In this document: piece by piece, positions 1 through 32,000 of the stretch
Position numbering within the stretch: position 1 is the stretch's first letter
Layout: each line of letters opens with the position of its first letter
DNA from: Vibrio penaeicida
GTDB taxonomy: Bacteria > Pseudomonadota > Gammaproteobacteria > Enterobacterales > Vibrionaceae
Assembly: GCF_002933855.1 (NCBI RefSeq)
Contig: NZ_BFAQ01000011.1
Coordinates: 29,442 to 61,441 of the forward strand
Reading direction: 5' to 3'
Length of the DNA stretch: 32,000 nucleotides
Program-made: the position numbers and the translations under genes
Notes under the pieces: generated by a model
What the model was told of the DNA's origin: nothing
Seen by the model: only the letters and a program-made list of their open reading frames with translations
Database searches by the model: none

Positions 1-209
1 ATAGGTTGAGTCGTGCGACGACCGCTGTTGACTAACGCGACATACTGAGAAGTACGTATATCACGACTTTCTAGAGAGAAAGACTGCCCATTCACCAATT
101 TCACGCTGCTCAAGGTTGGTGTCGGTGTGAGGTTTATTTGTTCTTCTTTCTGTGGAGAAGCGCAAGCTGCTAAAAGTGTCACAGATGCAGCAAGTATCAA
201 TTTTCTCAT
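1..209 (-). CDS. YajG-like lipoprotein (partial, 3' end beyond window edge)
   Basis: Reverse strand from 209 reads MRKLILAASVTLLAACASPQKEEQINLTPTPTLSSVKLVNGQSFSLESRDIRTSQYVALVNSG..., with a signal peptide and LAAC lipobox; runs off the left edge. Confidence 0.7.
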   Translation of the reverse strand, partial: MRKLILAASVTLLAACASPQKEEQINLTPTPTLSSVKLVNGQSFSLESRDIRTSQYVALVNSGRRTTQP

Positions 210-247
210 GACGAATTCCTTAATTAAACATTCTCGCAGGACGTTTT

Positions 248-1384
248 CTATTTTTTAGTGGCTTGTAATATAACAAATTTACGGTTCGATGCGACGAGCT
301 TAACCTGCGATTTTCCAAATAAGCGTTCAAGTTTTATATCGTAGCCTAGGTGACGGTTACCAATAACAAATAAATCCCCTCCACTACTAAGAACATGCTT
401 TGCATCACAGAACATCTGCCATGCAATGTGGTCTGTAACGGCTTGTTGTTGATGGAACGGGGGGTTACATAACACTAAGTAAGTACTCTCTTTTTCAAAT
501 CCATCAAGGCAATTATTGGCTATGCACTGGATATTGCGATCTTCACCCAGAGTTTCTGTGAGATTGCGCTTAGCTGATTCCACAGCCATGTAGCTTTCGT
601 CAACACAGGTAATATTTGCTTTGGGGTTTAATTGTCCGGCTTTAACAGAAAGAACGCCATTGCCACAACCGAGATCAAGAATGTGCTCTAGCCGGGGGTT
701 TTGAGGAATATGTTCAAGCATAAAACGTGCACCTAAATCGAGAGCCTCACCGGAATACACATTGGCGAGATTGGTCAGCGAGAAGCTTTCCCCATCCACT
801 TTCCATTTTGTTTCAGGTTCTGTCTTATGGCTGAGGGTAGAGTCCGGTATCGAGAATACAAGACGGTGCTTTTTCCACGCAAGAGAGGTCGTTGTGGTGC
901 CTAAGTGTTTTTCAAACAGCTTTAGTGTGGATGTGTGTATTTCTTTAACTTTGTTCACCGCCACTATTTGGCAGTGCGAAGGTAACACCGATCGCAATTG
1001 GTTGAGCTGATATGTTAAAAATCGATTAATTTTGGGGATCTGCATGAGCACTAAGTCGATATCGGTAGGAATGCTTTCTAAGCTGGTTAGAAAGTCGACT
1101 TTATTGCATTGATTCCGTTGCAGATTTTTTAGTGTTCCTCTATGTGATACGAATGAGTCCGTCATCATGGTGACGTGATGTTTTTCTGAAAACCAGCAAG
1201 ATAAAGCCCCAAAGTTATCATTCAGAATGAGGATTTTTTTTCCGTCTGAAACTTTAAGCTCTTTCTCAACGTAATTAATAAGGTATTCGTCACCAGCACT
1301 CCATGCCTGAAGTGTTTCTTGTGCTCGTTTGGGAAAGCGTTGCAGCGTTAAAGTTCGACCGTCGATGTGTAGCTCGGTATTCAT
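248..1384 (-). CDS. rlmG: 23S rRNA (guanine-N2)-methyltransferase RlmG-like
   Basis: 378 aa; LDLGCGNGVLSVKA SAM-binding motif and NPPFHQQQAVTD catalytic motif typical of the RlmG/RsmC family; two-domain architecture. Confidence 0.9.
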   Translation of the reverse strand: MNTELHIDGRTLTLQRFPKRAQETLQAWSAGDEYLINYVEKELKVSDGKKILILNDNFGALSCWFSEKHHVTMMTDSFVSHRGTLKNLQRNQCNKVDFLTSLESIPTDIDLVLMQIPKINRFLTYQLNQLRSVLPSHCQIVAVNKVKEIHTSTLKLFEKHLGTTTTSLAWKKHRLVFSIPDSTLSHKTEPETKWKVDGESFSLTNLANVYSGEALDLGARFMLEHIPQNPRLEHILDLGCGNGVLSVKAGQLNPKANITCVDESYMAVESAKRNLTETLGEDRNIQCIANNCLDGFEKESTYLVLCNPPFHQQQAVTDHIAWQMFCDAKHVLSSGGDLFVIGNRHLGYDIKLERLFGKSQVKLVASNRKFVILQATKK

Positions 1385-1622
1385 TGTGCTTGGTTTCTAA
1401 TGGGCTATGAGCGCATTGTCGCAGAAAGCGGCAAATTCTAGAAATGAAAATAAAAACAAACGGCTTGAATACATCGGGAAGGGGCTCATTTTGGGCTTTT
1501 TATTCTTGAAAAGCCATTTTGATCGGTTATCTGGTCTTAGAATGTTGGGATACTGATAACAAGGACATAGCAGGCGATCGTCAGTAAGGTATAATCAAAT
1601 AAAAATTGAGCAAGGAATAAAC

Positions 1623-1937
1623 ATGATTCATGAAATCATTGAAGAAAAACTGCGCAGTGCTTTTGAGCCAAAGCACTTAGAAGTACTTAATGAAAGCTAC
1701 ATGCATAATGTCCCTAAAGGATCTGAAAGCCACTTTAAAGTGATCATCGTCAGCCAAGCGTTTGAAAACTTGAGACTGGTTGCTCGTCACCGCAAAGTTA
1801 ATGGCGTATTGATAGAAGAATTAGAAAATCACATACACGCTCTCTCTATTCATACCTATACTGAATCAGAATGGCTGCAACAAACGGATGGTGCTCCAGA
1901 GAGTCCAATGTGTTTGGGTGGAAGCAAACTGGGTTGA
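1623..1937 (+). CDS. bolA: BolA family protein
   Basis: 104 aa; [42 protein letters not shown] is the BolA fold signature. Confidence 0.92.
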
Positions 1938-1941
1938 TATT

Positions 1942-1964
1942 AAGGCGGCGTGGCTGCCTTTTTT
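1942..1964 (+). terminator. Rho-independent terminator after bolA
   Basis: aaggcggc-gtg-gctgcctt stem-loop (8 bp with one GU pair) followed by tttt. Confidence 0.8.
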
Positions 1965-2347
1965 GTGTGATTACTCGTTGAGTGAAAGAATATTAAAGAA
2001 GTGAATTGTTAAAAAAACATATAAATAAAAATGAATGGCTTAAGTCGAAATATTTTTATGAAATATTAACATTTGTGCGACAGTTCAAACTTATTCACTT
2101 TGATTAGCTAATCTATAACCAACATACAAAAAATTACAGATTTATCCAATGCATGGTCATGGCATCACCTTCACAAAAGATGCTAGACTATCGCACCTGA
2201 TAAAACTCGCTATTTTTTGTGACGAGTTAATTAAGAGGATGTTGCGATTTTGACCAGGGTGTCAGGTCAAAACCGGACACAAAATGTCGTGTCTAACTTT
2301 TACGCAATTAAAAGAATCTTTTTCCCGATAAAGTAGTGCAAGTGCGT

Positions 2348-3688
2348 ATGATTACAATAAATAAGGGCTTGGATATTCCAATTTCTGGAGTTCCATCCCA
2401 GGTGATAAGTGATGGCAAGTCCATCAATAAAGTCGCCTTGCTTGGCGAAGAGTACGTTGGAATGCGTCCTACGATGCATGTTCGCGTAGGCGATGAAGTG
2501 AAGAAAGGTCAGGCTCTTTTTGAAGACAAGAAGAACCCTGGCGTATTATTTACTTCTCCAGCAAGTGGTAAAGTCATTGAAGTTAACCGAGGCGCAAAGC
2601 GCGTTCTTCAATCTGTAGTGATTGAAGTTTCTGGTGATGAGAAAGTGACTTTCGACAGTTACACAGCCGATAAATTAGTGAGCCTTGAACGTGAAGCGAT
2701 CAAAACTCAACTGGTTAATTCTGGTGCGTGGACTGCACTCCGTACTCGTCCGTTCAGCAAGGTTCCCGCGATCGAGTCTTCAACTCAAGCTATCTTTGTA
2801 ACCGCTATGGATACCAACCCATTGTCGGCAGATGCTGGAGTGATCATTAACGAGCAGTCTGATGCTTTCACAGCCGGTTTGGACGTTCTTTCTCGTCTAA
2901 CGGATGGCAAAGTATTGGTATGTAAGAACGGTGAAAGCCTTCCTCGCTCATCTCAATCGAATGTTGAAGAACATGTATTTGATGGACCACACCCTGCTGG
3001 GCTTGTTGGTACACACATGCATTTCCTTTACCCAGTTAACGAAGAATACGTTGCTTGGAGCATCAACTACCAAGATGTGATTGCAATAGGTCATCTCTTC
3101 CTTACTGGTGAAGTCTATTCAGACCGTGTTGTTTCTCTGGCAGGTCCAGTGGTAAACAATCCTCGTCTAGTACGTACAACAATGGGTGCAAACCTAGATC
3201 AGCTTACCGATGGTGAGATGATGCCTGGTGATGTACGTATTATTTCTGGTTCTGTACTAGCTGGTACTCAAGCGAAAGGTCCTCATGCTTTCCTTGGTCG
3301 TTACCACCTTCAAGTGTCTGCACTTCGTGAAGGCTATGAAAAAGAGTTATTTGGCTGGGCGATGCCTGGTAAGAACAAATACTCTATAACTCGTGCATAT
3401 TTTGGTCACCTGTTCTCAGGGCGTCTGTTTAACATGACAACAACGACCAACGGTAGTGATCGTTCTATGGTGCCAATCGGTAACTATGAGAAGGTATTAC
3501 CACTGGATATGGAACCAACTCTGCTGCTTCGTGACCTATGTGCCGGCGATACTGATAGTGCTCAGTCACTCGGTGCGCTTGAGCTGGACGAAGAAGATTT
3601 AGCGCTGTGTACTTTTGTGTGCCCAGGTAAATATGATTACGGCGAGTTGCTTCGTGAATGTCTAGACAAGATCGAGAAGGAAGGTTAA
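2348..3688 (+). CDS. nqrA: Na+-translocating NADH:quinone reductase subunit A
   Basis: [14 protein letters not shown]...; full-length NqrA; ORF track starts at the upstream GTG (2336), but ATG 2348 is the canonical start. Confidence 0.97.
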
Positions 3689-3691
3689 GTC

Positions 3692-4936
3692 ATGGCCCTA
3701 AAGAAGTTTCTTGAAGATATAGAGCACCATTTTGAACCTGGTGGCAAACATGAAAAATGGTTTGCACTGTACGAAGCTGTAGCAACAGTATTCTATACAC
3801 CTGGTTTGGTGACAAAACGTGGTTCACACGTTCGTGATAGCGTTGACTTAAAACGCATCATGATCATGGTTTGGTTTGCGACGTTCCCAGCAATTTTCTG
3901 GGGTATGTACAACGCAGGTAACCAAGCAATTATGGGTCTTAACCATCTTTACCAAGGTGCAGAACTAGCAAGTGTTGTTGCTGGTAACTGGCACTATTGG
4001 TTAACAGAGATGATTGCCGGTCCAGTTTCCGTTGAAGCCGGGTGGGGAACCAAGATGATTCTTGGTGCAACCTACTTCTTGCCGATTTACTTAACAGTAT
4101 TTGCGGTAGGTGGCTTCTGGGAAGTTCTATTCTGTATGGTTCGTAAGCACGAAGTAAACGAAGGCTTCTTTGTTACTTCAATCTTGTTTGCGTTAATCGT
4201 TCCGCCAACACTTCCTCTTTGGCAAGCAGCGCTAGGTATTACCTTCGGTGTTGTAGTCGCGAAAGAAATCTTTGGTGGTACAGGTCGTAACTTCCTTAAC
4301 CCAGCACTTGCTGGTCGCGCATTCCTATTCTTTGCATACCCAGCTCAAATCTCTGGTGATGTAGTTTGGACTGCAGCGGATGGTTTCTCTGGTGCAACTG
4401 CTCTTAGCCAATGGGCTCAAGGCGGTAACGGTGCGCTAGTGAACACTATCACAGGTGATGCGATCACTTGGATGGATGCTTTCCTAGGTAATATCCCAGG
4501 TTCTATCGGTGAAGTGTCGACTCTGGCGCTTATGATCGGTGCTGCGTTTATTGTTTATATCGGTGTTGCCTCGTGGCGAATCATCATTGGTGTGCTTTTA
4601 GGTATGGTGGCGACGTCATTCCTGTTCAACGTCATTGGTTCGGACACTAACCCATTGTTCAGCATGCCGTGGCACTGGCACCTAGTTTTGGGTGGTTTTG
4701 CATTTGGTATGTTCTTCATGGCAACCGACCCAGTATCTGCTTCCTTTACCAACAAAGGTAAATGGGCGTACGGTGCACTGATTGGCGCAATGTGTGTGAT
4801 GATTCGTGTGGTTAACCCAGCTTACCCAGAAGGTATGATGCTGGCGATTCTATTTGCGAACCTATTCGCACCTCTGTTCGACCACGTCGTGATCGAGAAG
4901 AACATCAAGCGGAGAAAAGCACGTTATGGCAAGTAG
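3692..4936 (+). CDS. nqrB: Na+-translocating NADH:quinone reductase subunit B
   Basis: 414 aa membrane protein; [12 protein letters not shown] flavinylation (covalent FMN-threonine) motif. Confidence 0.97.
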
Positions 4937-5714
4937 TAACGATAGCATTAAAAAGACGCTGGGTGTTGTTGTCGGATTGAGCTTGGTTTGTTCAATCGTC
5001 GTATCAACAGCAGCCGTAGGTCTACGTGGTCAACAGAAGGCAAATGCTGTTCTGGATAAGCAAAGCAAGATTGTTGAAGTTGCGGGCTACCAAGCAAGCA
5101 GCCCTGCAGAAGTTCGTGAACTGTTTGGTGAAAAAATCGAACCTCGCTTGGTTGATTTCAACACAGGTGAATACGTTCAGGAAACTGAAGACGGTTTAAC
5201 TGCTTCAAATTACGATCAGCGTAAAGCCTCTAAAGATCTTTCTCAGTCGATTAAACTGACGTCTGAAGACGACAAAGCAAAGATCCTTCGTCGTGCAAAC
5301 TTAGGAACGGTTTACCTAGTTAAAGATGGCAGTGACTTTTCTAAAGTTATTATCCCTGTTCATGGAACTGGTCTATGGTCAATGATGTACGCATTTGTTG
5401 CTGTTGAAACAGACGGTAACACAGTGTCGGGTATTACTTACTACGAGCAAGGTGAAACTCCTGGTCTTGGTGGTGAGGTTGAAAACCCAACTTGGCGTGC
5501 ACAGTGGGTAGGTAAGAAACTATTCGACGAAAACCACCAGCCAGCAATCAAGGTTGTTAAAGGTGGCGCACCAGCCGGTTCTGAGCACGGTGTTGATGGT
5601 CTATCTGGCGCAACACTAACTGGTAACGGTGTTCAGGGTACATTCGACTTCTGGCTGGGTGAGAAGGGCTTTGGTCCATTCCTAGCTAAAGTTCGTGACG
5701 GAGGTCTGAACTAA
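4926..5714 (+). CDS. nqrC: Na+-translocating NADH:quinone reductase subunit C
   Basis: 262 aa; [12 protein letters not shown] covalent FMN motif; overlaps the nqrB end. Confidence 0.97.
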
Positions 5715-6346
5715 TGTCTAGTGCAAAAGATATTAAAAAGAGTGTCTTAGCGCCAGTATTGGATAACAACCCAATCGCGCTTCAGGTACTTGGTGTGTGT
5801 TCTGCACTAGCAGTAACCACCAAACTAGAAACAGCGTTTGTAATGACTCTTGCGGTTATTTTCGTAACAGCACTGTCAAACTTCTTTGTTTCTTTGATCC
5901 GTAACCACATTCCAAACAGTGTTCGTATTATCGTACAGATGGCGATCATTGCTTCTTTGGTAATCGTGGTAGACCAAATCCTAAAAGCTTACTTATACGA
6001 TATCTCTAAGCAGCTATCTGTATTCGTTGGTCTGATCATTACAAACTGTATCGTAATGGGTCGTGCAGAAGCATTTGCTATGAAATCTGCACCTCTACCG
6101 TCTTTAATTGATGGTATTGGTAACGGTCTTGGTTACGGTTTTGTACTGATTACAGTTGGCTTCTTCCGCGAACTATTCGGTAGCGGCAAACTATTTGGTA
6201 TGGAAGTACTTCCGCTGGTAAGTAATGGCGGTTGGTATCAACCAAACGGTCTAATGCTTCTGGCACCATCTGCATTCTTCTTGATCGGTTTCCTAATCTG
6301 GGCGATCCGTGTGTTCAAGCCAGAACAAGTAGAAGCGAAGGAGTAA
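5714..6346 (+). CDS. nqrD: Na+-translocating NADH:quinone reductase subunit D
   Basis: 210 aa, multi-TM, NqrD sequence; TAATG overlap with nqrC. Confidence 0.97.
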
Positions 6347-6353
6347 GGTCGTC

Positions 6354-6950
6354 ATGGAACATTATATTAGTCTGCTAGTTAAATCGATTTTCATCGAAAA
6401 CATGGCACTGTCTTTCTTCTTGGGTATGTGTACATTCCTTGCGGTATCCAAGAAAGTTAAGACTTCTTTTGGCTTAGGTGTCGCTGTTGTCGTAGTACTT
6501 ACTATTGCAGTACCGGTAAACAACTTAGTTTACAACCTTGTGCTTAAAGAGAACGCTCTGGTTGAAGGTGTTGACCTGAGCTTCCTGAACTTCATTACCT
6601 TCATTGGTGTAATTGCAGCATTGGTACAGATTCTAGAGATGGTTTTAGACCGTTTCTTCCCGCCTCTGTACAACGCACTGGGTATTTTCCTTCCGCTGAT
6701 CACAGTTAACTGTGCAATCTTCGGTGGTGTATCTTTCATGGTGCAGCGTGATTACAACTTTGCTGAGTCCGTAGTTTACGGTTTCGGTTCTGGTGTAGGT
6801 TGGATGCTTGCTATCGTTGCGTTAGCAGGTATTCGTGAGAAGATGAAGTACTCAGACGTTCCTCCAGGTTTACGTGGTCTTGGTATCACATTTATCTCTG
6901 TAGGTCTGATGGCACTGGGCTTCATGTCATTCTCTGGTGTTCAACTGTAA
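6354..6950 (+). CDS. nqrE: Na+-translocating NADH:quinone reductase subunit E
   Basis: 198 aa, [37 protein letters not shown]. Confidence 0.97.
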
Positions 6951-6967
6951 GGCATAAGGAATAGTCA

Positions 6968-8191
6968 ATGGACATTATTCTTGGTGTAGTGATGTTTACA
7001 CTGATTGTTCTAGCCCTAGTTTTGGTTATTTTATTTGCCAAATCTAAGCTAGTACCAACAGGTGACATTACCATTTCCGTAAACGGCGATCCTGAAAAAG
7101 CGATCGTTTCTCAACCAGGTAGCAAGCTGCTAAGTTCTCTTGCTGGCGCTGGTGTATTCGTTTCATCTGCTTGTGGTGGCGGTGGCTCTTGTGGTCAGTG
7201 TCGTGTGAAAGTGAAATCTGGTGGTGGCGACATTCTACCAACAGAACTGGATCACATTACTAAAGGTGAAGCCCGTGAAGGTGAGCGTCTGGCTTGTCAG
7301 GTGGCAGTGAAAACTGACATGGACATCGAGCTTCCAGAAGAAATCTTCGGCGTTAAAAAGTGGGAATGTACGGTTATCTCTAACGATAACAAAGCGACAT
7401 TCATCAAAGAACTTAAGATTCAGATTCCTGATGGCGAGTCAGTACCTTTCCGTGCGGGTGGTTACATTCAAATCGAAGCGCCAGTTCACCACGTGAAATA
7501 CGCTGATTACGATATTCCTGACGAATACCGTGAAGACTGGGACAAGTTCAACCTGTTCCGCTATGAGTCTAAAGTTAACGAAGAAACCATTCGTGCTTAC
7601 TCAATGGCTAACTACCCTGAAGAAGAAGGTATTATTATGCTGAACGTGCGTATCGCTACGCCGCCGCCTAATAATCCTGATGTACCACCTGGTATCATGT
7701 CTTCGTACATCTGGTCTCTTAAAGAAGGTGACAAGTGTACGATCTCTGGTCCATTTGGTGAATTCTTCGCGAAAGATACAGATGCTGAAATGGTATTCGT
7801 TGGTGGTGGTGCCGGTATGGCGCCAATGCGTTCGCATATCTTCGATCAGCTTAAGCGTCTGAACTCTAGCCGTAAGATGTCATTCTGGTACGGTGCACGT
7901 TCTAAGCGTGAGATGTTCTACGTAGAAGACTTTGACGGTCTGCAATCTGAAAACGATAACTTCGTTTGGCACTGTGCTCTATCAGATCCAATGCCAGAAG
8001 ATAACTGGGAAGGTTACACAGGCTTCATCCACAACGTATTGTACGAAAACTACCTGAAGGACCATGATGCTCCTGAAGATTGTGAGTACTACATGTGTGG
8101 TCCACCGATGATGAATGCGGCTGTTATCGGCATGCTGAAAGATCTTGGTGTAGAAGACGAAAACATCCTATTGGATGACTTCGGTGGCTAA
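6968..8191 (+). CDS. nqrF: Na+-translocating NADH:quinone reductase subunit F
   Basis: 407 aa; 2Fe-2S motif [10 protein letters not shown] plus FAD/NADH oxidoreductase domain ([12 protein letters not shown]). Confidence 0.97.
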
Positions 8192-8213
8192 ACCCATCTA
8201 AGTAATTGATTTG

Positions 8214-8246
8214 TGGCTGACTCGTATGAGTCAGCCATTTATTTTT
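8214..8246 (+). terminator. Rho-independent terminator after nqrF
   Basis: tggctgactc-gtat-gagtcagcca perfect 10-bp stem followed by tttattttt. Confidence 0.9.
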
Positions 8247-8346
8247 GTAAATCAAGTTGCTATAGAACAGTATCCAGAACAACAAACGCTAAAGTATTGG
8301 GTATTTTTCTCTATCAACTTAAATAATTATAAGCAGGAGTGAGCAA

Positions 8347-9351
8347 GTGAAATACTGGCTTGTTGTCTTAACTTCCTTATTGTTTCTAGCTGGTTGCAGT
8401 CAGCCGAAAGAACAAATCCACTTATCCGGTCCTACTATGGGAACGACTTACAATATTAAATATATTGAGGTCGATGGTGCGCCAGCATCTGCCGATATTC
8501 AGAAAGAAGTCGATAAGTTACTGGAATTAGTGAATGACCAGATGTCGACGTATCGCAAGGATTCAGAGCTTAGTCGTTTTAACCAATACAAAGGTAACGA
8601 AGCATTTAAGGTGTCCGCTGAAACCGCAATCGTAGTGAAAGAAGCGATTCGCCTGAATGAGCTTACTCGTGGTGCATTGGATGTGACTGTTGGTCCTCTC
8701 GTTAATTTATGGGGCTTTGGACCAGAAGCTCGACCGGAAGTGGTGCCAAGTGATGAAGAACTAAGTGCTCGAAAAGCCATGACGGGAATATCATATTTAA
8801 GCGCGACTTCTACTACTCTGACAAAGACGCTGCCAGAGCTGTATGTTGACCTTTCTACCATTGCAAAAGGTTGGGGGGTAGATGTCGTTGCCAATTATGT
8901 TGAGTCGCTAGGCATTCACAATTACATGGTTGAAATTGGTGGTGAGATTCGCGTAAAAGGTGTTAATCAAAGCGAAGAAGCGTGGAGAATCGCCATTGAG
9001 AAACCTTCAACCACAGAGCGTGCGATTCAAGAAATTATTGAACCTGGTGACATGGCGATTGCTACTTCAGGGGATTACCGAAATTATTTTGAAAAGGATG
9101 GTATTCGATACTCGCATATTATCAATCCACAATCAGGAAAGCCGATCGATCATAAAGTGGTATCGGTTACGGTTCTTCACCCTTCTAGTATGACGGCCGA
9201 TGGCTTATCTACTGGTATTATGGTGTTAGGTGAAGACGCTGGTCTGGAAATCGCGAACGAAAATGACCTTGCCGTTATGATCATTGTAAAAACAGAGCAA
9301 GGGTTCGAAGAAATCTATTCAGACGCATTTAAGAAGTATTTAAATAAATAA
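8347..9351 (+). CDS. apbE: FAD:protein FMN transferase (lipoprotein)
   Basis: 334 aa; LFLAGC lipobox; GPTMGTTYNIKY, GxDVVAN and PEPGDMAIATSGDYRNYFEKDG-type ApbE motifs (here IIEPGDMAIATSGDYRNYF); located next to nqr. Confidence 0.95.
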   Translation: MKYWLVVLTSLLFLAGCSQPKEQIHLSGPTMGTTYNIKYIEVDGAPASADIQKEVDKLLELVNDQMSTYRKDSELSRFNQYKGNEAFKVSAETAIVVKEAIRLNELTRGALDVTVGPLVNLWGFGPEARPEVVPSDEELSARKAMTGISYLSATSTTLTKTLPELYVDLSTIAKGWGVDVVANYVESLGIHNYMVEIGGEIRVKGVNQSEEAWRIAIEKPSTTERAIQEIIEPGDMAIATSGDYRNYFEKDGIRYSHIINPQSGKPIDHKVVSVTVLHPSSMTADGLSTGIMVLGEDAGLEIANENDLAVMIIVKTEQGFEEIYSDAFKKYLNK

Positions 9352-9366
9352 TAGGAGTCGTGAGCA

Positions 9367-9600
9367 ATGGCTACGTTTATCGTTACATTTGGATTTTTCT
9401 TGGCAATTGTCACCGCCATGTCTGTCGGTTACATCTTCCAAAAGAAAGTTGTGAGAGGAAGTTGTGGCGGATTGGATGCCGTTGGCATTGATAAAGTGTG
9501 TAACTGTCCAGAACCATGTGATGCGCGTAAAAAGCGTGAAGCACGTGAGGCAATCCGTGCTGAAAAAATCGCTGCTTGGGAAAAAGATAAAATTCTCTAA
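9367..9600 (+). CDS. nqrM: (Na+)-NQR maturation protein NqrM
   Basis: 77 aa; one TM plus Cys-rich CGGLDAVGIDKVCNCPEPCD motif; adjacent to apbE. Confidence 0.93.
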   Translation: MATFIVTFGFFLAIVTAMSVGYIFQKKVVRGSCGGLDAVGIDKVCNCPEPCDARKKREAREAIRAEKIAAWEKDKIL

Positions 9601-9641
9601 GCTTTTAGCTTAAGAAGCAGATAAAATCGAAGATGTTAAAA

Positions 9642-9672
9642 GTTCAGCCGTTGCTGAGCTTTTTTATTTTTT
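9642..9672 (+). terminator. Rho-independent terminator after nqrM
   Basis: gttcagc-cgtt-gctgagc stem followed by a T-rich run ttttttatttttt. Confidence 0.8.
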
Positions 9673-9724
9673 GGGGATACTGGGGGTATTTCGTAGTTAG
9701 CCAAAGAGGCTAGACAGACAGCAT

Positions 9725-10099
9725 TTAAATCGATGGGCTGGTTAGCGTAACGGAGTAGCGCCATGGTTTCCCGTTTTCAGTATTGATTTCCATGCTGGCA
9801 TTTTTACCATCGTTTGTACTCAGTGTCAGCGACGGCAGTTCTAATGAAGTTGGTCCACCTCTCTCATTACAAGTAACGTTGCCGGTGAGCTCTACATTAC
9901 CTAATGAATCTGGCGTTATCTTCGCGAGGAATTTGCATTCCCCCGATACCGCTGCTCCCCATTCATTCGCTTCTAGGAAAGCTTCAAAATATTGGCGCTG
10001 ACCTTGTCGTTCTAGCGTAATACATGCCTTGTAGTCAAAATTAGCAGCTGCTGGAAAGCTGGTAGTGACCAACAATAAACACGTCATCCGAATGTTCAT
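9725..10099 (-). CDS. Small secreted/periplasmic protein of unknown function, last gene of the candidate operon
   Basis: 124 aa with an N-terminal signal peptide (MNIRMTCLLLVTTSFPAAA); starts about 10 bp downstream of the AsmA-like gene. Confidence 0.7.
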   Translation of the reverse strand: MNIRMTCLLLVTTSFPAAANFDYKACITLERQGQRQYFEAFLEANEWGAAVSGECKFLAKITPDSLGNVELTGNVTCNERGGPTSLELPSLTLSTNDGKNASMEINTENGKPWRYSVTLTSPSI

Positions 10100-10108
10100 T
10101 CTTCACCT

Positions 10109-13100
10109 TTACTTCTTTATAGGGGTTCCGCGCGAAATCATTTCACACAGGTAGCTTCCATCGCTATCAAGCGGTTTTTCAACTAGCCAGCGAATCGGTG
10201 AAATAACTGGGCTGGTAGTGAATCGCACGGACGTTTCTAAGATCGCAGAAAACGGCACACTTAAGTCAAAGTCTTCAAAATTACCGGAAACTTCAATCGG
10301 TGTTTGAAGGCTAAATATCTGGGCTGATTTGGGTCTTGGCGCGAGATAAAGATCGAACGTTCTATCCGAGTAAGAAGCTGAAAAGTTACCATTTACTTGA
10401 ATACGCGTTGTGTCCAGTAACAAGTCCCGCTGCTGCAAATCACCATTTGTGATATCAAAGCCGCCTGCCACGCAATTTAGAACCGATTCCTGTTCCTTGG
10501 TAAAGCTAGGCAATATTGCATCGGTTAAATTGACGGCCCAAAGGTCGATTAAGTCCGCTTCAAACTCCTGTGGCCAAATAGAAAAACCAATAAACCCGTT
10601 AGCGTTATTCATGAGATTATCAGGAGTGTTGGCCAAACTGGTTAAATTAAAGTAAGTACTGAGATTTCCACCCATATCTGTCTTAGTATCGATACGTCTA
10701 GCGATAATACCGTAGTCAAAATGATGTACTTGCCCTTGAATAGCGATATCGAATTGGTCTTGTCGAGCTTCAATTTGCCCAGCCAAAGAAAAGGAGCCGC
10801 CAGGAATACTGATTTTTAATGGAGAGACACGTAATTTTCCATCCAATAGTGATAGCTTCGCGGATGTTGCGCCTAACCAATCATCACCTGAACGAACATT
10901 ACTTACCTCTATATCCATTTCTACGTTTGCCCATGATAAGCCTTCAGGGCTAACGACAAGTGGTTGTGTTGTGCTTTCTTCTACAGTTGGCTTGCGACTA
11001 GAGGTTTCTCGGTTAGCAGAATTCGGTATCCAAGCTTTCCAGTTGCCCACTTTAAAGTCGTCCATTTGAATCTGCGATGATGACAGGCTTAATACAATGT
11101 CAGGACGCGAATATTTCCCGAGTGGGCGGAATTGCCCAGTACCAATAAGCTCACTCTTACCGATATTGAGGACAAGTTGCTGTAATTGATATTGAACGTC
11201 ATCTAGCGATAACTTGGCCGATAAATCAATTGGACCATAAGGCGGAAGCTTGACCCCTGTGAACTCGTTAAGCCTATTTAAATTAGGAATAGCCGCGTTT
11301 AATTGGAGTTCCAATTGAGTGAAGTCCAGTGGTAGGGCAATGTCCGTTGAGGCTTCAATTTTTATATCACCAAGGGTAAAAAAGACATTAGCAGGTAAGC
11401 TTTCTGAAAGCCTATTGGCTTCTTTCAGAGAAACCGATTGGATGCTCAGTGTTGTTTTTTTATCCTGTACGGAGCCCGTCAGTAGCAGCTCGGTGTTGAG
11501 CTCCGGTCCGGTATGAAAATGCCCTTCCGAGATGTGAATGTCCATCGATTTTCCGGTATAGATATCCGGAACCTTGAGATACCCACCTTCAAGTAAAGCT
11601 TGTACTTGAGTCATCTCCATGAATTCAAGTAACGTTTTTCCTGAAAGTGATAAGCTTACTCGGGCACTATCTAATGCCATTTCCATGTCATCGGCGATGC
11701 CAAAGCTTTTAGCGATAGCAGCAATATTCGGTGAGTCAGCTTTAAGGTTAAGCGTTGAGGATATTTGAGCAGCGTTGATGCTAACAGCAAGATCGCCTGT
11801 CATTAGGTTGTCGGCGAGGCGCATTGAAAACGGCGCAGGTTTCATTATGCCGTTTCGAAGCTTACCCGAGAAGGTGATGTGTTTGAGGCTTTGATTTGAC
11901 CATCGCATATCACCGACATTTAGGTTGATATCCGCATCCACAATAGTAATGTCGTTACTCAAGATAGGAACGGAAAGGTTGACCCCTTGAGTTGGTATGG
12001 CTTGTTCTACTTCTGGTAACGTTTCTTCTTGTGCTAACAAGGCGAGTTGATTGAAATCCAATATAGAAAAATCAGCATCGATATCCACAAATGAGCGTTT
12101 AGGATCGTTTAACCATTTGAGTGCTAATGTCCCTTTGCTGTCCATAACACGAAGGTTTTGAGTGGAAAGTGTCAGCCACTCATTTTGATGTTCTAAGGTC
12201 GCATTGAGCTTTAGAGGTCCGCTAGCCCCTGACTGCGTACCTAACCAAGGTGAAAGTTTTGCGATATTCGGGCTCGATATGTCCAGCTTAAATTGGCTGC
12301 CAACTTGCCAGCGTGTTTCAGGGAGAGAGCCAAACGCGTGAATATTCAGTATTGGGCTGTCTAGTGTGATGGTCGTTTCCCAATCTCGCTTGTTGATGAT
12401 GTCTGACAGTGCCCCCGCTTTAGCTGTGATGGTAGCAGGCACACCTTGGAGGTTACCGCGAATATCGACATCGACTGGCTGGTTCATTCCTGCTTTAAAT
12501 CGCGCTTTCTCAATGGCATAGTTTGCACCTTCTGTCCAAGATATAGCGGCATTATCCAATGCAAAAGCGAGGCGACTGTTGTCTATCCATTCCTTAAGTT
12601 TGGTGCCTTCAGTTTGGACACTCAGTAACGCACTTTCAAGGTGACCATCTGCTTCTTCGATACCCGCCAGCCAATGAGCGAGTTCACCGAGTGGAGAGTC
12701 TTGGGCACCAAGCTCTATATTTAAAGTTGAAGACCATTCGGTTGCGTCAATTGATGCCTTCCCTCGGAAAGGAACTTGAGCGATATCGGCAGAAATGGGC
12801 GCGTTCAATGTTCCTTTCTCGCTTACGACGGCAAGAGATAGGTTTTTTATTTCTGTTCCAAGCCCTAATATTTCTCCTATAGAGACAGAAAGGTTGGTTT
12901 GGGTAGAGACCAGCCATTGATCAAGAGCTTGCTGCAGCGGGGACTTTTGCGGTGGTGCAGACGCATACCCCATCATTTGCTGTTCTGGCTCTGGTTGTAG
13001 CCAAGGCTTAAGATCGATCACAGGAATCGTGAGTTTGCCATCAATGGTGTTGACGTCACCAAGTGCAATGTCCAGATACCCTTCTGCTTGTGTGATAGGG

Positions 13101-14101
13101 CTATCCACGTTAAGCGACTTAATGTGCAGTGCGCCCTGTTTTGCCGATATGTCAGCGGAGATACTAAGTGGAGCTATATGATAGACATCGAGCCCCAGTA
13201 AGGCTTCAATAGGCTGTGTGTCGAGCCAGTCTAATTGGATGTTTGCCGTTGAAAGCGCTTTCCCGTTTGGTTGAATATTGGAATTGAATTCCAGAGAAGC
13301 GCCTGCGAAATGACCTTTGACGTCAAGAGAGCCTGTTTGGGCATTGAGGAGCTTTTCTATTTCTCCCGTGACACTCAGGTTGTATTCTTGACCTAATGCT
13401 GCCCCTTTGGTGTTGAGATGCCAAATTTTATCATCTTTGGTTAAATCAAATTCATCCAGAAACCAATCCACATAAGTTTGGGTATTCTGATCTTCGTAAA
13501 TCACACTTAAGCTTTTGGCTACGGCTTTCTCACCGAGTTTGACCGTCCAATGCGCTAGCTTGCTGTCTGAATTTAAGGGGCTATCTGAATTTAAACTGCT
13601 CTCTGAATTGTCGCTGCTTTCTGGTGCCACTCTGGTTACTTGGGGAGCAACAGATTCCGCCTGCTTTCCAATTGCCCAGTTTTCATTGCCATCCATATCT
13701 TTTGCTAGATAGAGATGGATCCCTTCCAAATCAATGTAATCAATGAATAGTGTGTTTTCGAATAAGGGGAATATCGCCACTTTTGCCGAAGCGTGCCCCA
13801 CACGCAGCAGCGGTTGCCACTCTATTGAAGGAATATTCGCGACTTCAATATTATTAATTTCCAACTCAGGCCTAAACGATACATGAAATCGGATATCGCC
13901 ATCAATTTTGACAGGTCGATTGATCTGGTTTTCGAGAATGCTGGATATTTTTGGCTTATGCGCCGTTAGGTTTATGTTGAACCCTACGGTAAGCGCGATA
14001 GCCAGTATTGCAATGAATGAAAGAAGGGTTATACCCAAATATTTCAAGGTTTGAAGCAGAACAAATGGCATTTTAGTTTTGGTGGCTGTTGGCGTATTCA
14101 T
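10109..14101 (-). CDS. AsmA-family protein (large, 1330 aa)
   Basis: Single N-terminal TM (TLLSFIAILAIALTVGF), AsmA N-terminal motif (RPVKIDGDIRFHVSFRPELEINNIEVANIPSIE) and typical C-terminal AsmA region (GDLQQRDLLLDTTRIQVNGNFSASYSDRTFDLYLAPRPKS). Confidence 0.88.
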   Translation of the reverse strand: MNTPTATKTKMPFVLLQTLKYLGITLLSFIAILAIALTVGFNINLTAHKPKISSILENQINRPVKIDGDIRFHVSFRPELEINNIEVANIPSIEWQPLLRVGHASAKVAIFPLFENTLFIDYIDLEGIHLYLAKDMDGNENWAIGKQAESVAPQVTRVAPESSDNSESSLNSDSPLNSDSKLAHWTVKLGEKAVAKSLSVIYEDQNTQTYVDWFLDEFDLTKDDKIWHLNTKGAALGQEYNLSVTGEIEKLLNAQTGSLDVKGHFAGASLEFNSNIQPNGKALSTANIQLDWLDTQPIEALLGLDVYHIAPLSISADISAKQGALHIKSLNVDSPITQAEGYLDIALGDVNTIDGKLTIPVIDLKPWLQPEPEQQMMGYASAPPQKSPLQQALDQWLVSTQTNLSVSIGEILGLGTEIKNLSLAVVSEKGTLNAPISADIAQVPFRGKASIDATEWSSTLNIELGAQDSPLGELAHWLAGIEEADGHLESALLSVQTEGTKLKEWIDNSRLAFALDNAAISWTEGANYAIEKARFKAGMNQPVDVDIRGNLQGVPATITAKAGALSDIINKRDWETTITLDSPILNIHAFGSLPETRWQVGSQFKLDISSPNIAKLSPWLGTQSGASGPLKLNATLEHQNEWLTLSTQNLRVMDSKGTLALKWLNDPKRSFVDIDADFSILDFNQLALLAQEETLPEVEQAIPTQGVNLSVPILSNDITIVDADINLNVGDMRWSNQSLKHITFSGKLRNGIMKPAPFSMRLADNLMTGDLAVSINAAQISSTLNLKADSPNIAAIAKSFGIADDMEMALDSARVSLSLSGKTLLEFMEMTQVQALLEGGYLKVPDIYTGKSMDIHISEGHFHTGPELNTELLLTGSVQDKKTTLSIQSVSLKEANRLSESLPANVFFTLGDIKIEASTDIALPLDFTQLELQLNAAIPNLNRLNEFTGVKLPPYGPIDLSAKLSLDDVQYQLQQLVLNIGKSELIGTGQFRPLGKYSRPDIVLSLSSSQIQMDDFKVGNWKAWIPNSANRETSSRKPTVEESTTQPLVVSPEGLSWANVEMDIEVSNVRSGDDWLGATSAKLSLLDGKLRVSPLKISIPGGSFSLAGQIEARQDQFDIAIQGQVHHFDYGIIARRIDTKTDMGGNLSTYFNLTSLANTPDNLMNNANGFIGFSIWPQEFEADLIDLWAVNLTDAILPSFTKEQESVLNCVAGGFDITNGDLQQRDLLLDTTRIQVNGNFSASYSDRTFDLYLAPRPKSAQIFSLQTPIEVSGNFEDFDLSVPFSAILETSVRFTTSPVISPIRWLVEKPLDSDGSYLCEMISRGTPIKK
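13564..13617. repeat. Three imperfect in-frame 18-bp tandem units inside the AsmA-like gene
   Basis: ctgtctgaatttaagggg / ctatctgaatttaaactg / ctctctgaattgtcgctg; encodes NSESSLNSDSPLNSDSK. Confidence 0.7.
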
Positions 14102-14205
14102 AGCACGTTATACGGTGTGTCTGATGTCATATTAGGCGCAAAGGACAATAGCACAGACCCAAGCAAAAATATAAAGTTATGATCGCGATAATGAGAGTAC
14201 CGCAC

Positions 14206-14850
14206 CTAGTGCCGAGTACTTCGTTTTATGTAGATGCTTACGCGACGATTGGCTTTTCTTTGAGCTGCGAGTTCCACTGTATCTGATATTGTTGGGTAGG
14301 TATCTGCGTACGCGACAGCACTCAGTTTTGTCTTGTCGATAGACAAGGAAATCAGCTGTTTTGTTACGCCTATTGCTCTTGCACCGGAAAGCTCCCAGTT
14401 GCTATCGAAATGGTCGTTATGAATAGGTAAGTCATCTGTATGACCTTCGACGACAATTTCCTTTCCCTCCAAACTTGTACGTTCTATAGACGACGCAAAA
14501 ATTGTCAACAGCCGAACGCCTTCATTGCTTAACTTTGCGGAACCTTCTTCGTAAAGTGCTTCTGTGTCGAAATCCACTTTAATTCCATCAGGCATTTTCG
14601 TTAAGGAGATAGGCTCATGCTCAGTCGATTGCTTTAGGGCTTGAATGAGCAGGGTCATTGGCATCTCGGCTTTTCGATCCGATAGCGCGTTCCAACTGGC
14701 TTTCAGCTCTTCAAACTTTCCTTGGTCGATTTGAGAAGTGGCGAGAATAACGATGAAGAAAGTCATCAAAAGTGTAATGAAATCACTGTACGTTACTAGC
14801 CAGTCATTTTCTTCTCGGACATCGGCACCACTCTGTCTTCTGCGCGGCAT
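14206..14850 (-). CDS. MotB-like stator protein with OmpA/MotB peptidoglycan-binding domain
   Basis: 214 aa; TM with conserved ion-binding Asp context NDWLVTYSDFITLLMTFF (D23), and EGHTDDLPI...SNWELSGARA...NRRVSIYI OmpA-C/MotB motif. Confidence 0.93.
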   Translation of the reverse strand: MPRRRQSGADVREENDWLVTYSDFITLLMTFFIVILATSQIDQGKFEELKASWNALSDRKAEMPMTLLIQALKQSTEHEPISLTKMPDGIKVDFDTEALYEEGSAKLSNEGVRLLTIFASSIERTSLEGKEIVVEGHTDDLPIHNDHFDSNWELSGARAIGVTKQLISLSIDKTKLSAVAYADTYPTISDTVELAAQRKANRRVSIYIKRSTRH

Positions 14851-14852
14851 AA

Positions 14853-15632
14853 TTAGGACTCCAGCCTTTTCTTGGGAGAGAGATAGCTGTTCATCGAGTC
14901 TTTGATGTGCATATCAGGTTGCTTTTCCGTCATCATCACAAAGGCTTGGATCTGCATATCTCGATGGCGAAAATTGTCGTCAGATTTACGCCTAACATTG
15001 ATCGCAGAAGGCTTGAACAAAGCCTGAGCAAGTAGAGTGCCGTATAACGTTGTAAGTAGGGCAATCGCCAGCCCTTTCCCCATGGTAGCCATGTCACCAT
15101 CTAAGCTATCCAGCATAACAATCAACCCAACCAGTGTGCCTATCATGCCAAATGCAGGAGAGAAATTTGCCATAGTACTCAACACATTGGCGGGTTGTGC
15201 TTCTTGCACTCGCTGGCTTTCGTTACTTTCATCAAGCAAATTACGAAGTGCCTTCCCTTTGTAGCCTGTGCCCAGTAACTCTATGGCCATTGCAATGAAA
15301 GGGTCTTTTAACTCTTTATTTGTTAAGGTTTTTTCCAAGCCAGTAATTCCTTCGGTGCGATACACCTTGTTCCATTCTAATGAGCGAATGATAGAAGAGT
15401 GCTTCAGTTTGGTTTCATTCCTACCATCAAATAAGCTTGCAATAACCGCTTGAATGGCTTTAAAGAAAAGAGGGTAAGAGTAGCTAATTAGGGCTGCAGT
15501 TGACGTTCCTCCTGCAACAATCAGAAAGCTGGATAAGCTAACAAATAGCCAATAATTATCGGTGCTTGAAACCACAGCGGTAGTCAAGACAGCGGCAGAA
15601 AACAGCCATCCCGTAATGGTACTCAAAGACAT
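14853..15632 (-). CDS. MotA/PomA-like stator protein
   Basis: 259 aa; PAFGMIGTLVGLIVMLDSL...MGKGLAIALLTTLYGTLLAQALFKP is the TM3-TM4 signature of MotA/PomA; upstream TM pair and cytoplasmic loop present. Confidence 0.93.
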   Translation of the reverse strand: MSLSTITGWLFSAAVLTTAVVSSTDNYWLFVSLSSFLIVAGGTSTAALISYSYPLFFKAIQAVIASLFDGRNETKLKHSSIIRSLEWNKVYRTEGITGLEKTLTNKELKDPFIAMAIELLGTGYKGKALRNLLDESNESQRVQEAQPANVLSTMANFSPAFGMIGTLVGLIVMLDSLDGDMATMGKGLAIALLTTLYGTLLAQALFKPSAINVRRKSDDNFRHRDMQIQAFVMMTEKQPDMHIKDSMNSYLSPKKRLES

Positions 15633-17467
15633 TAGGCTAGTTCCTCCAGCTCACTCATTTTAAACTTATTTTCTTCTAACGCTTGACGCATGACCCTAAC
15701 AATATCTTGCTTGGCAGCGTTTCTATCGTTTTCGTTGACGTCCGTTGCCATCTCTAATTCACTGATTACCATATTGACGTAGCGGTTTGGACAGCCTGAA
15801 ATCAGCGCTTTTACGCGTTCCACTGGCATATCTGAAAAGGCGTTAGCAAGTGTTTGAGCATCAAGATTTCGGATATGATTGCTAATGATTTGTGTCGGTG
15901 TTCGCCAAATGTCATCAAAGCTATAAAAACGTTGTTTTAGCTGCACATAAGCACCCGGAGACGTTTCTTTTAACTGGGTTAATAGGTCGTTTTGTTTGGT
16001 GATACTTAACCCATCGAGGATTTGAGTCAAAACGAAAGGACCATCAGTAGGTAGCGTTCTAAAGTCTGGAACGGTTTGAGCTTTCGTCGCCAACGAAGAA
16101 GCAACATCATTAAAGGTTGCCATAGGAAGAGTGTCTAACCGAGCAATTTCCATCGCCAATTCAGCCTGACGTTCCATTGGGTATAGAGAAAGCAGCGCTG
16201 CAGAATTCTCTGAAGAAAGTTGGCTAATCACCATAGCCTGTATACGCTCAGGCTCGTGCTCCAACAGCCAGCGGATTTGGTTGATGGACAGGGTCTCAAG
16301 AAAATCAAATGGTTGTGACTTTCGGGTTGAGTGTGCGTGAGGGTTTGAGTCGACAAGGAGCTGCTTGAATGCAGAAACGTGCTTTACGACTTGCTCGCGA
16401 TCATTTGGGTTTTGCTCCAAATAGCTTACATAGCTAGGTATCTGAGAAGTCAGGCTAGGGTACATAGTGGTGAACATCGCTCTCCCAAGCTCTTGATATA
16501 CGCAAGCAAACATAGGCAGATTTTGTTCGTTTAGGCTGAGTTTTCTGATGGTCTGATCGACTTGATGAGGCTCGCCTAAGCTGAATTTGACTAATTCTTG
16601 GCGACACGCCTCGTGTTCATAATACTGATGGGAAACTAAGGGCTCGGCTTGCAATGAGGAAGCAGGCTGAACATCGTTTACAGTATCGTTGTTTGGTCCT
16701 GCAGAGCGTGCGCGAAGCAGCATGACGATAAGAGTAATTATCACCAAGCCAAGCGCAATGAGCGTTAGCCAAAAGTAATCTAGCCAAAATACTTTCTCCT
16801 GAATTTGAGTGCTGTCTTTGTTGGGAACCTCAAATACGGTGCGGATGATGTCCAGCGAATCGCCTCTAAGTGGGTTGTAATCCACTTTTTGAATCAGAAG
16901 TTTTTTTAGGAGCTGTACGTTTTCGCTGCTCACCTTTTCGTCCAGCAATAGTGTTACGGACAACTTGTTGATTTCAGTAGAGAGAGGTTTGGCTTCCCTT
17001 TGGTTTTTGCTGATGTTAGCCGTTGGGTTGGGTGCCGGCGTATTTTGCTGGGGGGGAGGCGCTGGCTGAGCCATGGTCTGAACTGGAATCTCAATGTTCT
17101 CTTTGGCGGGCATGCCGCTTAATCCAGGCAGTTTAGGGACGAATTCAGCTACTCTTCGAACAGGTGCTGCAATGGTTGTCGTTCTTTGAGGGGCTCCAGT
17201 TTGATCGGCTTTAGTTTCGGGTGTTTTGGCTGCAGATGCATTAGCTACAGGTACGTTGATTCCCGAATTCTCCTTTTGTACGAACTCCGATTGAATGGTC
17301 AAGACATGCTTGTTGGGTCCTATGATACGTTCAATATCGTCATTTATGCGCGCTTCTAATCTCGCAGAGAATTCAAGCGCTTGGATCTCACTGGATGATT
17401 GCGCAAGGCTAAAGCTAGATATACAAAAAGGCAGAATAAAGGCAAGTTTAACTAATGGGTTCATCAT
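15632..17467 (-). CDS. FliF C-terminal-like / FliG-like fusion membrane protein
   Basis: About 611-616 aa (ORF track start 17482; the 17467 ATG gives a TAATG overlap with the upstream gene). Signal peptide; FliF ring-domain-like halves LEARINDDIERIIGPNKHVLTIQSEF and INKLSVTLLLD...LLIQKVDYNPLRGDSLDIIRTVFE; TM WLTLIALGLVIITLIVMLL; FliG-middle-like WLLEHEPERIQAMVISQLSSENSAALLSLYPMERQAELAMEIARLD; FliG-C-like FYSFDDIWRTPTQIISNHIRNLDAQTLANAFSDMPVERVKALISGCPNRYVNMVISELEMATDVNENDRNAAKQDIVRVMRQALEE. Confidence 0.82.
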   Translation of the reverse strand: MMNPLVKLAFILPFCISSFSLAQSSSEIQALEFSARLEARINDDIERIIGPNKHVLTIQSEFVQKENSGINVPVANASAAKTPETKADQTGAPQRTTTIAAPVRRVAEFVPKLPGLSGMPAKENIEIPVQTMAQPAPPPQQNTPAPNPTANISKNQREAKPLSTEINKLSVTLLLDEKVSSENVQLLKKLLIQKVDYNPLRGDSLDIIRTVFEVPNKDSTQIQEKVFWLDYFWLTLIALGLVIITLIVMLLRARSAGPNNDTVNDVQPASSLQAEPLVSHQYYEHEACRQELVKFSLGEPHQVDQTIRKLSLNEQNLPMFACVYQELGRAMFTTMYPSLTSQIPSYVSYLEQNPNDREQVVKHVSAFKQLLVDSNPHAHSTRKSQPFDFLETLSINQIRWLLEHEPERIQAMVISQLSSENSAALLSLYPMERQAELAMEIARLDTLPMATFNDVASSLATKAQTVPDFRTLPTDGPFVLTQILDGLSITKQNDLLTQLKETSPGAYVQLKQRFYSFDDIWRTPTQIISNHIRNLDAQTLANAFSDMPVERVKALISGCPNRYVNMVISELEMATDVNENDRNAAKQDIVRVMRQALEENKFKMSELEELA

Positions 17468-18054
17468 TATTTTTCCAGCCATTTCATCATTCGTTTTACT
17501 TCAGGGAGCTCAGGGTTGTGCTTCAACGCTTGTTGCCAAGCAATGATGGCATCTTCTACTTTGCCCAGTTTGTAAAGAACACTCCCCTTTGTCGCAAGAA
17601 TGTTTTCTGGCGTTTCTGTTAGTGGTTGAGCTTGTTCAAGTAGAGTCAGTGCGGCATTAAAATCGCCTTTCACTGCATTTTCTTGAGCTTCTAATTTGAG
17701 TGCGAGTGACCTCGCTTCATTGAATGGAGATACAGGTTCCTCCCCATTTTCTTCTTGAGAAGGTGCGGCATCTTCAGTTTGTGGGGCAGTTTCCTCAGGA
17801 AGAGGAAATGCTGACTCTTCCTGAGACACGGTTGTGTAAGTGGGCTCAGCACTGTCTGTCTCGATGGTTAACACCATATCCGGATCAGACAAATCAAATT
17901 GCACACCTGATTCATACTGGTTGCCCTGCATGTGTATGGTTATTTTTCCATCTTTCATTGCAACTCGTTGTCGAGTTTCTGATTGAGATGCTGATTCAGC
18001 CCAAGCTGGATTTGTCAGCAAAAATAGACAAGCACAAAGGATCGTATTCTTCAT
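17467..18054 (-). CDS. Secreted/periplasmic TPR-repeat protein
   Basis: 195 aa; signal peptide MKNTILCACLFLLTNPAWA; C-terminal TPR (ALTLLEQAQPLTETPENILATKGSVLYKLGKVEDAIIAWQQALKHNPELPEV). Confidence 0.8.
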   Translation of the reverse strand: MKNTILCACLFLLTNPAWAESASQSETRQRVAMKDGKITIHMQGNQYESGVQFDLSDPDMVLTIETDSAEPTYTTVSQEESAFPLPEETAPQTEDAAPSQEENGEEPVSPFNEARSLALKLEAQENAVKGDFNAALTLLEQAQPLTETPENILATKGSVLYKLGKVEDAIIAWQQALKHNPELPEVKRMMKWLEK

Positions 18055-18057
18055 GGA

Positions 18058-19083
18058 TTAAAACCTCACGCCTAACGTTAGATCGAACGCAGGGTTGCCG
18101 CCCCATGTGCCGTTTTCAAAGGTGTCTTTGCTGATGTACATCAAACCGAGATCGACAAAAATATCCCCTTGAGTAAAGAAGGCATTTCGTGGTGGTGACA
18201 ATTCTAGCCCTGCACGTACGGCGATTTTTTGTTTGTTCTCAACAAACTGAAAGCCCGAACCCGCGTAAACAGATAACCAGTCATCGGTAATCGCATACAG
18301 TGCTCTAGCTTCTGCTCCAAAGCCTTGAATCGAAAAATTTGTACTGCCGTCAAAGTTGCGAAAATAGTTGCCGATAAAGGCAAAGTGAGCGCGTTCTGAT
18401 GGGGTGTGCCCGCTGTAGTAGCGTATAGAAAGGTCCGTTACATTTTGTATGTCTTCGCCATCAGTTGAGGTACCATTGATACCAATGTAACCAAGAGCGA
18501 CTCCGACTCCGCTCTCCTTTACATTCTTCTTTGCGAGCACATCCGGATCCTCCTTTATGTCGAAGTTTCCCGTCCATACCACTTCGTTATTTTGAGTGCT
18601 AACTAGTGACATAGTGATGTTGTGAGTATTGTCGCTAAGAGGCGAACGCCAGGTTAGGAAGGCGTCGACACGTATTTTCTTTCCGAGCTTACGCAGTTCA
18701 TCATTACTTGAAAGCCCATGCTTAAACTTTACGTTGGAGGCAGAGAGGTTGACTTGTGTTTTTCCACATTCGATACAGCTGCGTACTTTGATCCCATTGT
18801 TTTTCATTTTGGCAGTTAGGATCGATGTCAGCTTGAGCAGCTCGGTTTTTTCTTCATCCGTTACGGCTTTACCCTCGAAATACAAGGCGACACTTTGGAT
18901 CTTAGCTAAAGACTTGTTGTCTAAAATGTCGAACCAAAGATCATCGTGTTCTAAGAATTCTTCAACTGTTTGTGCTTCATTATCTTTTGCGGAGAAAAGT
19001 GCATTTAAAGGTTTGGAAAAAACAATCGAAGAGTAAGAAATTAAAAGGGTGCTAATGGTTAGAGTCGTGACTTTTTTCCACAT
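18058..19083 (-). CDS. Outer-membrane protein with N-terminal CsgG/FlgO/TolB-N-like domain and C-terminal beta-barrel-like region
   Basis: 341 aa; signal peptide; SVALYFEGKAVTDEEKTELLKLTSILTAKMKNNGIKVRS...LGKKIRVDAFLTWRSPLSDNTHNITMSLVSTQNNEVVWTGNF; C-terminal alternating beta-strand region ending in aromatic LTLGVRF. Confidence 0.65.
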   Translation of the reverse strand: MWKKVTTLTISTLLISYSSIVFSKPLNALFSAKDNEAQTVEEFLEHDDLWFDILDNKSLAKIQSVALYFEGKAVTDEEKTELLKLTSILTAKMKNNGIKVRSCIECGKTQVNLSASNVKFKHGLSSNDELRKLGKKIRVDAFLTWRSPLSDNTHNITMSLVSTQNNEVVWTGNFDIKEDPDVLAKKNVKESGVGVALGYIGINGTSTDGEDIQNVTDLSIRYYSGHTPSERAHFAFIGNYFRNFDGSTNFSIQGFGAEARALYAITDDWLSVYAGSGFQFVENKQKIAVRAGLELSPPRNAFFTQGDIFVDLGLMYISKDTFENGTWGGNPAFDLTLGVRF

Positions 19084-19096
19084 AATGAAACTCCAT

Positions 19097-19140
19097 TCAG
19101 ATCGAGGCTAGGGAAAAGACCTCGAACTGATAGGCTAGGG
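19097..19140. promoter_or_regulatory. Inverted repeat plus direct repeat in the 5' leader of the candidate operon
   Basis: tcagatcgagg (19097-19107) / cctcgaactga (19120-19130), 10/11 complementary; direct repeat aggctaggg at 19105-19113 and 19132-19140. Confidence 0.5.
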
Positions 19141-19347
19141 GACTCACTCTATTTGAATCGCCTTGCACACATGATCCCGAGGGCTGGGTATGAAGAGTAT
19201 TTTGTTAACCCTTTGGATTTCTTGCAATAAACCATTGATCTGATGATTAAACGCATGGCGTGCTTTGTTTAGATAGGGGTATGTAGCTTGAAGTGATTTT
19301 CCGCCGTTTTGAGTGATCTTTGTATATGTAGAAATGGTAGGTGTAGA

Positions 19348-20571
19348 TTAGCGAGCAACGAGGCGGTTTCGACCTTCTTCTTTTGCTTGATACAACAGAT
19401 CGTCAGCATCCCGAATAATTTCTTCTAGGTTTTGCTCTTCATTGCCAGAGCTAACACCAATACTCACTGTGAGATGAATTTGTAAATCTTCGTATTGAAC
19501 AGCCGTTTTCTCTATTCGTTGGCGCATCTTGTCTAGGCGACTTTGGAATTCTTGATAATCCCCACAGTGTTGAATACAGAACTCTTCACCACCAAATCTC
19601 ACCGCAATTTCATTTTTGAAGTAGATGGATATAATTTGCGCCACAGTAACCAGTGCTCTGTCGCCGCCATCATGACCATAGGTATCATTCACTTTCTTAA
19701 AGAAGTCGATATCAATCATGGCGATATTGCGATTGTCACAACATTTATTGTTGTTCTCACCGAACAAGTAGCGACGATTCCAAAGACCAGTTAACGCATC
19801 TTGGTTAGCGATGCGATAAAGCTCGTCGGTGGCGTCTTTCATATCCAGAATGTGTTGAACTCGACAATAGAATTCTTCTTGGTTGAAAGGCTTATAAAGG
19901 AAATCGTTAGCACCAGCTTTTAGAAATCGCGCCGTCATCGTGCGGTCGTTATTGCCAGACAGGCCCAGAATAGCCAAATGATTTCGATCATACTGATTTC
20001 TAATTTCTCTGGTCATAGTAATGCCGTCTTTATTCGGCATGTCATGATCGGTAATTATCATAGTGATGTCTGGGTTTTCCGCTAAAATATCAATAGCTTG
20101 CTGCCCATCATTTGCTTGCAAGGTATCAATGTACTGATGCTCAAGGAGATACACTACATGGTTTCTAACGGTAATTGAGTCATCGACAACCAATGCTTTG
20201 TGTGTATGGTTCGCCATCAATCGCTTTAGAAGTGGGATCAAATAGGATACAGAAGCGCTACTGTCTTTGGTGATGTAATCGAGTACACCTTTAGCAATAA
20301 CATGTTCACGGACGTTTTCATTAAACTGAGCGGTGAGAACAATCGCACGAACTTTATGCGATAAAACGAGATCGATAATTTCCCCGTCTGGACCGTCGGG
20401 TAAGCAATAATCCAATACAGCGCATAGAAAGTTAGTATCTTGTCTTATTATGTTATTTGCCGCTTCTAACGACTCCGCTAAGACAACTTCAAAACCAATT
20501 TGCTTAAGCTGCGAGTTAAGGTAATTACGAAAGGCTCGACTATCCTCGACAACCAAAATCCGATTTAGCAC
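19348..20571 (-). CDS. Two-receiver-domain GGDEF response regulator (putative diguanylate cyclase)
   Basis: 407 aa; two REC domains (ILVVEDS...VLDYCLPDG; ALVVDDS...IITDHDMPNKDG) and GGDEF domain with RFGGEEF. Confidence 0.93.
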   Translation of the reverse strand: MLNRILVVEDSRAFRNYLNSQLKQIGFEVVLAESLEAANNIIRQDTNFLCAVLDYCLPDGPDGEIIDLVLSHKVRAIVLTAQFNENVREHVIAKGVLDYITKDSSASVSYLIPLLKRLMANHTHKALVVDDSITVRNHVVYLLEHQYIDTLQANDGQQAIDILAENPDITMIITDHDMPNKDGITMTREIRNQYDRNHLAILGLSGNNDRTMTARFLKAGANDFLYKPFNQEEFYCRVQHILDMKDATDELYRIANQDALTGLWNRRYLFGENNNKCCDNRNIAMIDIDFFKKVNDTYGHDGGDRALVTVAQIISIYFKNEIAVRFGGEEFCIQHCGDYQEFQSRLDKMRQRIEKTAVQYEDLQIHLTVSIGVSSGNEEQNLEEIIRDADDLLYQAKEEGRNRLVAR

Positions 20572-20774
20572 CAGAGCTCCAAATTCTTCTTATTCTTTAA
20601 TTGACCTGTTTGTTAAGTCTAATCACAAAAGTGAGTACTGCCACAAAAAAACAGGTTTTTTCCATGGTCGTAAAAAGGATGAGACAGAATACGCAGTTGT
20701 TGAGCTTTTTGAACTGCCAAAATTTGTCAGGAGAGTTTGGTAAATGCTGTGCAATGCTTCAGACTTTTATTATA

Positions 20775-20790
20775 CTGATTTTTTATACAG
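20775..20790 (+). promoter_or_regulatory. Putative LexA/SOS box upstream of dinB
   Basis: ctgattttttatacag matches the CTG-N10-CAG LexA consensus, 24 bp upstream of the dinB ATG. Confidence 0.8.
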
Positions 20791-20814
20791 TATCTGTGTG
20801 AGAGCATTTAGGTA

Positions 20815-21882
20815 ATGGCAAATGATGCGATGAAGAAAATAATTCATGTGGATATGGATTGTTTTTATGCCGCAGTGGAAATGCGCGATAACCCCGCCTA
20901 TAGAGGGCGACCTCTTGCCGTTGGAGGAAGTGAAAAGCAACGCGGTGTTCTGAGTACGTGTAATTATGAAGCGCGTCGATTTGGTATTCGATCAGCAATG
21001 CCAACAGGGCAAGCTTTGAAACTCTGTCCCAATTTGCTGGTGGTGCCGGGGCGGATGCAAGTTTACGTTGATACCTCACGAAAAATACGCGAAATTTTTG
21101 AACGGTATACTTCGGTCATTGAACCTCTGTCCCTTGATGAAGCCTATCTGGATGTTACTGAAACTCAAGTTCTTCATGGCAGTGCCACTTTGATAGCGGA
21201 GGCGATCCGTTATGACATTTGGAATGAATTAAAATTGACAGCTTCGGCGGGCGTTGCTCCTATCAAATTCCTAGCGAAAGTCGCATCCGACATTAATAAA
21301 CCGAATGGCTTGTGCGTGATCCCACCAGACAAGGTTCAGGAAACGATTGATTCGCTTACACTTGATAAAATCCCTGGTGTGGGAAAAGTGTCCTTAGAAA
21401 AGCTGAATACTGCGGGTTTTTTTACTTGTCGAGATATTCGCAAATCGGATTATCGTTCACTGCTGACCCAATTTGGTCGCCAAGGTGAGTCGTTATGGAA
21501 GCGCAGCCAAGGTATTGATAATCGAGAAGTTGTTACTGAGCGCGAGCGAAAATCGGTTGGTGTAGAACGCACTTTTTCCCAAAATATTCGCACGTTTGAT
21601 GAATGTTGGAAGGTGATTGCAGACAAGCTCTTCCCTGAGTTAGAACATCGTTTAGTGAAAGCATCACCAGAAAAGGCGATCATTAAACAGGGTATAAAAA
21701 TGAAATTTGCGGATTTTCAGCAAACCACGATAGAGCATATTCATGGTGAATTAGAGCTAGAAGATTTTCGAGGTTTATTAGAAAAGGTACTGCAACGTCA
21801 GAAAGGAAGAGAGATTCGTTTGCTCGGGCTGAACGTGATGCTCAAACCCGAACAAGAAGCGAGACAGCTCAGTTTTTTCTGA
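20815..21882 (+). CDS. dinB: DNA polymerase IV
   Basis: 355 aa Y-family polymerase; IIHVDMDCFYAAVEMRDNPAYRGRPLAVGG and SLDEAYLDVT. Confidence 0.97.
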   Translation: MANDAMKKIIHVDMDCFYAAVEMRDNPAYRGRPLAVGGSEKQRGVLSTCNYEARRFGIRSAMPTGQALKLCPNLLVVPGRMQVYVDTSRKIREIFERYTSVIEPLSLDEAYLDVTETQVLHGSATLIAEAIRYDIWNELKLTASAGVAPIKFLAKVASDINKPNGLCVIPPDKVQETIDSLTLDKIPGVGKVSLEKLNTAGFFTCRDIRKSDYRSLLTQFGRQGESLWKRSQGIDNREVVTERERKSVGVERTFSQNIRTFDECWKVIADKLFPELEHRLVKASPEKAIIKQGIKMKFADFQQTTIEHIHGELELEDFRGLLEKVLQRQKGREIRLLGLNVMLKPEQEARQLSFF

Positions 21883-21886
21883 AAAC

Positions 21887-23827
21887 TTAAATGGCTGCCA
21901 CTAACTCAAGAACTTCACTAAACGGAGTGCTTTCCAGCCGACCAAACCCTTCCATTTGCCTAGCTTTAAGTCGAGTCGATTCTGGTGTGGTGATCCCGCA
22001 TAAGAAGCGCGCCAGAGCTTTTGGTGTTGCCTTATCTTTCAATGCATTTTGGTAAGGTGCAATCCAATGCGGGATATTATCTCGTTCATATTCAGCCGAA
22101 TTTGAAGATGGCAATGTGGCAACATGCCCGTCGCAAACCGAGCAATGTTGGCAGTTTGAAGGGGCATTTTCATCTGCAAAGTAACGAGCTAGTTGATGGC
22201 TTAAGCATCTATCATCCTCAAAGAATGCCACCATCTCCCTAATTCTATTGATTTCGCTGGCTTCTTTTTGTTCGAACAATAGATGCATTTGCTCAGCTAA
22301 TTCGTGGGGCGATTTCTGAGTGTCCAGTATACGGTAAACGTCGGTGGCTTGTTTGCTTTCTAACTCTATCCAGCCGTTTTCATGAAAGTAGTCCAATGCA
22401 GAAACCACTCGGCTTCGCTCTGCTGAGTAGCCTTGCCATAAAGCATCAAAATCCAAGGTGTGCCAAGTCTTGGCTTTGGGAGAGCATTGGAAAATCGCTT
22501 CCACAAACTGTTTTCTTTCCCCTTGAAATCGCTGGAAAATCGCGTGTAGATCGACATTTAACTTAAATCGGTAATCAGCGAAATAGGTAAACCTTGGTTC
22601 AATGACGTTTTGCAGTTCAAGATAAACCAGTAAGGTCTTCAAAGGAAGTTGACGAATGTTGACCTCTTTTGAAAGCCTATTAAGCATAATGCTCCACTCG
22701 TCTGAGTGTTCGTATATCTGCTCAATGACCATTTGAATGGAATGAGCGTCGGGTGTGTCGCCGTATACAAAGTTCTCTAATACTGTTAACCCCGACTTGT
22801 CGCCAAGCAAAATACACTGGGAGCTTTGCCCGTCTCGACCCGCTCGACCAATTTCTTGGGAGTAGTTTTCGATAGACTTTGGCAAATCAAAATGAATAAC
22901 GCGGCGAATGTCGGCTTTATCCACTCCCATTCCAAAGGCTATGGTGGCGACTATGCAAGGAACATGACCTTGCATAAATGCATGTTGTATGCGCTCGCGA
23001 TCTTCGCTTTTTAAACCCGCATGGTAAGCCTGAACTTGTACCCCGTGATTACGAAGGAACCCGGCAACTTGTTCAGCCGTTTGCTGCAAAGTGACATAAA
23101 CAATGGTGGGCTCTGAAGGGGACTCATTGATAATTTTTGCCAACTTTTCCAACCGATCTTCGGCAAGACAAGTTTGAATATTTAAATGCAAGTTAGAACG
23201 ATAAAATCCCGTAACGGTGATGTGTTCCGGCTGAATGGCAAATTTACTCTGCATGTCTGAGATGACTTGCGGTGTGGCCGTAGCGGTTAACAGTAGCACT
23301 TGTGGAATATTCAAAGCTTGTTGGTATTGAGGCAGCTTTAGGTAGTCAGGGCGAAAGTTGTGTCCCCATTCAGAGATACAGTGCGCTTCATCCACGACCA
23401 TCATAGAGATTGGAACTTGTGAAATGAATTGGCGAAAGCGCTCGTTTTTCAACCTTTCAACTGAAATCATCAGTATTTTTGTTGTCCCATTTCGAACAGA
23501 CTGCATGATGCGTTGAGTGGTTTCTCTGTCTTGGGTTGAATCGATGGACTCGGCTTCAATGCCTTTACTTTTTAAAAATTGAAGTTGATCCTTTATTAAT
23601 GCCAATAGCGGTGAGATCACCAAAGTTAAGTGGGGAAGGTGTAAGGCGGGCAGCTGGTAGCAAAGGGATTTACCTGAACCAGTCGGAAAAATTGCCGCAC
23701 TAGAATGACCTTGCAGCACGTGATTCACTACGTCATTCTGACCTTTTCTTAGCTCGTTAAAGCCGAATACGTGCTGCAAACTTTGGCGAATAGCCTGATT
23801 GACCATGTAAAACCTTCCCCTTTCCAT
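21887..23827 (-). CDS. RecQ family ATP-dependent DNA helicase
   Basis: 646 aa; Walker A FPTGSGKSLCYQ, DEAHCISEWGHNFRPDY, RAGRDGQ, Zn-ligand region NCQHCSVCDGH. The downstream in-frame Met (MVNQAI) is the more likely start. Confidence 0.9.
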   Translation of the reverse strand: MERGRFYMVNQAIRQSLQHVFGFNELRKGQNDVVNHVLQGHSSAAIFPTGSGKSLCYQLPALHLPHLTLVISPLLALIKDQLQFLKSKGIEAESIDSTQDRETTQRIMQSVRNGTTKILMISVERLKNERFRQFISQVPISMMVVDEAHCISEWGHNFRPDYLKLPQYQQALNIPQVLLLTATATPQVISDMQSKFAIQPEHITVTGFYRSNLHLNIQTCLAEDRLEKLAKIINESPSEPTIVYVTLQQTAEQVAGFLRNHGVQVQAYHAGLKSEDRERIQHAFMQGHVPCIVATIAFGMGVDKADIRRVIHFDLPKSIENYSQEIGRAGRDGQSSQCILLGDKSGLTVLENFVYGDTPDAHSIQMVIEQIYEHSDEWSIMLNRLSKEVNIRQLPLKTLLVYLELQNVIEPRFTYFADYRFKLNVDLHAIFQRFQGERKQFVEAIFQCSPKAKTWHTLDFDALWQGYSAERSRVVSALDYFHENGWIELESKQATDVYRILDTQKSPHELAEQMHLLFEQKEASEINRIREMVAFFEDDRCLSHQLARYFADENAPSNCQHCSVCDGHVATLPSSNSAEYERDNIPHWIAPYQNALKDKATPKALARFLCGITTPESTRLKARQMEGFGRLESTPFSEVLELVAAI

Positions 23828-23840
23828 ATCAATCCGGCTA

Positions 23841-23970
23841 TTCTAACAGGTCCTAAAGTTCTAACAGACTTTAAAGTTCTAACAGCCTCTAGTTTCTAAA
23901 AGATCTAAGTTGCTGACAGGCCTAAGCTTGTAGCAGGTCTAGGTTTCTAACAGATCCATGATTCTAATGG
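23841..23970. repeat. Degenerate tandem array of about eight 16-18-bp units in the divergent intergenic region
   Basis: Units: ttctaacaggtcctaaag, ttctaacagactttaaag, ttctaacagcctctagt, ttctaaaagatctaag, ttgctgacaggcctaagc, ttgtagcaggtctaggt, ttctaacagatccatga, ttctaatgg. Confidence 0.8.
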
Positions 23971-23993
23971 TTTTAAGTTTGGTGCATAAAAAT

Positions 23994-24476
23994 ATGAATA
24001 AGTCTGAGGTTCGGCAGGTATTTCTTGATGAATTACACCGCATACATAAAACAGCGTTAAATGCCGCTCAAACAGCTATTGAATCCGCGACAGATGAAGA
24101 GACAGTACCAGAACATAAATACGATACGTTGGCATTAGAAGCGGCGTATCTTGCTCATGGCCAAGCACAGCGAGTCGCTGAGTGTGAAGAGAACATTCGG
24201 CTTTATTCTGAGTTAGTGCTTCGAGAATTTAATGAAGACACACCGATTGCTGTATCTGCTTTGGTAAAGCTTGACGATCTTAATGGAAATGAGAGCTGGT
24301 ATTTCATCGCCCCCACGGCTGGTGGAACGACTGTCGAATTTAATGGTGAGCCGATAGCAAGTGTGACATTAAAGGCACCTTTAGGGCAGCAGCTGAAAGG
24401 AAAGTATCTGGGCGACGAAATACAATTGTTGGCTGGAAATCTACAGACCAACTTTGAAGTCGTTGAGCTGTTATAA
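23994..24476 (+). CDS. GreA/GreB family elongation factor-like protein
   Basis: ORF 23958..24476; likely start MNKSEVRQ at 23994. N-terminal coiled-coil-like region, C-terminal YFIAPTAGGTTVEFNGEPIASVTLKAPLGQQLKGKYLGDEIQLLAG resembles the Gre C-terminal domain. Confidence 0.75.
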   Translation: MNKSEVRQVFLDELHRIHKTALNAAQTAIESATDEETVPEHKYDTLALEAAYLAHGQAQRVAECEENIRLYSELVLREFNEDTPIAVSALVKLDDLNGNESWYFIAPTAGGTTVEFNGEPIASVTLKAPLGQQLKGKYLGDEIQLLAGNLQTNFEVVELL

Positions 24477-24556
24477 CAAATTACTGACAATTCACCCATT
24501 AACTTTGTTAGCTTGATTATTCTGTTAGCGAAAATTGAACATGGGTCTATTTTGAG

Positions 24557-25309
24557 GTGACTATGTATATCAAATGGATAGGGTTAGCACTGCTAACAAT
24601 AAGTACTTACTCTCATGCTTCGCAATGTAAGGTCGATGTCGAAAATGAAGTCCATTTAGATGGAAATCGAGTAGAGGTTTACCAGAAAGGGGAAGCAAAG
24701 GTTCTAATAGATAAAGACAATAATGTCTTTATTAATGGTGAGAAGTTAGCGCTCGATGAATGGCAGCATCAGGCTGTAGACTCGTACCGTGAAAAAATGA
24801 ACGAATATGTGCCAAGAGCCAAAGACATTGCTAATAACGGCGCTGATCTCGCAAAGGACATTGTTGATGATGTCAGCGCCAGTTTTAACGACAGTCAAGC
24901 GTTCAATAATGTGAAATCTGCCATCGATGATTTTTACACTGATCTCGAATCTCGCTACTACCAAGACGGGGAATTTGTTCTTAAGGAAAATGCGTTTGGT
25001 GATGCCTTCAGTAATTGGAAGAATGACTTTGATGGTGCGATGGAAAAGTTTAATGGGGAGTTTTTCTCCAGCGCGTTTTCTGCTTTGTCTGAAAAAATGA
25101 AGACGGAAGGCGGTATTAATTTTACTGAATTGCAAAAGCAGTTGGGTTCACTAAAAGATACGCTGAAAGAAAAGATTGAAGGGCAGTCGGAGGAGATTCG
25201 CAAAGAAGCTCAGCAATACTGTGAACAGCTAAAAGATGTGGCGGGTGAAGAACAAAAACTGCATGAGAAAATACCAGCTCTAAAAGACTACCCAGTATTC
25301 TTAATCTAA
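24557..25309 (+). CDS. DUF2884 / YggN-like secreted protein
   Basis: 250 aa; signal peptide; ASQCKVDVENEVHLDGNRVEVYQKGEAKVLIDKDNNVFINGEKLALDEWQ resembles the YggN family. Confidence 0.75.
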   Translation: MTMYIKWIGLALLTISTYSHASQCKVDVENEVHLDGNRVEVYQKGEAKVLIDKDNNVFINGEKLALDEWQHQAVDSYREKMNEYVPRAKDIANNGADLAKDIVDDVSASFNDSQAFNNVKSAIDDFYTDLESRYYQDGEFVLKENAFGDAFSNWKNDFDGAMEKFNGEFFSSAFSALSEKMKTEGGINFTELQKQLGSLKDTLKEKIEGQSEEIRKEAQQYCEQLKDVAGEEQKLHEKIPALKDYPVFLI

Positions 25310-25336
25310 TACTTTCAATACTACAAAACAGACAAC

Positions 25337-25366
25337 AAAGGGGAGCGAATAGCTCCCCTTTCTCTA
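25337..25366. terminator. Bidirectional terminator between convergent yggN-like and chitinase genes
   Basis: aaaggggagc-gaata-gctccccttt stem flanked by T/A-rich sequence. Confidence 0.85.
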
Positions 25367-25396
25367 TTTAGTTACCTGTGTTGATTCAGTAAATCG

Positions 25397-27940
25397 TTAT
25401 TGCCCCGCATTCAGTTGGTCTAATTTATTACCTACAGGTACTGAGAAGTTGAAGCCATCGTGTTGGTCCCAGTTAATAGACCATGTCATCACGCCACCAA
25501 AACTTGGATACAGCTTAGCAGGCACAACCGTGCTGCATTTCGTGCCTTTAATTAAGCAGTCGAGCGCATCATAGATGTTTTGGACTGGAGCTTGACCAGA
25601 GTTAGCACTGCTAGGACCAGATGGTAAACCAATGGCTACCTGATCGTCACGTAACGGAGCGAACTGAGTACCATCAGCCAGTTTAAACCCTTCAACGAGC
25701 ATTTTTGCTGACGCTACCATCATATCAACGGAACCTTCAGGGGCAGCACCTGGCATGTATGGGTTAGGCAAACCACCATTGTTGTATAGCTGAACATGAA
25801 GCAAGTCTAGTGTGTCACGAACTTGGTCAATCACTGGAATGTAAGCACCCCAAATACCAGTGTACGCGATCATTCCTCCTTGAACATATGGGTGCTCAGG
25901 TGCCATTGTTAGGTACATATCACCACCAGTATTCGCTTCTATCGCTTTAAGAGCACGACCTAAACGAGCCTGTATTTGAGAGCCATGTAATAGGTTTGAA
26001 CCACTTTCTAAGTCAACGTCCAACCCGTCGAAGCCCCACTCTTTGATGATGCTTGTTAAGCTGTTCACAAAGTTGGTTTCATCTTGGTCAGTGTTTAAGG
26101 TAATTGTCCCTTCAGCACCGCCTAAAGACAGAACAAAGATTTTCCCTTTGGCTTGCAGCGCTGCCATATCTTGCTTGAACTGAGCTGGATCGAGTGCAGG
26201 GCAAGAACTGTGGATATCACCTGAATACAAGTTGAAGTGAACAGTACCGTCGCTGTTACGATCGTTATCTGCAAACGCAATGTCAATAATATCCCAACGC
26301 TCAGACATATCAGCCAAACGAAGTGGACAGCCTGAACCGTTCACAAAATTATGCCAGTAACCAATAAGGTTATGTTTCTTGGCGACTTGCTCAACCGCAT
26401 TAACAGTAACACCGGATGAAACCGCGCTGTTTCCAGAGGAATCTTTGGCAATAACAGTTAGGGTGTAGTTACCGATTGCAGCAGGTGTCCAATTTACGCT
26501 GTAAGGTGCAGTAGTGTCCGATGAAATAACAGAGCCATTAACCAAGAAATCAACGCTTTGAACTGTACCTGTTAAGCTGGTTGCGTCCGCGCTGATTGCC
26601 GTTGATTTACCGACGCCAACGGTACTTCCGTTTGCGGGAGAAGTGAGTCGGGTAACAACGGGTTGGTCACTCACGGTAACCAAAGCACTTGCTTCGCCTG
26701 TTGAGCCACCGTTATCAGTGGCGATGGCTTTCACCGTGGTTTCACCTACGGCCGTTGCTTGCCAATTAACGGTGTATGGTGCTTGAGTATCAATACCTAA
26801 ACTGGTGTTGTTTGCAAAGAATTCAACTTGCGTTACGTTTCCGTCTGCATCACTCGCTTGCGCATTTACCGTTACGGTTGAGCCAGCGAGAATAACATCA
26901 CCAGTAGAAGGTGCTGTTAAGGTGACTTCTGGGGCTGCACTGCATGCACCTAACCCAGTCCATGCTTCTTTCCAGTATTCACCCACTCCCGGTTCGTATG
27001 CCCACGCTGAGTTGGATGAACACCAACCAGCAACGTCACAACGGTATTTCTGGTTAGCATTTTCGACCAACGCACCTGCGCTGTATGCAGTGCCTGCAAC
27101 ATAAGGCGTAGCATCAGCACAACCACCAGAGGACGCCGACTTCACATTCACAGATACCTCTTGGCTAGCTGTTGAAAGGTTGTCGTTATCTGTTGCCTTA
27201 GCAGAAACAGTATGAGCACCAGCTTGAGCTGTCCAGTTATGTTCAAATGGCGCTGCTGTGTCTGTCGCAACAAGGTTGCTGTCCACATAGAATTCGACTT
27301 GTGTAACTGTGCCATCGGTATCTGCTGCATTAGCGGATAGAGTCAGTACGTCACCTTGAGTGACAGATTCAGAACCTGTTGGGGATGTTAGGTCGATACT
27401 TGGTGCCACCAATCCACCTGCCGGCGCTACCTGTATTAGAACTGTTGATTCGTTCGTTGCGCCTAAGTTGTCGGTCGCAATAGCAGAAATGGTATGGTTG
27501 CCTGTTTCCGTCGTCCAATCTAGCGTGTAAGGCGCGGCTGTTGTTACGCCCAAACTTACACCAGACAAGAAAAACTCGACTTGCGCGATGCTGCCATCAA
27601 TGTCGGAGGCGTTCACTTGTAAACCAATGACTTGGCCCGTTGTTAGCTGAGCATTGTTGAGTGGCGATGTAATGCTCACTTCAGGAGATGCGTTGAAACC
27701 ACCACACGCACCTAGCCATTTCCATTCTTGCCAATCACCAGAGTGAGTTGCTGGCGAGTTCCCCTGCGACCACCATCTTGCCTGATACGCGTTGTTATCT
27801 TGTTGAACCTTTCCGTCCGTAGAGTAGGCGCCATCTGGCTGCCAAACTGGCAGTGTTCTACAATCGACCGTTGCCGCTTGAACAGCACTGGTCAAGCTTA
27901 AAGCGGACAGTATTGCACCGCTGATAATTGTCCTTTTCAT
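25397..27940 (-). CDS. Secreted multidomain GH18 chitinase with CBM5/12-type and Ig-like domains
   Basis: ORF 25397..27997; likely start MKRTIISG at 27940 with upstream gggagaag RBS. GH18 catalytic motif DGLDVDLES; chitin-binding-like WQPDGAYSTDGKVQQDNNAYQARWWSQGNSP and AYSAGALVENANQKYRCDVAGWC; repeated Ig-like domains (DTAAPYTLNWTT...-type). Confidence 0.92.
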   Translation of the reverse strand: MKRTIISGAILSALSLTSAVQAATVDCRTLPVWQPDGAYSTDGKVQQDNNAYQARWWSQGNSPATHSGDWQEWKWLGACGGFNASPEVSITSPLNNAQLTTGQVIGLQVNASDIDGSIAQVEFFLSGVSLGVTTAAPYTLDWTTETGNHTISAIATDNLGATNESTVLIQVAPAGGLVAPSIDLTSPTGSESVTQGDVLTLSANAADTDGTVTQVEFYVDSNLVATDTAAPFEHNWTAQAGAHTVSAKATDNDNLSTASQEVSVNVKSASSGGCADATPYVAGTAYSAGALVENANQKYRCDVAGWCSSNSAWAYEPGVGEYWKEAWTGLGACSAAPEVTLTAPSTGDVILAGSTVTVNAQASDADGNVTQVEFFANNTSLGIDTQAPYTVNWQATAVGETTVKAIATDNGGSTGEASALVTVSDQPVVTRLTSPANGSTVGVGKSTAISADATSLTGTVQSVDFLVNGSVISSDTTAPYSVNWTPAAIGNYTLTVIAKDSSGNSAVSSGVTVNAVEQVAKKHNLIGYWHNFVNGSGCPLRLADMSERWDIIDIAFADNDRNSDGTVHFNLYSGDIHSSCPALDPAQFKQDMAALQAKGKIFVLSLGGAEGTITLNTDQDETNFVNSLTSIIKEWGFDGLDVDLESGSNLLHGSQIQARLGRALKAIEANTGGDMYLTMAPEHPYVQGGMIAYTGIWGAYIPVIDQVRDTLDLLHVQLYNNGGLPNPYMPGAAPEGSVDMMVASAKMLVEGFKLADGTQFAPLRDDQVAIGLPSGPSSANSGQAPVQNIYDALDCLIKGTKCSTVVPAKLYPSFGGVMTWSINWDQHDGFNFSVPVGNKLDQLNAGQ

Positions 27941-28407
27941 TTCTTCTCCCGTCTTAAAAAGTATGGGGATATACGACTGCCCCCAGAACTTGCTCAAGCA
28001 GCCTAATATGACGGCTTACGTCATTTCTGAAAGGTTGCTTGGGTATAAAGTGCTTAATTTATAAACGCACAAAGTCTCTATTTATTAGACGGAGAGTTAA
28101 ACAATGTCATTGTTAGGATATTGAATTAATTGCAAAACTAGATTGAATATCACAGAGAAATATTCTGAGGTTCTTGAGTTTCAGTATGTTTTCGAGGCAC
28201 TTCACCTTAATTTGTTCGGAAAATTTCATGTGTATTTTTGATTCGTCGCCTGAAGGAGAATACTTTTCGACGCAATTCTATATTTTTAGACCAATTGTTT
28301 GTAATTTGTGCGTTCGAATGGGTATTACTGCTGCATGCTCTTGTTATTGCCTGTGTAAAACACTATTGTACTAGCCAACTAGTTCGCAAGTGTGTCAGTA
28401 GCGTAGT

Positions 28408-29757
28408 ATGGCAAATACAAGAGAAAATTTTGGATCGAGATTGGGCTTCGTGTTGGCGGCAGCTGGTGCAGCGGTAGGTCTTGGAAATATATGGGGTTTC
28501 CCCACTCAGGCTGCGAGTAATGGGGGCGGTGCATTTTTAATGGTGTACCTCTTCATGATCCTTGTCGTGGCTTTTCCTATGTTGGTTGTTGAAATGGCGA
28601 TAGGACGTCATGGTCAAGCCAACCCAGTCGATAGTATGAAGTCACTTACGGAGAACCCGCTAGGTAAAAAAGTCGGAGGCTTAGTCGGTTGGATTGGTCT
28701 TAGCGTACCAAGTGCCGTTCTTGCTTTTTATTCCATCGTGGGTGGGTGGTTAATCTGTTTCTTGTTAGGGGCGATAACCGAGCTGTTCGGTTTTGCGTCC
28801 GTAGCTCAATGGTTTAAAGGCTTTAGCGTTGAAAGAAACCTGTTTGGAACATTGGTTTTTTATGTTCTGACTATTTTGATTGTTCAAGGTGGGGTTAAGC
28901 AGGGGATAGAAAAGTGGTCGACTCGATTAATGCCCGCGCTGTTTGTTTTGTTTGCATTGCTTTTCGTCTACATCATGATGCAATCAGGTGCGGTAGAAGG
29001 GCTTAAGCATTATTTGATTCCTGACTTCGAAAAAATTTGGGATAGAAAACTGATTCTGGCGGCAATGGGACAAGGCTTTTTCTCACTGACGATTGGTGGG
29101 TGTTCGATGCTCATTTATGGTTCATACCTGAGCAAAAAAGAAAATCTGCCTAAAATGGCAATGAATGTCACGCTGGTGGATACCGCGGTCGCTTTCATCG
29201 CTGGTTTAGTGGTTTTGCCTGCGATGTTCGTTGCCATGCAAAAAGGCGTACAGATTTATGCAGAAGATGGTTCTTTACTGAGCTCTGATACTTTAGTTTT
29301 CACTGTTCTGCCTTTGATGTTCGAAAGCCTTGGTTTGCTTGGTCAGCTGTTTGCGATCATTTTCTTCTTACTTCTTACAATTGCAGCGCTCACGTCATCT
29401 ATCTCCATGCTGGAGTGCCCAGTCGCTTTGGTGAGTGAACGTTTGGAATCGAAACGCAGCACCACAAGCTGGATATTAGGCGGTTTAATTGCACTGTTTA
29501 GTGTCGTCATTGTATTTAATTTTGGTGAGCTGTTTGGATTGGTTGCAATGGTTGCGACTCAATATTTACAGCCTACCGCTGCATTAATGTTCTGCCTGTT
29601 TGGTGGATGGGTGTGGAATCGACATTCAAAAATTAAAGAACTCGAACTCGGTAACCCAGACTTTCAATTGGGCTGGTTCGGTAAAATTTGGCCAGCGTAC
29701 GTGAAGTTTGTTTGCCCAGTGCTTGTCGCTACGGTCATCTGGGCTTCATTTGGTTAA
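28408..29757 (+). CDS. Sodium-dependent transporter, neurotransmitter:sodium symporter (NSS) family
   Basis: 449 aa; NFGSRLGFVLAAAGAAVGLGNIWGFPTQAASNGGGAFL is the NSS N-terminal signature. Confidence 0.94.
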   Translation: MANTRENFGSRLGFVLAAAGAAVGLGNIWGFPTQAASNGGGAFLMVYLFMILVVAFPMLVVEMAIGRHGQANPVDSMKSLTENPLGKKVGGLVGWIGLSVPSAVLAFYSIVGGWLICFLLGAITELFGFASVAQWFKGFSVERNLFGTLVFYVLTILIVQGGVKQGIEKWSTRLMPALFVLFALLFVYIMMQSGAVEGLKHYLIPDFEKIWDRKLILAAMGQGFFSLTIGGCSMLIYGSYLSKKENLPKMAMNVTLVDTAVAFIAGLVVLPAMFVAMQKGVQIYAEDGSLLSSDTLVFTVLPLMFESLGLLGQLFAIIFFLLLTIAALTSSISMLECPVALVSERLESKRSTTSWILGGLIALFSVVIVFNFGELFGLVAMVATQYLQPTAALMFCLFGGWVWNRHSKIKELELGNPDFQLGWFGKIWPAYVKFVCPVLVATVIWASFG

Positions 29758-29771
29758 TAGAAATTAGAAAT

Positions 29772-29811
29772 AAAAAATGCCGCTCAAGTTTGAACTGAGC
29801 GGCATTTTTTT
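29772..29811 (+). terminator. Strong Rho-independent terminator after the NSS transporter gene
   Basis: aaaaaatgccgctca ... tgagcggcatttttt, 15-bp perfect stem with T-run. Confidence 0.92.
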
Positions 29812-30001
29812 ATCTGAACTGTCCAGCATCAGGTAAAAAGTCAAAACCTGCTGTTGCCAATCTCGCTTCCAGCTTGCTTTTATCAATGTCAAAAAATACA
29901 ACGAGCTTGTCGAGGTCGCCGCCAAAATCATCGCGAAGCTTCATATTTACAATGCTCATCAGCATGACGGGGTCCATTGATTCGTAGTTGGCTAAATTCA
30001 T
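29810..30001 (-). CDS. DUF4250 domain-containing small protein
   Basis: 63 aa, [34 protein letters not shown]; TAATG overlap with yaeP. Confidence 0.75.
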   Translation of the reverse strand: MNLANYESMDPVMLMSIVNMKLRDDFGGDLDKLVVFFDIDKSKLEARLATAGFDFLPDAGQFR

Positions 30002-30207
30002 TATTTGTCCTCAAAATCCGAAATCAATAAATTAGCTGCAGCAAAAGCGGCTTTCTCACGCACTTCGTTAGGGAGGGCTGTGTCTGATGCTATGTCGTTA
30101 AAGGTACGAATTGAACATGCAATCGCGTTCGGCACGTAAGCTTGATCACCACTGCCAATTTGAGCGTACATCTGACGAATGAGTTCACAACAATCGAATA
30201 CTTTCAT
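30001..30207 (-). CDS. yaeP: YaeP/UPF0253 family protein
   Basis: 68 aa; [59 protein letters not shown] closely resembles E. coli YaeP. Confidence 0.88.
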
Positions 30208-30408
30208 AAAGATTACCTAGAAAATGAAAACTGGAGTCAATATACAGAGTTACGATATTCACCTCAATATACAAAAAAACAAACTCAAAATAGGAATTTG
30301 TCTTAGCGCAATATGGGGAATGGAGTGATTGTTATTTGAGCATTTTAAGGCAGGGTAAAGTCTCAGATGGCTCCTAAAAGGGGGAGCAGAGCCATCTGAG
30401 TAAAACGG

Positions 30409-31092
30409 TTATGTATTAACTTGAGCCTCTAGCTGCAACACTAAGTCATCAGCAAGCCCTAACTGGGTAGCAAGTTCTTTTAAATAACTTCTTTCCATGA
30501 AATTTTGCTCGTCAACGACAAGTAATGACGCGAGATAGACTTCGGCTGCTTGCTCTTTATTGGAGACAGATCGAGCGATGTCTGAAGGATCGAGAGGTTT
30601 GTTTAACTCCGATTGAACCAATTGGTTGACTGAATCGTCCGCACCGAGCTCTGTGACGGCTTGTTGAATTTTTAATTGTTCCTGTTCATCAACATGACCA
30701 TCCGCTTTTGCGGCAGCTATCATAGCTTTTAGAATTAAAATACTGTGTTGATCTTCACTCAACTGAGGTGAAGAAGAGGGAGAAGGGGAAGTATTCCCCG
30801 GCTGGCTTTTCTGCCAGTCGTTGTACACTTTAAAAGCCAAAGCACCTAAAGCTGCGGCACTGCCGACTCCTAATGCTTTCTTCCCCATTTTACGGGACTT
30901 TTTGGATCCCATGAGTAACCCAATTAAACCACCTCCTACTGCACCAGCTCCTAATGTTGCTAACTGGCTTTTGTCTTGACCTAGCTTTTGCGCACTGTTT
31001 CCGAGACTTTGTGCACTTTGGCTAAGAGTTTGACTGCCTTGTTTCATCAAATCAGAATTTAGTGCTTGGTTTAATAGGCTTTTGAGATCCAT
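30409..31092 (-). CDS. DUF533 / TerB-like (YebE-type) inner-membrane protein
   Basis: ORF 30409..31116; likely start MDLKSLLNQAL at 31092. Gly-rich membrane segment and C-terminal TerB-like region (ILKAMIAAAKADGHVDEQEQLKIQQAV). Confidence 0.85.
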   Translation of the reverse strand: MDLKSLLNQALNSDLMKQGSQTLSQSAQSLGNSAQKLGQDKSQLATLGAGAVGGGLIGLLMGSKKSRKMGKKALGVGSAAALGALAFKVYNDWQKSQPGNTSPSPSSSPQLSEDQHSILILKAMIAAAKADGHVDEQEQLKIQQAVTELGADDSVNQLVQSELNKPLDPSDIARSVSNKEQAAEVYLASLLVVDEQNFMERSYLKELATQLGLADDLVLQLEAQVNT

Positions 31093-31234
31093 ACTCGACT
31101 CCGTTTTAAACAACAAACCCAGAATACGTTTCGCAATATGAATTAAAGATGAATGGTGGTCAGAAAAGAAAAAAGAGCAACAATGTTGCTCCTTTGGAAG
31201 ATTTCGAACTGATGAAAGAAGTCAGTGAATTGTA

Positions 31235-32000
31235 TTAGGCAAGTTGCGCTTGAATATGCTCTATGATGTTATCGATAGCTACAGCTGTTTTCTCACCTTT
31301 ACGGCGGTTTTTATATTCGAAGTTACCTTCGTCCATACTGCGATCACCGATAACGATAGTATGAGGAACACCCACCAGCTCGATATCCGAGAACATGACA
31401 CCTGGGCGCTCTTTACGATCATCAAACAGGACTTCAATGCCTGCTGCGGTTAGTTCAGCGTACAGTTTTTCTGCTGCTTCCTTAACACGTTCTGATTTGT
31501 GCATGTTCATAGGAACAATGGCAACTTGGAATGGTGCGATAGCATCTGGCCAAATAATGCCGTGTTTGTCGTGGTTTTGTTCTATTGCAGAAGCAACAAC
31601 ACGAGTAACACCAATGCCATAACAACCCATTTCTAGAATGGTATTTTTACCATCAGGACCAAGCACGCCACAATTCATCTTCTCTGAGTAGCTTTTACCT
31701 AGCTGGAAAATATGGCCGACTTCGATACCGCGCTTCAGCTGAATTGTGCCTTGACCGCATGGGCTAGGATCGCCTTCGACAACGTTACGTAGGTCTTCGA
31801 CTTGTCCAAGCTCGACATCACGACCCCAGTTAATACCGAAGTAGTGTTTGTCATCAATGTTTGCACCCGCACCAAAATCGCTCATTGCAGCAACGCTACG
31901 ATCAACGATGAACGGCAATTCAAGACCAACTGGACCTAAAGAACCTGGACCCGCTCCAATCAGTGCGCGAATTTCTTCTTCAGTCGCCATCTCTAAAGGA
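31235..32000 (-). CDS. proS: Prolyl-tRNA synthetase, C-terminal part (5' end beyond window)
   Basis: Editing domain ([21 protein letters not shown]) and class II motif 3/anticodon region ([47 protein letters not shown]); frame open at the right edge. Confidence 0.95.

Follow-up and report, generated by a model that had tools for sequence, protein, structure and literature searches.

We identified, in a 32,000-nucleotide stretch of DNA from Vibrio penaeicida (the window), a module of five genes that we interpret, with a probability of roughly 0.6, as a free-standing flagellar-type rotor-stator motor without a flagellum. The motor is probably driven by Na+, and we infer that it is coupled to the periplasm and the outer membrane. 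The five genes belong to a block of seven open reading frames:

18058..19083, minus strand: gene 1, outer membrane-like protein, 341 aa (ORF call)
17467..18054, minus strand: gene 2, periplasmic TPR protein, 195 aa (Pfam TPR)
15632..17482, minus strand: gene 3, FliF(RBM3)-TM-FliG fusion, 616 aa (Pfam, PDB, AF2, Foldseek)
14853..15632, minus strand: gene 4, MotA/PomA-type stator A subunit, 259 aa (Pfam, NCBIfam, PDB)
14206..14850, minus strand: gene 5, MotB-type stator B subunit, 214 aa (Pfam, conserved motifs)
10109..14101, minus strand: AsmA-like protein, 1330 aa (Pfam AsmA)
9725..10099, minus strand: secreted protein of no known family, 124 aa (signal-peptide-like N-terminus)

All seven minus-strand reading frames of the preliminary description are present at the positions that it gave, every one of its domain calls was borne out, and the spacing is as tight as it had claimed (largest gap about 104 bp), with measured gaps in the 5' to 3' direction of 3 nt (gene 1 to TPR), -1 nt (TPR to fusion), -1 nt (fusion to MotA), 2 nt (MotA to MotB), 104 nt (MotB to AsmA-like) and 9 nt (AsmA-like to small gene). 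No intrinsic terminator was found within the seven-gene block, and the sole strong one is located past the last gene, at 9638-9663. A comparison of two V. penaeicida strains indicated purifying selection on all genes in the block (dN/dS 0.02-0.39). The block is genuine and more than a chance arrangement, since at least 10 independent lineages share a colinear core of five genes.

The conserved unit consists of the genes for the outer membrane-like protein, the TPR protein, the FliF(RBM3)-TM-FliG fusion, MotA and MotB. Their order is kept in V. nigripulchritudo, V. agarivorans, Aliivibrio fischeri, A. logei, A. finisterrensis and Moritella, as well as in a Shewanellaceae MAG, a Saccharospirillaceae MAG and the metagenome contig L025, while the genes for MotAB, the TPR protein and the fusion are linked but rearranged in the distantly related loci L024, L026 and L016. 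The five genes move together across families of the Gammaproteobacteria, and beyond them in rearranged form. The fusion family comprises 193 clusters (50% identity) at E ≤ 1e-30, and the architecture with a signal peptide, RBM, TM helix and FliG was recovered in 135 of the best 150 family members. No MotAB genes were found within the available flanks of three loci of the family (L021, L027 and the short L006). The preliminary description, which had staked its proposal on the conservation of a gene set, was right in that the core recurs in other genomes. Its uncharacterised envelope-spanning apparatus survives as a motor of the MotAB type that comes with a FliF/FliG-like partner of its own, but not as a unit of seven genes: the conserved core has five, and the AsmA-like and small genes are limited to V. 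penaeicida and V. nigripulchritudo.

In gene 3, a single FliF-type RBM3 domain, one TM helix and a complete FliG are naturally fused. Its longest reading frame begins at 17482 (616 aa), and the start annotated by NCBI at 17467, which the preliminary description also gave, yields a protein of 611 aa (P0001). From its N-terminus, the product has a signal peptide, followed by a single ring-building motif in the periplasm, one TM helix and, in the cytoplasm, a full FliG with N-like, M and C domains:

16838..17395, minus strand: periplasmic RBM3-like domain, residues 30-215 (alpha-beta-[loop]-beta-alpha-beta, AF2)
16994-17263, minus strand: disordered Pro/Gln/Ala-rich loop of about 90 residues, residues 74-163 (pLDDT <50)
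17108-17131, minus strand: LPGLSGMP motif in the loop, residues 118-125 (conserved)
16703..16786, minus strand: single TM helix, residues 233-260 (hydropathy and AF2 helix)
15635..16645, minus strand: cytoplasmic FliG-like part, residues 280-616 (PDB matches, AF2, Foldseek)

Searches against Pfam identified FliG_M (1.2e-13, 51.6 bits) and FliG_C (8.9e-14, 52.1 bits), together with a match to YscJ_FliF_C (1.2e-4) that at 23.0 bits is slightly under the cut-off of 23.8. Among the PDB sequences, FliG was matched (3hjl, 3e-12), and an engineered Vibrio FliF-FliG fusion, 8z4d, was matched in two stretches. The AF2 model (pLDDT 79) contains an RBM fold, the TM helix and three FliG domains, and was aligned by Foldseek to full-length FliG (8umx_B; 323 columns, E 9e-7) and to the RBM3 rings of FliF (7bk0_B, 4e-3; 6sd3_Q and 8z4d_1, TMt 0.50-0.57). 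The secondary structure elements of the RBM3-like domain (H30-54, E59-70, E168-181, H186-200 and E209-215) are predicted with a pLDDT above 90. Residues 184-269 align to residues 434-520 of FliF in 8z4d, with the TM helix corresponding to TM2 of FliF. Compared to FliF, the fusion has kept RBM3 and a TM2-like helix, whereas RBM1/2 are absent and the loop at residues 74-163 occupies the place of the beta-collar. In this loop, L118, P119 and G120 are nearly invariant among 32 diverse family members, and a [LIVM]PG[LIVMF] motif is located on the N-terminal side of the TM helix in 126 of 135 full-length members. The FliG-like part is divided into a FliG_N-like helical domain (280-378), FliG_M (~393-470) and FliG_C (~481-615). 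In the torque helix of FliG_C, R567 is equivalent to R281 in E. coli and E575 to D289, and these positions are basic and acidic, respectively, in all 10 family members compared; of the classical charged residues of FliG, only two out of five are kept in the fusion. The FliM-binding motif EHPQ(R) is absent, the site reading E-P-E-R.

Judged by their sequences, genes 4 and 5 encode a PomA/PomB-like stator with a complete set of residue classes for ion conduction, plug, peptidoglycan anchoring and FliG contact, and the type is the flagellar one (PomA/MotP-like) rather than that of ExbB/TolQ. The MotA-like protein has four TM helices (Pfam MotA_ExbB, 1.3e-19, 70.6 bits) and matches MotA (8ucs, 5e-28) and PomA (8brd, 5e-23) in the PDB. 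Its best NCBIfam models are PomA (128 bits, cut-off 341) and MotP, and the scores of both MotA and MotB fall far under the equivalog cut-offs. Residues R88, E96, P151 and P199 of PomA and the GxxGxxxG motif are kept, as are the threonines T158/T185/T186 of the Na+ site in PomA (PMC10374538). The marine gammaproteobacterial members of the family have these threonines, and distant members look H+-type. In the MotB-like protein, a single TM helix carries the channel Asp, and a plug and an OmpA-like peptidoglycan-binding domain are also recognised (MotB_plug, 3.9e-17, 62 bits; OmpA, 8.3e-13, 48.9 bits). Nine orthologues conserve the Asp in TYSD as well as the motifs NWELSxxRA and NRRV. The rotor-stator charge pairs are likewise kept, with R90/E98 of MotA paired with the equivalents of D289/R281 of FliG.

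The signal peptide of the TPR protein ends in AWA|E, the middle part of the protein is acidic and of low complexity, and the TPR repeats lie at residues ~120-190 (TPR_2, 6.9e-8, 32.5 bits; also TPR_11 and TPR_1). A TPR gene directly adjoins that of the fusion at the core loci as well as at L025, L027, L028 and L006, and is located near it, not adjacent, in L024 and L026. The 341-aa protein, which is encoded directly 5' of the TPR gene at every core locus, starts with a signal-peptide-like segment and has no family match in Pfam or NCBIfam. We interpret it as a FlgO-like periplasmic domain followed by a small beta-barrel of the outer membrane:

18529-18966, minus strand: N-terminal periplasmic domain, residues ~40-185 (sub-threshold FlgO-like similarity)
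18061-18513, minus strand: C-terminal putative 8-stranded outer membrane beta-barrel, residues 191-341 (strand pattern)

The periplasmic domain contains an invariant CxxC motif (C103, C106), and the C-terminal part has eight amphipathic strand segments and ends with GVRF, with a C-terminal Phe. Homologs have identities of 40% in A. fischeri, 34% in the Shewanellaceae MAG and 24% in L025, and the L028 homolog was aligned by hhalign with an E-value of 1.7e-44. The orthologue in V. nigripulchritudo matched Pfam OMP_b-brl (E 0.008), and the FlgO matches of four family members all fell on one region, the strongest with an E-value of 8.5e-4 and 19.6 bits (cut-off 22.6). A comparison with a real FlgO by hhalign was not significant, and a profile search of the PDB gave no matches. 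Because structure prediction failed for this protein (pLDDT 35 in the AF2 model), its putative location in the outer membrane, and with it the work at the outer membrane that the preliminary description proposed, is deduced from sequence features and sub-threshold matches.

The flanks of the block contain three further features:

19084..19347, minus strand: intergenic region of 264 nt 5' of gene 1 (sole long non-coding stretch 5' of the block)
19348..20571, minus strand: REC-REC-GGDEF response regulator / diguanylate cyclase (Response_reg 1.9e-35, GGDEF 9.7e-34)
9638..9663, no strand assigned: GC-rich hairpin with an 11-bp stem between T and A runs (between nqrM and the last gene of the block)

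The intergenic region is the probable promoter region of the cluster, although a search of it for the sigma-70 consensus gave no match. The REC-REC-GGDEF gene, directly 5' of the cluster on the same strand, stays beside it in V. nigripulchritudo (92% identity) and possibly encodes its regulator; its place is taken by an OmpR-type response regulator and a histidine kinase in Aliivibrio and the Saccharospirillaceae MAG, and a PilZ protein is encoded near the cluster in L027. The hairpin is likely a bidirectional terminator shared with the convergent nqrM gene (9360-9599, plus strand).

Alternatively, the MotA5B2-type unit could turn and tug on a FliG-like domain whose anchor is a monomer or a small oligomer and forms no ring. 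Such an anchor would pass a conformational pull via its periplasmic part to the TPR and outer membrane proteins, which would make the system a force transducer like Tol-Pal or Ton rather than a rotary machine. The other known non-flagellar 5:2 motors (ExbBD-TonB, TolQR-TolA, AglRQS-GltG/J and GldLM) all run without a large rotor ring (PMC12505986); furthermore, the long disordered linker in the periplasmic part of the fusion resembles those of TonB and TolA, and the TPR and outer membrane partners recall the Agl-Glt and Tol-Pal layouts. However, the periplasmic domain is specifically RBM3-like, a fold known from ring-forming proteins, the fusion has the full set of FliG domains (N, M and C) whose polymerisation encircles the flagellar rotor, and the stator belongs to the flagellar clade. 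We consider a transducer unlikely, and place it second to a rotary motor.

It is a degree less likely, in our view, that the cluster provides the polar flagellar motor with accessory or alternative parts, which would act on it, regulate it or compete with it, for example as a stator sink or brake or as a condition-specific rotor. The flagellar type of the stator, the FliG/FliF-like nature of its partner, the sub-threshold FlgO similarity of the 341-aa protein and the c-di-GMP proteins near the cluster all agree with such a role, and the cluster in V. agarivorans abuts flgT-flgO-flgP and flgBCDE, which keeps a flagellar link alive. Yet, the fusion cannot sit under the FliF ring in the manner of FliG because it carries its own membrane anchor and ring-building motif, the FliM-binding motif EHPQR is missing, and the cluster is located away from flagellar genes in nine of 10 lineages. 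Moreover, insertion mutants of the A. fischeri orthologues, motA2/motB2, have wild-type motility in soft agar, and these genes are outside the FlrA regulon and not activated by FlrA (PMC3948606). The sole expression datum comes from one biofilm model of V. fischeri, in which motA2B2 was modestly down-regulated, and our literature search found no paper that describes the five-gene motor system.

The genes 3' of motB bear on the seven-gene apparatus of the preliminary description, in which the motor would energise an AsmA-like bridge, for instance for lipid transport to the outer membrane, helped by the small secreted protein. The AsmA-like protein (Pfam AsmA, 2.5e-37, 129 bits; dN/dS 0.10) has an N-terminal TM anchor. 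The 124-aa protein, encoded 9 nt 3' of it, has a signal-peptide-like N-terminus (PAAA|NF), no family match in Pfam or NCBIfam and a dN/dS of 0.09; orthologues were found only in V. nigripulchritudo (52% identity) and the second V. penaeicida strain. A single apparatus would fit the shared strand, the 104-nt gap without a terminator-like hairpin, the layout kept in V. nigripulchritudo, the purifying selection on both extra genes and the established ability of AsmA-like proteins (TamB, YhdP, YdbH) to span the periplasm. However, the only species with an AsmA-like gene 3' of motB are V. penaeicida (L008) and its sister V. nigripulchritudo (L007, L009), which count as one event because they are close relatives. 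Neither extra gene was found 3' of the core, nor any AsmA-like gene in its flanks, in three Aliivibrio species, Moritella, the Shewanellaceae MAG, V. agarivorans, the Saccharospirillaceae MAG or the metagenomic loci L024, L025 and L026, and the gap after motB (104-172 nt) is the sole sizeable, non-compact junction. We therefore rank a seven-gene machine below both alternatives above, as improbable. The small secreted gene goes with the AsmA-like gene, outside the conserved core, and the two are a separate two-gene unit that neighbours the motor in one Vibrio clade, where it may be co-transcribed with it. A Zorya-like anti-phage system on a MotAB-type motor is very improbable: the matches of the MotB-like protein to the PADLOC ZorB models (best 2.3e-19) reflect generic MotB/OmpA similarity, the other six proteins have no PADLOC match (no ZorA, ZorC, ZorD or effector), the 259-aa MotA-like protein has no long ZorA tail, and Pfam identified no nuclease or other effector domain.

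In the free-standing motor that we favour, the RBM3 domain would let the fusion protein oligomerise into a ring in the inner membrane, a 1:1 miniature of the MS-ring and upper C-ring; engineered Vibrio FliF-FliG fusions assemble MS-rings (PMC10941966). Peptidoglycan-fixed MotA5B2-type units would use the flow of Na+ to push the FliG_C domains and thereby turn, or at least strain, the ring. Its periplasmic face, bearing the long flexible loop with the conserved LPG(L/M)xxxP motif where FliF has the beta-collar, would be linked to the 341-aa protein by the TPR protein in the periplasm. Ring formation, rotation and all protein-protein contacts in this scheme are predictions from the features described above. 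Weighing against it are the number of FliG charges kept, the low MotA and MotB scores, the sub-threshold matches of the 341-aa protein, the three loci with no MotAB genes in their available flanks and the flagellar neighbours of the cluster in V. agarivorans. The cluster differs from a flagellum in having no FliM/FliN switch site, export gate, rod, hook or filament, with no export or axial genes, and the output of the motor is therefore not swimming. Instead, the motor would drive some process that depends on force, in the periplasm or at the outer membrane, under the control of surface-lifestyle or c-di-GMP-type regulators.

The preliminary description had grouped seven consecutive minus-strand ORFs into a single block, and this observation was confirmed: ORF calls on the window placed all seven where they had been reported. 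Eight minus-strand genes lie between nqrF-apbE-nqrM on the plus strand and dinB and a RecQ-like helicase gene, as judged from the ORFs and from the Pfam annotation of the syntenic V. nigripulchritudo locus. The features, in the direction of transcription of the minus-strand genes, are:

19348-20571, minus strand, REC-REC-GGDEF protein, 264 nt upstream of the first gene of the block and on the same strand
18058-19083, minus strand, outer membrane (OM)-like protein, no family match in Pfam or NCBIfam
17467-18054, minus strand, TPR protein (Pfam TPR_2, TPR_11 and TPR_1)
15632-17482, minus strand, FliF-FliG fusion protein (Pfam FliG_M and FliG_C over their cut-offs; YscJ_FliF_C narrowly short of its own, 23.0 against 23.8 bits)
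14853-15632, minus strand, MotA-like protein (Pfam MotA_ExbB)
14206-14850, minus strand, MotB-like protein (Pfam MotB_plug and OmpA)
10109-14101, minus strand, AsmA-like protein (Pfam AsmA)
9725-10099, minus strand, small protein, no family match in Pfam or NCBIfam
9360-9599, plus strand, small ORF after apbE that matches nqrM and whose V. nigripulchritudo counterpart has the Pfam NqrM domain

The junctions along the block measure 3, -1, -1, 2, 104 and 9 nt from 5' to 3', and no intrinsic terminator was predicted within it. The sole strong hairpin followed by a T-run was identified at positions 9638-9663, between the last gene of the block and the convergent nqrM; it has T and A runs on both of its sides and is the probable terminator for the nqr/apbE/nqrM transcript as well as for the minus-strand block. 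The GC content of the block does not differ from that of the flanks, and a search of the window against Rfam gave no match. All eight window genes are under purifying selection, with dN/dS values of 0.02-0.39 between two V. penaeicida strains. Topology analysis indicated signal-peptide-like N-termini in the OM-like, TPR and small proteins, four hydrophobic segments in the MotA-like protein and one each in the MotB-like and AsmA-like proteins.

The central component is the fusion protein of 616 amino acids, which matched a V. penaeicida protein at NCBI with 100% identity. It consists of a signal peptide (in which the Ala at the likely -1 position is invariant), a periplasmic domain, one transmembrane helix (residues 233-260) and a FliG-like part. 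FliG itself is a soluble protein of about 330-350 amino acids that is docked on the C-terminus of FliF and encoded in a flagellar operon, and the fusion differs from it on all of these counts. FliG_M (51.6 bits) and FliG_C (52.1 bits) both scored past their Pfam cut-offs, and among PDB sequences the fusion matched FliG 3hjl (3e-12) as well as the engineered Vibrio FliF-FliG fusion 8z4d. The latter was matched by HMMER in two separate stretches: residues 184-269 align with FliF residues 434-520, which comprise the last strand-helix-strand of RBM3 and TM2, and residues 389-607 align with the FliG part.

An AlphaFold2 model computed from an alignment of 32 diverse family members had a pLDDT of 79. 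The periplasmic part was modeled as helix 30-54, strand 59-70, strand 168-181, helix 186-200 and strand 209-215, which make up the alpha-beta-beta-alpha-beta ring-building motif with pLDDT values above 90, followed by the transmembrane helix and three helical domains. In Foldseek searches, the cytoplasmic part matched full-length FliG (8umx_B) over 323 of 328 columns with an E-value of 9e-7, and the periplasmic part matched the FliF RBM3 rings 7bk0_B, 6sd3_Q and 8z4d_1 with E-values of 4e-3 to 2e-2 and a TM-score on the target of about 0.5. There is a single RBM in the fusion, with no RBM1, RBM2 or beta-collar; a loop of about 90 residues (74-163), disordered in the model, occupies the position of the FliF beta-collar. 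Most of this loop is fast-evolving and rich in Pro, Gln and Ala. It also contains the motif LPGLSGMP (residues 118-125, window positions 17108-17131), in which L-P-G is nearly invariant among the 32 members, and the pattern [LIVM]PG[LIVMF] is present in 126 of 135 full-length relatives. The motif may serve as a docking peptide, with the TPR protein as a possible partner.

In the torque helix, R567 corresponds to E. coli R281 and E575 to D289, and these two positions are basic and acidic, respectively, in all ten family members compared. Other torque residues have changed (K264 to A, D288 to S, R297 to N). The FliM-binding motif EHPQ(R) has not been kept in the FliG_M domain of the fusion, which has E-P-E-R against EHPQ in Aquifex FliG, and no FliM or FliN genes were found at the family loci examined. 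Ring-building proteins of the FliF/SctJ type assemble into rings of about 24-34 subunits. Engineered Vibrio FliF-FliG fusions form MS-rings (PMC10941966), and a covalent link between the two proteins therefore does not preclude a ring. The fusion would be a mini rotor in one polypeptide.

The two genes that follow encode stator proteins. The MotA-like protein matched MotA_ExbB with 70.6 bits (cut-off 22.9), and the prolines at PomA P151 and P199 (E. coli P173 and P222) are aligned in all nine orthologs. The segments GMIGTLVG and LLTTLYG are identical to those of PomA, so that T158, T185, T186 and the GxxGxxxG motif are kept. These three threonines are conserved in all Na+-driven stators, while two of them are replaced by Ala in H+-driven stators (PMC10374538). 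The selectivity residues of the window protein are of the Na+ type. The residues that contact FliG in PomA, R88 and E96 (E. coli R90 and E98), are both present in the window protein; the first position is basic in all nine orthologs, and the second is Glu in the seven closer ones and Asn in the two distant ones. In classical flagellar motors, the charge pairs are MotA R90 with FliG D289 and MotA E98 with FliG R281. Since Arg and Glu are kept in the MotA-like protein, and R567 and E575 in the fusion, both classical pairs are available. The distant relatives L024 and L026 have Ala at the T185 position of their MotA proteins, for which reason they look H+-type. At the E96 position they have Asn, although the fusion proteins encoded with them retain a basic and an acidic residue in the torque helix. 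These changes suggest that coupling switched from Na+ to H+ within the family and that the charge pairing was altered.

The MotB-like protein matched MotB_plug (62 bits) and OmpA (48.9 bits), and the transmembrane Asp (in the context SD/AD), the plug and the peptidoglycan-binding motifs NWELSxxRA and NRRV are conserved. In NCBIfam, the stator proteins are closest to PomA/MotP and to MotD/MotB, far below the equivalog cut-offs, with best scores of 128 for PomA (cut-off 341) and 147 for MotD (cut-off 283). On these scores, they belong to a divergent subfamily.

The outer end of the system would be the OM-like protein. Its C-terminal segment of about 150 residues (191-341) contains eight alternating hydrophobic/polar segments, and the C-terminal residue of the family is Phe, or Leu in two members, from Moritella (L014) and from a Saccharospirillaceae MAG (L028). 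A Pfam match to OMP_b-brl (residues 189-316, E 0.008) was sub-threshold, as were matches of four members to FlgO (PF17680, profile positions of about 76-125, E 8.5e-4 to 0.2), the best of which scored 19.6 bits against a cut-off of 22.6. Alignment of the family with a genuine FlgO from V. agarivorans by hhalign was not significant (E 0.25), PDB profile searches with the family gave no match, and an AlphaFold2 model of the 341-residue protein from four close homologs had a pLDDT of 35 and no usable fold. The CxxC motif of the N-terminal domain (C103-C106, window positions 18766-18777) does not vary among the seven members aligned, whose identity goes as low as 20%, which suggests a disulfide or metal site in a periplasmic domain. 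Our reasoned guess is that the protein combines a FlgO-like periplasmic domain with a small OM barrel.

We consider it most probable, at roughly 0.6, that these genes encode a free-standing motor of the flagellar rotor-stator type; what we observe directly is the set of parts, the conservation of functional residues and the linkage of the genes. The main alternative is a non-rotary transducer akin to Tol-Pal or Ton. Like Tol-Pal, Ton, Agl-Glt, GldLM of the type IX secretion system and Zorya, the system has an inner membrane motor of the MotA/ExbB family with a B subunit that reaches the peptidoglycan or the periplasm; it is also genetically coupled to periplasmic TPR-type and OM proteins and presumably serves to convey ion-motive energy across the periplasm. 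The motors of those systems act on a rod of the TonB, TolA or GltG type, on GldM or on the ZorA tail, and we know of no FliG- or FliF-type rotor in any of them. In contrast, the stator described here is of the flagellar clade (PomA/MotP-like) and is paired with a genuine FliG. The A subunit is not of the TolQ/ExbB type, as its NCBIfam match to TolQ is marginal (E 0.008 versus 3e-37 for PomA), and no TonB or TolA domain was found in the cluster with Pfam. We consider a transducer of this kind unlikely.

The family of the fusion protein is large. A word-indexed search recovered few relatives, while an exhaustive profile search gave 7353 hits, among them 193 clusters (50% identity) at E<=1e-30. 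Among the best 150 matches, 135 were proteins of 530-777 amino acids with a transmembrane helix upstream of the FliG part. Sources include Vibrio agarivorans, Vibrio sp. SCSIO 43136, Aliivibrio fischeri, A. logei and A. finisterrensis within the Vibrionaceae, and Moritella sp. JT01 and MAGs of Shewanellaceae, Saccharospirillaceae and Deltaproteobacteria outside of it. A contig scan with one peptide pattern yielded eight loci and a metagenome scan with a distant subfamily yielded seven, mostly short, loci. In tblastn searches with the seven window proteins, the order OM-like, TPR, fusion, MotA, MotB was found in all Vibrionaceae, Moritella and Shewanellaceae loci that were fetched. The same five-gene order, with a recognizable OM-like homolog, was found in V. 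agarivorans (L023, homolog identified with the family profile), in a metagenome contig (L025, 24% identity, E 2e-21, with the CxxC motif and a C-terminal RF kept) and in the Saccharospirillaceae MAG (L028, hhalign E 1.7e-44).

The components remain linked in distant relatives, with their order shuffled: 1073 aa, TPR, 186 aa, 274 aa, MotA, MotB and fusion in L024; MotA, MotB, TPR, 199 aa, 337 aa and fusion in L026; and MotB and MotA divergent from a 320-aa gene and the fusion in L016. No MotAB genes were found within the flanks of L021, of the Deltaproteobacteria MAG (L027, flank of 8 kb) or of the short contig L006. In a distant subfamily (L021, 11701-16407; L018, from about 4025 to the contig end), the fusion gene is followed not by MotAB but by a gene for a giant secreted-type protein; the one in L021 has 1568 residues with FG-GAP and fn3 repeats. 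This protein is possibly an alternative partner or output.

The genomic sites of the cassette are unrelated, next to torYZ-like genes on chromosome II of A. fischeri and in the nqrM-dinB interval in the window. In the Shewanellaceae MAG UBA2521 (L003-L005, 5992-7752), the cassette is closely preceded by transposase fragments (HTH_Tnp_1, rve, HTH_21), which fits with horizontal movement. In V. agarivorans (L023, 1-13127), the only lineage with flagellar neighbors, the cassette lies immediately downstream of flgT and near flgO, flgP, flgNMA, cheVR and flgBCDE, which may have come about by chance or may point to a functional connection.

Regulatory genes were also observed next to the cassette. 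No other protein of the region is as strongly conserved as the REC-REC-GGDEF protein, which shares 92% identity with its V. nigripulchritudo counterpart and has a dN/dS of 0.02; its best NCBIfam match is the Campylobacter bile-resistance regulator CbrR (243 bits, cut-off 600). We rejected its gene as a member of the operon, as other lineages carry different regulators there, and list it as a neighbor only. A pair of genes for an OmpR-type response regulator and a histidine kinase is located on the same strand directly upstream of the cassette in A. fischeri (L001, 6120-8179) and about 1.4 kb upstream in the Saccharospirillaceae MAG (L028, 2901-4863), where it holds the position of the GGDEF regulator in V. 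penaeicida. The regulator neighbor in L024 is a HAMP-SpoIIE protein, and in the Deltaproteobacteria MAG a divergent gene for a PilZ-domain protein (L027, 6456-6797) adjoins the TPR-fusion pair. These neighbors suggest environmental or c-di-GMP control; by analogy with YcgR on flagellar motors, the PilZ and GGDEF proteins hint at the latter.

A second alternative, slightly less probable than the transducer, is that the system is a flagellar accessory. Independently of that reading, the Vibrio polar motor (FliF MS-ring, FliG, PomA/PomB, with the T-ring proteins MotX/MotY and the H-ring proteins FlgO/FlgP/FlgT) is among the closest known systems. Like it, the cassette has an RBM3-type domain, a transmembrane segment and FliG N, M and C domains, here in one polypeptide as in the engineered fusion 8z4d. 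Its stator resembles PomAB in the Na+-site threonines, the channel Asp, the plug and the OmpA-like peptidoglycan anchor, and the R/E pair of the stator and the R/acidic pair of the FliG torque helix are both conserved. In the periplasm, there is also a repeat protein as partner and, possibly, an OM-associated partner similar to FlgO. Unlike the Vibrio flagellar motor, however, it is without RBM1, RBM2, the beta-collar and the FliM/FliN binding motif, and also without an export apparatus, rod, hook, filament, L/P rings and FliL; genes for a type III export gate, rod, hook or filament were absent from the cluster in every lineage examined. It is a compact five-gene cassette whose site differs between taxa, and it is outside the flagellar regulon and dispensable for swimming in V. 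fischeri.

The last points come from V. fischeri ES114, in which motA2 (VF_A0186) and motB2 (VF_A0187), on chromosome II, are orthologous to the MotA-like and MotB-like genes (59% and 48-49% identity) in the same five-gene context. Insertion mutants of these genes swim normally in soft agar (PMC3948606), and the genes, described as paralogs of the flagellar stator, are not activated by FlrA (Brennan et al., 2013, PMC3948606). The authors noted that the pair was unique among sequenced vibrios (PMC3948606) and treated it as an isolated motAB pair. The two genes are about 2-fold down in a biofilm model based on RscS overexpression (PMC10804989), and a recent phylogeny of MotAB does not treat this group (PMC12505986). 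VF_A0181-VF_A0185 are not mentioned in the searchable papers, and the supplements of two V. fischeri papers contain no data on VF_A0183-VF_A0185. We found no discussion in the searchable literature of the upstream OM-like, TPR and fusion genes, nor any description of a naturally occurring, non-flagellar FliF-FliG fusion that has its own stator, or of the present system beyond motA2B2 in V. fischeri.

The preliminary description had interpreted all seven genes as one uncharacterized envelope-spanning apparatus. This interpretation holds in that the apparatus is real, conserved, uncharacterized and centered on a motor, but it comprises five genes rather than seven, and we infer its outer membrane end. 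In the seven-gene reading, the motor would energize the AsmA-like protein, which scored 129 bits against Pfam AsmA (cut-off 29.8) in three stretches and has a transmembrane anchor at residues 22-40; no named subfamily fits, the closest NCBIfam family being AsmA PRK10833 (52 bits, cut-off 412). The motB-asmA spacer (104-172 nt) contains a partly conserved segment and no terminator-like fold, so that co-transcription would be possible. However, the AsmA-like gene co-occurs with the core only in V. penaeicida and V. nigripulchritudo, where it follows motB together with the small gene at the same chromosomal site in two strains of each species. It is absent from the flanks of every other core locus with adequate flanks, and the large proteins encoded nearby, of 787 aa in L003 and 1073 aa in L024, either are unrelated or have no family match. 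The joint apparatus is improbable; because of this restricted distribution, we treat the AsmA-like and small proteins as a separate two-gene unit that is a neighbor of the motor in one clade. E. coli YdbH, with YnbE/YdbL, is one example of an AsmA-like bridge protein with small periplasmic partners. As in YdbH-type systems, a large, N-terminally anchored AsmA-family protein is encoded together with a small secreted protein, here 9 nt downstream; unlike in those systems, the small protein matches no family and the adjacency of the AsmA-like gene to a motor is confined to one clade.

A Zorya-like defense system is highly improbable and was rejected, since PADLOC gave only generic ZorB similarity, for the MotB-like protein, and found neither the long ZorA tail nor ZorC/ZorD or other effectors. 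We also rejected a degenerate remnant of a second flagellar system, as the architecture recurs throughout the family (in 135 of the best 150 matches), the ORFs are intact and dN/dS is low.

For the free-standing motor, we propose that the fusion would form an inner membrane ring via RBM3 and that peptidoglycan-anchored MotA5B2 units, driven by Na+ in the marine members, would push on FliG_C. The periplasmic loops of the ring, the TPR protein and the OM-like protein would couple this to the outer envelope and would themselves be the load, or else a bushing or scaffold similar to the T and H rings of Vibrio. To our knowledge, all characterized FliG/FliF rotors are flagellar and all characterized non-flagellar motors of the MotA/ExbB family are rotor-less; here, rotor-stator parts of the flagellar type are found in a non-flagellar cassette. 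More tentatively, and at somewhat short of even odds, the cassette may encode a self-contained rotary machine with an MS-ring/FliG-like rotor and dedicated stators, with no export gate or axle, in which torque passes via the flexible periplasmic loops and the TPR adaptor to the OM protein. It would represent a new class of envelope machine beside Tol-Pal, Ton, Agl-Glt, GldLM and Zorya, and no other class would have reused the rotor of the flagellum before it. As for its origin, it would be a stripped-down descendant of the rotor-stator unit that came before the flagellum, or else a relative of that unit that has survived.

If this is true, the cassette would show that rotor and stator can occur, and be favored by selection, as an independent unit without secretion or axial parts. 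This bears on the origin of the flagellar motor, notably on whether torque generation could have arisen before the filament, and it would turn that question into an experimental one. The system consists of five genes, with the rotor in one protein, and is present in tractable bacteria including A. fischeri ES114, of which motA2 and motB2 mutants already exist. Because of its small size and tractable hosts, it is an attractive minimal system for structural and single-molecule studies of torque, and its study could bring to light a further ion-powered function in the envelope of Gram-negative bacteria.

Follow-up and report, generated by a model that had tools for sequence, protein, structure and literature searches.

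In the flagellum, the RBM1 and RBM2 domains of FliF house the export gate, and Arg90 and Glu98 of MotA with Arg281 and Asp289 of FliG, according to work reported by Zhou, Lloyd & Blair in 1998, make up the primary stator–rotor charge pairs in E. coli. The known relatives of the third ring-building type, RBM3, all assemble into large rings (PMC4768692). By primer mapping, the Vibrio fischeri orthologues of the stator genes considered here are motA2B2 (VF_A0186/7). Mutants with insertions in these genes show normal soft-agar swimming, and FlrA does not activate motA2B2 (PMC3948606); motA2 and motB2 are down-regulated in an RscS-overexpression biofilm model of the same species (PMC10804989). The dispensability of these orthologues for soft-agar swimming and their independence of FlrA support the view of an earlier note on this DNA that these genes do something other than turn the ordinary flagellum. 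Its suggestion that stator and rotor genes encoded together point to a non-flagellar ion-driven machine gains support from the same data and from the gene linkage and the reduced rotor protein described below. In the literature we found no published description of the five-gene module as a system.

The module lies on the minus strand, at positions 14206–19083 of a 32,000-nucleotide stretch of the Vibrio penaeicida genome (hereafter the window). Its first gene codes for a 341-aa protein, here termed X (18058..19083), and is followed after a gap of 3 nt by the gene for a 195-aa TPR protein (17467..18054). The latter overlaps the gene for a 616-aa FliF(RBM3)–FliG fusion protein (15632..17482) by either 16 nt or an ATGA, according to the start chosen for the fusion, which NCBI calls as a 611-aa protein from the ATG at 17467. 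The genes for a 259-aa MotA-like (14853..15632) and a 214-aa MotB-like protein (14206..14850) complete the set; all five ORFs are intact and tightly coupled. The earlier note had rightly located the three motor genes, and had correctly read the TAATG at 15632 common to the fusion stop and the MotA start, the 2-nt gap between MotA and MotB (14851–14852), and the motifs TYSDFITLLMTFF (with Asp23), PAFGMIGTL and ALLTTLYG. It had, however, taken the unit to be the three genes at 14206–17482; these genes stand, but the conserved unit has five, adding 17467–18054 and 18058–19083. Its statement that rod, hook, filament and type III export genes are missing also holds: among the 21 window ORFs of at least 120 aa scanned against Pfam, a set leaving out seven alternative-frame ORFs nested inside the three motor genes, matches to flagellar families were limited to those three genes. 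The sole sizeable gap of the cluster is the 264-nt minus-strand region upstream of X (19084..19347), which is likely the promoter region of the module; no sigma-70 or sigma-54 consensus sites were found in it.

The 616-aa protein is a natural fusion of FliF and FliG, as indicated by both its sequence and its predicted structure. Pfam recovers FliG_M (1.2e-13) and FliG_C (8.9e-14), with YscJ_FliF_C at 23.0 bits, slightly below the cut-off of 23.8, and a PDB sequence search matches FliG chains at about 1e-12. In pairwise BLASTP the protein aligns with residues 232–455 of E. coli FliF (E 3e-6), with its LPG-LSG opposite VPGALSN and its RGDSLDII opposite RGDSLNVV. An AF2 model (pLDDT 79.9) matches full-length FliG in Foldseek (3hjl, 7e-8 over 349 columns) as well as RBM3/S-ring structures of FliF (2e-3 to 9e-3, probability 1.0). 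A signal peptide is followed by a periplasmic RBM3-like ring-building motif, which is interrupted by a disordered loop rich in Pro and Gln (residues 71–167) with a conserved LPGL motif; then come an RGD motif, one transmembrane helix (residues 237–260) and cytoplasmic FliG N-, M- and C-like domains (residues 280–616). A family alignment shows these motifs to be conserved. The fusion is predicted to be a single-pass inner-membrane protein combining one periplasmic RBM3-type motif with a complete cytoplasmic FliG. Whereas flagellar FliF possesses RBM1 and RBM2, both are absent from the AF2 model of the fusion as compared by Foldseek, leaving the single RBM3-like domain with no place for an export gate, so that the protein should be unable to replace FliF. 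The FliM-binding EHPQR motif is likewise degraded across the family, with His126 and Pro127 variable and Arg160 of FliG replaced by Glu in 28 of 37 members; because of this loss, the fusion is probably unable to bind FliM.

The stator subunits are, as far as their sequences tell, flagellar-type (PomAB-like) members of the 5:2 class. The MotA-like protein contains MotA_ExbB (Pfam, 1.3e-19) and aligns over its full length with solved MotA and PomA chains (E 5e-28 to 5e-23), among them Clostridium MotA (6ysf/8ucs, 5e-28) and Vibrio PomA (8brd, 5e-23). Its scores against the NCBIfam equivalogs are all far under the cut-off, and the PomA, MotP and MotD models are the closest to the module MotA and MotB. 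The MotB-like protein, with MotB_plug (3.9e-17) and OmpA (8.3e-13) in Pfam, aligns in two segments with solved MotB chains and combines a transmembrane helix bearing Asp23 with a plug, a short linker and a peptidoglycan-binding domain of the OmpA type. At 213–244 aa, the module MotBs are shorter than E. coli MotB (308 aa) and the PomB chain (315 aa); the unusual shortness of the 214-aa protein makes its reach to the peptidoglycan uncertain. In the phylogenetic comparison raised by the earlier note, the stator falls on the flagellar-type PomA-like branch and not with ExbB, TolQ or ZorA. Neither of the two findings named there as refuting its reading was made: the linkage to the FliG-like gene is recurrent, and the V. 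fischeri data speak against mere service to the canonical flagellum. The stator clade is not cleanly module-specific, since stand-alone MotAB pairs of other genomes (L014, L015) are as similar to the module MotA in a neighbor-joining tree as some of the linked ones.

Both partners retain the residues of the main stator–rotor charge pairs. In E. coli numbering, Arg90 and Glu98 are each retained in 7/8 aligned module MotAs, and Pro173 and Pro222 in all eight, as are the PomA-type Thr158, Thr185 and Thr186. On the FliG side, Arg281 is R/K in 29 and Asp289 E/D in 23 of the 37 family members, among which Asp288 is weakly conserved and Lys264 and Arg297 are unconserved.

Protein X lacks any Pfam or NCBIfam match. 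It is a secreted protein with an N-terminal signal-like segment and a periplasmic N-terminal domain in which a C-x-E-C motif is conserved, and ends in a β-signal-like D-[FL]-[TS]-[ILV]-G-x-[RNKS]-F in 10/10 orthologues; its C-terminal region is predicted to be an outer-membrane β-barrel. Likenesses to known proteins are weak, namely of the C-terminus to the FadL barrel (E 0.4) and of residues 63–173 to LpoB (E 0.6; hhalign probability 37%), and AF2, run on the single sequence, gave no usable model (pLDDT 34.6). The TPR protein matches TPR_2 (6.9e-8), TPR_11 (6.1e-7) and TPR_1 (1.5e-6) of Pfam at residues ~130–190, and is assigned to the periplasm by a Sec signal peptide read in its sequence. 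In several other lineages its orthologues bear a lipobox, such as LMGC and LSAC in L011 and L013. Pfam and NCBIfam link neither X nor the TPR protein to a flagellar family.

The fusion family is large: an exhaustive search yielded 234 representatives at E < 1e-10, and among 158 proteins examined (150 listed matches plus 8 close relatives) 135 have the fusion architecture, 125 of these with the LPG motif; clustered at 50% identity, the family has no fewer than 135 members. The linkage anticipated by the earlier note recurs: of 22 non-redundant loci that were informative, 19 have MotA (or MotAB) next to the fusion gene, down to fusion proteins of ~20% identity; at L013, L041 and L043, MotAB was not found within 3–8 kb of the FliFG-like genes. 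The X gene adjoins the fusion gene in 19/25 non-redundant loci, and the TPR gene does so in every locus with flanking DNA on that side. The five genes are contiguous in three permuted gene orders, in genomic locations unrelated to flagellar loci and with flanking genes that differ between lineages; even in very distant lineages they stay together. For the module, dN/dS between two V. penaeicida strains is 0.05–0.39, by which measure it is maintained by selection.

The immediate neighbors are lineage-specific and outside the conserved module. Upstream, a PleD-like REC-REC-GGDEF response-regulator diguanylate cyclase (19348..20571, minus strand; Response_reg twice at 1.9e-35, GGDEF 9.7e-34, with a GGEEF motif) is syntenic with the module in V. 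penaeicida and V. nigripulchritudo alone, and was absent beside it in the other loci examined. Downstream, the gene for a 1330-aa AsmA-like protein (10109..14101, minus strand; AsmA 2.5e-37) starts 104 nt after MotB with no terminator-like site between, and is possibly co-transcribed with the module; the large proteins encoded after MotB at other loci have no detectable homology to it. The ORF list next gives a 124-aa secreted protein (9725..10099, minus strand), after which a hairpin at 9638–9663, with an 11-bp stem and flanking A-/T-runs, likely ends the minus-strand transcription unit in V. penaeicida. The segment 9638..10099 is syntenic in L001 and L002.

Several readings of the module were weighed. 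It could be a non-rotary transducer, in which the fusion, like TonB with ExbBD or TolA with TolQR, would be an adaptor pulled or wound by a single MotA5B2 without a rotor ring, the Pro-rich segment and TPR protein relaying force to the barrel of X for, e.g., transport or envelope maintenance. The barrel-like and periplasmic TPR proteins, the ~100-residue disordered Pro/Gln-rich periplasmic segment and the AsmA-like envelope protein following without a terminator in V. penaeicida fit such a device, and to our knowledge all other known non-flagellar 5:2 motors act through TonB/TolA-type adaptors. We nevertheless hold it to be unlikely, as the periplasmic domain is of the ring-forming RBM3 type (PMC4768692), the Pro-rich segment interrupts that fold instead of linking it to a C-terminal head domain, the stator is flagellar-type with its FliG-contacting charges kept rather than ExbB/TolQ-like, and the AsmA-like neighbor is unconserved. 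Somewhat less probable still is a sensor or regulator, whose stator–rotor pair would signal ion-motive force, load or the state of the envelope, or gate biofilm or exopolysaccharide production, with mechanical output irrelevant. The cyclase that directly precedes the module in V. penaeicida and V. nigripulchritudo, two-component systems upstream in A. fischeri, Wza/Wzc/Wzy-type polysaccharide export genes after the module in L023 and the behavior of motA2/motB2 in the biofilm model (PMC10804989) favor it; but these signalling neighbors and export genes are unconserved across lineages, Pfam and NCBIfam recognize no signalling domain in the module (PilZ, GGDEF, kinase, HTH), and a barrel, a peptidoglycan anchor and a ring-building motif would be expensive for a pure sensor.

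We give little credence to the module being a condition-specific spare stator and rotor for the canonical polar flagellum, comparable to MotCD in Pseudomonas or the dual stators of Shewanella. The named module hosts are, we take it, flagellated vibrios, the stator is flagellar-type and nearest to the PomA/MotP/MotD models, and the V. fischeri assay covered soft-agar motility only (PMC3948606). Against this, the module has its own membrane-anchored FliG that lacks RBM1/RBM2 and the EHPQR motif and hence should neither replace FliF nor bind FliM, motA2B2 shows neither FlrA regulation nor a mutant motility defect (PMC3948606), and the module brings dedicated partners in X and the TPR protein and sits at locations unrelated to flagellar loci. 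A decaying, functionless remnant of a second (lateral) flagellar system is disfavoured and seems very improbable: although the module is made only of flagellar-motor pieces and has no known phenotype, its coupled ORFs are intact with dN/dS of 0.05–0.39, catalytic and interface residues are kept, the five genes persist at ~20% protein identity through permutations of gene order, and two components, X and the TPR protein, have no counterpart among the flagellar families of Pfam and NCBIfam.

On balance, we lean towards the module being an autonomous ion-driven, flagellum-derived rotor–stator machine linked to the outer membrane; its five genes resemble a flagellar motor's torque-generating core to which no flagellum is attached. 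The three loci without nearby MotAB, the poor conservation of FliG Asp288, Lys264 and Arg297, the short MotB and the stator clade that is not module-specific tell against it. The fusion protein would oligomerise via RBM3 and FliG to give a rotor that is S-ring-like and C-ring-like in one, free of export gate, rod and FliM/FliN switch, and peptidoglycan-anchored MotA5B2 units, using Na+ or H+ flux, would push the FliG C-domain and so drive unidirectional turning of the ring. Sitting where FliF loops grip the flagellar rod, the disordered periplasmic loop may bind the Sec-exported TPR protein, which would couple the rotor to X and would in any case form with X a periplasmic scaffold like the T/H-rings; this coupling from loop to TPR protein to X is purely conjectural. 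Transport, gliding or force transmission, the outputs put forward in the earlier note, are likewise conjectural. We infer rotation, and an output other than swimming, in which the machine perhaps moves, or does work on, a component of the outer membrane or cell surface.

All three minus-strand ORFs that the earlier note had named are present in the ORF list: a MotB-like gene at 14206–14850, coding for a 214-aa protein with Pfam MotB_plug and OmpA domains; a MotA-like gene at 14853–15632, coding for a 259-aa protein with a MotA_ExbB domain; and a FliF/FliG-like gene at 15632–17482, coding for a 616-aa protein with FliG_M and FliG_C domains. Their junctions are also as claimed, with a stop and a start sharing TAATG at 15632 and 2 nt separating MotA from MotB. 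The three genes are real, but the conserved unit is larger than proposed and comprises five genes, as two more lie directly upstream on the same strand (minus). One of these (17467–18054) codes for a 195-aa TPR protein with a signal peptide and the other (18058–19083) for a 341-aa protein, hereinafter X, with a signal peptide and without any family match. Searches for sigma-54 and sigma-70 consensus promoters in front of X were negative. The claim that further flagellar genes are missing likewise stands for the window ORFs scanned; the other genes of the window code for nqrABCDEF-apbE, dinB, a RecQ-like helicase, a GH18/Big_7 protein, an SNF-family symporter, DUF proteins, and a proS fragment. 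An NCBI entry from V. penaeicida is 100% identical to the 616-aa protein and is annotated only as a 'FliG C-terminal domain-containing protein'.

The AlphaFold2 model of this 616-aa fusion protein, built with 37 family members (pLDDT 79.9), predicts a signal-like helix at the N-terminus, followed by a periplasmic alpha-beta/beta-alpha-beta ring-building motif at residues 30–70 and 168–215, which is split by a disordered Pro/Gln-rich loop (71–167). Thereafter come a single transmembrane helix (237–260) and an all-helical cytoplasmic part (280–616). In Foldseek searches, the periplasmic part resembled the RBM3/S-ring structures of FliF (E 2e-3 to 9e-3, probability 1.0), and pairwise BLASTP aligned residues 36–245 with residues 232–455 of E. 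coli FliF, which span RBM3, the collar, and TM2 (E 3e-6). The family motifs LPG-LSG, INKLSVTLLLD, and RGDSLDII stand opposite VPGALSN, VQRLSVAVVVN, and RGDSLNVV of FliF, respectively, and the Pfam YscJ_FliF_C score falls just short of its cut-off (23.0 versus 23.8 bits). Compared to the FliF layout of TM1, RBM1, RBM2, RBM3 with the beta-collar, TM2, and the FliG-binding peptide, the fusion protein has only the RBM3-like motif and TM2. It is devoid of RBM1 and RBM2, which in FliF surround the type III export gate, and the disordered loop takes the position of the collar.

The cytoplasmic part matches full-length FliG (3hjl) over 349 columns (Foldseek E 7e-8), and Pfam and Foldseek searches recovered the armadillo-like FliG N, M, and C domains together with the torque helix. 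The protein scores 55.4 bits against the TIGR00207 (FliG) cut-off of 226.7 and is a membrane-anchored protein of 616 aa, in contrast to the soluble FliG of ~330 aa. Among the 37 family sequences, the equivalent of the torque-helix Arg281 (E. coli numbering for FliG residues) is R/K in 29 and that of Asp289 is E/D in 23; Lys264, Asp288, and Arg297 are poorly conserved. The FliM-binding EHPQR motif is degraded, with Glu125 retained in 35/37 of these sequences, His126 and Pro127 varying, and Gln128 being mostly replaced by Arg or Lys; further, the Arg160 position is occupied by Glu in 28/37. This degradation fits the absence of fliM and fliN, neither of which was found in the window or beside the module in the other loci examined.

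The MotA-like protein shows an end-to-end, gap-poor alignment with the structures of PomA and of Clostridium and Bacillus MotA (E 5e-28 to 5e-23). It displays the features of the flagellar A-subunit type, namely a length of ~250–300 aa, four TM helices, and an expanded torque-generating interface between TM2 and TM3, and its length and insert pattern are those of PomA (TGI4-like), unlike those of E. coli MotA. An alignment of eight module MotAs showed Arg90 and Glu98 (E. coli numbering) each to be kept in seven, and both Pro173 and Pro222 (likewise E. coli numbering) in all eight. The PomA-type Thr158, Thr185, and Thr186 are also present in 8/8; since these threonines are found in H+-type Firmicutes MotA too, they do not decide between Na+ and H+. 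Arg90–Asp289 and Glu98–Arg281 are the principal stator–rotor charge pairs in E. coli, as reportedly established by Zhou, Lloyd & Blair in 1998. The conservation of these positions on both the MotA and the FliG sides is the strongest sequence argument that the module MotA acts on the module FliG.

The MotB-like protein aligns with solved MotB chains and retains the channel Asp23, the plug (MotB_plug, 62 bits), and an OmpA-like domain (48.9 bits) with the usual peptidoglycan-binding signature. Its linker is unusually short: the module MotBs have 213–244 aa (214 aa in the window), compared to 308 aa in E. coli MotB and 315 aa in PomB. All NCBIfam equivalogs are far below their cut-offs, the best being PomA for MotA (128 versus 341 bits) and MotD for MotB (147.5 versus 283 bits). 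An ExbBD/TolQR identity was rejected, as TolQ is remote from the MotA-like protein in NCBIfam searches (E 0.008, 16 bits, versus 3e-37 for PomA), TolQ and ExbB form the outgroup in a neighbor-joining tree of MotA-like proteins, and the plug and OmpA domain are present. Zorya was also rejected: the MotA-like protein has no PADLOC match, the MotB-like protein shows only generic ZorB similarity (E 2e-19), and PADLOC detected no ZorC, ZorD, or any other Zor component. In the neighbor-joining tree, the linked MotAs of Vibrionaceae and several metagenomic loci cluster, and those of three further linked loci (L020–L022) branch apart. Moreover, stand-alone MotAB pairs from two loci match the module MotA/MotB HMMs as well as some linked pairs do. 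The mixed tree and these equally similar pairs place the stator within the PomA-like flagellar-type radiation and not in a cleanly separate clade. The two stand-alone pairs lie at 10001–14083 of L014 and 10001–11556 of L015; one is from a Rickettsiales MAG and is followed by an 856-aa unknown protein, and the other is from Thiomicrorhabdus.

Neither the TPR protein nor X showed homology to Pfam, NCBIfam, or PDB entries beyond generic TPR matches. The former is a lipoprotein in some lineages, and every X orthologue ends in an outer-membrane beta-signal-like motif. The single-sequence structure model of X is unusable (pLDDT 34.6), and profile searches with X gave FadL and LpoB as non-significant leads, on which we do not rely.

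HMMs made from close module members were run on ORFs from six-frame translations of every locus retrieved. X, TPR, FliFG (the fusion gene), MotA, and MotB are contiguous in V. penaeicida, V. nigripulchritudo, and Aliivibrio fischeri, and also in one Tara Oceans contig, many metagenomic contigs, and gammaproteobacterial MAGs. Merging loci with fusion proteins at least 85% identical yielded 25 distinct loci. The linkage between stator and FliG-like gene to which the earlier note had drawn attention proved recurrent in this survey, with MotA (or MotA and MotB) adjoining FliFG in 19 of the 22 loci that have enough flanking DNA. Across the 25 distinct loci, the TPR gene adjoins FliFG wherever that flank is present, and X does so in 19. 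Three gene orders were observed: X-TPR-FliFG-MotA-MotB in most loci, FliFG-TPR-X-MotA-MotB in two (L020 and L035), and MotA-MotB-X-TPR-FliFG in one (L023). An all-against-all BLAST of flanking ORFs revealed no further conserved neighbors but only lineage synteny, with the flanks differing between lineages.

Several of these loci have individual peculiarities. In the metagenomic L035 (7338–14403), FliFG-TPR-X-MotA-MotB is followed by a second stator pair in inverted order (MotB'-MotA'), giving two stator pairs to one rotor gene. The permuted module of L023, from a gammaproteobacterial MAG (5191–19415), is preceded by a gene for a 490-aa Sel1/SPOR protein and followed by an exopolysaccharide export locus coding for a BBP2_2 barrel, a Wza-like protein (Poly_export/SLBB), a Wzc-like protein (Wzz/GNVR/AAA_31), and Wzy_C. 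The distant members L021 (1–7501) and L022 (1–5187) have in common a divergent upstream operon coding for a ~600-aa protein, a ~510–525-aa protein, and several proteins of 100–150 aa, as well as ~1045-aa and 393-aa proteins downstream of MotB. The ~600-aa protein has weak DUF87/TraG-like ATPase matches in L021, and its L022 counterpart has no Pfam match. This arrangement may represent a larger system or a mobile element. In L013 (7303–12971), the place of MotAB behind X-TPR-FliFG is taken by a TraF_2/PorP_SprF-like barrel along with two large unknown proteins; L041 and L043 are likewise without an adjacent stator.

It took an exhaustive search to bring the fusion protein family into view: 1595 representatives were recovered at E<1e-3, of which 234 passed E<1e-10 and 35 passed E<1e-30. 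A word-indexed homologue search gave 14 matches, whether with the single protein or with the 37-sequence profile. A scan of genome contigs with the single fusion protein found V. penaeicida and V. nigripulchritudo only, the metagenome scan was queried with a 12-sequence alignment, and a tblastn search of plasmids returned no match to the fusion protein. We inspected 158 proteins (150 listed and eight close relatives), scoring as fusions those that exceed 480 aa and have a transmembrane segment within residues 150–420; 135 have this architecture, and 125 of the 135 feature the motif LPG[LIVMFA] ~100 residues before that segment. Most family members come from marine and other metagenomes, with the named hosts being Vibrio (four species), Aliivibrio (two species), a Saccharospirillaceae MAG, and other gammaproteobacterial MAGs. 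In a crude neighbor-joining tree of the FliG M and C domains, a single split separates the six recognizable canonical FliGs (E. coli and five others) from all long fusion proteins; six proteins of 310–362 aa, whose status is unclear, sit among the latter. This tree weakly suggests a single origin for the fusion proteins.

The immediate surroundings of the module are specific to close relatives. In V. penaeicida and V. nigripulchritudo, a minus-strand block extending from a GGDEF gene to a gene for a 124-aa protein lies between apbE and dinB, and looks like an insertion into a conserved Vibrio neighborhood. Upstream of the module, across a 264-nt gap, is a PleD-like REC-REC-GGDEF response regulator (19348–20571, minus strand) with an intact GGEEF motif; among NCBIfam models, it comes closest to the bile-resistance regulator CbrR (243 bits versus a cut-off of 600). 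MotB is followed on the minus strand by the genes for a 1330-aa AsmA-like protein (10109–14101) and the secreted 124-aa protein (9725–10099). No terminator-like site was found between MotB and these two genes, and a strong hairpin lies at 9638–9663; they may be co-transcribed with the module, in V. penaeicida only. V. penaeicida shares these GGDEF, AsmA-like, and 124-aa neighbors with V. nigripulchritudo alone. A conserved AsmA partner was considered and dropped, as the large proteins encoded behind MotB in different loci (the AsmA-like one of 1330 aa and others of 787, 856, and 1045 aa) do not form one family in BLASTP comparisons. Immediately beside the cluster is a complete nqrABCDEF-apbE operon (2336–9351, plus strand) coding for the Na+-pumping NADH:quinone oxidoreductase. 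Elsewhere in the window are genes for an 866-aa protein that combines a GH18 (chitinase-like) domain with four Ig-like domains of the Big_7 type (25397–27997, minus strand) and for a DUF2884 protein (24557–25309).

The module stator has a studied counterpart in Vibrio fischeri. Four published motA2/motB2 primers fall within module MotA and MotB at the A. fischeri locus (L003) with 1–3 mismatches, none being expected by chance, which identifies motA2B2 (VF_A0186 and VF_A0187) as orthologues of the window genes; MotA of the window and V. fischeri MotA2 are 58% identical. Going by gene order, the fusion, TPR, and X genes of V. fischeri are presumably VF_A0185, VF_A0184, and VF_A0183, respectively, and we found no other literature on these locus tags (VF_A0183–0185). 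In the work of Brennan et al. 2013, disruption of motA2 or motB2 left soft-agar motility normal, whereas that of motA1B1 (pomAB) abolished it totally, and motA2B2 is not activated by the flagellar master regulator FlrA (PMC3948606). That paper presents MotA2 and MotB2 as paralogues of the flagellar stator, regarding them as a stator pair on its own and 'unique among sequenced Vibrio', and its available portion discusses neither the adjoining fusion, TPR, and X genes nor the wide distribution of the module (PMC3948606). A second study reports down-regulation of motA2 and motB2 in an RscS-overexpression biofilm model, its available portion again not discussing the adjoining three genes (PMC10804989). 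Thus, in one species and one assay, the module is independent of swimming: the motA2 and motB2 insertion mutants swim normally in that one condition, in line with the view of the earlier note that these genes do not merely serve the canonical flagellum.

When compared to the flagellar motor's core, the module shares a homologous RBM3, FliG N, M, and C domains, MotA, and MotB with its plug and OmpA-like domain, along with the main MotA–FliG charge pairs, both MotA prolines, and a loop at the position of the FliF loops that grip the rod. It differs in having FliF and FliG as one polypeptide, without RBM1/RBM2 and with a disordered loop in place of the beta-collar; in being without the export apparatus, rod, hook, filament, FliM/FliN, and EHPQR; in its MotB being shorter by ~90–100 residues; in its partners, a TPR protein and a predicted outer-membrane barrel; and in being dispensable for V. 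fischeri swimming. We regard as established which parts make up the module, that its interface residues are conserved, that export- and switch-related features have been lost, and that the five genes are inherited together. The module lacks several of the features that define FliF, FliG, and the flagellar stator (scores above cut-offs, RBM1/RBM2, EHPQR, and a requirement for swimming) and keeps those needed for generating torque.

To our knowledge, no MotAB accompanies the FliF-FliG fusion of chlamydiae. In this natural fusion of the Chlamydiaceae, which have no flagellum, FliF is shortened and joined with FliG sequence (Bergeron 2016, PMC4768692). At ~330 aa, it comprises RBM2, one further RBM, and only a FliG middle-domain-like region; FliF, FliL, and FlhA are the only flagellar genes listed for these bacteria, and the fusion was suggested to interact with injectisome parts (PMC4768692). 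The module protein, compared here by description only, differs in having a single RBM3-like motif, a complete FliG with the torque domain, and a linked stator. Engineered FliF-FliG fusions of Salmonella and Vibrio alginolyticus (PDB 8z4d/8z4g) form rings despite the covalent linkage, according to available excerpts (PMC11481574; PMC6079021), and a chain of 8z4d is among the best sequence matches of the module fusion protein. Unlike the module protein, these were made in the laboratory, contain full-length FliF, and operate within a complete flagellum.

The TPR protein and X find a parallel in periplasmic scaffolds such as the MotX/MotY T-ring, the FlgO/FlgP/FlgT H-ring, and MotC/MotK/MotE. MotX/MotY and FlgO/P/T are outer-membrane-associated proteins that assemble around the motor. 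Further, Sec-exported TPR or Sel1-type repeat proteins contact MotB in flagellar scaffolds (PMC13023049). The module proteins differ from these in their lack of detectable homology in Pfam, NCBIfam, and PDB beyond the generic TPR. We found no published description of the five-gene system among open-access papers and bioRxiv, and rate the module as a flagellar rotor–stator core in a non-flagellar, envelope-spanning setting, with V. fischeri MotA2B2 being known but uninterpreted.

Our tentative reading, which we regard as possible rather than probable, is that the module constitutes a distinct, hitherto unrecognized kind of bacterial nanomachine, an autonomous rotary engine, in which a FliF(RBM3)-FliG ring is spun by MotAB and the torque passes via Sec-exported partners, the periplasmic TPR protein and X in the outer membrane, to work at the cell surface. 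Such an engine would either descend from the flagellar motor in stripped-down form or survive as a relative of a pre-flagellar rotor–stator core. Ring assembly would rely on the RBM3 motif and the FliG domains of the fusion protein, given that relatives of both form rings, as do the engineered fusions in the available excerpts (PMC11481574; PMC6079021). Peptidoglycan-anchored MotA5B2 units would turn this ring, driven by Na+ or H+, and, as it has no switch, the rotation would be unidirectional. The disordered loop occupies the position of the FliF collar loop; in flagella, the collar loops reach out and grip the rod to transmit torque, and those of Vibrio are themselves bound by FlrP, a repeat protein exported via Sec (PMC13626733). 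On this precedent, the TPR protein may hold the module loop, which features a conserved LPGL motif, and may in turn touch X. Alternatively, the TPR protein and X may serve as a scaffold for the stator, in the manner of MotX/MotY, MotC/MotK, or the H-ring (PMC13023049).

The main alternative to the rotary engine is a non-rotary force transducer of the Ton/Tol kind, which we judge rather unlikely. ExbBD-TonB, TolQR-TolA, AglRQS-Glt, GldLM-T9SS, and ZorAB resemble the module in being non-flagellar, ion-driven inner-membrane motors that power the outer envelope. In contrast to these other 5:2 motors, the stator of the module is not 'generic' but of the flagellar type, with a torque-generating interface, plug, and OmpA-like domain (PMC12505986), and what it drives is a FliG, a partner employed by none of the others.

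The GGDEF, two-component, and exopolysaccharide-export neighbors hint at a role in sensing or regulation; none of them is conserved, and such a role appears less likely still. That the module might contribute to the polar flagellum under specific conditions is made quite unlikely by the architecture of the fusion protein, and the normal swimming of the V. fischeri mutants pertains to a single condition. Least credible is a decaying relic of the flagellum: all five genes are under purifying selection (dN/dS 0.05–0.39 for two V. penaeicida strains), and we reject this reading as excluded by such selection together with the conservation of the unit.

Flagellar-type stators and FliG are currently held to be specific to flagellar rotation, and a 2025 classification treats the torque-generating interface, plug-linker, and OmpA-like domain as hallmarks of flagellar motility (PMC12505986). 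A widespread module with these hallmarks and no flagellum would break the equation of stator with flagellum. If the rotary engine proves true, 5:2 ion-driven motors would gain a sixth context, and the module would provide a very small and genetically tractable rotor–stator pair, with one rotor gene and no switch, suited to work on torque, stator recruitment, and ring assembly. The presence of the system in the model organism Vibrio fischeri ES114 (motA2B2 and the three upstream genes) makes the key experiments straightforward. The engine would also bear on the origin of the flagellum, as it could show whether a FliF-FliG-MotAB core can exist and be of use alone, a point that scenarios of stepwise evolution have long had to explain. 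Were the module indeed a relative of a pre-flagellar core, it would mean that the torque core functions without type III export or an axial filament.

Follow-up and report, generated by a model that had tools for sequence, protein, structure and literature searches.

In the bacterial flagellum, FliG is known as the torque-receiving protein, acting together with FliF, FliM/N, an export gate, and a rod. One gene of Vibrio penaeicida carries FliG together with part of FliF, outside any flagellar cluster, and raises the question of what such a protein could do alone. The gene was examined within a 32-kb stretch of contig sequence (the window), in which it lies at positions 15632..17482 on the reverse strand, as do all other features located below.

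A FliF-FliG fusion

A sequence-only reading had described an ORF of 616 amino acids at this position as a FliF-FliG chimera. The ORF is present and contains every sequence string that was quoted from it. Its true start is likely M6 (ATG at 17467), giving a protein of 611 amino acids: with this start, the stop of the upstream TPR gene and the start of the fusion overlap in TAATG, as at the junction of the fusion gene and motA, and the length agrees with the 611-aa NCBI protein. The chimera itself was recovered by Pfam, PDB profile searches (FliG, E 2.5e-26; Salmonella FliF, E 2.7e-5), hhalign, and AlphaFold/Foldseek, which all agree. At the level of profiles and predicted folds, the gene is confirmed as a naturally occurring in-frame fusion in which RBM3, TM2, and the FliG-binding tail, which make up the C-terminal half of FliF, are followed by a complete FliG. 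Its probable origin lies in neighbouring fliF and fliG genes, with loss of TM1, RBM1, and RBM2.

The protein begins with a Sec-type signal peptide read from the sequence (residues 6-27; 17402..17467), with a putative cleavage site between SFSLA and QSS; most family members likewise have a hydrophobic N-terminal segment. The signal peptide stands in place of FliF TM1, RBM1, and RBM2. No Pfam match to PF01514 (YscJ_FliF; TM1, RBM1, RBM2, SctJ-like) was found in the fusion protein, and the alignments with FliF begin at FliF residue 228 or 251; the family HMM scored 55.7 bits against genuine FliF, from residue 251 to the C-terminus (251-550). Flagellar FliF forms rings of about 33-34 subunits; its RBM3 serves as a ring-building module, and its RBM1 and RBM2 house the export gate.

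The sequence-only reading had also taken the two periplasmic halves and the insert between them for a FliF RBM3 split at its collar, an assignment borne out by HMM alignment and by fold hits exclusive to FliF RBM3. The first half (helix 30-54, strand 59-70; 17273..17398) was placed with AlphaFold2, Foldseek, and the HMM alignment, and the second (strand 168-181, helix 186-199, RGD at 206-208, strand 209-215; 16835..16981) with AlphaFold2 and Foldseek. Pfam YscJ_FliF_C scored 23.0 bits on the full protein, just below the cut-off of 23.8, but 26.9 bits on residues 29-262 alone. An AlphaFold2 model of the same residues, built from an 80-sequence alignment, predicted an alpha-beta/insert/beta-alpha-beta fold with a pLDDT of 92-98. 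When the periplasmic part was compared with the PDB by Foldseek, the top 18 matches were all FliF RBM3/S-ring structures (E 3e-5 to 4e-4), and the next had an E of 0.06. The RGD motif is aligned with the RGD of FliF, its G-D being 98% conserved in the family. A single transmembrane helix (16709..16789), aligned with FliF TM2, follows.

The insert is rich in Pro, Ala, and Thr (residues 71-167; 16982..17272) and sits at the position of the FliF beta-collar. Near its middle is an LPGLSG motif (17114..17131), located by family conservation and by alignment with FliF; the L-P-G is 94-97% conserved and aligns with the G-V-P-G collar motif of FliF. The lengths of the arms flanking LPG co-vary (r=0.88 among 136 members, as a plain correlation that ignores phylogeny). 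These patterns suggest that the insert is a hairpin, symmetric and of variable length, in which LPG forms a near-invariant tip. AlphaFold2 predicted the insert as low-confidence, disordered coil and not as a beta-collar, which counts against a rotor.

On the cytoplasmic side, FliG-middle and FliG-C domains had been noticed earlier, and both were found; the region is in fact a complete FliG that includes an N-like domain (hhalign probability 99.9, E 6e-36, residues 323-613 against FliG 11-330). By Foldseek, 320-332 columns of the cytoplasmic part were aligned to full-length FliG. Two helices at residues 283-316 (16535..16636) match the C-terminal FliG-binding helix of FliF (ELVKFSLGEPHQVDQTIRKL against FliF ELVAEDPNLAARILHQW) with moderate posterior confidence; P305 within them is 79% conserved in the family. 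The FliG_N-like domain (residues 319-385; 16328..16528) was placed by domain-wise hhalign, in which FliG_N (probability 97.7, E 1.7e-12) surpassed both FliG_M (3.5e-5) and FliG_C. An initial Pfam count of FliG_N in 64 of 80 members consisted mostly of cross-hits on the M domain and is superseded by this comparison. The middle domain (16058..16312) matched Pfam FliG_M at residues 402-472 with 51.6 bits (cut-off 25), and the C-terminal domain (15644..16042) matched FliG_C at residues 503-607 with 52.1 bits (cut-off 23.3). The FliG equivalog TIGR00207 scored 55.4 bits, far below its cut-off of 226.7.

The FliM-binding EHPQR motif of the middle domain is degenerate: PFxFL and E410 are kept and H-P-Q is absent, and among 143 members only the Glu is conserved (92%), with H, P, and Q variable. 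Loss of all but the Glu fits a motor without a switch. In the torque helix (15749-15790), R567 is equivalent to R281 of E. coli FliG and E575 to D289. Position 567 is R or K in 87% of the family, and position 574 is D or E in 26%. An acidic residue occupies position 575 in only 55% of members (E or D), an observation that counts against a rotor.

The surrounding cassette

The gene does lie outside any flagellar cluster, as had been proposed, and neither FliM, FliN, and the export gate, the absence of which had been pointed out, nor any other flagellar gene is present in the 32-kb window. It is not, however, an orphan: motA and motB, unmentioned in the sequence-only reading, are directly downstream. 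The first (14853..15632) encodes a stator A subunit of the four-TM-helix MotA/PomA type whose start overlaps the stop of the fusion gene; the second (14206..14850) encodes a MotB-type B subunit with a plug, a TM helix bearing the channel Asp (YSDFITLL, read from the sequence), and an OmpA-like peptidoglycan-binding domain. Pfam matches to MotA_ExbB, MotB_plug, and OmpA were obtained for these subunits, and the best PDB matches of MotA were C. sporogenes MotA and Vibrio PomA, with the equivalents of PomA R88 and E96 aligned. All scores of the two proteins against NCBIfam equivalogs were below the cut-offs.

Upstream lie two genes for secreted proteins. One (17467..18054) encodes 195 amino acids, in which a small N-terminal domain precedes C-terminal TPR repeats, and was the partner of the fusion in every context examined. 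The other (18058..19083) encodes 341 amino acids, with an N-terminal domain that bears a conserved CxEC pair and weakly resembles FlgO and a beta-barrel-like C-terminal region ending in F, and is a putative outer-membrane partner. PDB sequence and profile searches with the 341-aa protein gave nothing significant, and it had no match to the FlgO profile PF17680; of six homologues, three matched that profile in the same region (E 8.5e-4, 6e-3, and 4e-2), none reaching its cut-off of 22.6 bits. The TAATG overlaps at the TPR-fusion and fusion-motA junctions suggest that these three genes are translationally coupled. A scan for sigma-70 promoters and terminators and a sigma-54 pattern search of the upstream intergenic region gave nothing above chance.

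Three further genes, encoding an AsmA-like protein, a 124-aa ORF, and a REC-REC-GGDEF protein, were considered as cassette members. Their conservation is limited to V. penaeicida and V. nigripulchritudo, and they were kept out of the core because they are absent from Aliivibrio and the other loci examined. No MotY, FlgT, or FlgP was detected, and nothing could be identified as an output component, whether shaft, adhesin, or secretion pore.

Distribution and selection

Word-indexed homologue searches returned only 14-16 proteins and suggested a tiny family restricted to Vibrio; an exhaustive profile search, which yielded 193 clusters at E<=1e-30, revealed this to be an artefact of sensitivity. 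About 136 of the top 150 clusters share the layout of signal peptide, periplasmic domain, RGD, TM helix, and FliG. The cassette comprises five genes, for the weakly FlgO-like, putative outer-membrane protein, the periplasmic TPR protein, the fusion, MotA, and MotB, and the same five are kept in altered order across phyla. Ten contexts were sampled, and MotA/MotB accompanied the fusion in eight: Vibrionaceae, Shewanellaceae, Saccharospirillaceae, a Bacteroidota MAG, and two unclassified metagenome contigs. In the remaining two (L017 and L013), motAB was not adjacent. A tblastn search of plasmids gave no match. Purifying selection acts on the cassette: between two V. penaeicida strains, the fusion has a dN/dS of 0.20 and its partners have values of 0.05-0.39.

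Bacteroidota are generally regarded as non-flagellated, a statement about the phylum and not one read from the MAG genome. Found in many bacterial hosts, of which at least one belongs to such a phylum, the cassette has the appearance of a rotor-stator machine that has not been described before and operates with no flagellum.

A proposed flagellum-independent rotor

The reading that we prefer, with a probability of roughly 0.55, is that the fusion protein forms a flagellum-independent rotor ring driven by its dedicated stator. Fusion subunits would oligomerise through RBM3 into an inner-membrane ring with a built-in FliG torque ring. The co-transcribed stator, of the MotA5B2 type and anchored to peptidoglycan by MotB, would push on the torque helix of FliG_C, and ion flow would turn the ring. 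By analogy with MotX/PflB and the H-ring, the TPR protein and the FlgO-like protein may serve as periplasmic or outer-membrane scaffolds or partners, and a crown of variable-length hairpins with invariant LPG tips is a candidate output or contact surface. The machine would be independent of the flagellum, having no export gate, rod, or switch and a degenerate FliM site. A more ambitious version, in which a homo-oligomeric FliF(RBM3)-FliG ring, spun by its private MotAB, is coupled through the LPG crown to the TPR protein and the FlgO-like outer-membrane barrel in a self-contained, envelope-spanning rotary nanomachine, we offer only tentatively and consider somewhat doubtful; such a machine would either have been exapted from the rotor-stator module, as it existed apart from the type III export apparatus, or be a relative of it that has survived.

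Alternative explanations

The same genes could build an envelope complex that does not rotate: a static FliF-FliG platform on which MotAB act as ExbBD/TolQR do on TonB/TolA, so that ion flow pulls on the TPR and outer-membrane partners through conformational change, or signals to them, without continuous rotation. We consider this unlikely, if attractive in several respects. It accounts for a locus with no shaft or output part, the Pro-rich periplasmic hairpin of variable length recalls the spacer logic of TonB/TolA, the putative outer-membrane beta-barrel partner is retained even at loci without an adjacent motAB, and two-component or GGDEF regulators are frequent neighbours. The stator, however, has a plug and belongs to the flagellar MotA/PomA type and not to the ExbB/TolQ type, RBM3 is a ring-building domain, and the whole of FliG is kept, including the ARM elements that act between subunits.

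An accessory role in the ordinary flagellum, as an alternative rotor/stator set or as a stator sink in use under conditions other than those tried so far, appears improbable. Normal swimming in soft agar of V. fischeri mutants in motA2B2, the orthologues of the cassette stator, argues against it, as does the position of these genes outside the FlrA regulon (PMC3948606), although overexpression of RscS lowered motA2/motB2 expression about 2-fold alongside flagellar genes (PMC10804989). Vibrio and Aliivibrio hosts are flagellated and MotA is closest to flagellar stators, as this role would predict; against it, the fusion has neither RBM1/2, the export-gate housing, nor the FliM-binding motif, and the cassette is present in a Bacteroidota MAG.

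Some non-motile species are known to retain remnants of rotor genes (PMC12199754), and the cassette might by that precedent be what is left, in decay and without present function, of a flagellar system that was lost. The conservation data largely refute this, leaving it very improbable: dN/dS is 0.05-0.39 across the cassette, motifs are near-invariant in about 140 divergent members, and the five genes persist across phyla despite their changed order. Equally improbable is a Zorya-like anti-phage defence system with a MotAB-type motor, a role that we rejected because the PADLOC matches of MotB to ZorB models were cross-hits through MotB homology, with no ZorA match, no ZorC/D-like genes, no PADLOC match for any other cassette protein, a MotA of flagellar type, and no plasmid matches.

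Comparison with known systems

The cassette shares with the flagellar core a collar-split RBM3, RGD, TM2, the FliG-binding tail, FliG N/M/C, and the Arg of the torque helix, and with MotAB/PomAB the R and E charges of MotA and the plug, Asp, and OmpA-like domain of MotB. The fusion differs in being one membrane-anchored polypeptide of 611-616 aa where the flagellum has a separate, soluble FliG of about 335 aa. Without TM1, RBM1, and RBM2 an export gate has no housing. The EHPQR site for FliM has degenerated, the putative Pro-rich hairpin of variable length replaces the FliF collar, and the cassette has no FliM/N, rod, hook, or export genes.

The sequence-only reading knew of no named system with this architecture. 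That holds for the architecture, but a natural FliF-FliG fusion was already known in Chlamydiaceae (Bergeron 2016; PMC4768692); it was the only one found in searches of open-access papers, which turned up no description of the present family. Both join a FliF-like periplasmic RBM to a cytoplasmic FliG-like domain with no complete flagellum in context. At about 330 aa, the chlamydial protein carries a pair of TM helices, RBM2 with one additional RBM, and FliG_M only, lacks a SpoIIIAG-like RBM3, and is tied to injectisome components and not to MotAB (PMC4768692). Judged by that published description, the present family is set apart by an RBM3 with no other RBM, a single TM helix, the whole of FliG, and a stator of its own.

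Laboratory fusions in Salmonella and Vibrio alginolyticus also join the FliF C-terminus covalently to the FliG N-terminus, and these engineered proteins form rings (PMC6079021, PMC10941966, PMC11481574); the fused topology is thus compatible with a rotor. They keep full-length FliF inside a complete flagellum, whereas the natural family is truncated and stands alone. The secreted TPR-type and weakly FlgO-like proteins beside the stator resemble the scaffolds of polar motors (the MotX/MotY T-ring, the FlgO/FlgP/FlgT H-ring, and PflA/PflB). FlgO is a component of the H-ring (bioRxiv 10.1101/358820), but similarity to it is below the Pfam cut-off and spans about 45 residues, and the 341-aa protein adds a C-terminal barrel-like region.

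Implications

On the evidence of its sequences, this is a large, conserved, unnamed family in which ring-building and torque-receiving parts are joined in one polypeptide with a private stator; its cassette lacks every axial, switch, and export part. If the preferred reading is true, the rotor-stator module of the flagellum can work as a separate unit, and one rotor gene with two stator genes would be a minimal natural system for generating torque, as well as a possible new route by which ion-motive energy reaches the periplasm or outer membrane. Whether rotation originated as a module independent of type III export, a long-running question, would then become directly testable. The family could also account for some of the 'orphan' rotor and stator genes in non-motile genomes (PMC12199754), and the cassette places motA2B2 of V. 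fischeri, so far unexplained, in a context (PMC3948606).

The fusion gene and its start

The 616-aa open reading frame at 15632..17482 on the minus strand is real, and all of the strings quoted from it in the sequence-only reading are present. Its interpretation there as a natural FliF-FliG chimera is supported and extended by the results described here. The real start of the gene is probably M6, the ATG at 17467, and not the first ATG of the ORF, giving a protein of 611 aa. This ATG shares a base with the TAA that ends the TPR gene upstream (TAATG), and the fusion stop and motA start at 15632 form an overlap of the same type. The overlaps at both junctions indicate translational coupling and suggest the M6 start. 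A 611-aa V. penaeicida protein at NCBI, labelled simply "FliG C-terminal domain-containing protein", agrees with it. Residue numbers follow the 616-aa ORF.

The periplasmic FliF domain and its insert

A profile built from the first 260 residues returned FliF as its three best PDB matches, bearing out the assignment of the periplasmic part to FliF RBM3. The alignment ran from Salmonella FliF residue 228, the start of RBM3, on through TM2. The YscJ_FliF_C model scored 23.0 bits on the whole protein, against a cut-off of 23.8, and 26.9 bits on residues 29-262 alone. A 143-sequence family HMM matched P0017, a genuine FliF with PF01514 and PF08345 domains, at 55.7 bits. That alignment covered FliF residues 251 to 550 of 552, taking in RBM3, the collar region, the RGD, and TM2; its extension over the C-terminal FliG-binding helix is of moderate confidence. 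An AlphaFold2 model of residues 29-262 (80 family sequences) had low confidence at 71-167 and pLDDT of 92-98 for all elements outside it (helix 30-54, strand 59-70, strand 168-181, helix 186-199, strand 209-215, and the TM helix). In a Foldseek check, all 18 PDB matches at E<=1e-3 were FliF RBM3/S-ring; the next match had E 0.06. RBM1, RBM2, and TM1 are missing, with a Sec-type signal peptide in their stead. The simplest origin would be that neighboring fliF and fliG genes were joined in frame and the 5' half of fliF was deleted.

The insert within this domain is rich in Pro, Glu, Leu, and Ala, and its length is highly variable across the family. Among 136 members, the length from strand 1 to a conserved LPG (10-72 aa) tracks that from LPG to strand 2 (12-91 aa), with a Pearson r of 0.88 and a Spearman coefficient of 0.90, kinship ignored. 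This pattern would fit a stalk that runs out and back, with LPG at the turn forming the tip. The HMM alignments placed LPG on the G-V-P-G motif of the FliF collar region; no beta-collar was predicted in the insert by AlphaFold, modelled as a monomer.

The cytoplasmic FliG part

The claimed FliG-middle and FliG-C domains were recovered as FliG_M (402-472) and FliG_C (503-607), both well over Pfam cut-offs. FliG structures were matched at E 2.5e-26 in a PDB search with a profile of the close family, and hhalign against a small FliG alignment gave a probability of 99.9 (E 6e-36), residues 323-613 of the window protein aligning with FliG 11-330. In the full-length AlphaFold model (pLDDT 70-88 in the cytoplasmic part), FliG and FliF were the only matches in a Foldseek comparison with the PDB; alignments to full-length FliG spanned 320-332 columns. 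Pfam matches to FliG_N in many family members fell mostly on the M domain and were discounted as cross-hits, so the region from the TM helix to FliG_M was tested separately. It matched FliG_N with a probability of 97.7 (E 1.7e-12), and more weakly FliG_M (3.5e-5) and FliG_C; in the same domain-wise comparison the family M region matched FliG_M at 8e-27. These matches make the cytoplasmic part a complete FliG.

Family and conserved residues

Word-indexed searches gave a family of only a handful of Vibrionaceae proteins, a picture overturned by an exhaustive profile search, which returned 193 representatives of 50%-identity clusters at E<=1e-30. Among the best 150 representatives, about 136 are 520-800 aa long and share a layout of N-terminal hydrophobic segment, 150-250-aa periplasmic domain, single TM helix, and FliG, most with RGD (or KGD) shortly N-terminal to the helix. 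Named members come from V. penaeicida, V. nigripulchritudo, V. agarivorans, Vibrio sp. SCSIO 43136, Aliivibrio fischeri, A. logei, and A. finisterrensis, and others from Shewanellaceae, Saccharospirillaceae/Pseudomonadales, and Bacteriovoracaceae MAGs. The contig of one further member was assigned to Bacteroidota on the basis of neighbor genes sharing 90%-identity clusters with Bacteroidota MAG proteins.

Conservation across 143 members was highest at F392 and F394 (PFxFL), E410, and G481 (near-invariant, 92-99%), G207-D208 of the RGD (98%), and L118-P119-G120 (94-97%), followed by F522 (87%). The rotor charges are kept: position 567 (R567 in the window protein), equivalent to E. coli FliG R281, is R or K in 87%, and position 575 (E575 in the window protein), equivalent to D289, is acidic in 55%. 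The FliM site is lost: H-P-Q, part of the EHPQR motif that binds FliM, shows no conservation in these members. A comparison of two V. penaeicida strains gave the fusion a dN/dS of 0.20 and its four cassette partners values of 0.05-0.39, establishing purifying selection.

The conserved cassette and its surroundings

Five closely spaced genes run together on the minus strand, with the fusion in third place, following those for a 341-aa secreted protein (18058..19083) and a 195-aa secreted TPR protein (17467..18054) and preceding motA (14853..15632) and motB (14206..14850). The cassette is conserved: all five genes occur in A. fischeri, Shewanellaceae and Saccharospirillaceae MAGs, an unclassified metagenome contig, and, in changed order, the Bacteroidota contig (L015). 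On L015, genes for a DUF5723 protein (515 aa) and a 425-aa protein follow on the same strand (13073-14620) and may encode lineage-specific partners. A further, rearranged MAG has TPR, motA, motB, and the fusion, with no recognized counterpart of the 341-aa protein.

At other loci (L017, 6197-9535; L003/L013, 2630-6120) a TPR gene and a gene of about 210 aa lie beside the fusion, and on L003 a VWA-domain gene adjoins this group. Adjacent motAB genes were absent at the loci of two distant members, P0069 and P0011 (the latter from the Bacteriovoracaceae MAG); in this subtype either the stator is encoded elsewhere or the system works without one. One of the two ~210-aa genes matches an outer-membrane beta-barrel profile (E 5e-4); the gene is a putative outer-membrane barrel in the subtype.

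No flagellar gene was found elsewhere in the window, in keeping with the reported absence of FliM, FliN, and the export gate; the remaining genes are nqrA-F/apbE, dinB, a RecQ-like helicase, and others that are unrelated. These include an 866-aa secreted protein (25397-27997, minus strand) in which four Big_7 Ig-like domains accompany a GH18 chitinase-like domain, unrelated to the fusion. After a 104-nt gap 3' of motB lie genes for a 1330-aa AsmA-family protein (10109-14101) and a 124-aa ORF without a family match (9725-10099), both on the minus strand. AsmA-like proteins reach from the inner to the outer membrane, which makes a functional tie to the envelope, specific to this lineage, possible. 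Just past these two is a complete nqrABCDEF-apbE operon (2336-9351, plus strand), encoding the Na+-translocating NADH:quinone oxidoreductase. On the other side, 264 nt upstream of the cassette, is a REC-REC-GGDEF response regulator (19348-20571, minus strand; best NCBIfam match CbrR, 243 bits against a cut-off of 600); other hosts (L001, L016) have OmpR-type two-component pairs just upstream. The AsmA-like and 124-aa genes adjoin the cassette in V. penaeicida 6E01 and V. nigripulchritudo and are absent in A. fischeri; together with the GGDEF gene they flank it in these two species only. Between apbE and dinB lie eight genes, the 124-aa ORF at one end and the GGDEF gene at the other; compared with other vibrios, this block may be an insertion.

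Stator and partner proteins

The closest matches of MotA are Clostridium MotA and Vibrio PomA, and it keeps the stator charges equivalent to PomA R88 and E96, at R92 and E101 by the alignments; MotB has a plug, channel Asp, and OmpA-like domain. The C-terminal segment of the 341-aa protein is barrel-like, with Phe as the last residue. Three of six homologues were weakly matched by the profile of FlgO, a Vibrio H-ring component (10.1101/358820), all three in one and the same region. At about residues 100-110 the 341-aa protein carries a conserved C-x-E-C pair (CIECGK), which, in a secreted protein, suggests a periplasmic disulfide or metal site. In a five-sequence alignment Val 100 and the Glu are invariant, and the two Cys are missing from the fifth (Bacteroidota) homologue.

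In V. fischeri ES114, where the cassette spans VF_A0183-0187, its stator is motA2 (VF_A0186) and motB2 (VF_A0187), and in this host it is dispensable for swimming: insertion mutants swam normally in soft agar, motA1B1 being essential for motility (PMC3948606). Neither gene is activated by FlrA (PMC3948606), and both are down about 2-fold upon RscS overexpression (PMC10804989). The fusion gene directly upstream of motA2, by position presumably VF_A0185, receives no discussion in either paper.

A probable flagellum-independent rotor-stator module

The cassette's parts have their homologues in the MS-ring, C-ring, and stator of the flagellum. The fusion fails defining tests for a FliG or a FliF: it has no FliM motif, RBM1/2, or TM1 and scores far under the equivalog cut-offs. 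The claim that no named system has this architecture stands with one qualification: we found no description of the family or cassette in the searchable literature, no dedicated NCBIfam model, and no family-specific model from Pfam scans, but a natural FliF-FliG fusion is known in Chlamydiaceae (PMC4768692). As described, that fusion differs in having two TM helices, RBM2 plus one RBM, FliG_M only, and no stator (PMC4768692). Laboratory FliF-FliG fusions form rings (PMC6079021, PMC10941966, PMC11481574), and a survey finding rotor proteins in 11% of non-motile species raised other functions as a possibility (PMC12199754).

The cassette most likely encodes a flagellum-independent rotor-stator module, for which we infer oligomerization, rotation, partner roles, and any output. 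Fusion subunits would assemble into a ring via RBM3, the ring would bear its own FliG torque ring, and the dedicated MotAB stator would drive it. The TPR and FlgO-like proteins would act as scaffolds or partners in the periplasm or outer membrane, with the LPG-tipped hairpins as the contact surface. The main rival is a complex that does not rotate, serving Ton/Tol-like energy transduction or signalling. Specific results count against each of three further readings: an accessory role at the flagellum, a relic in decay, and a Zorya-like defence system. There is a substantial chance that the cassette puts the flagellar rotor to a new, non-flagellar use.
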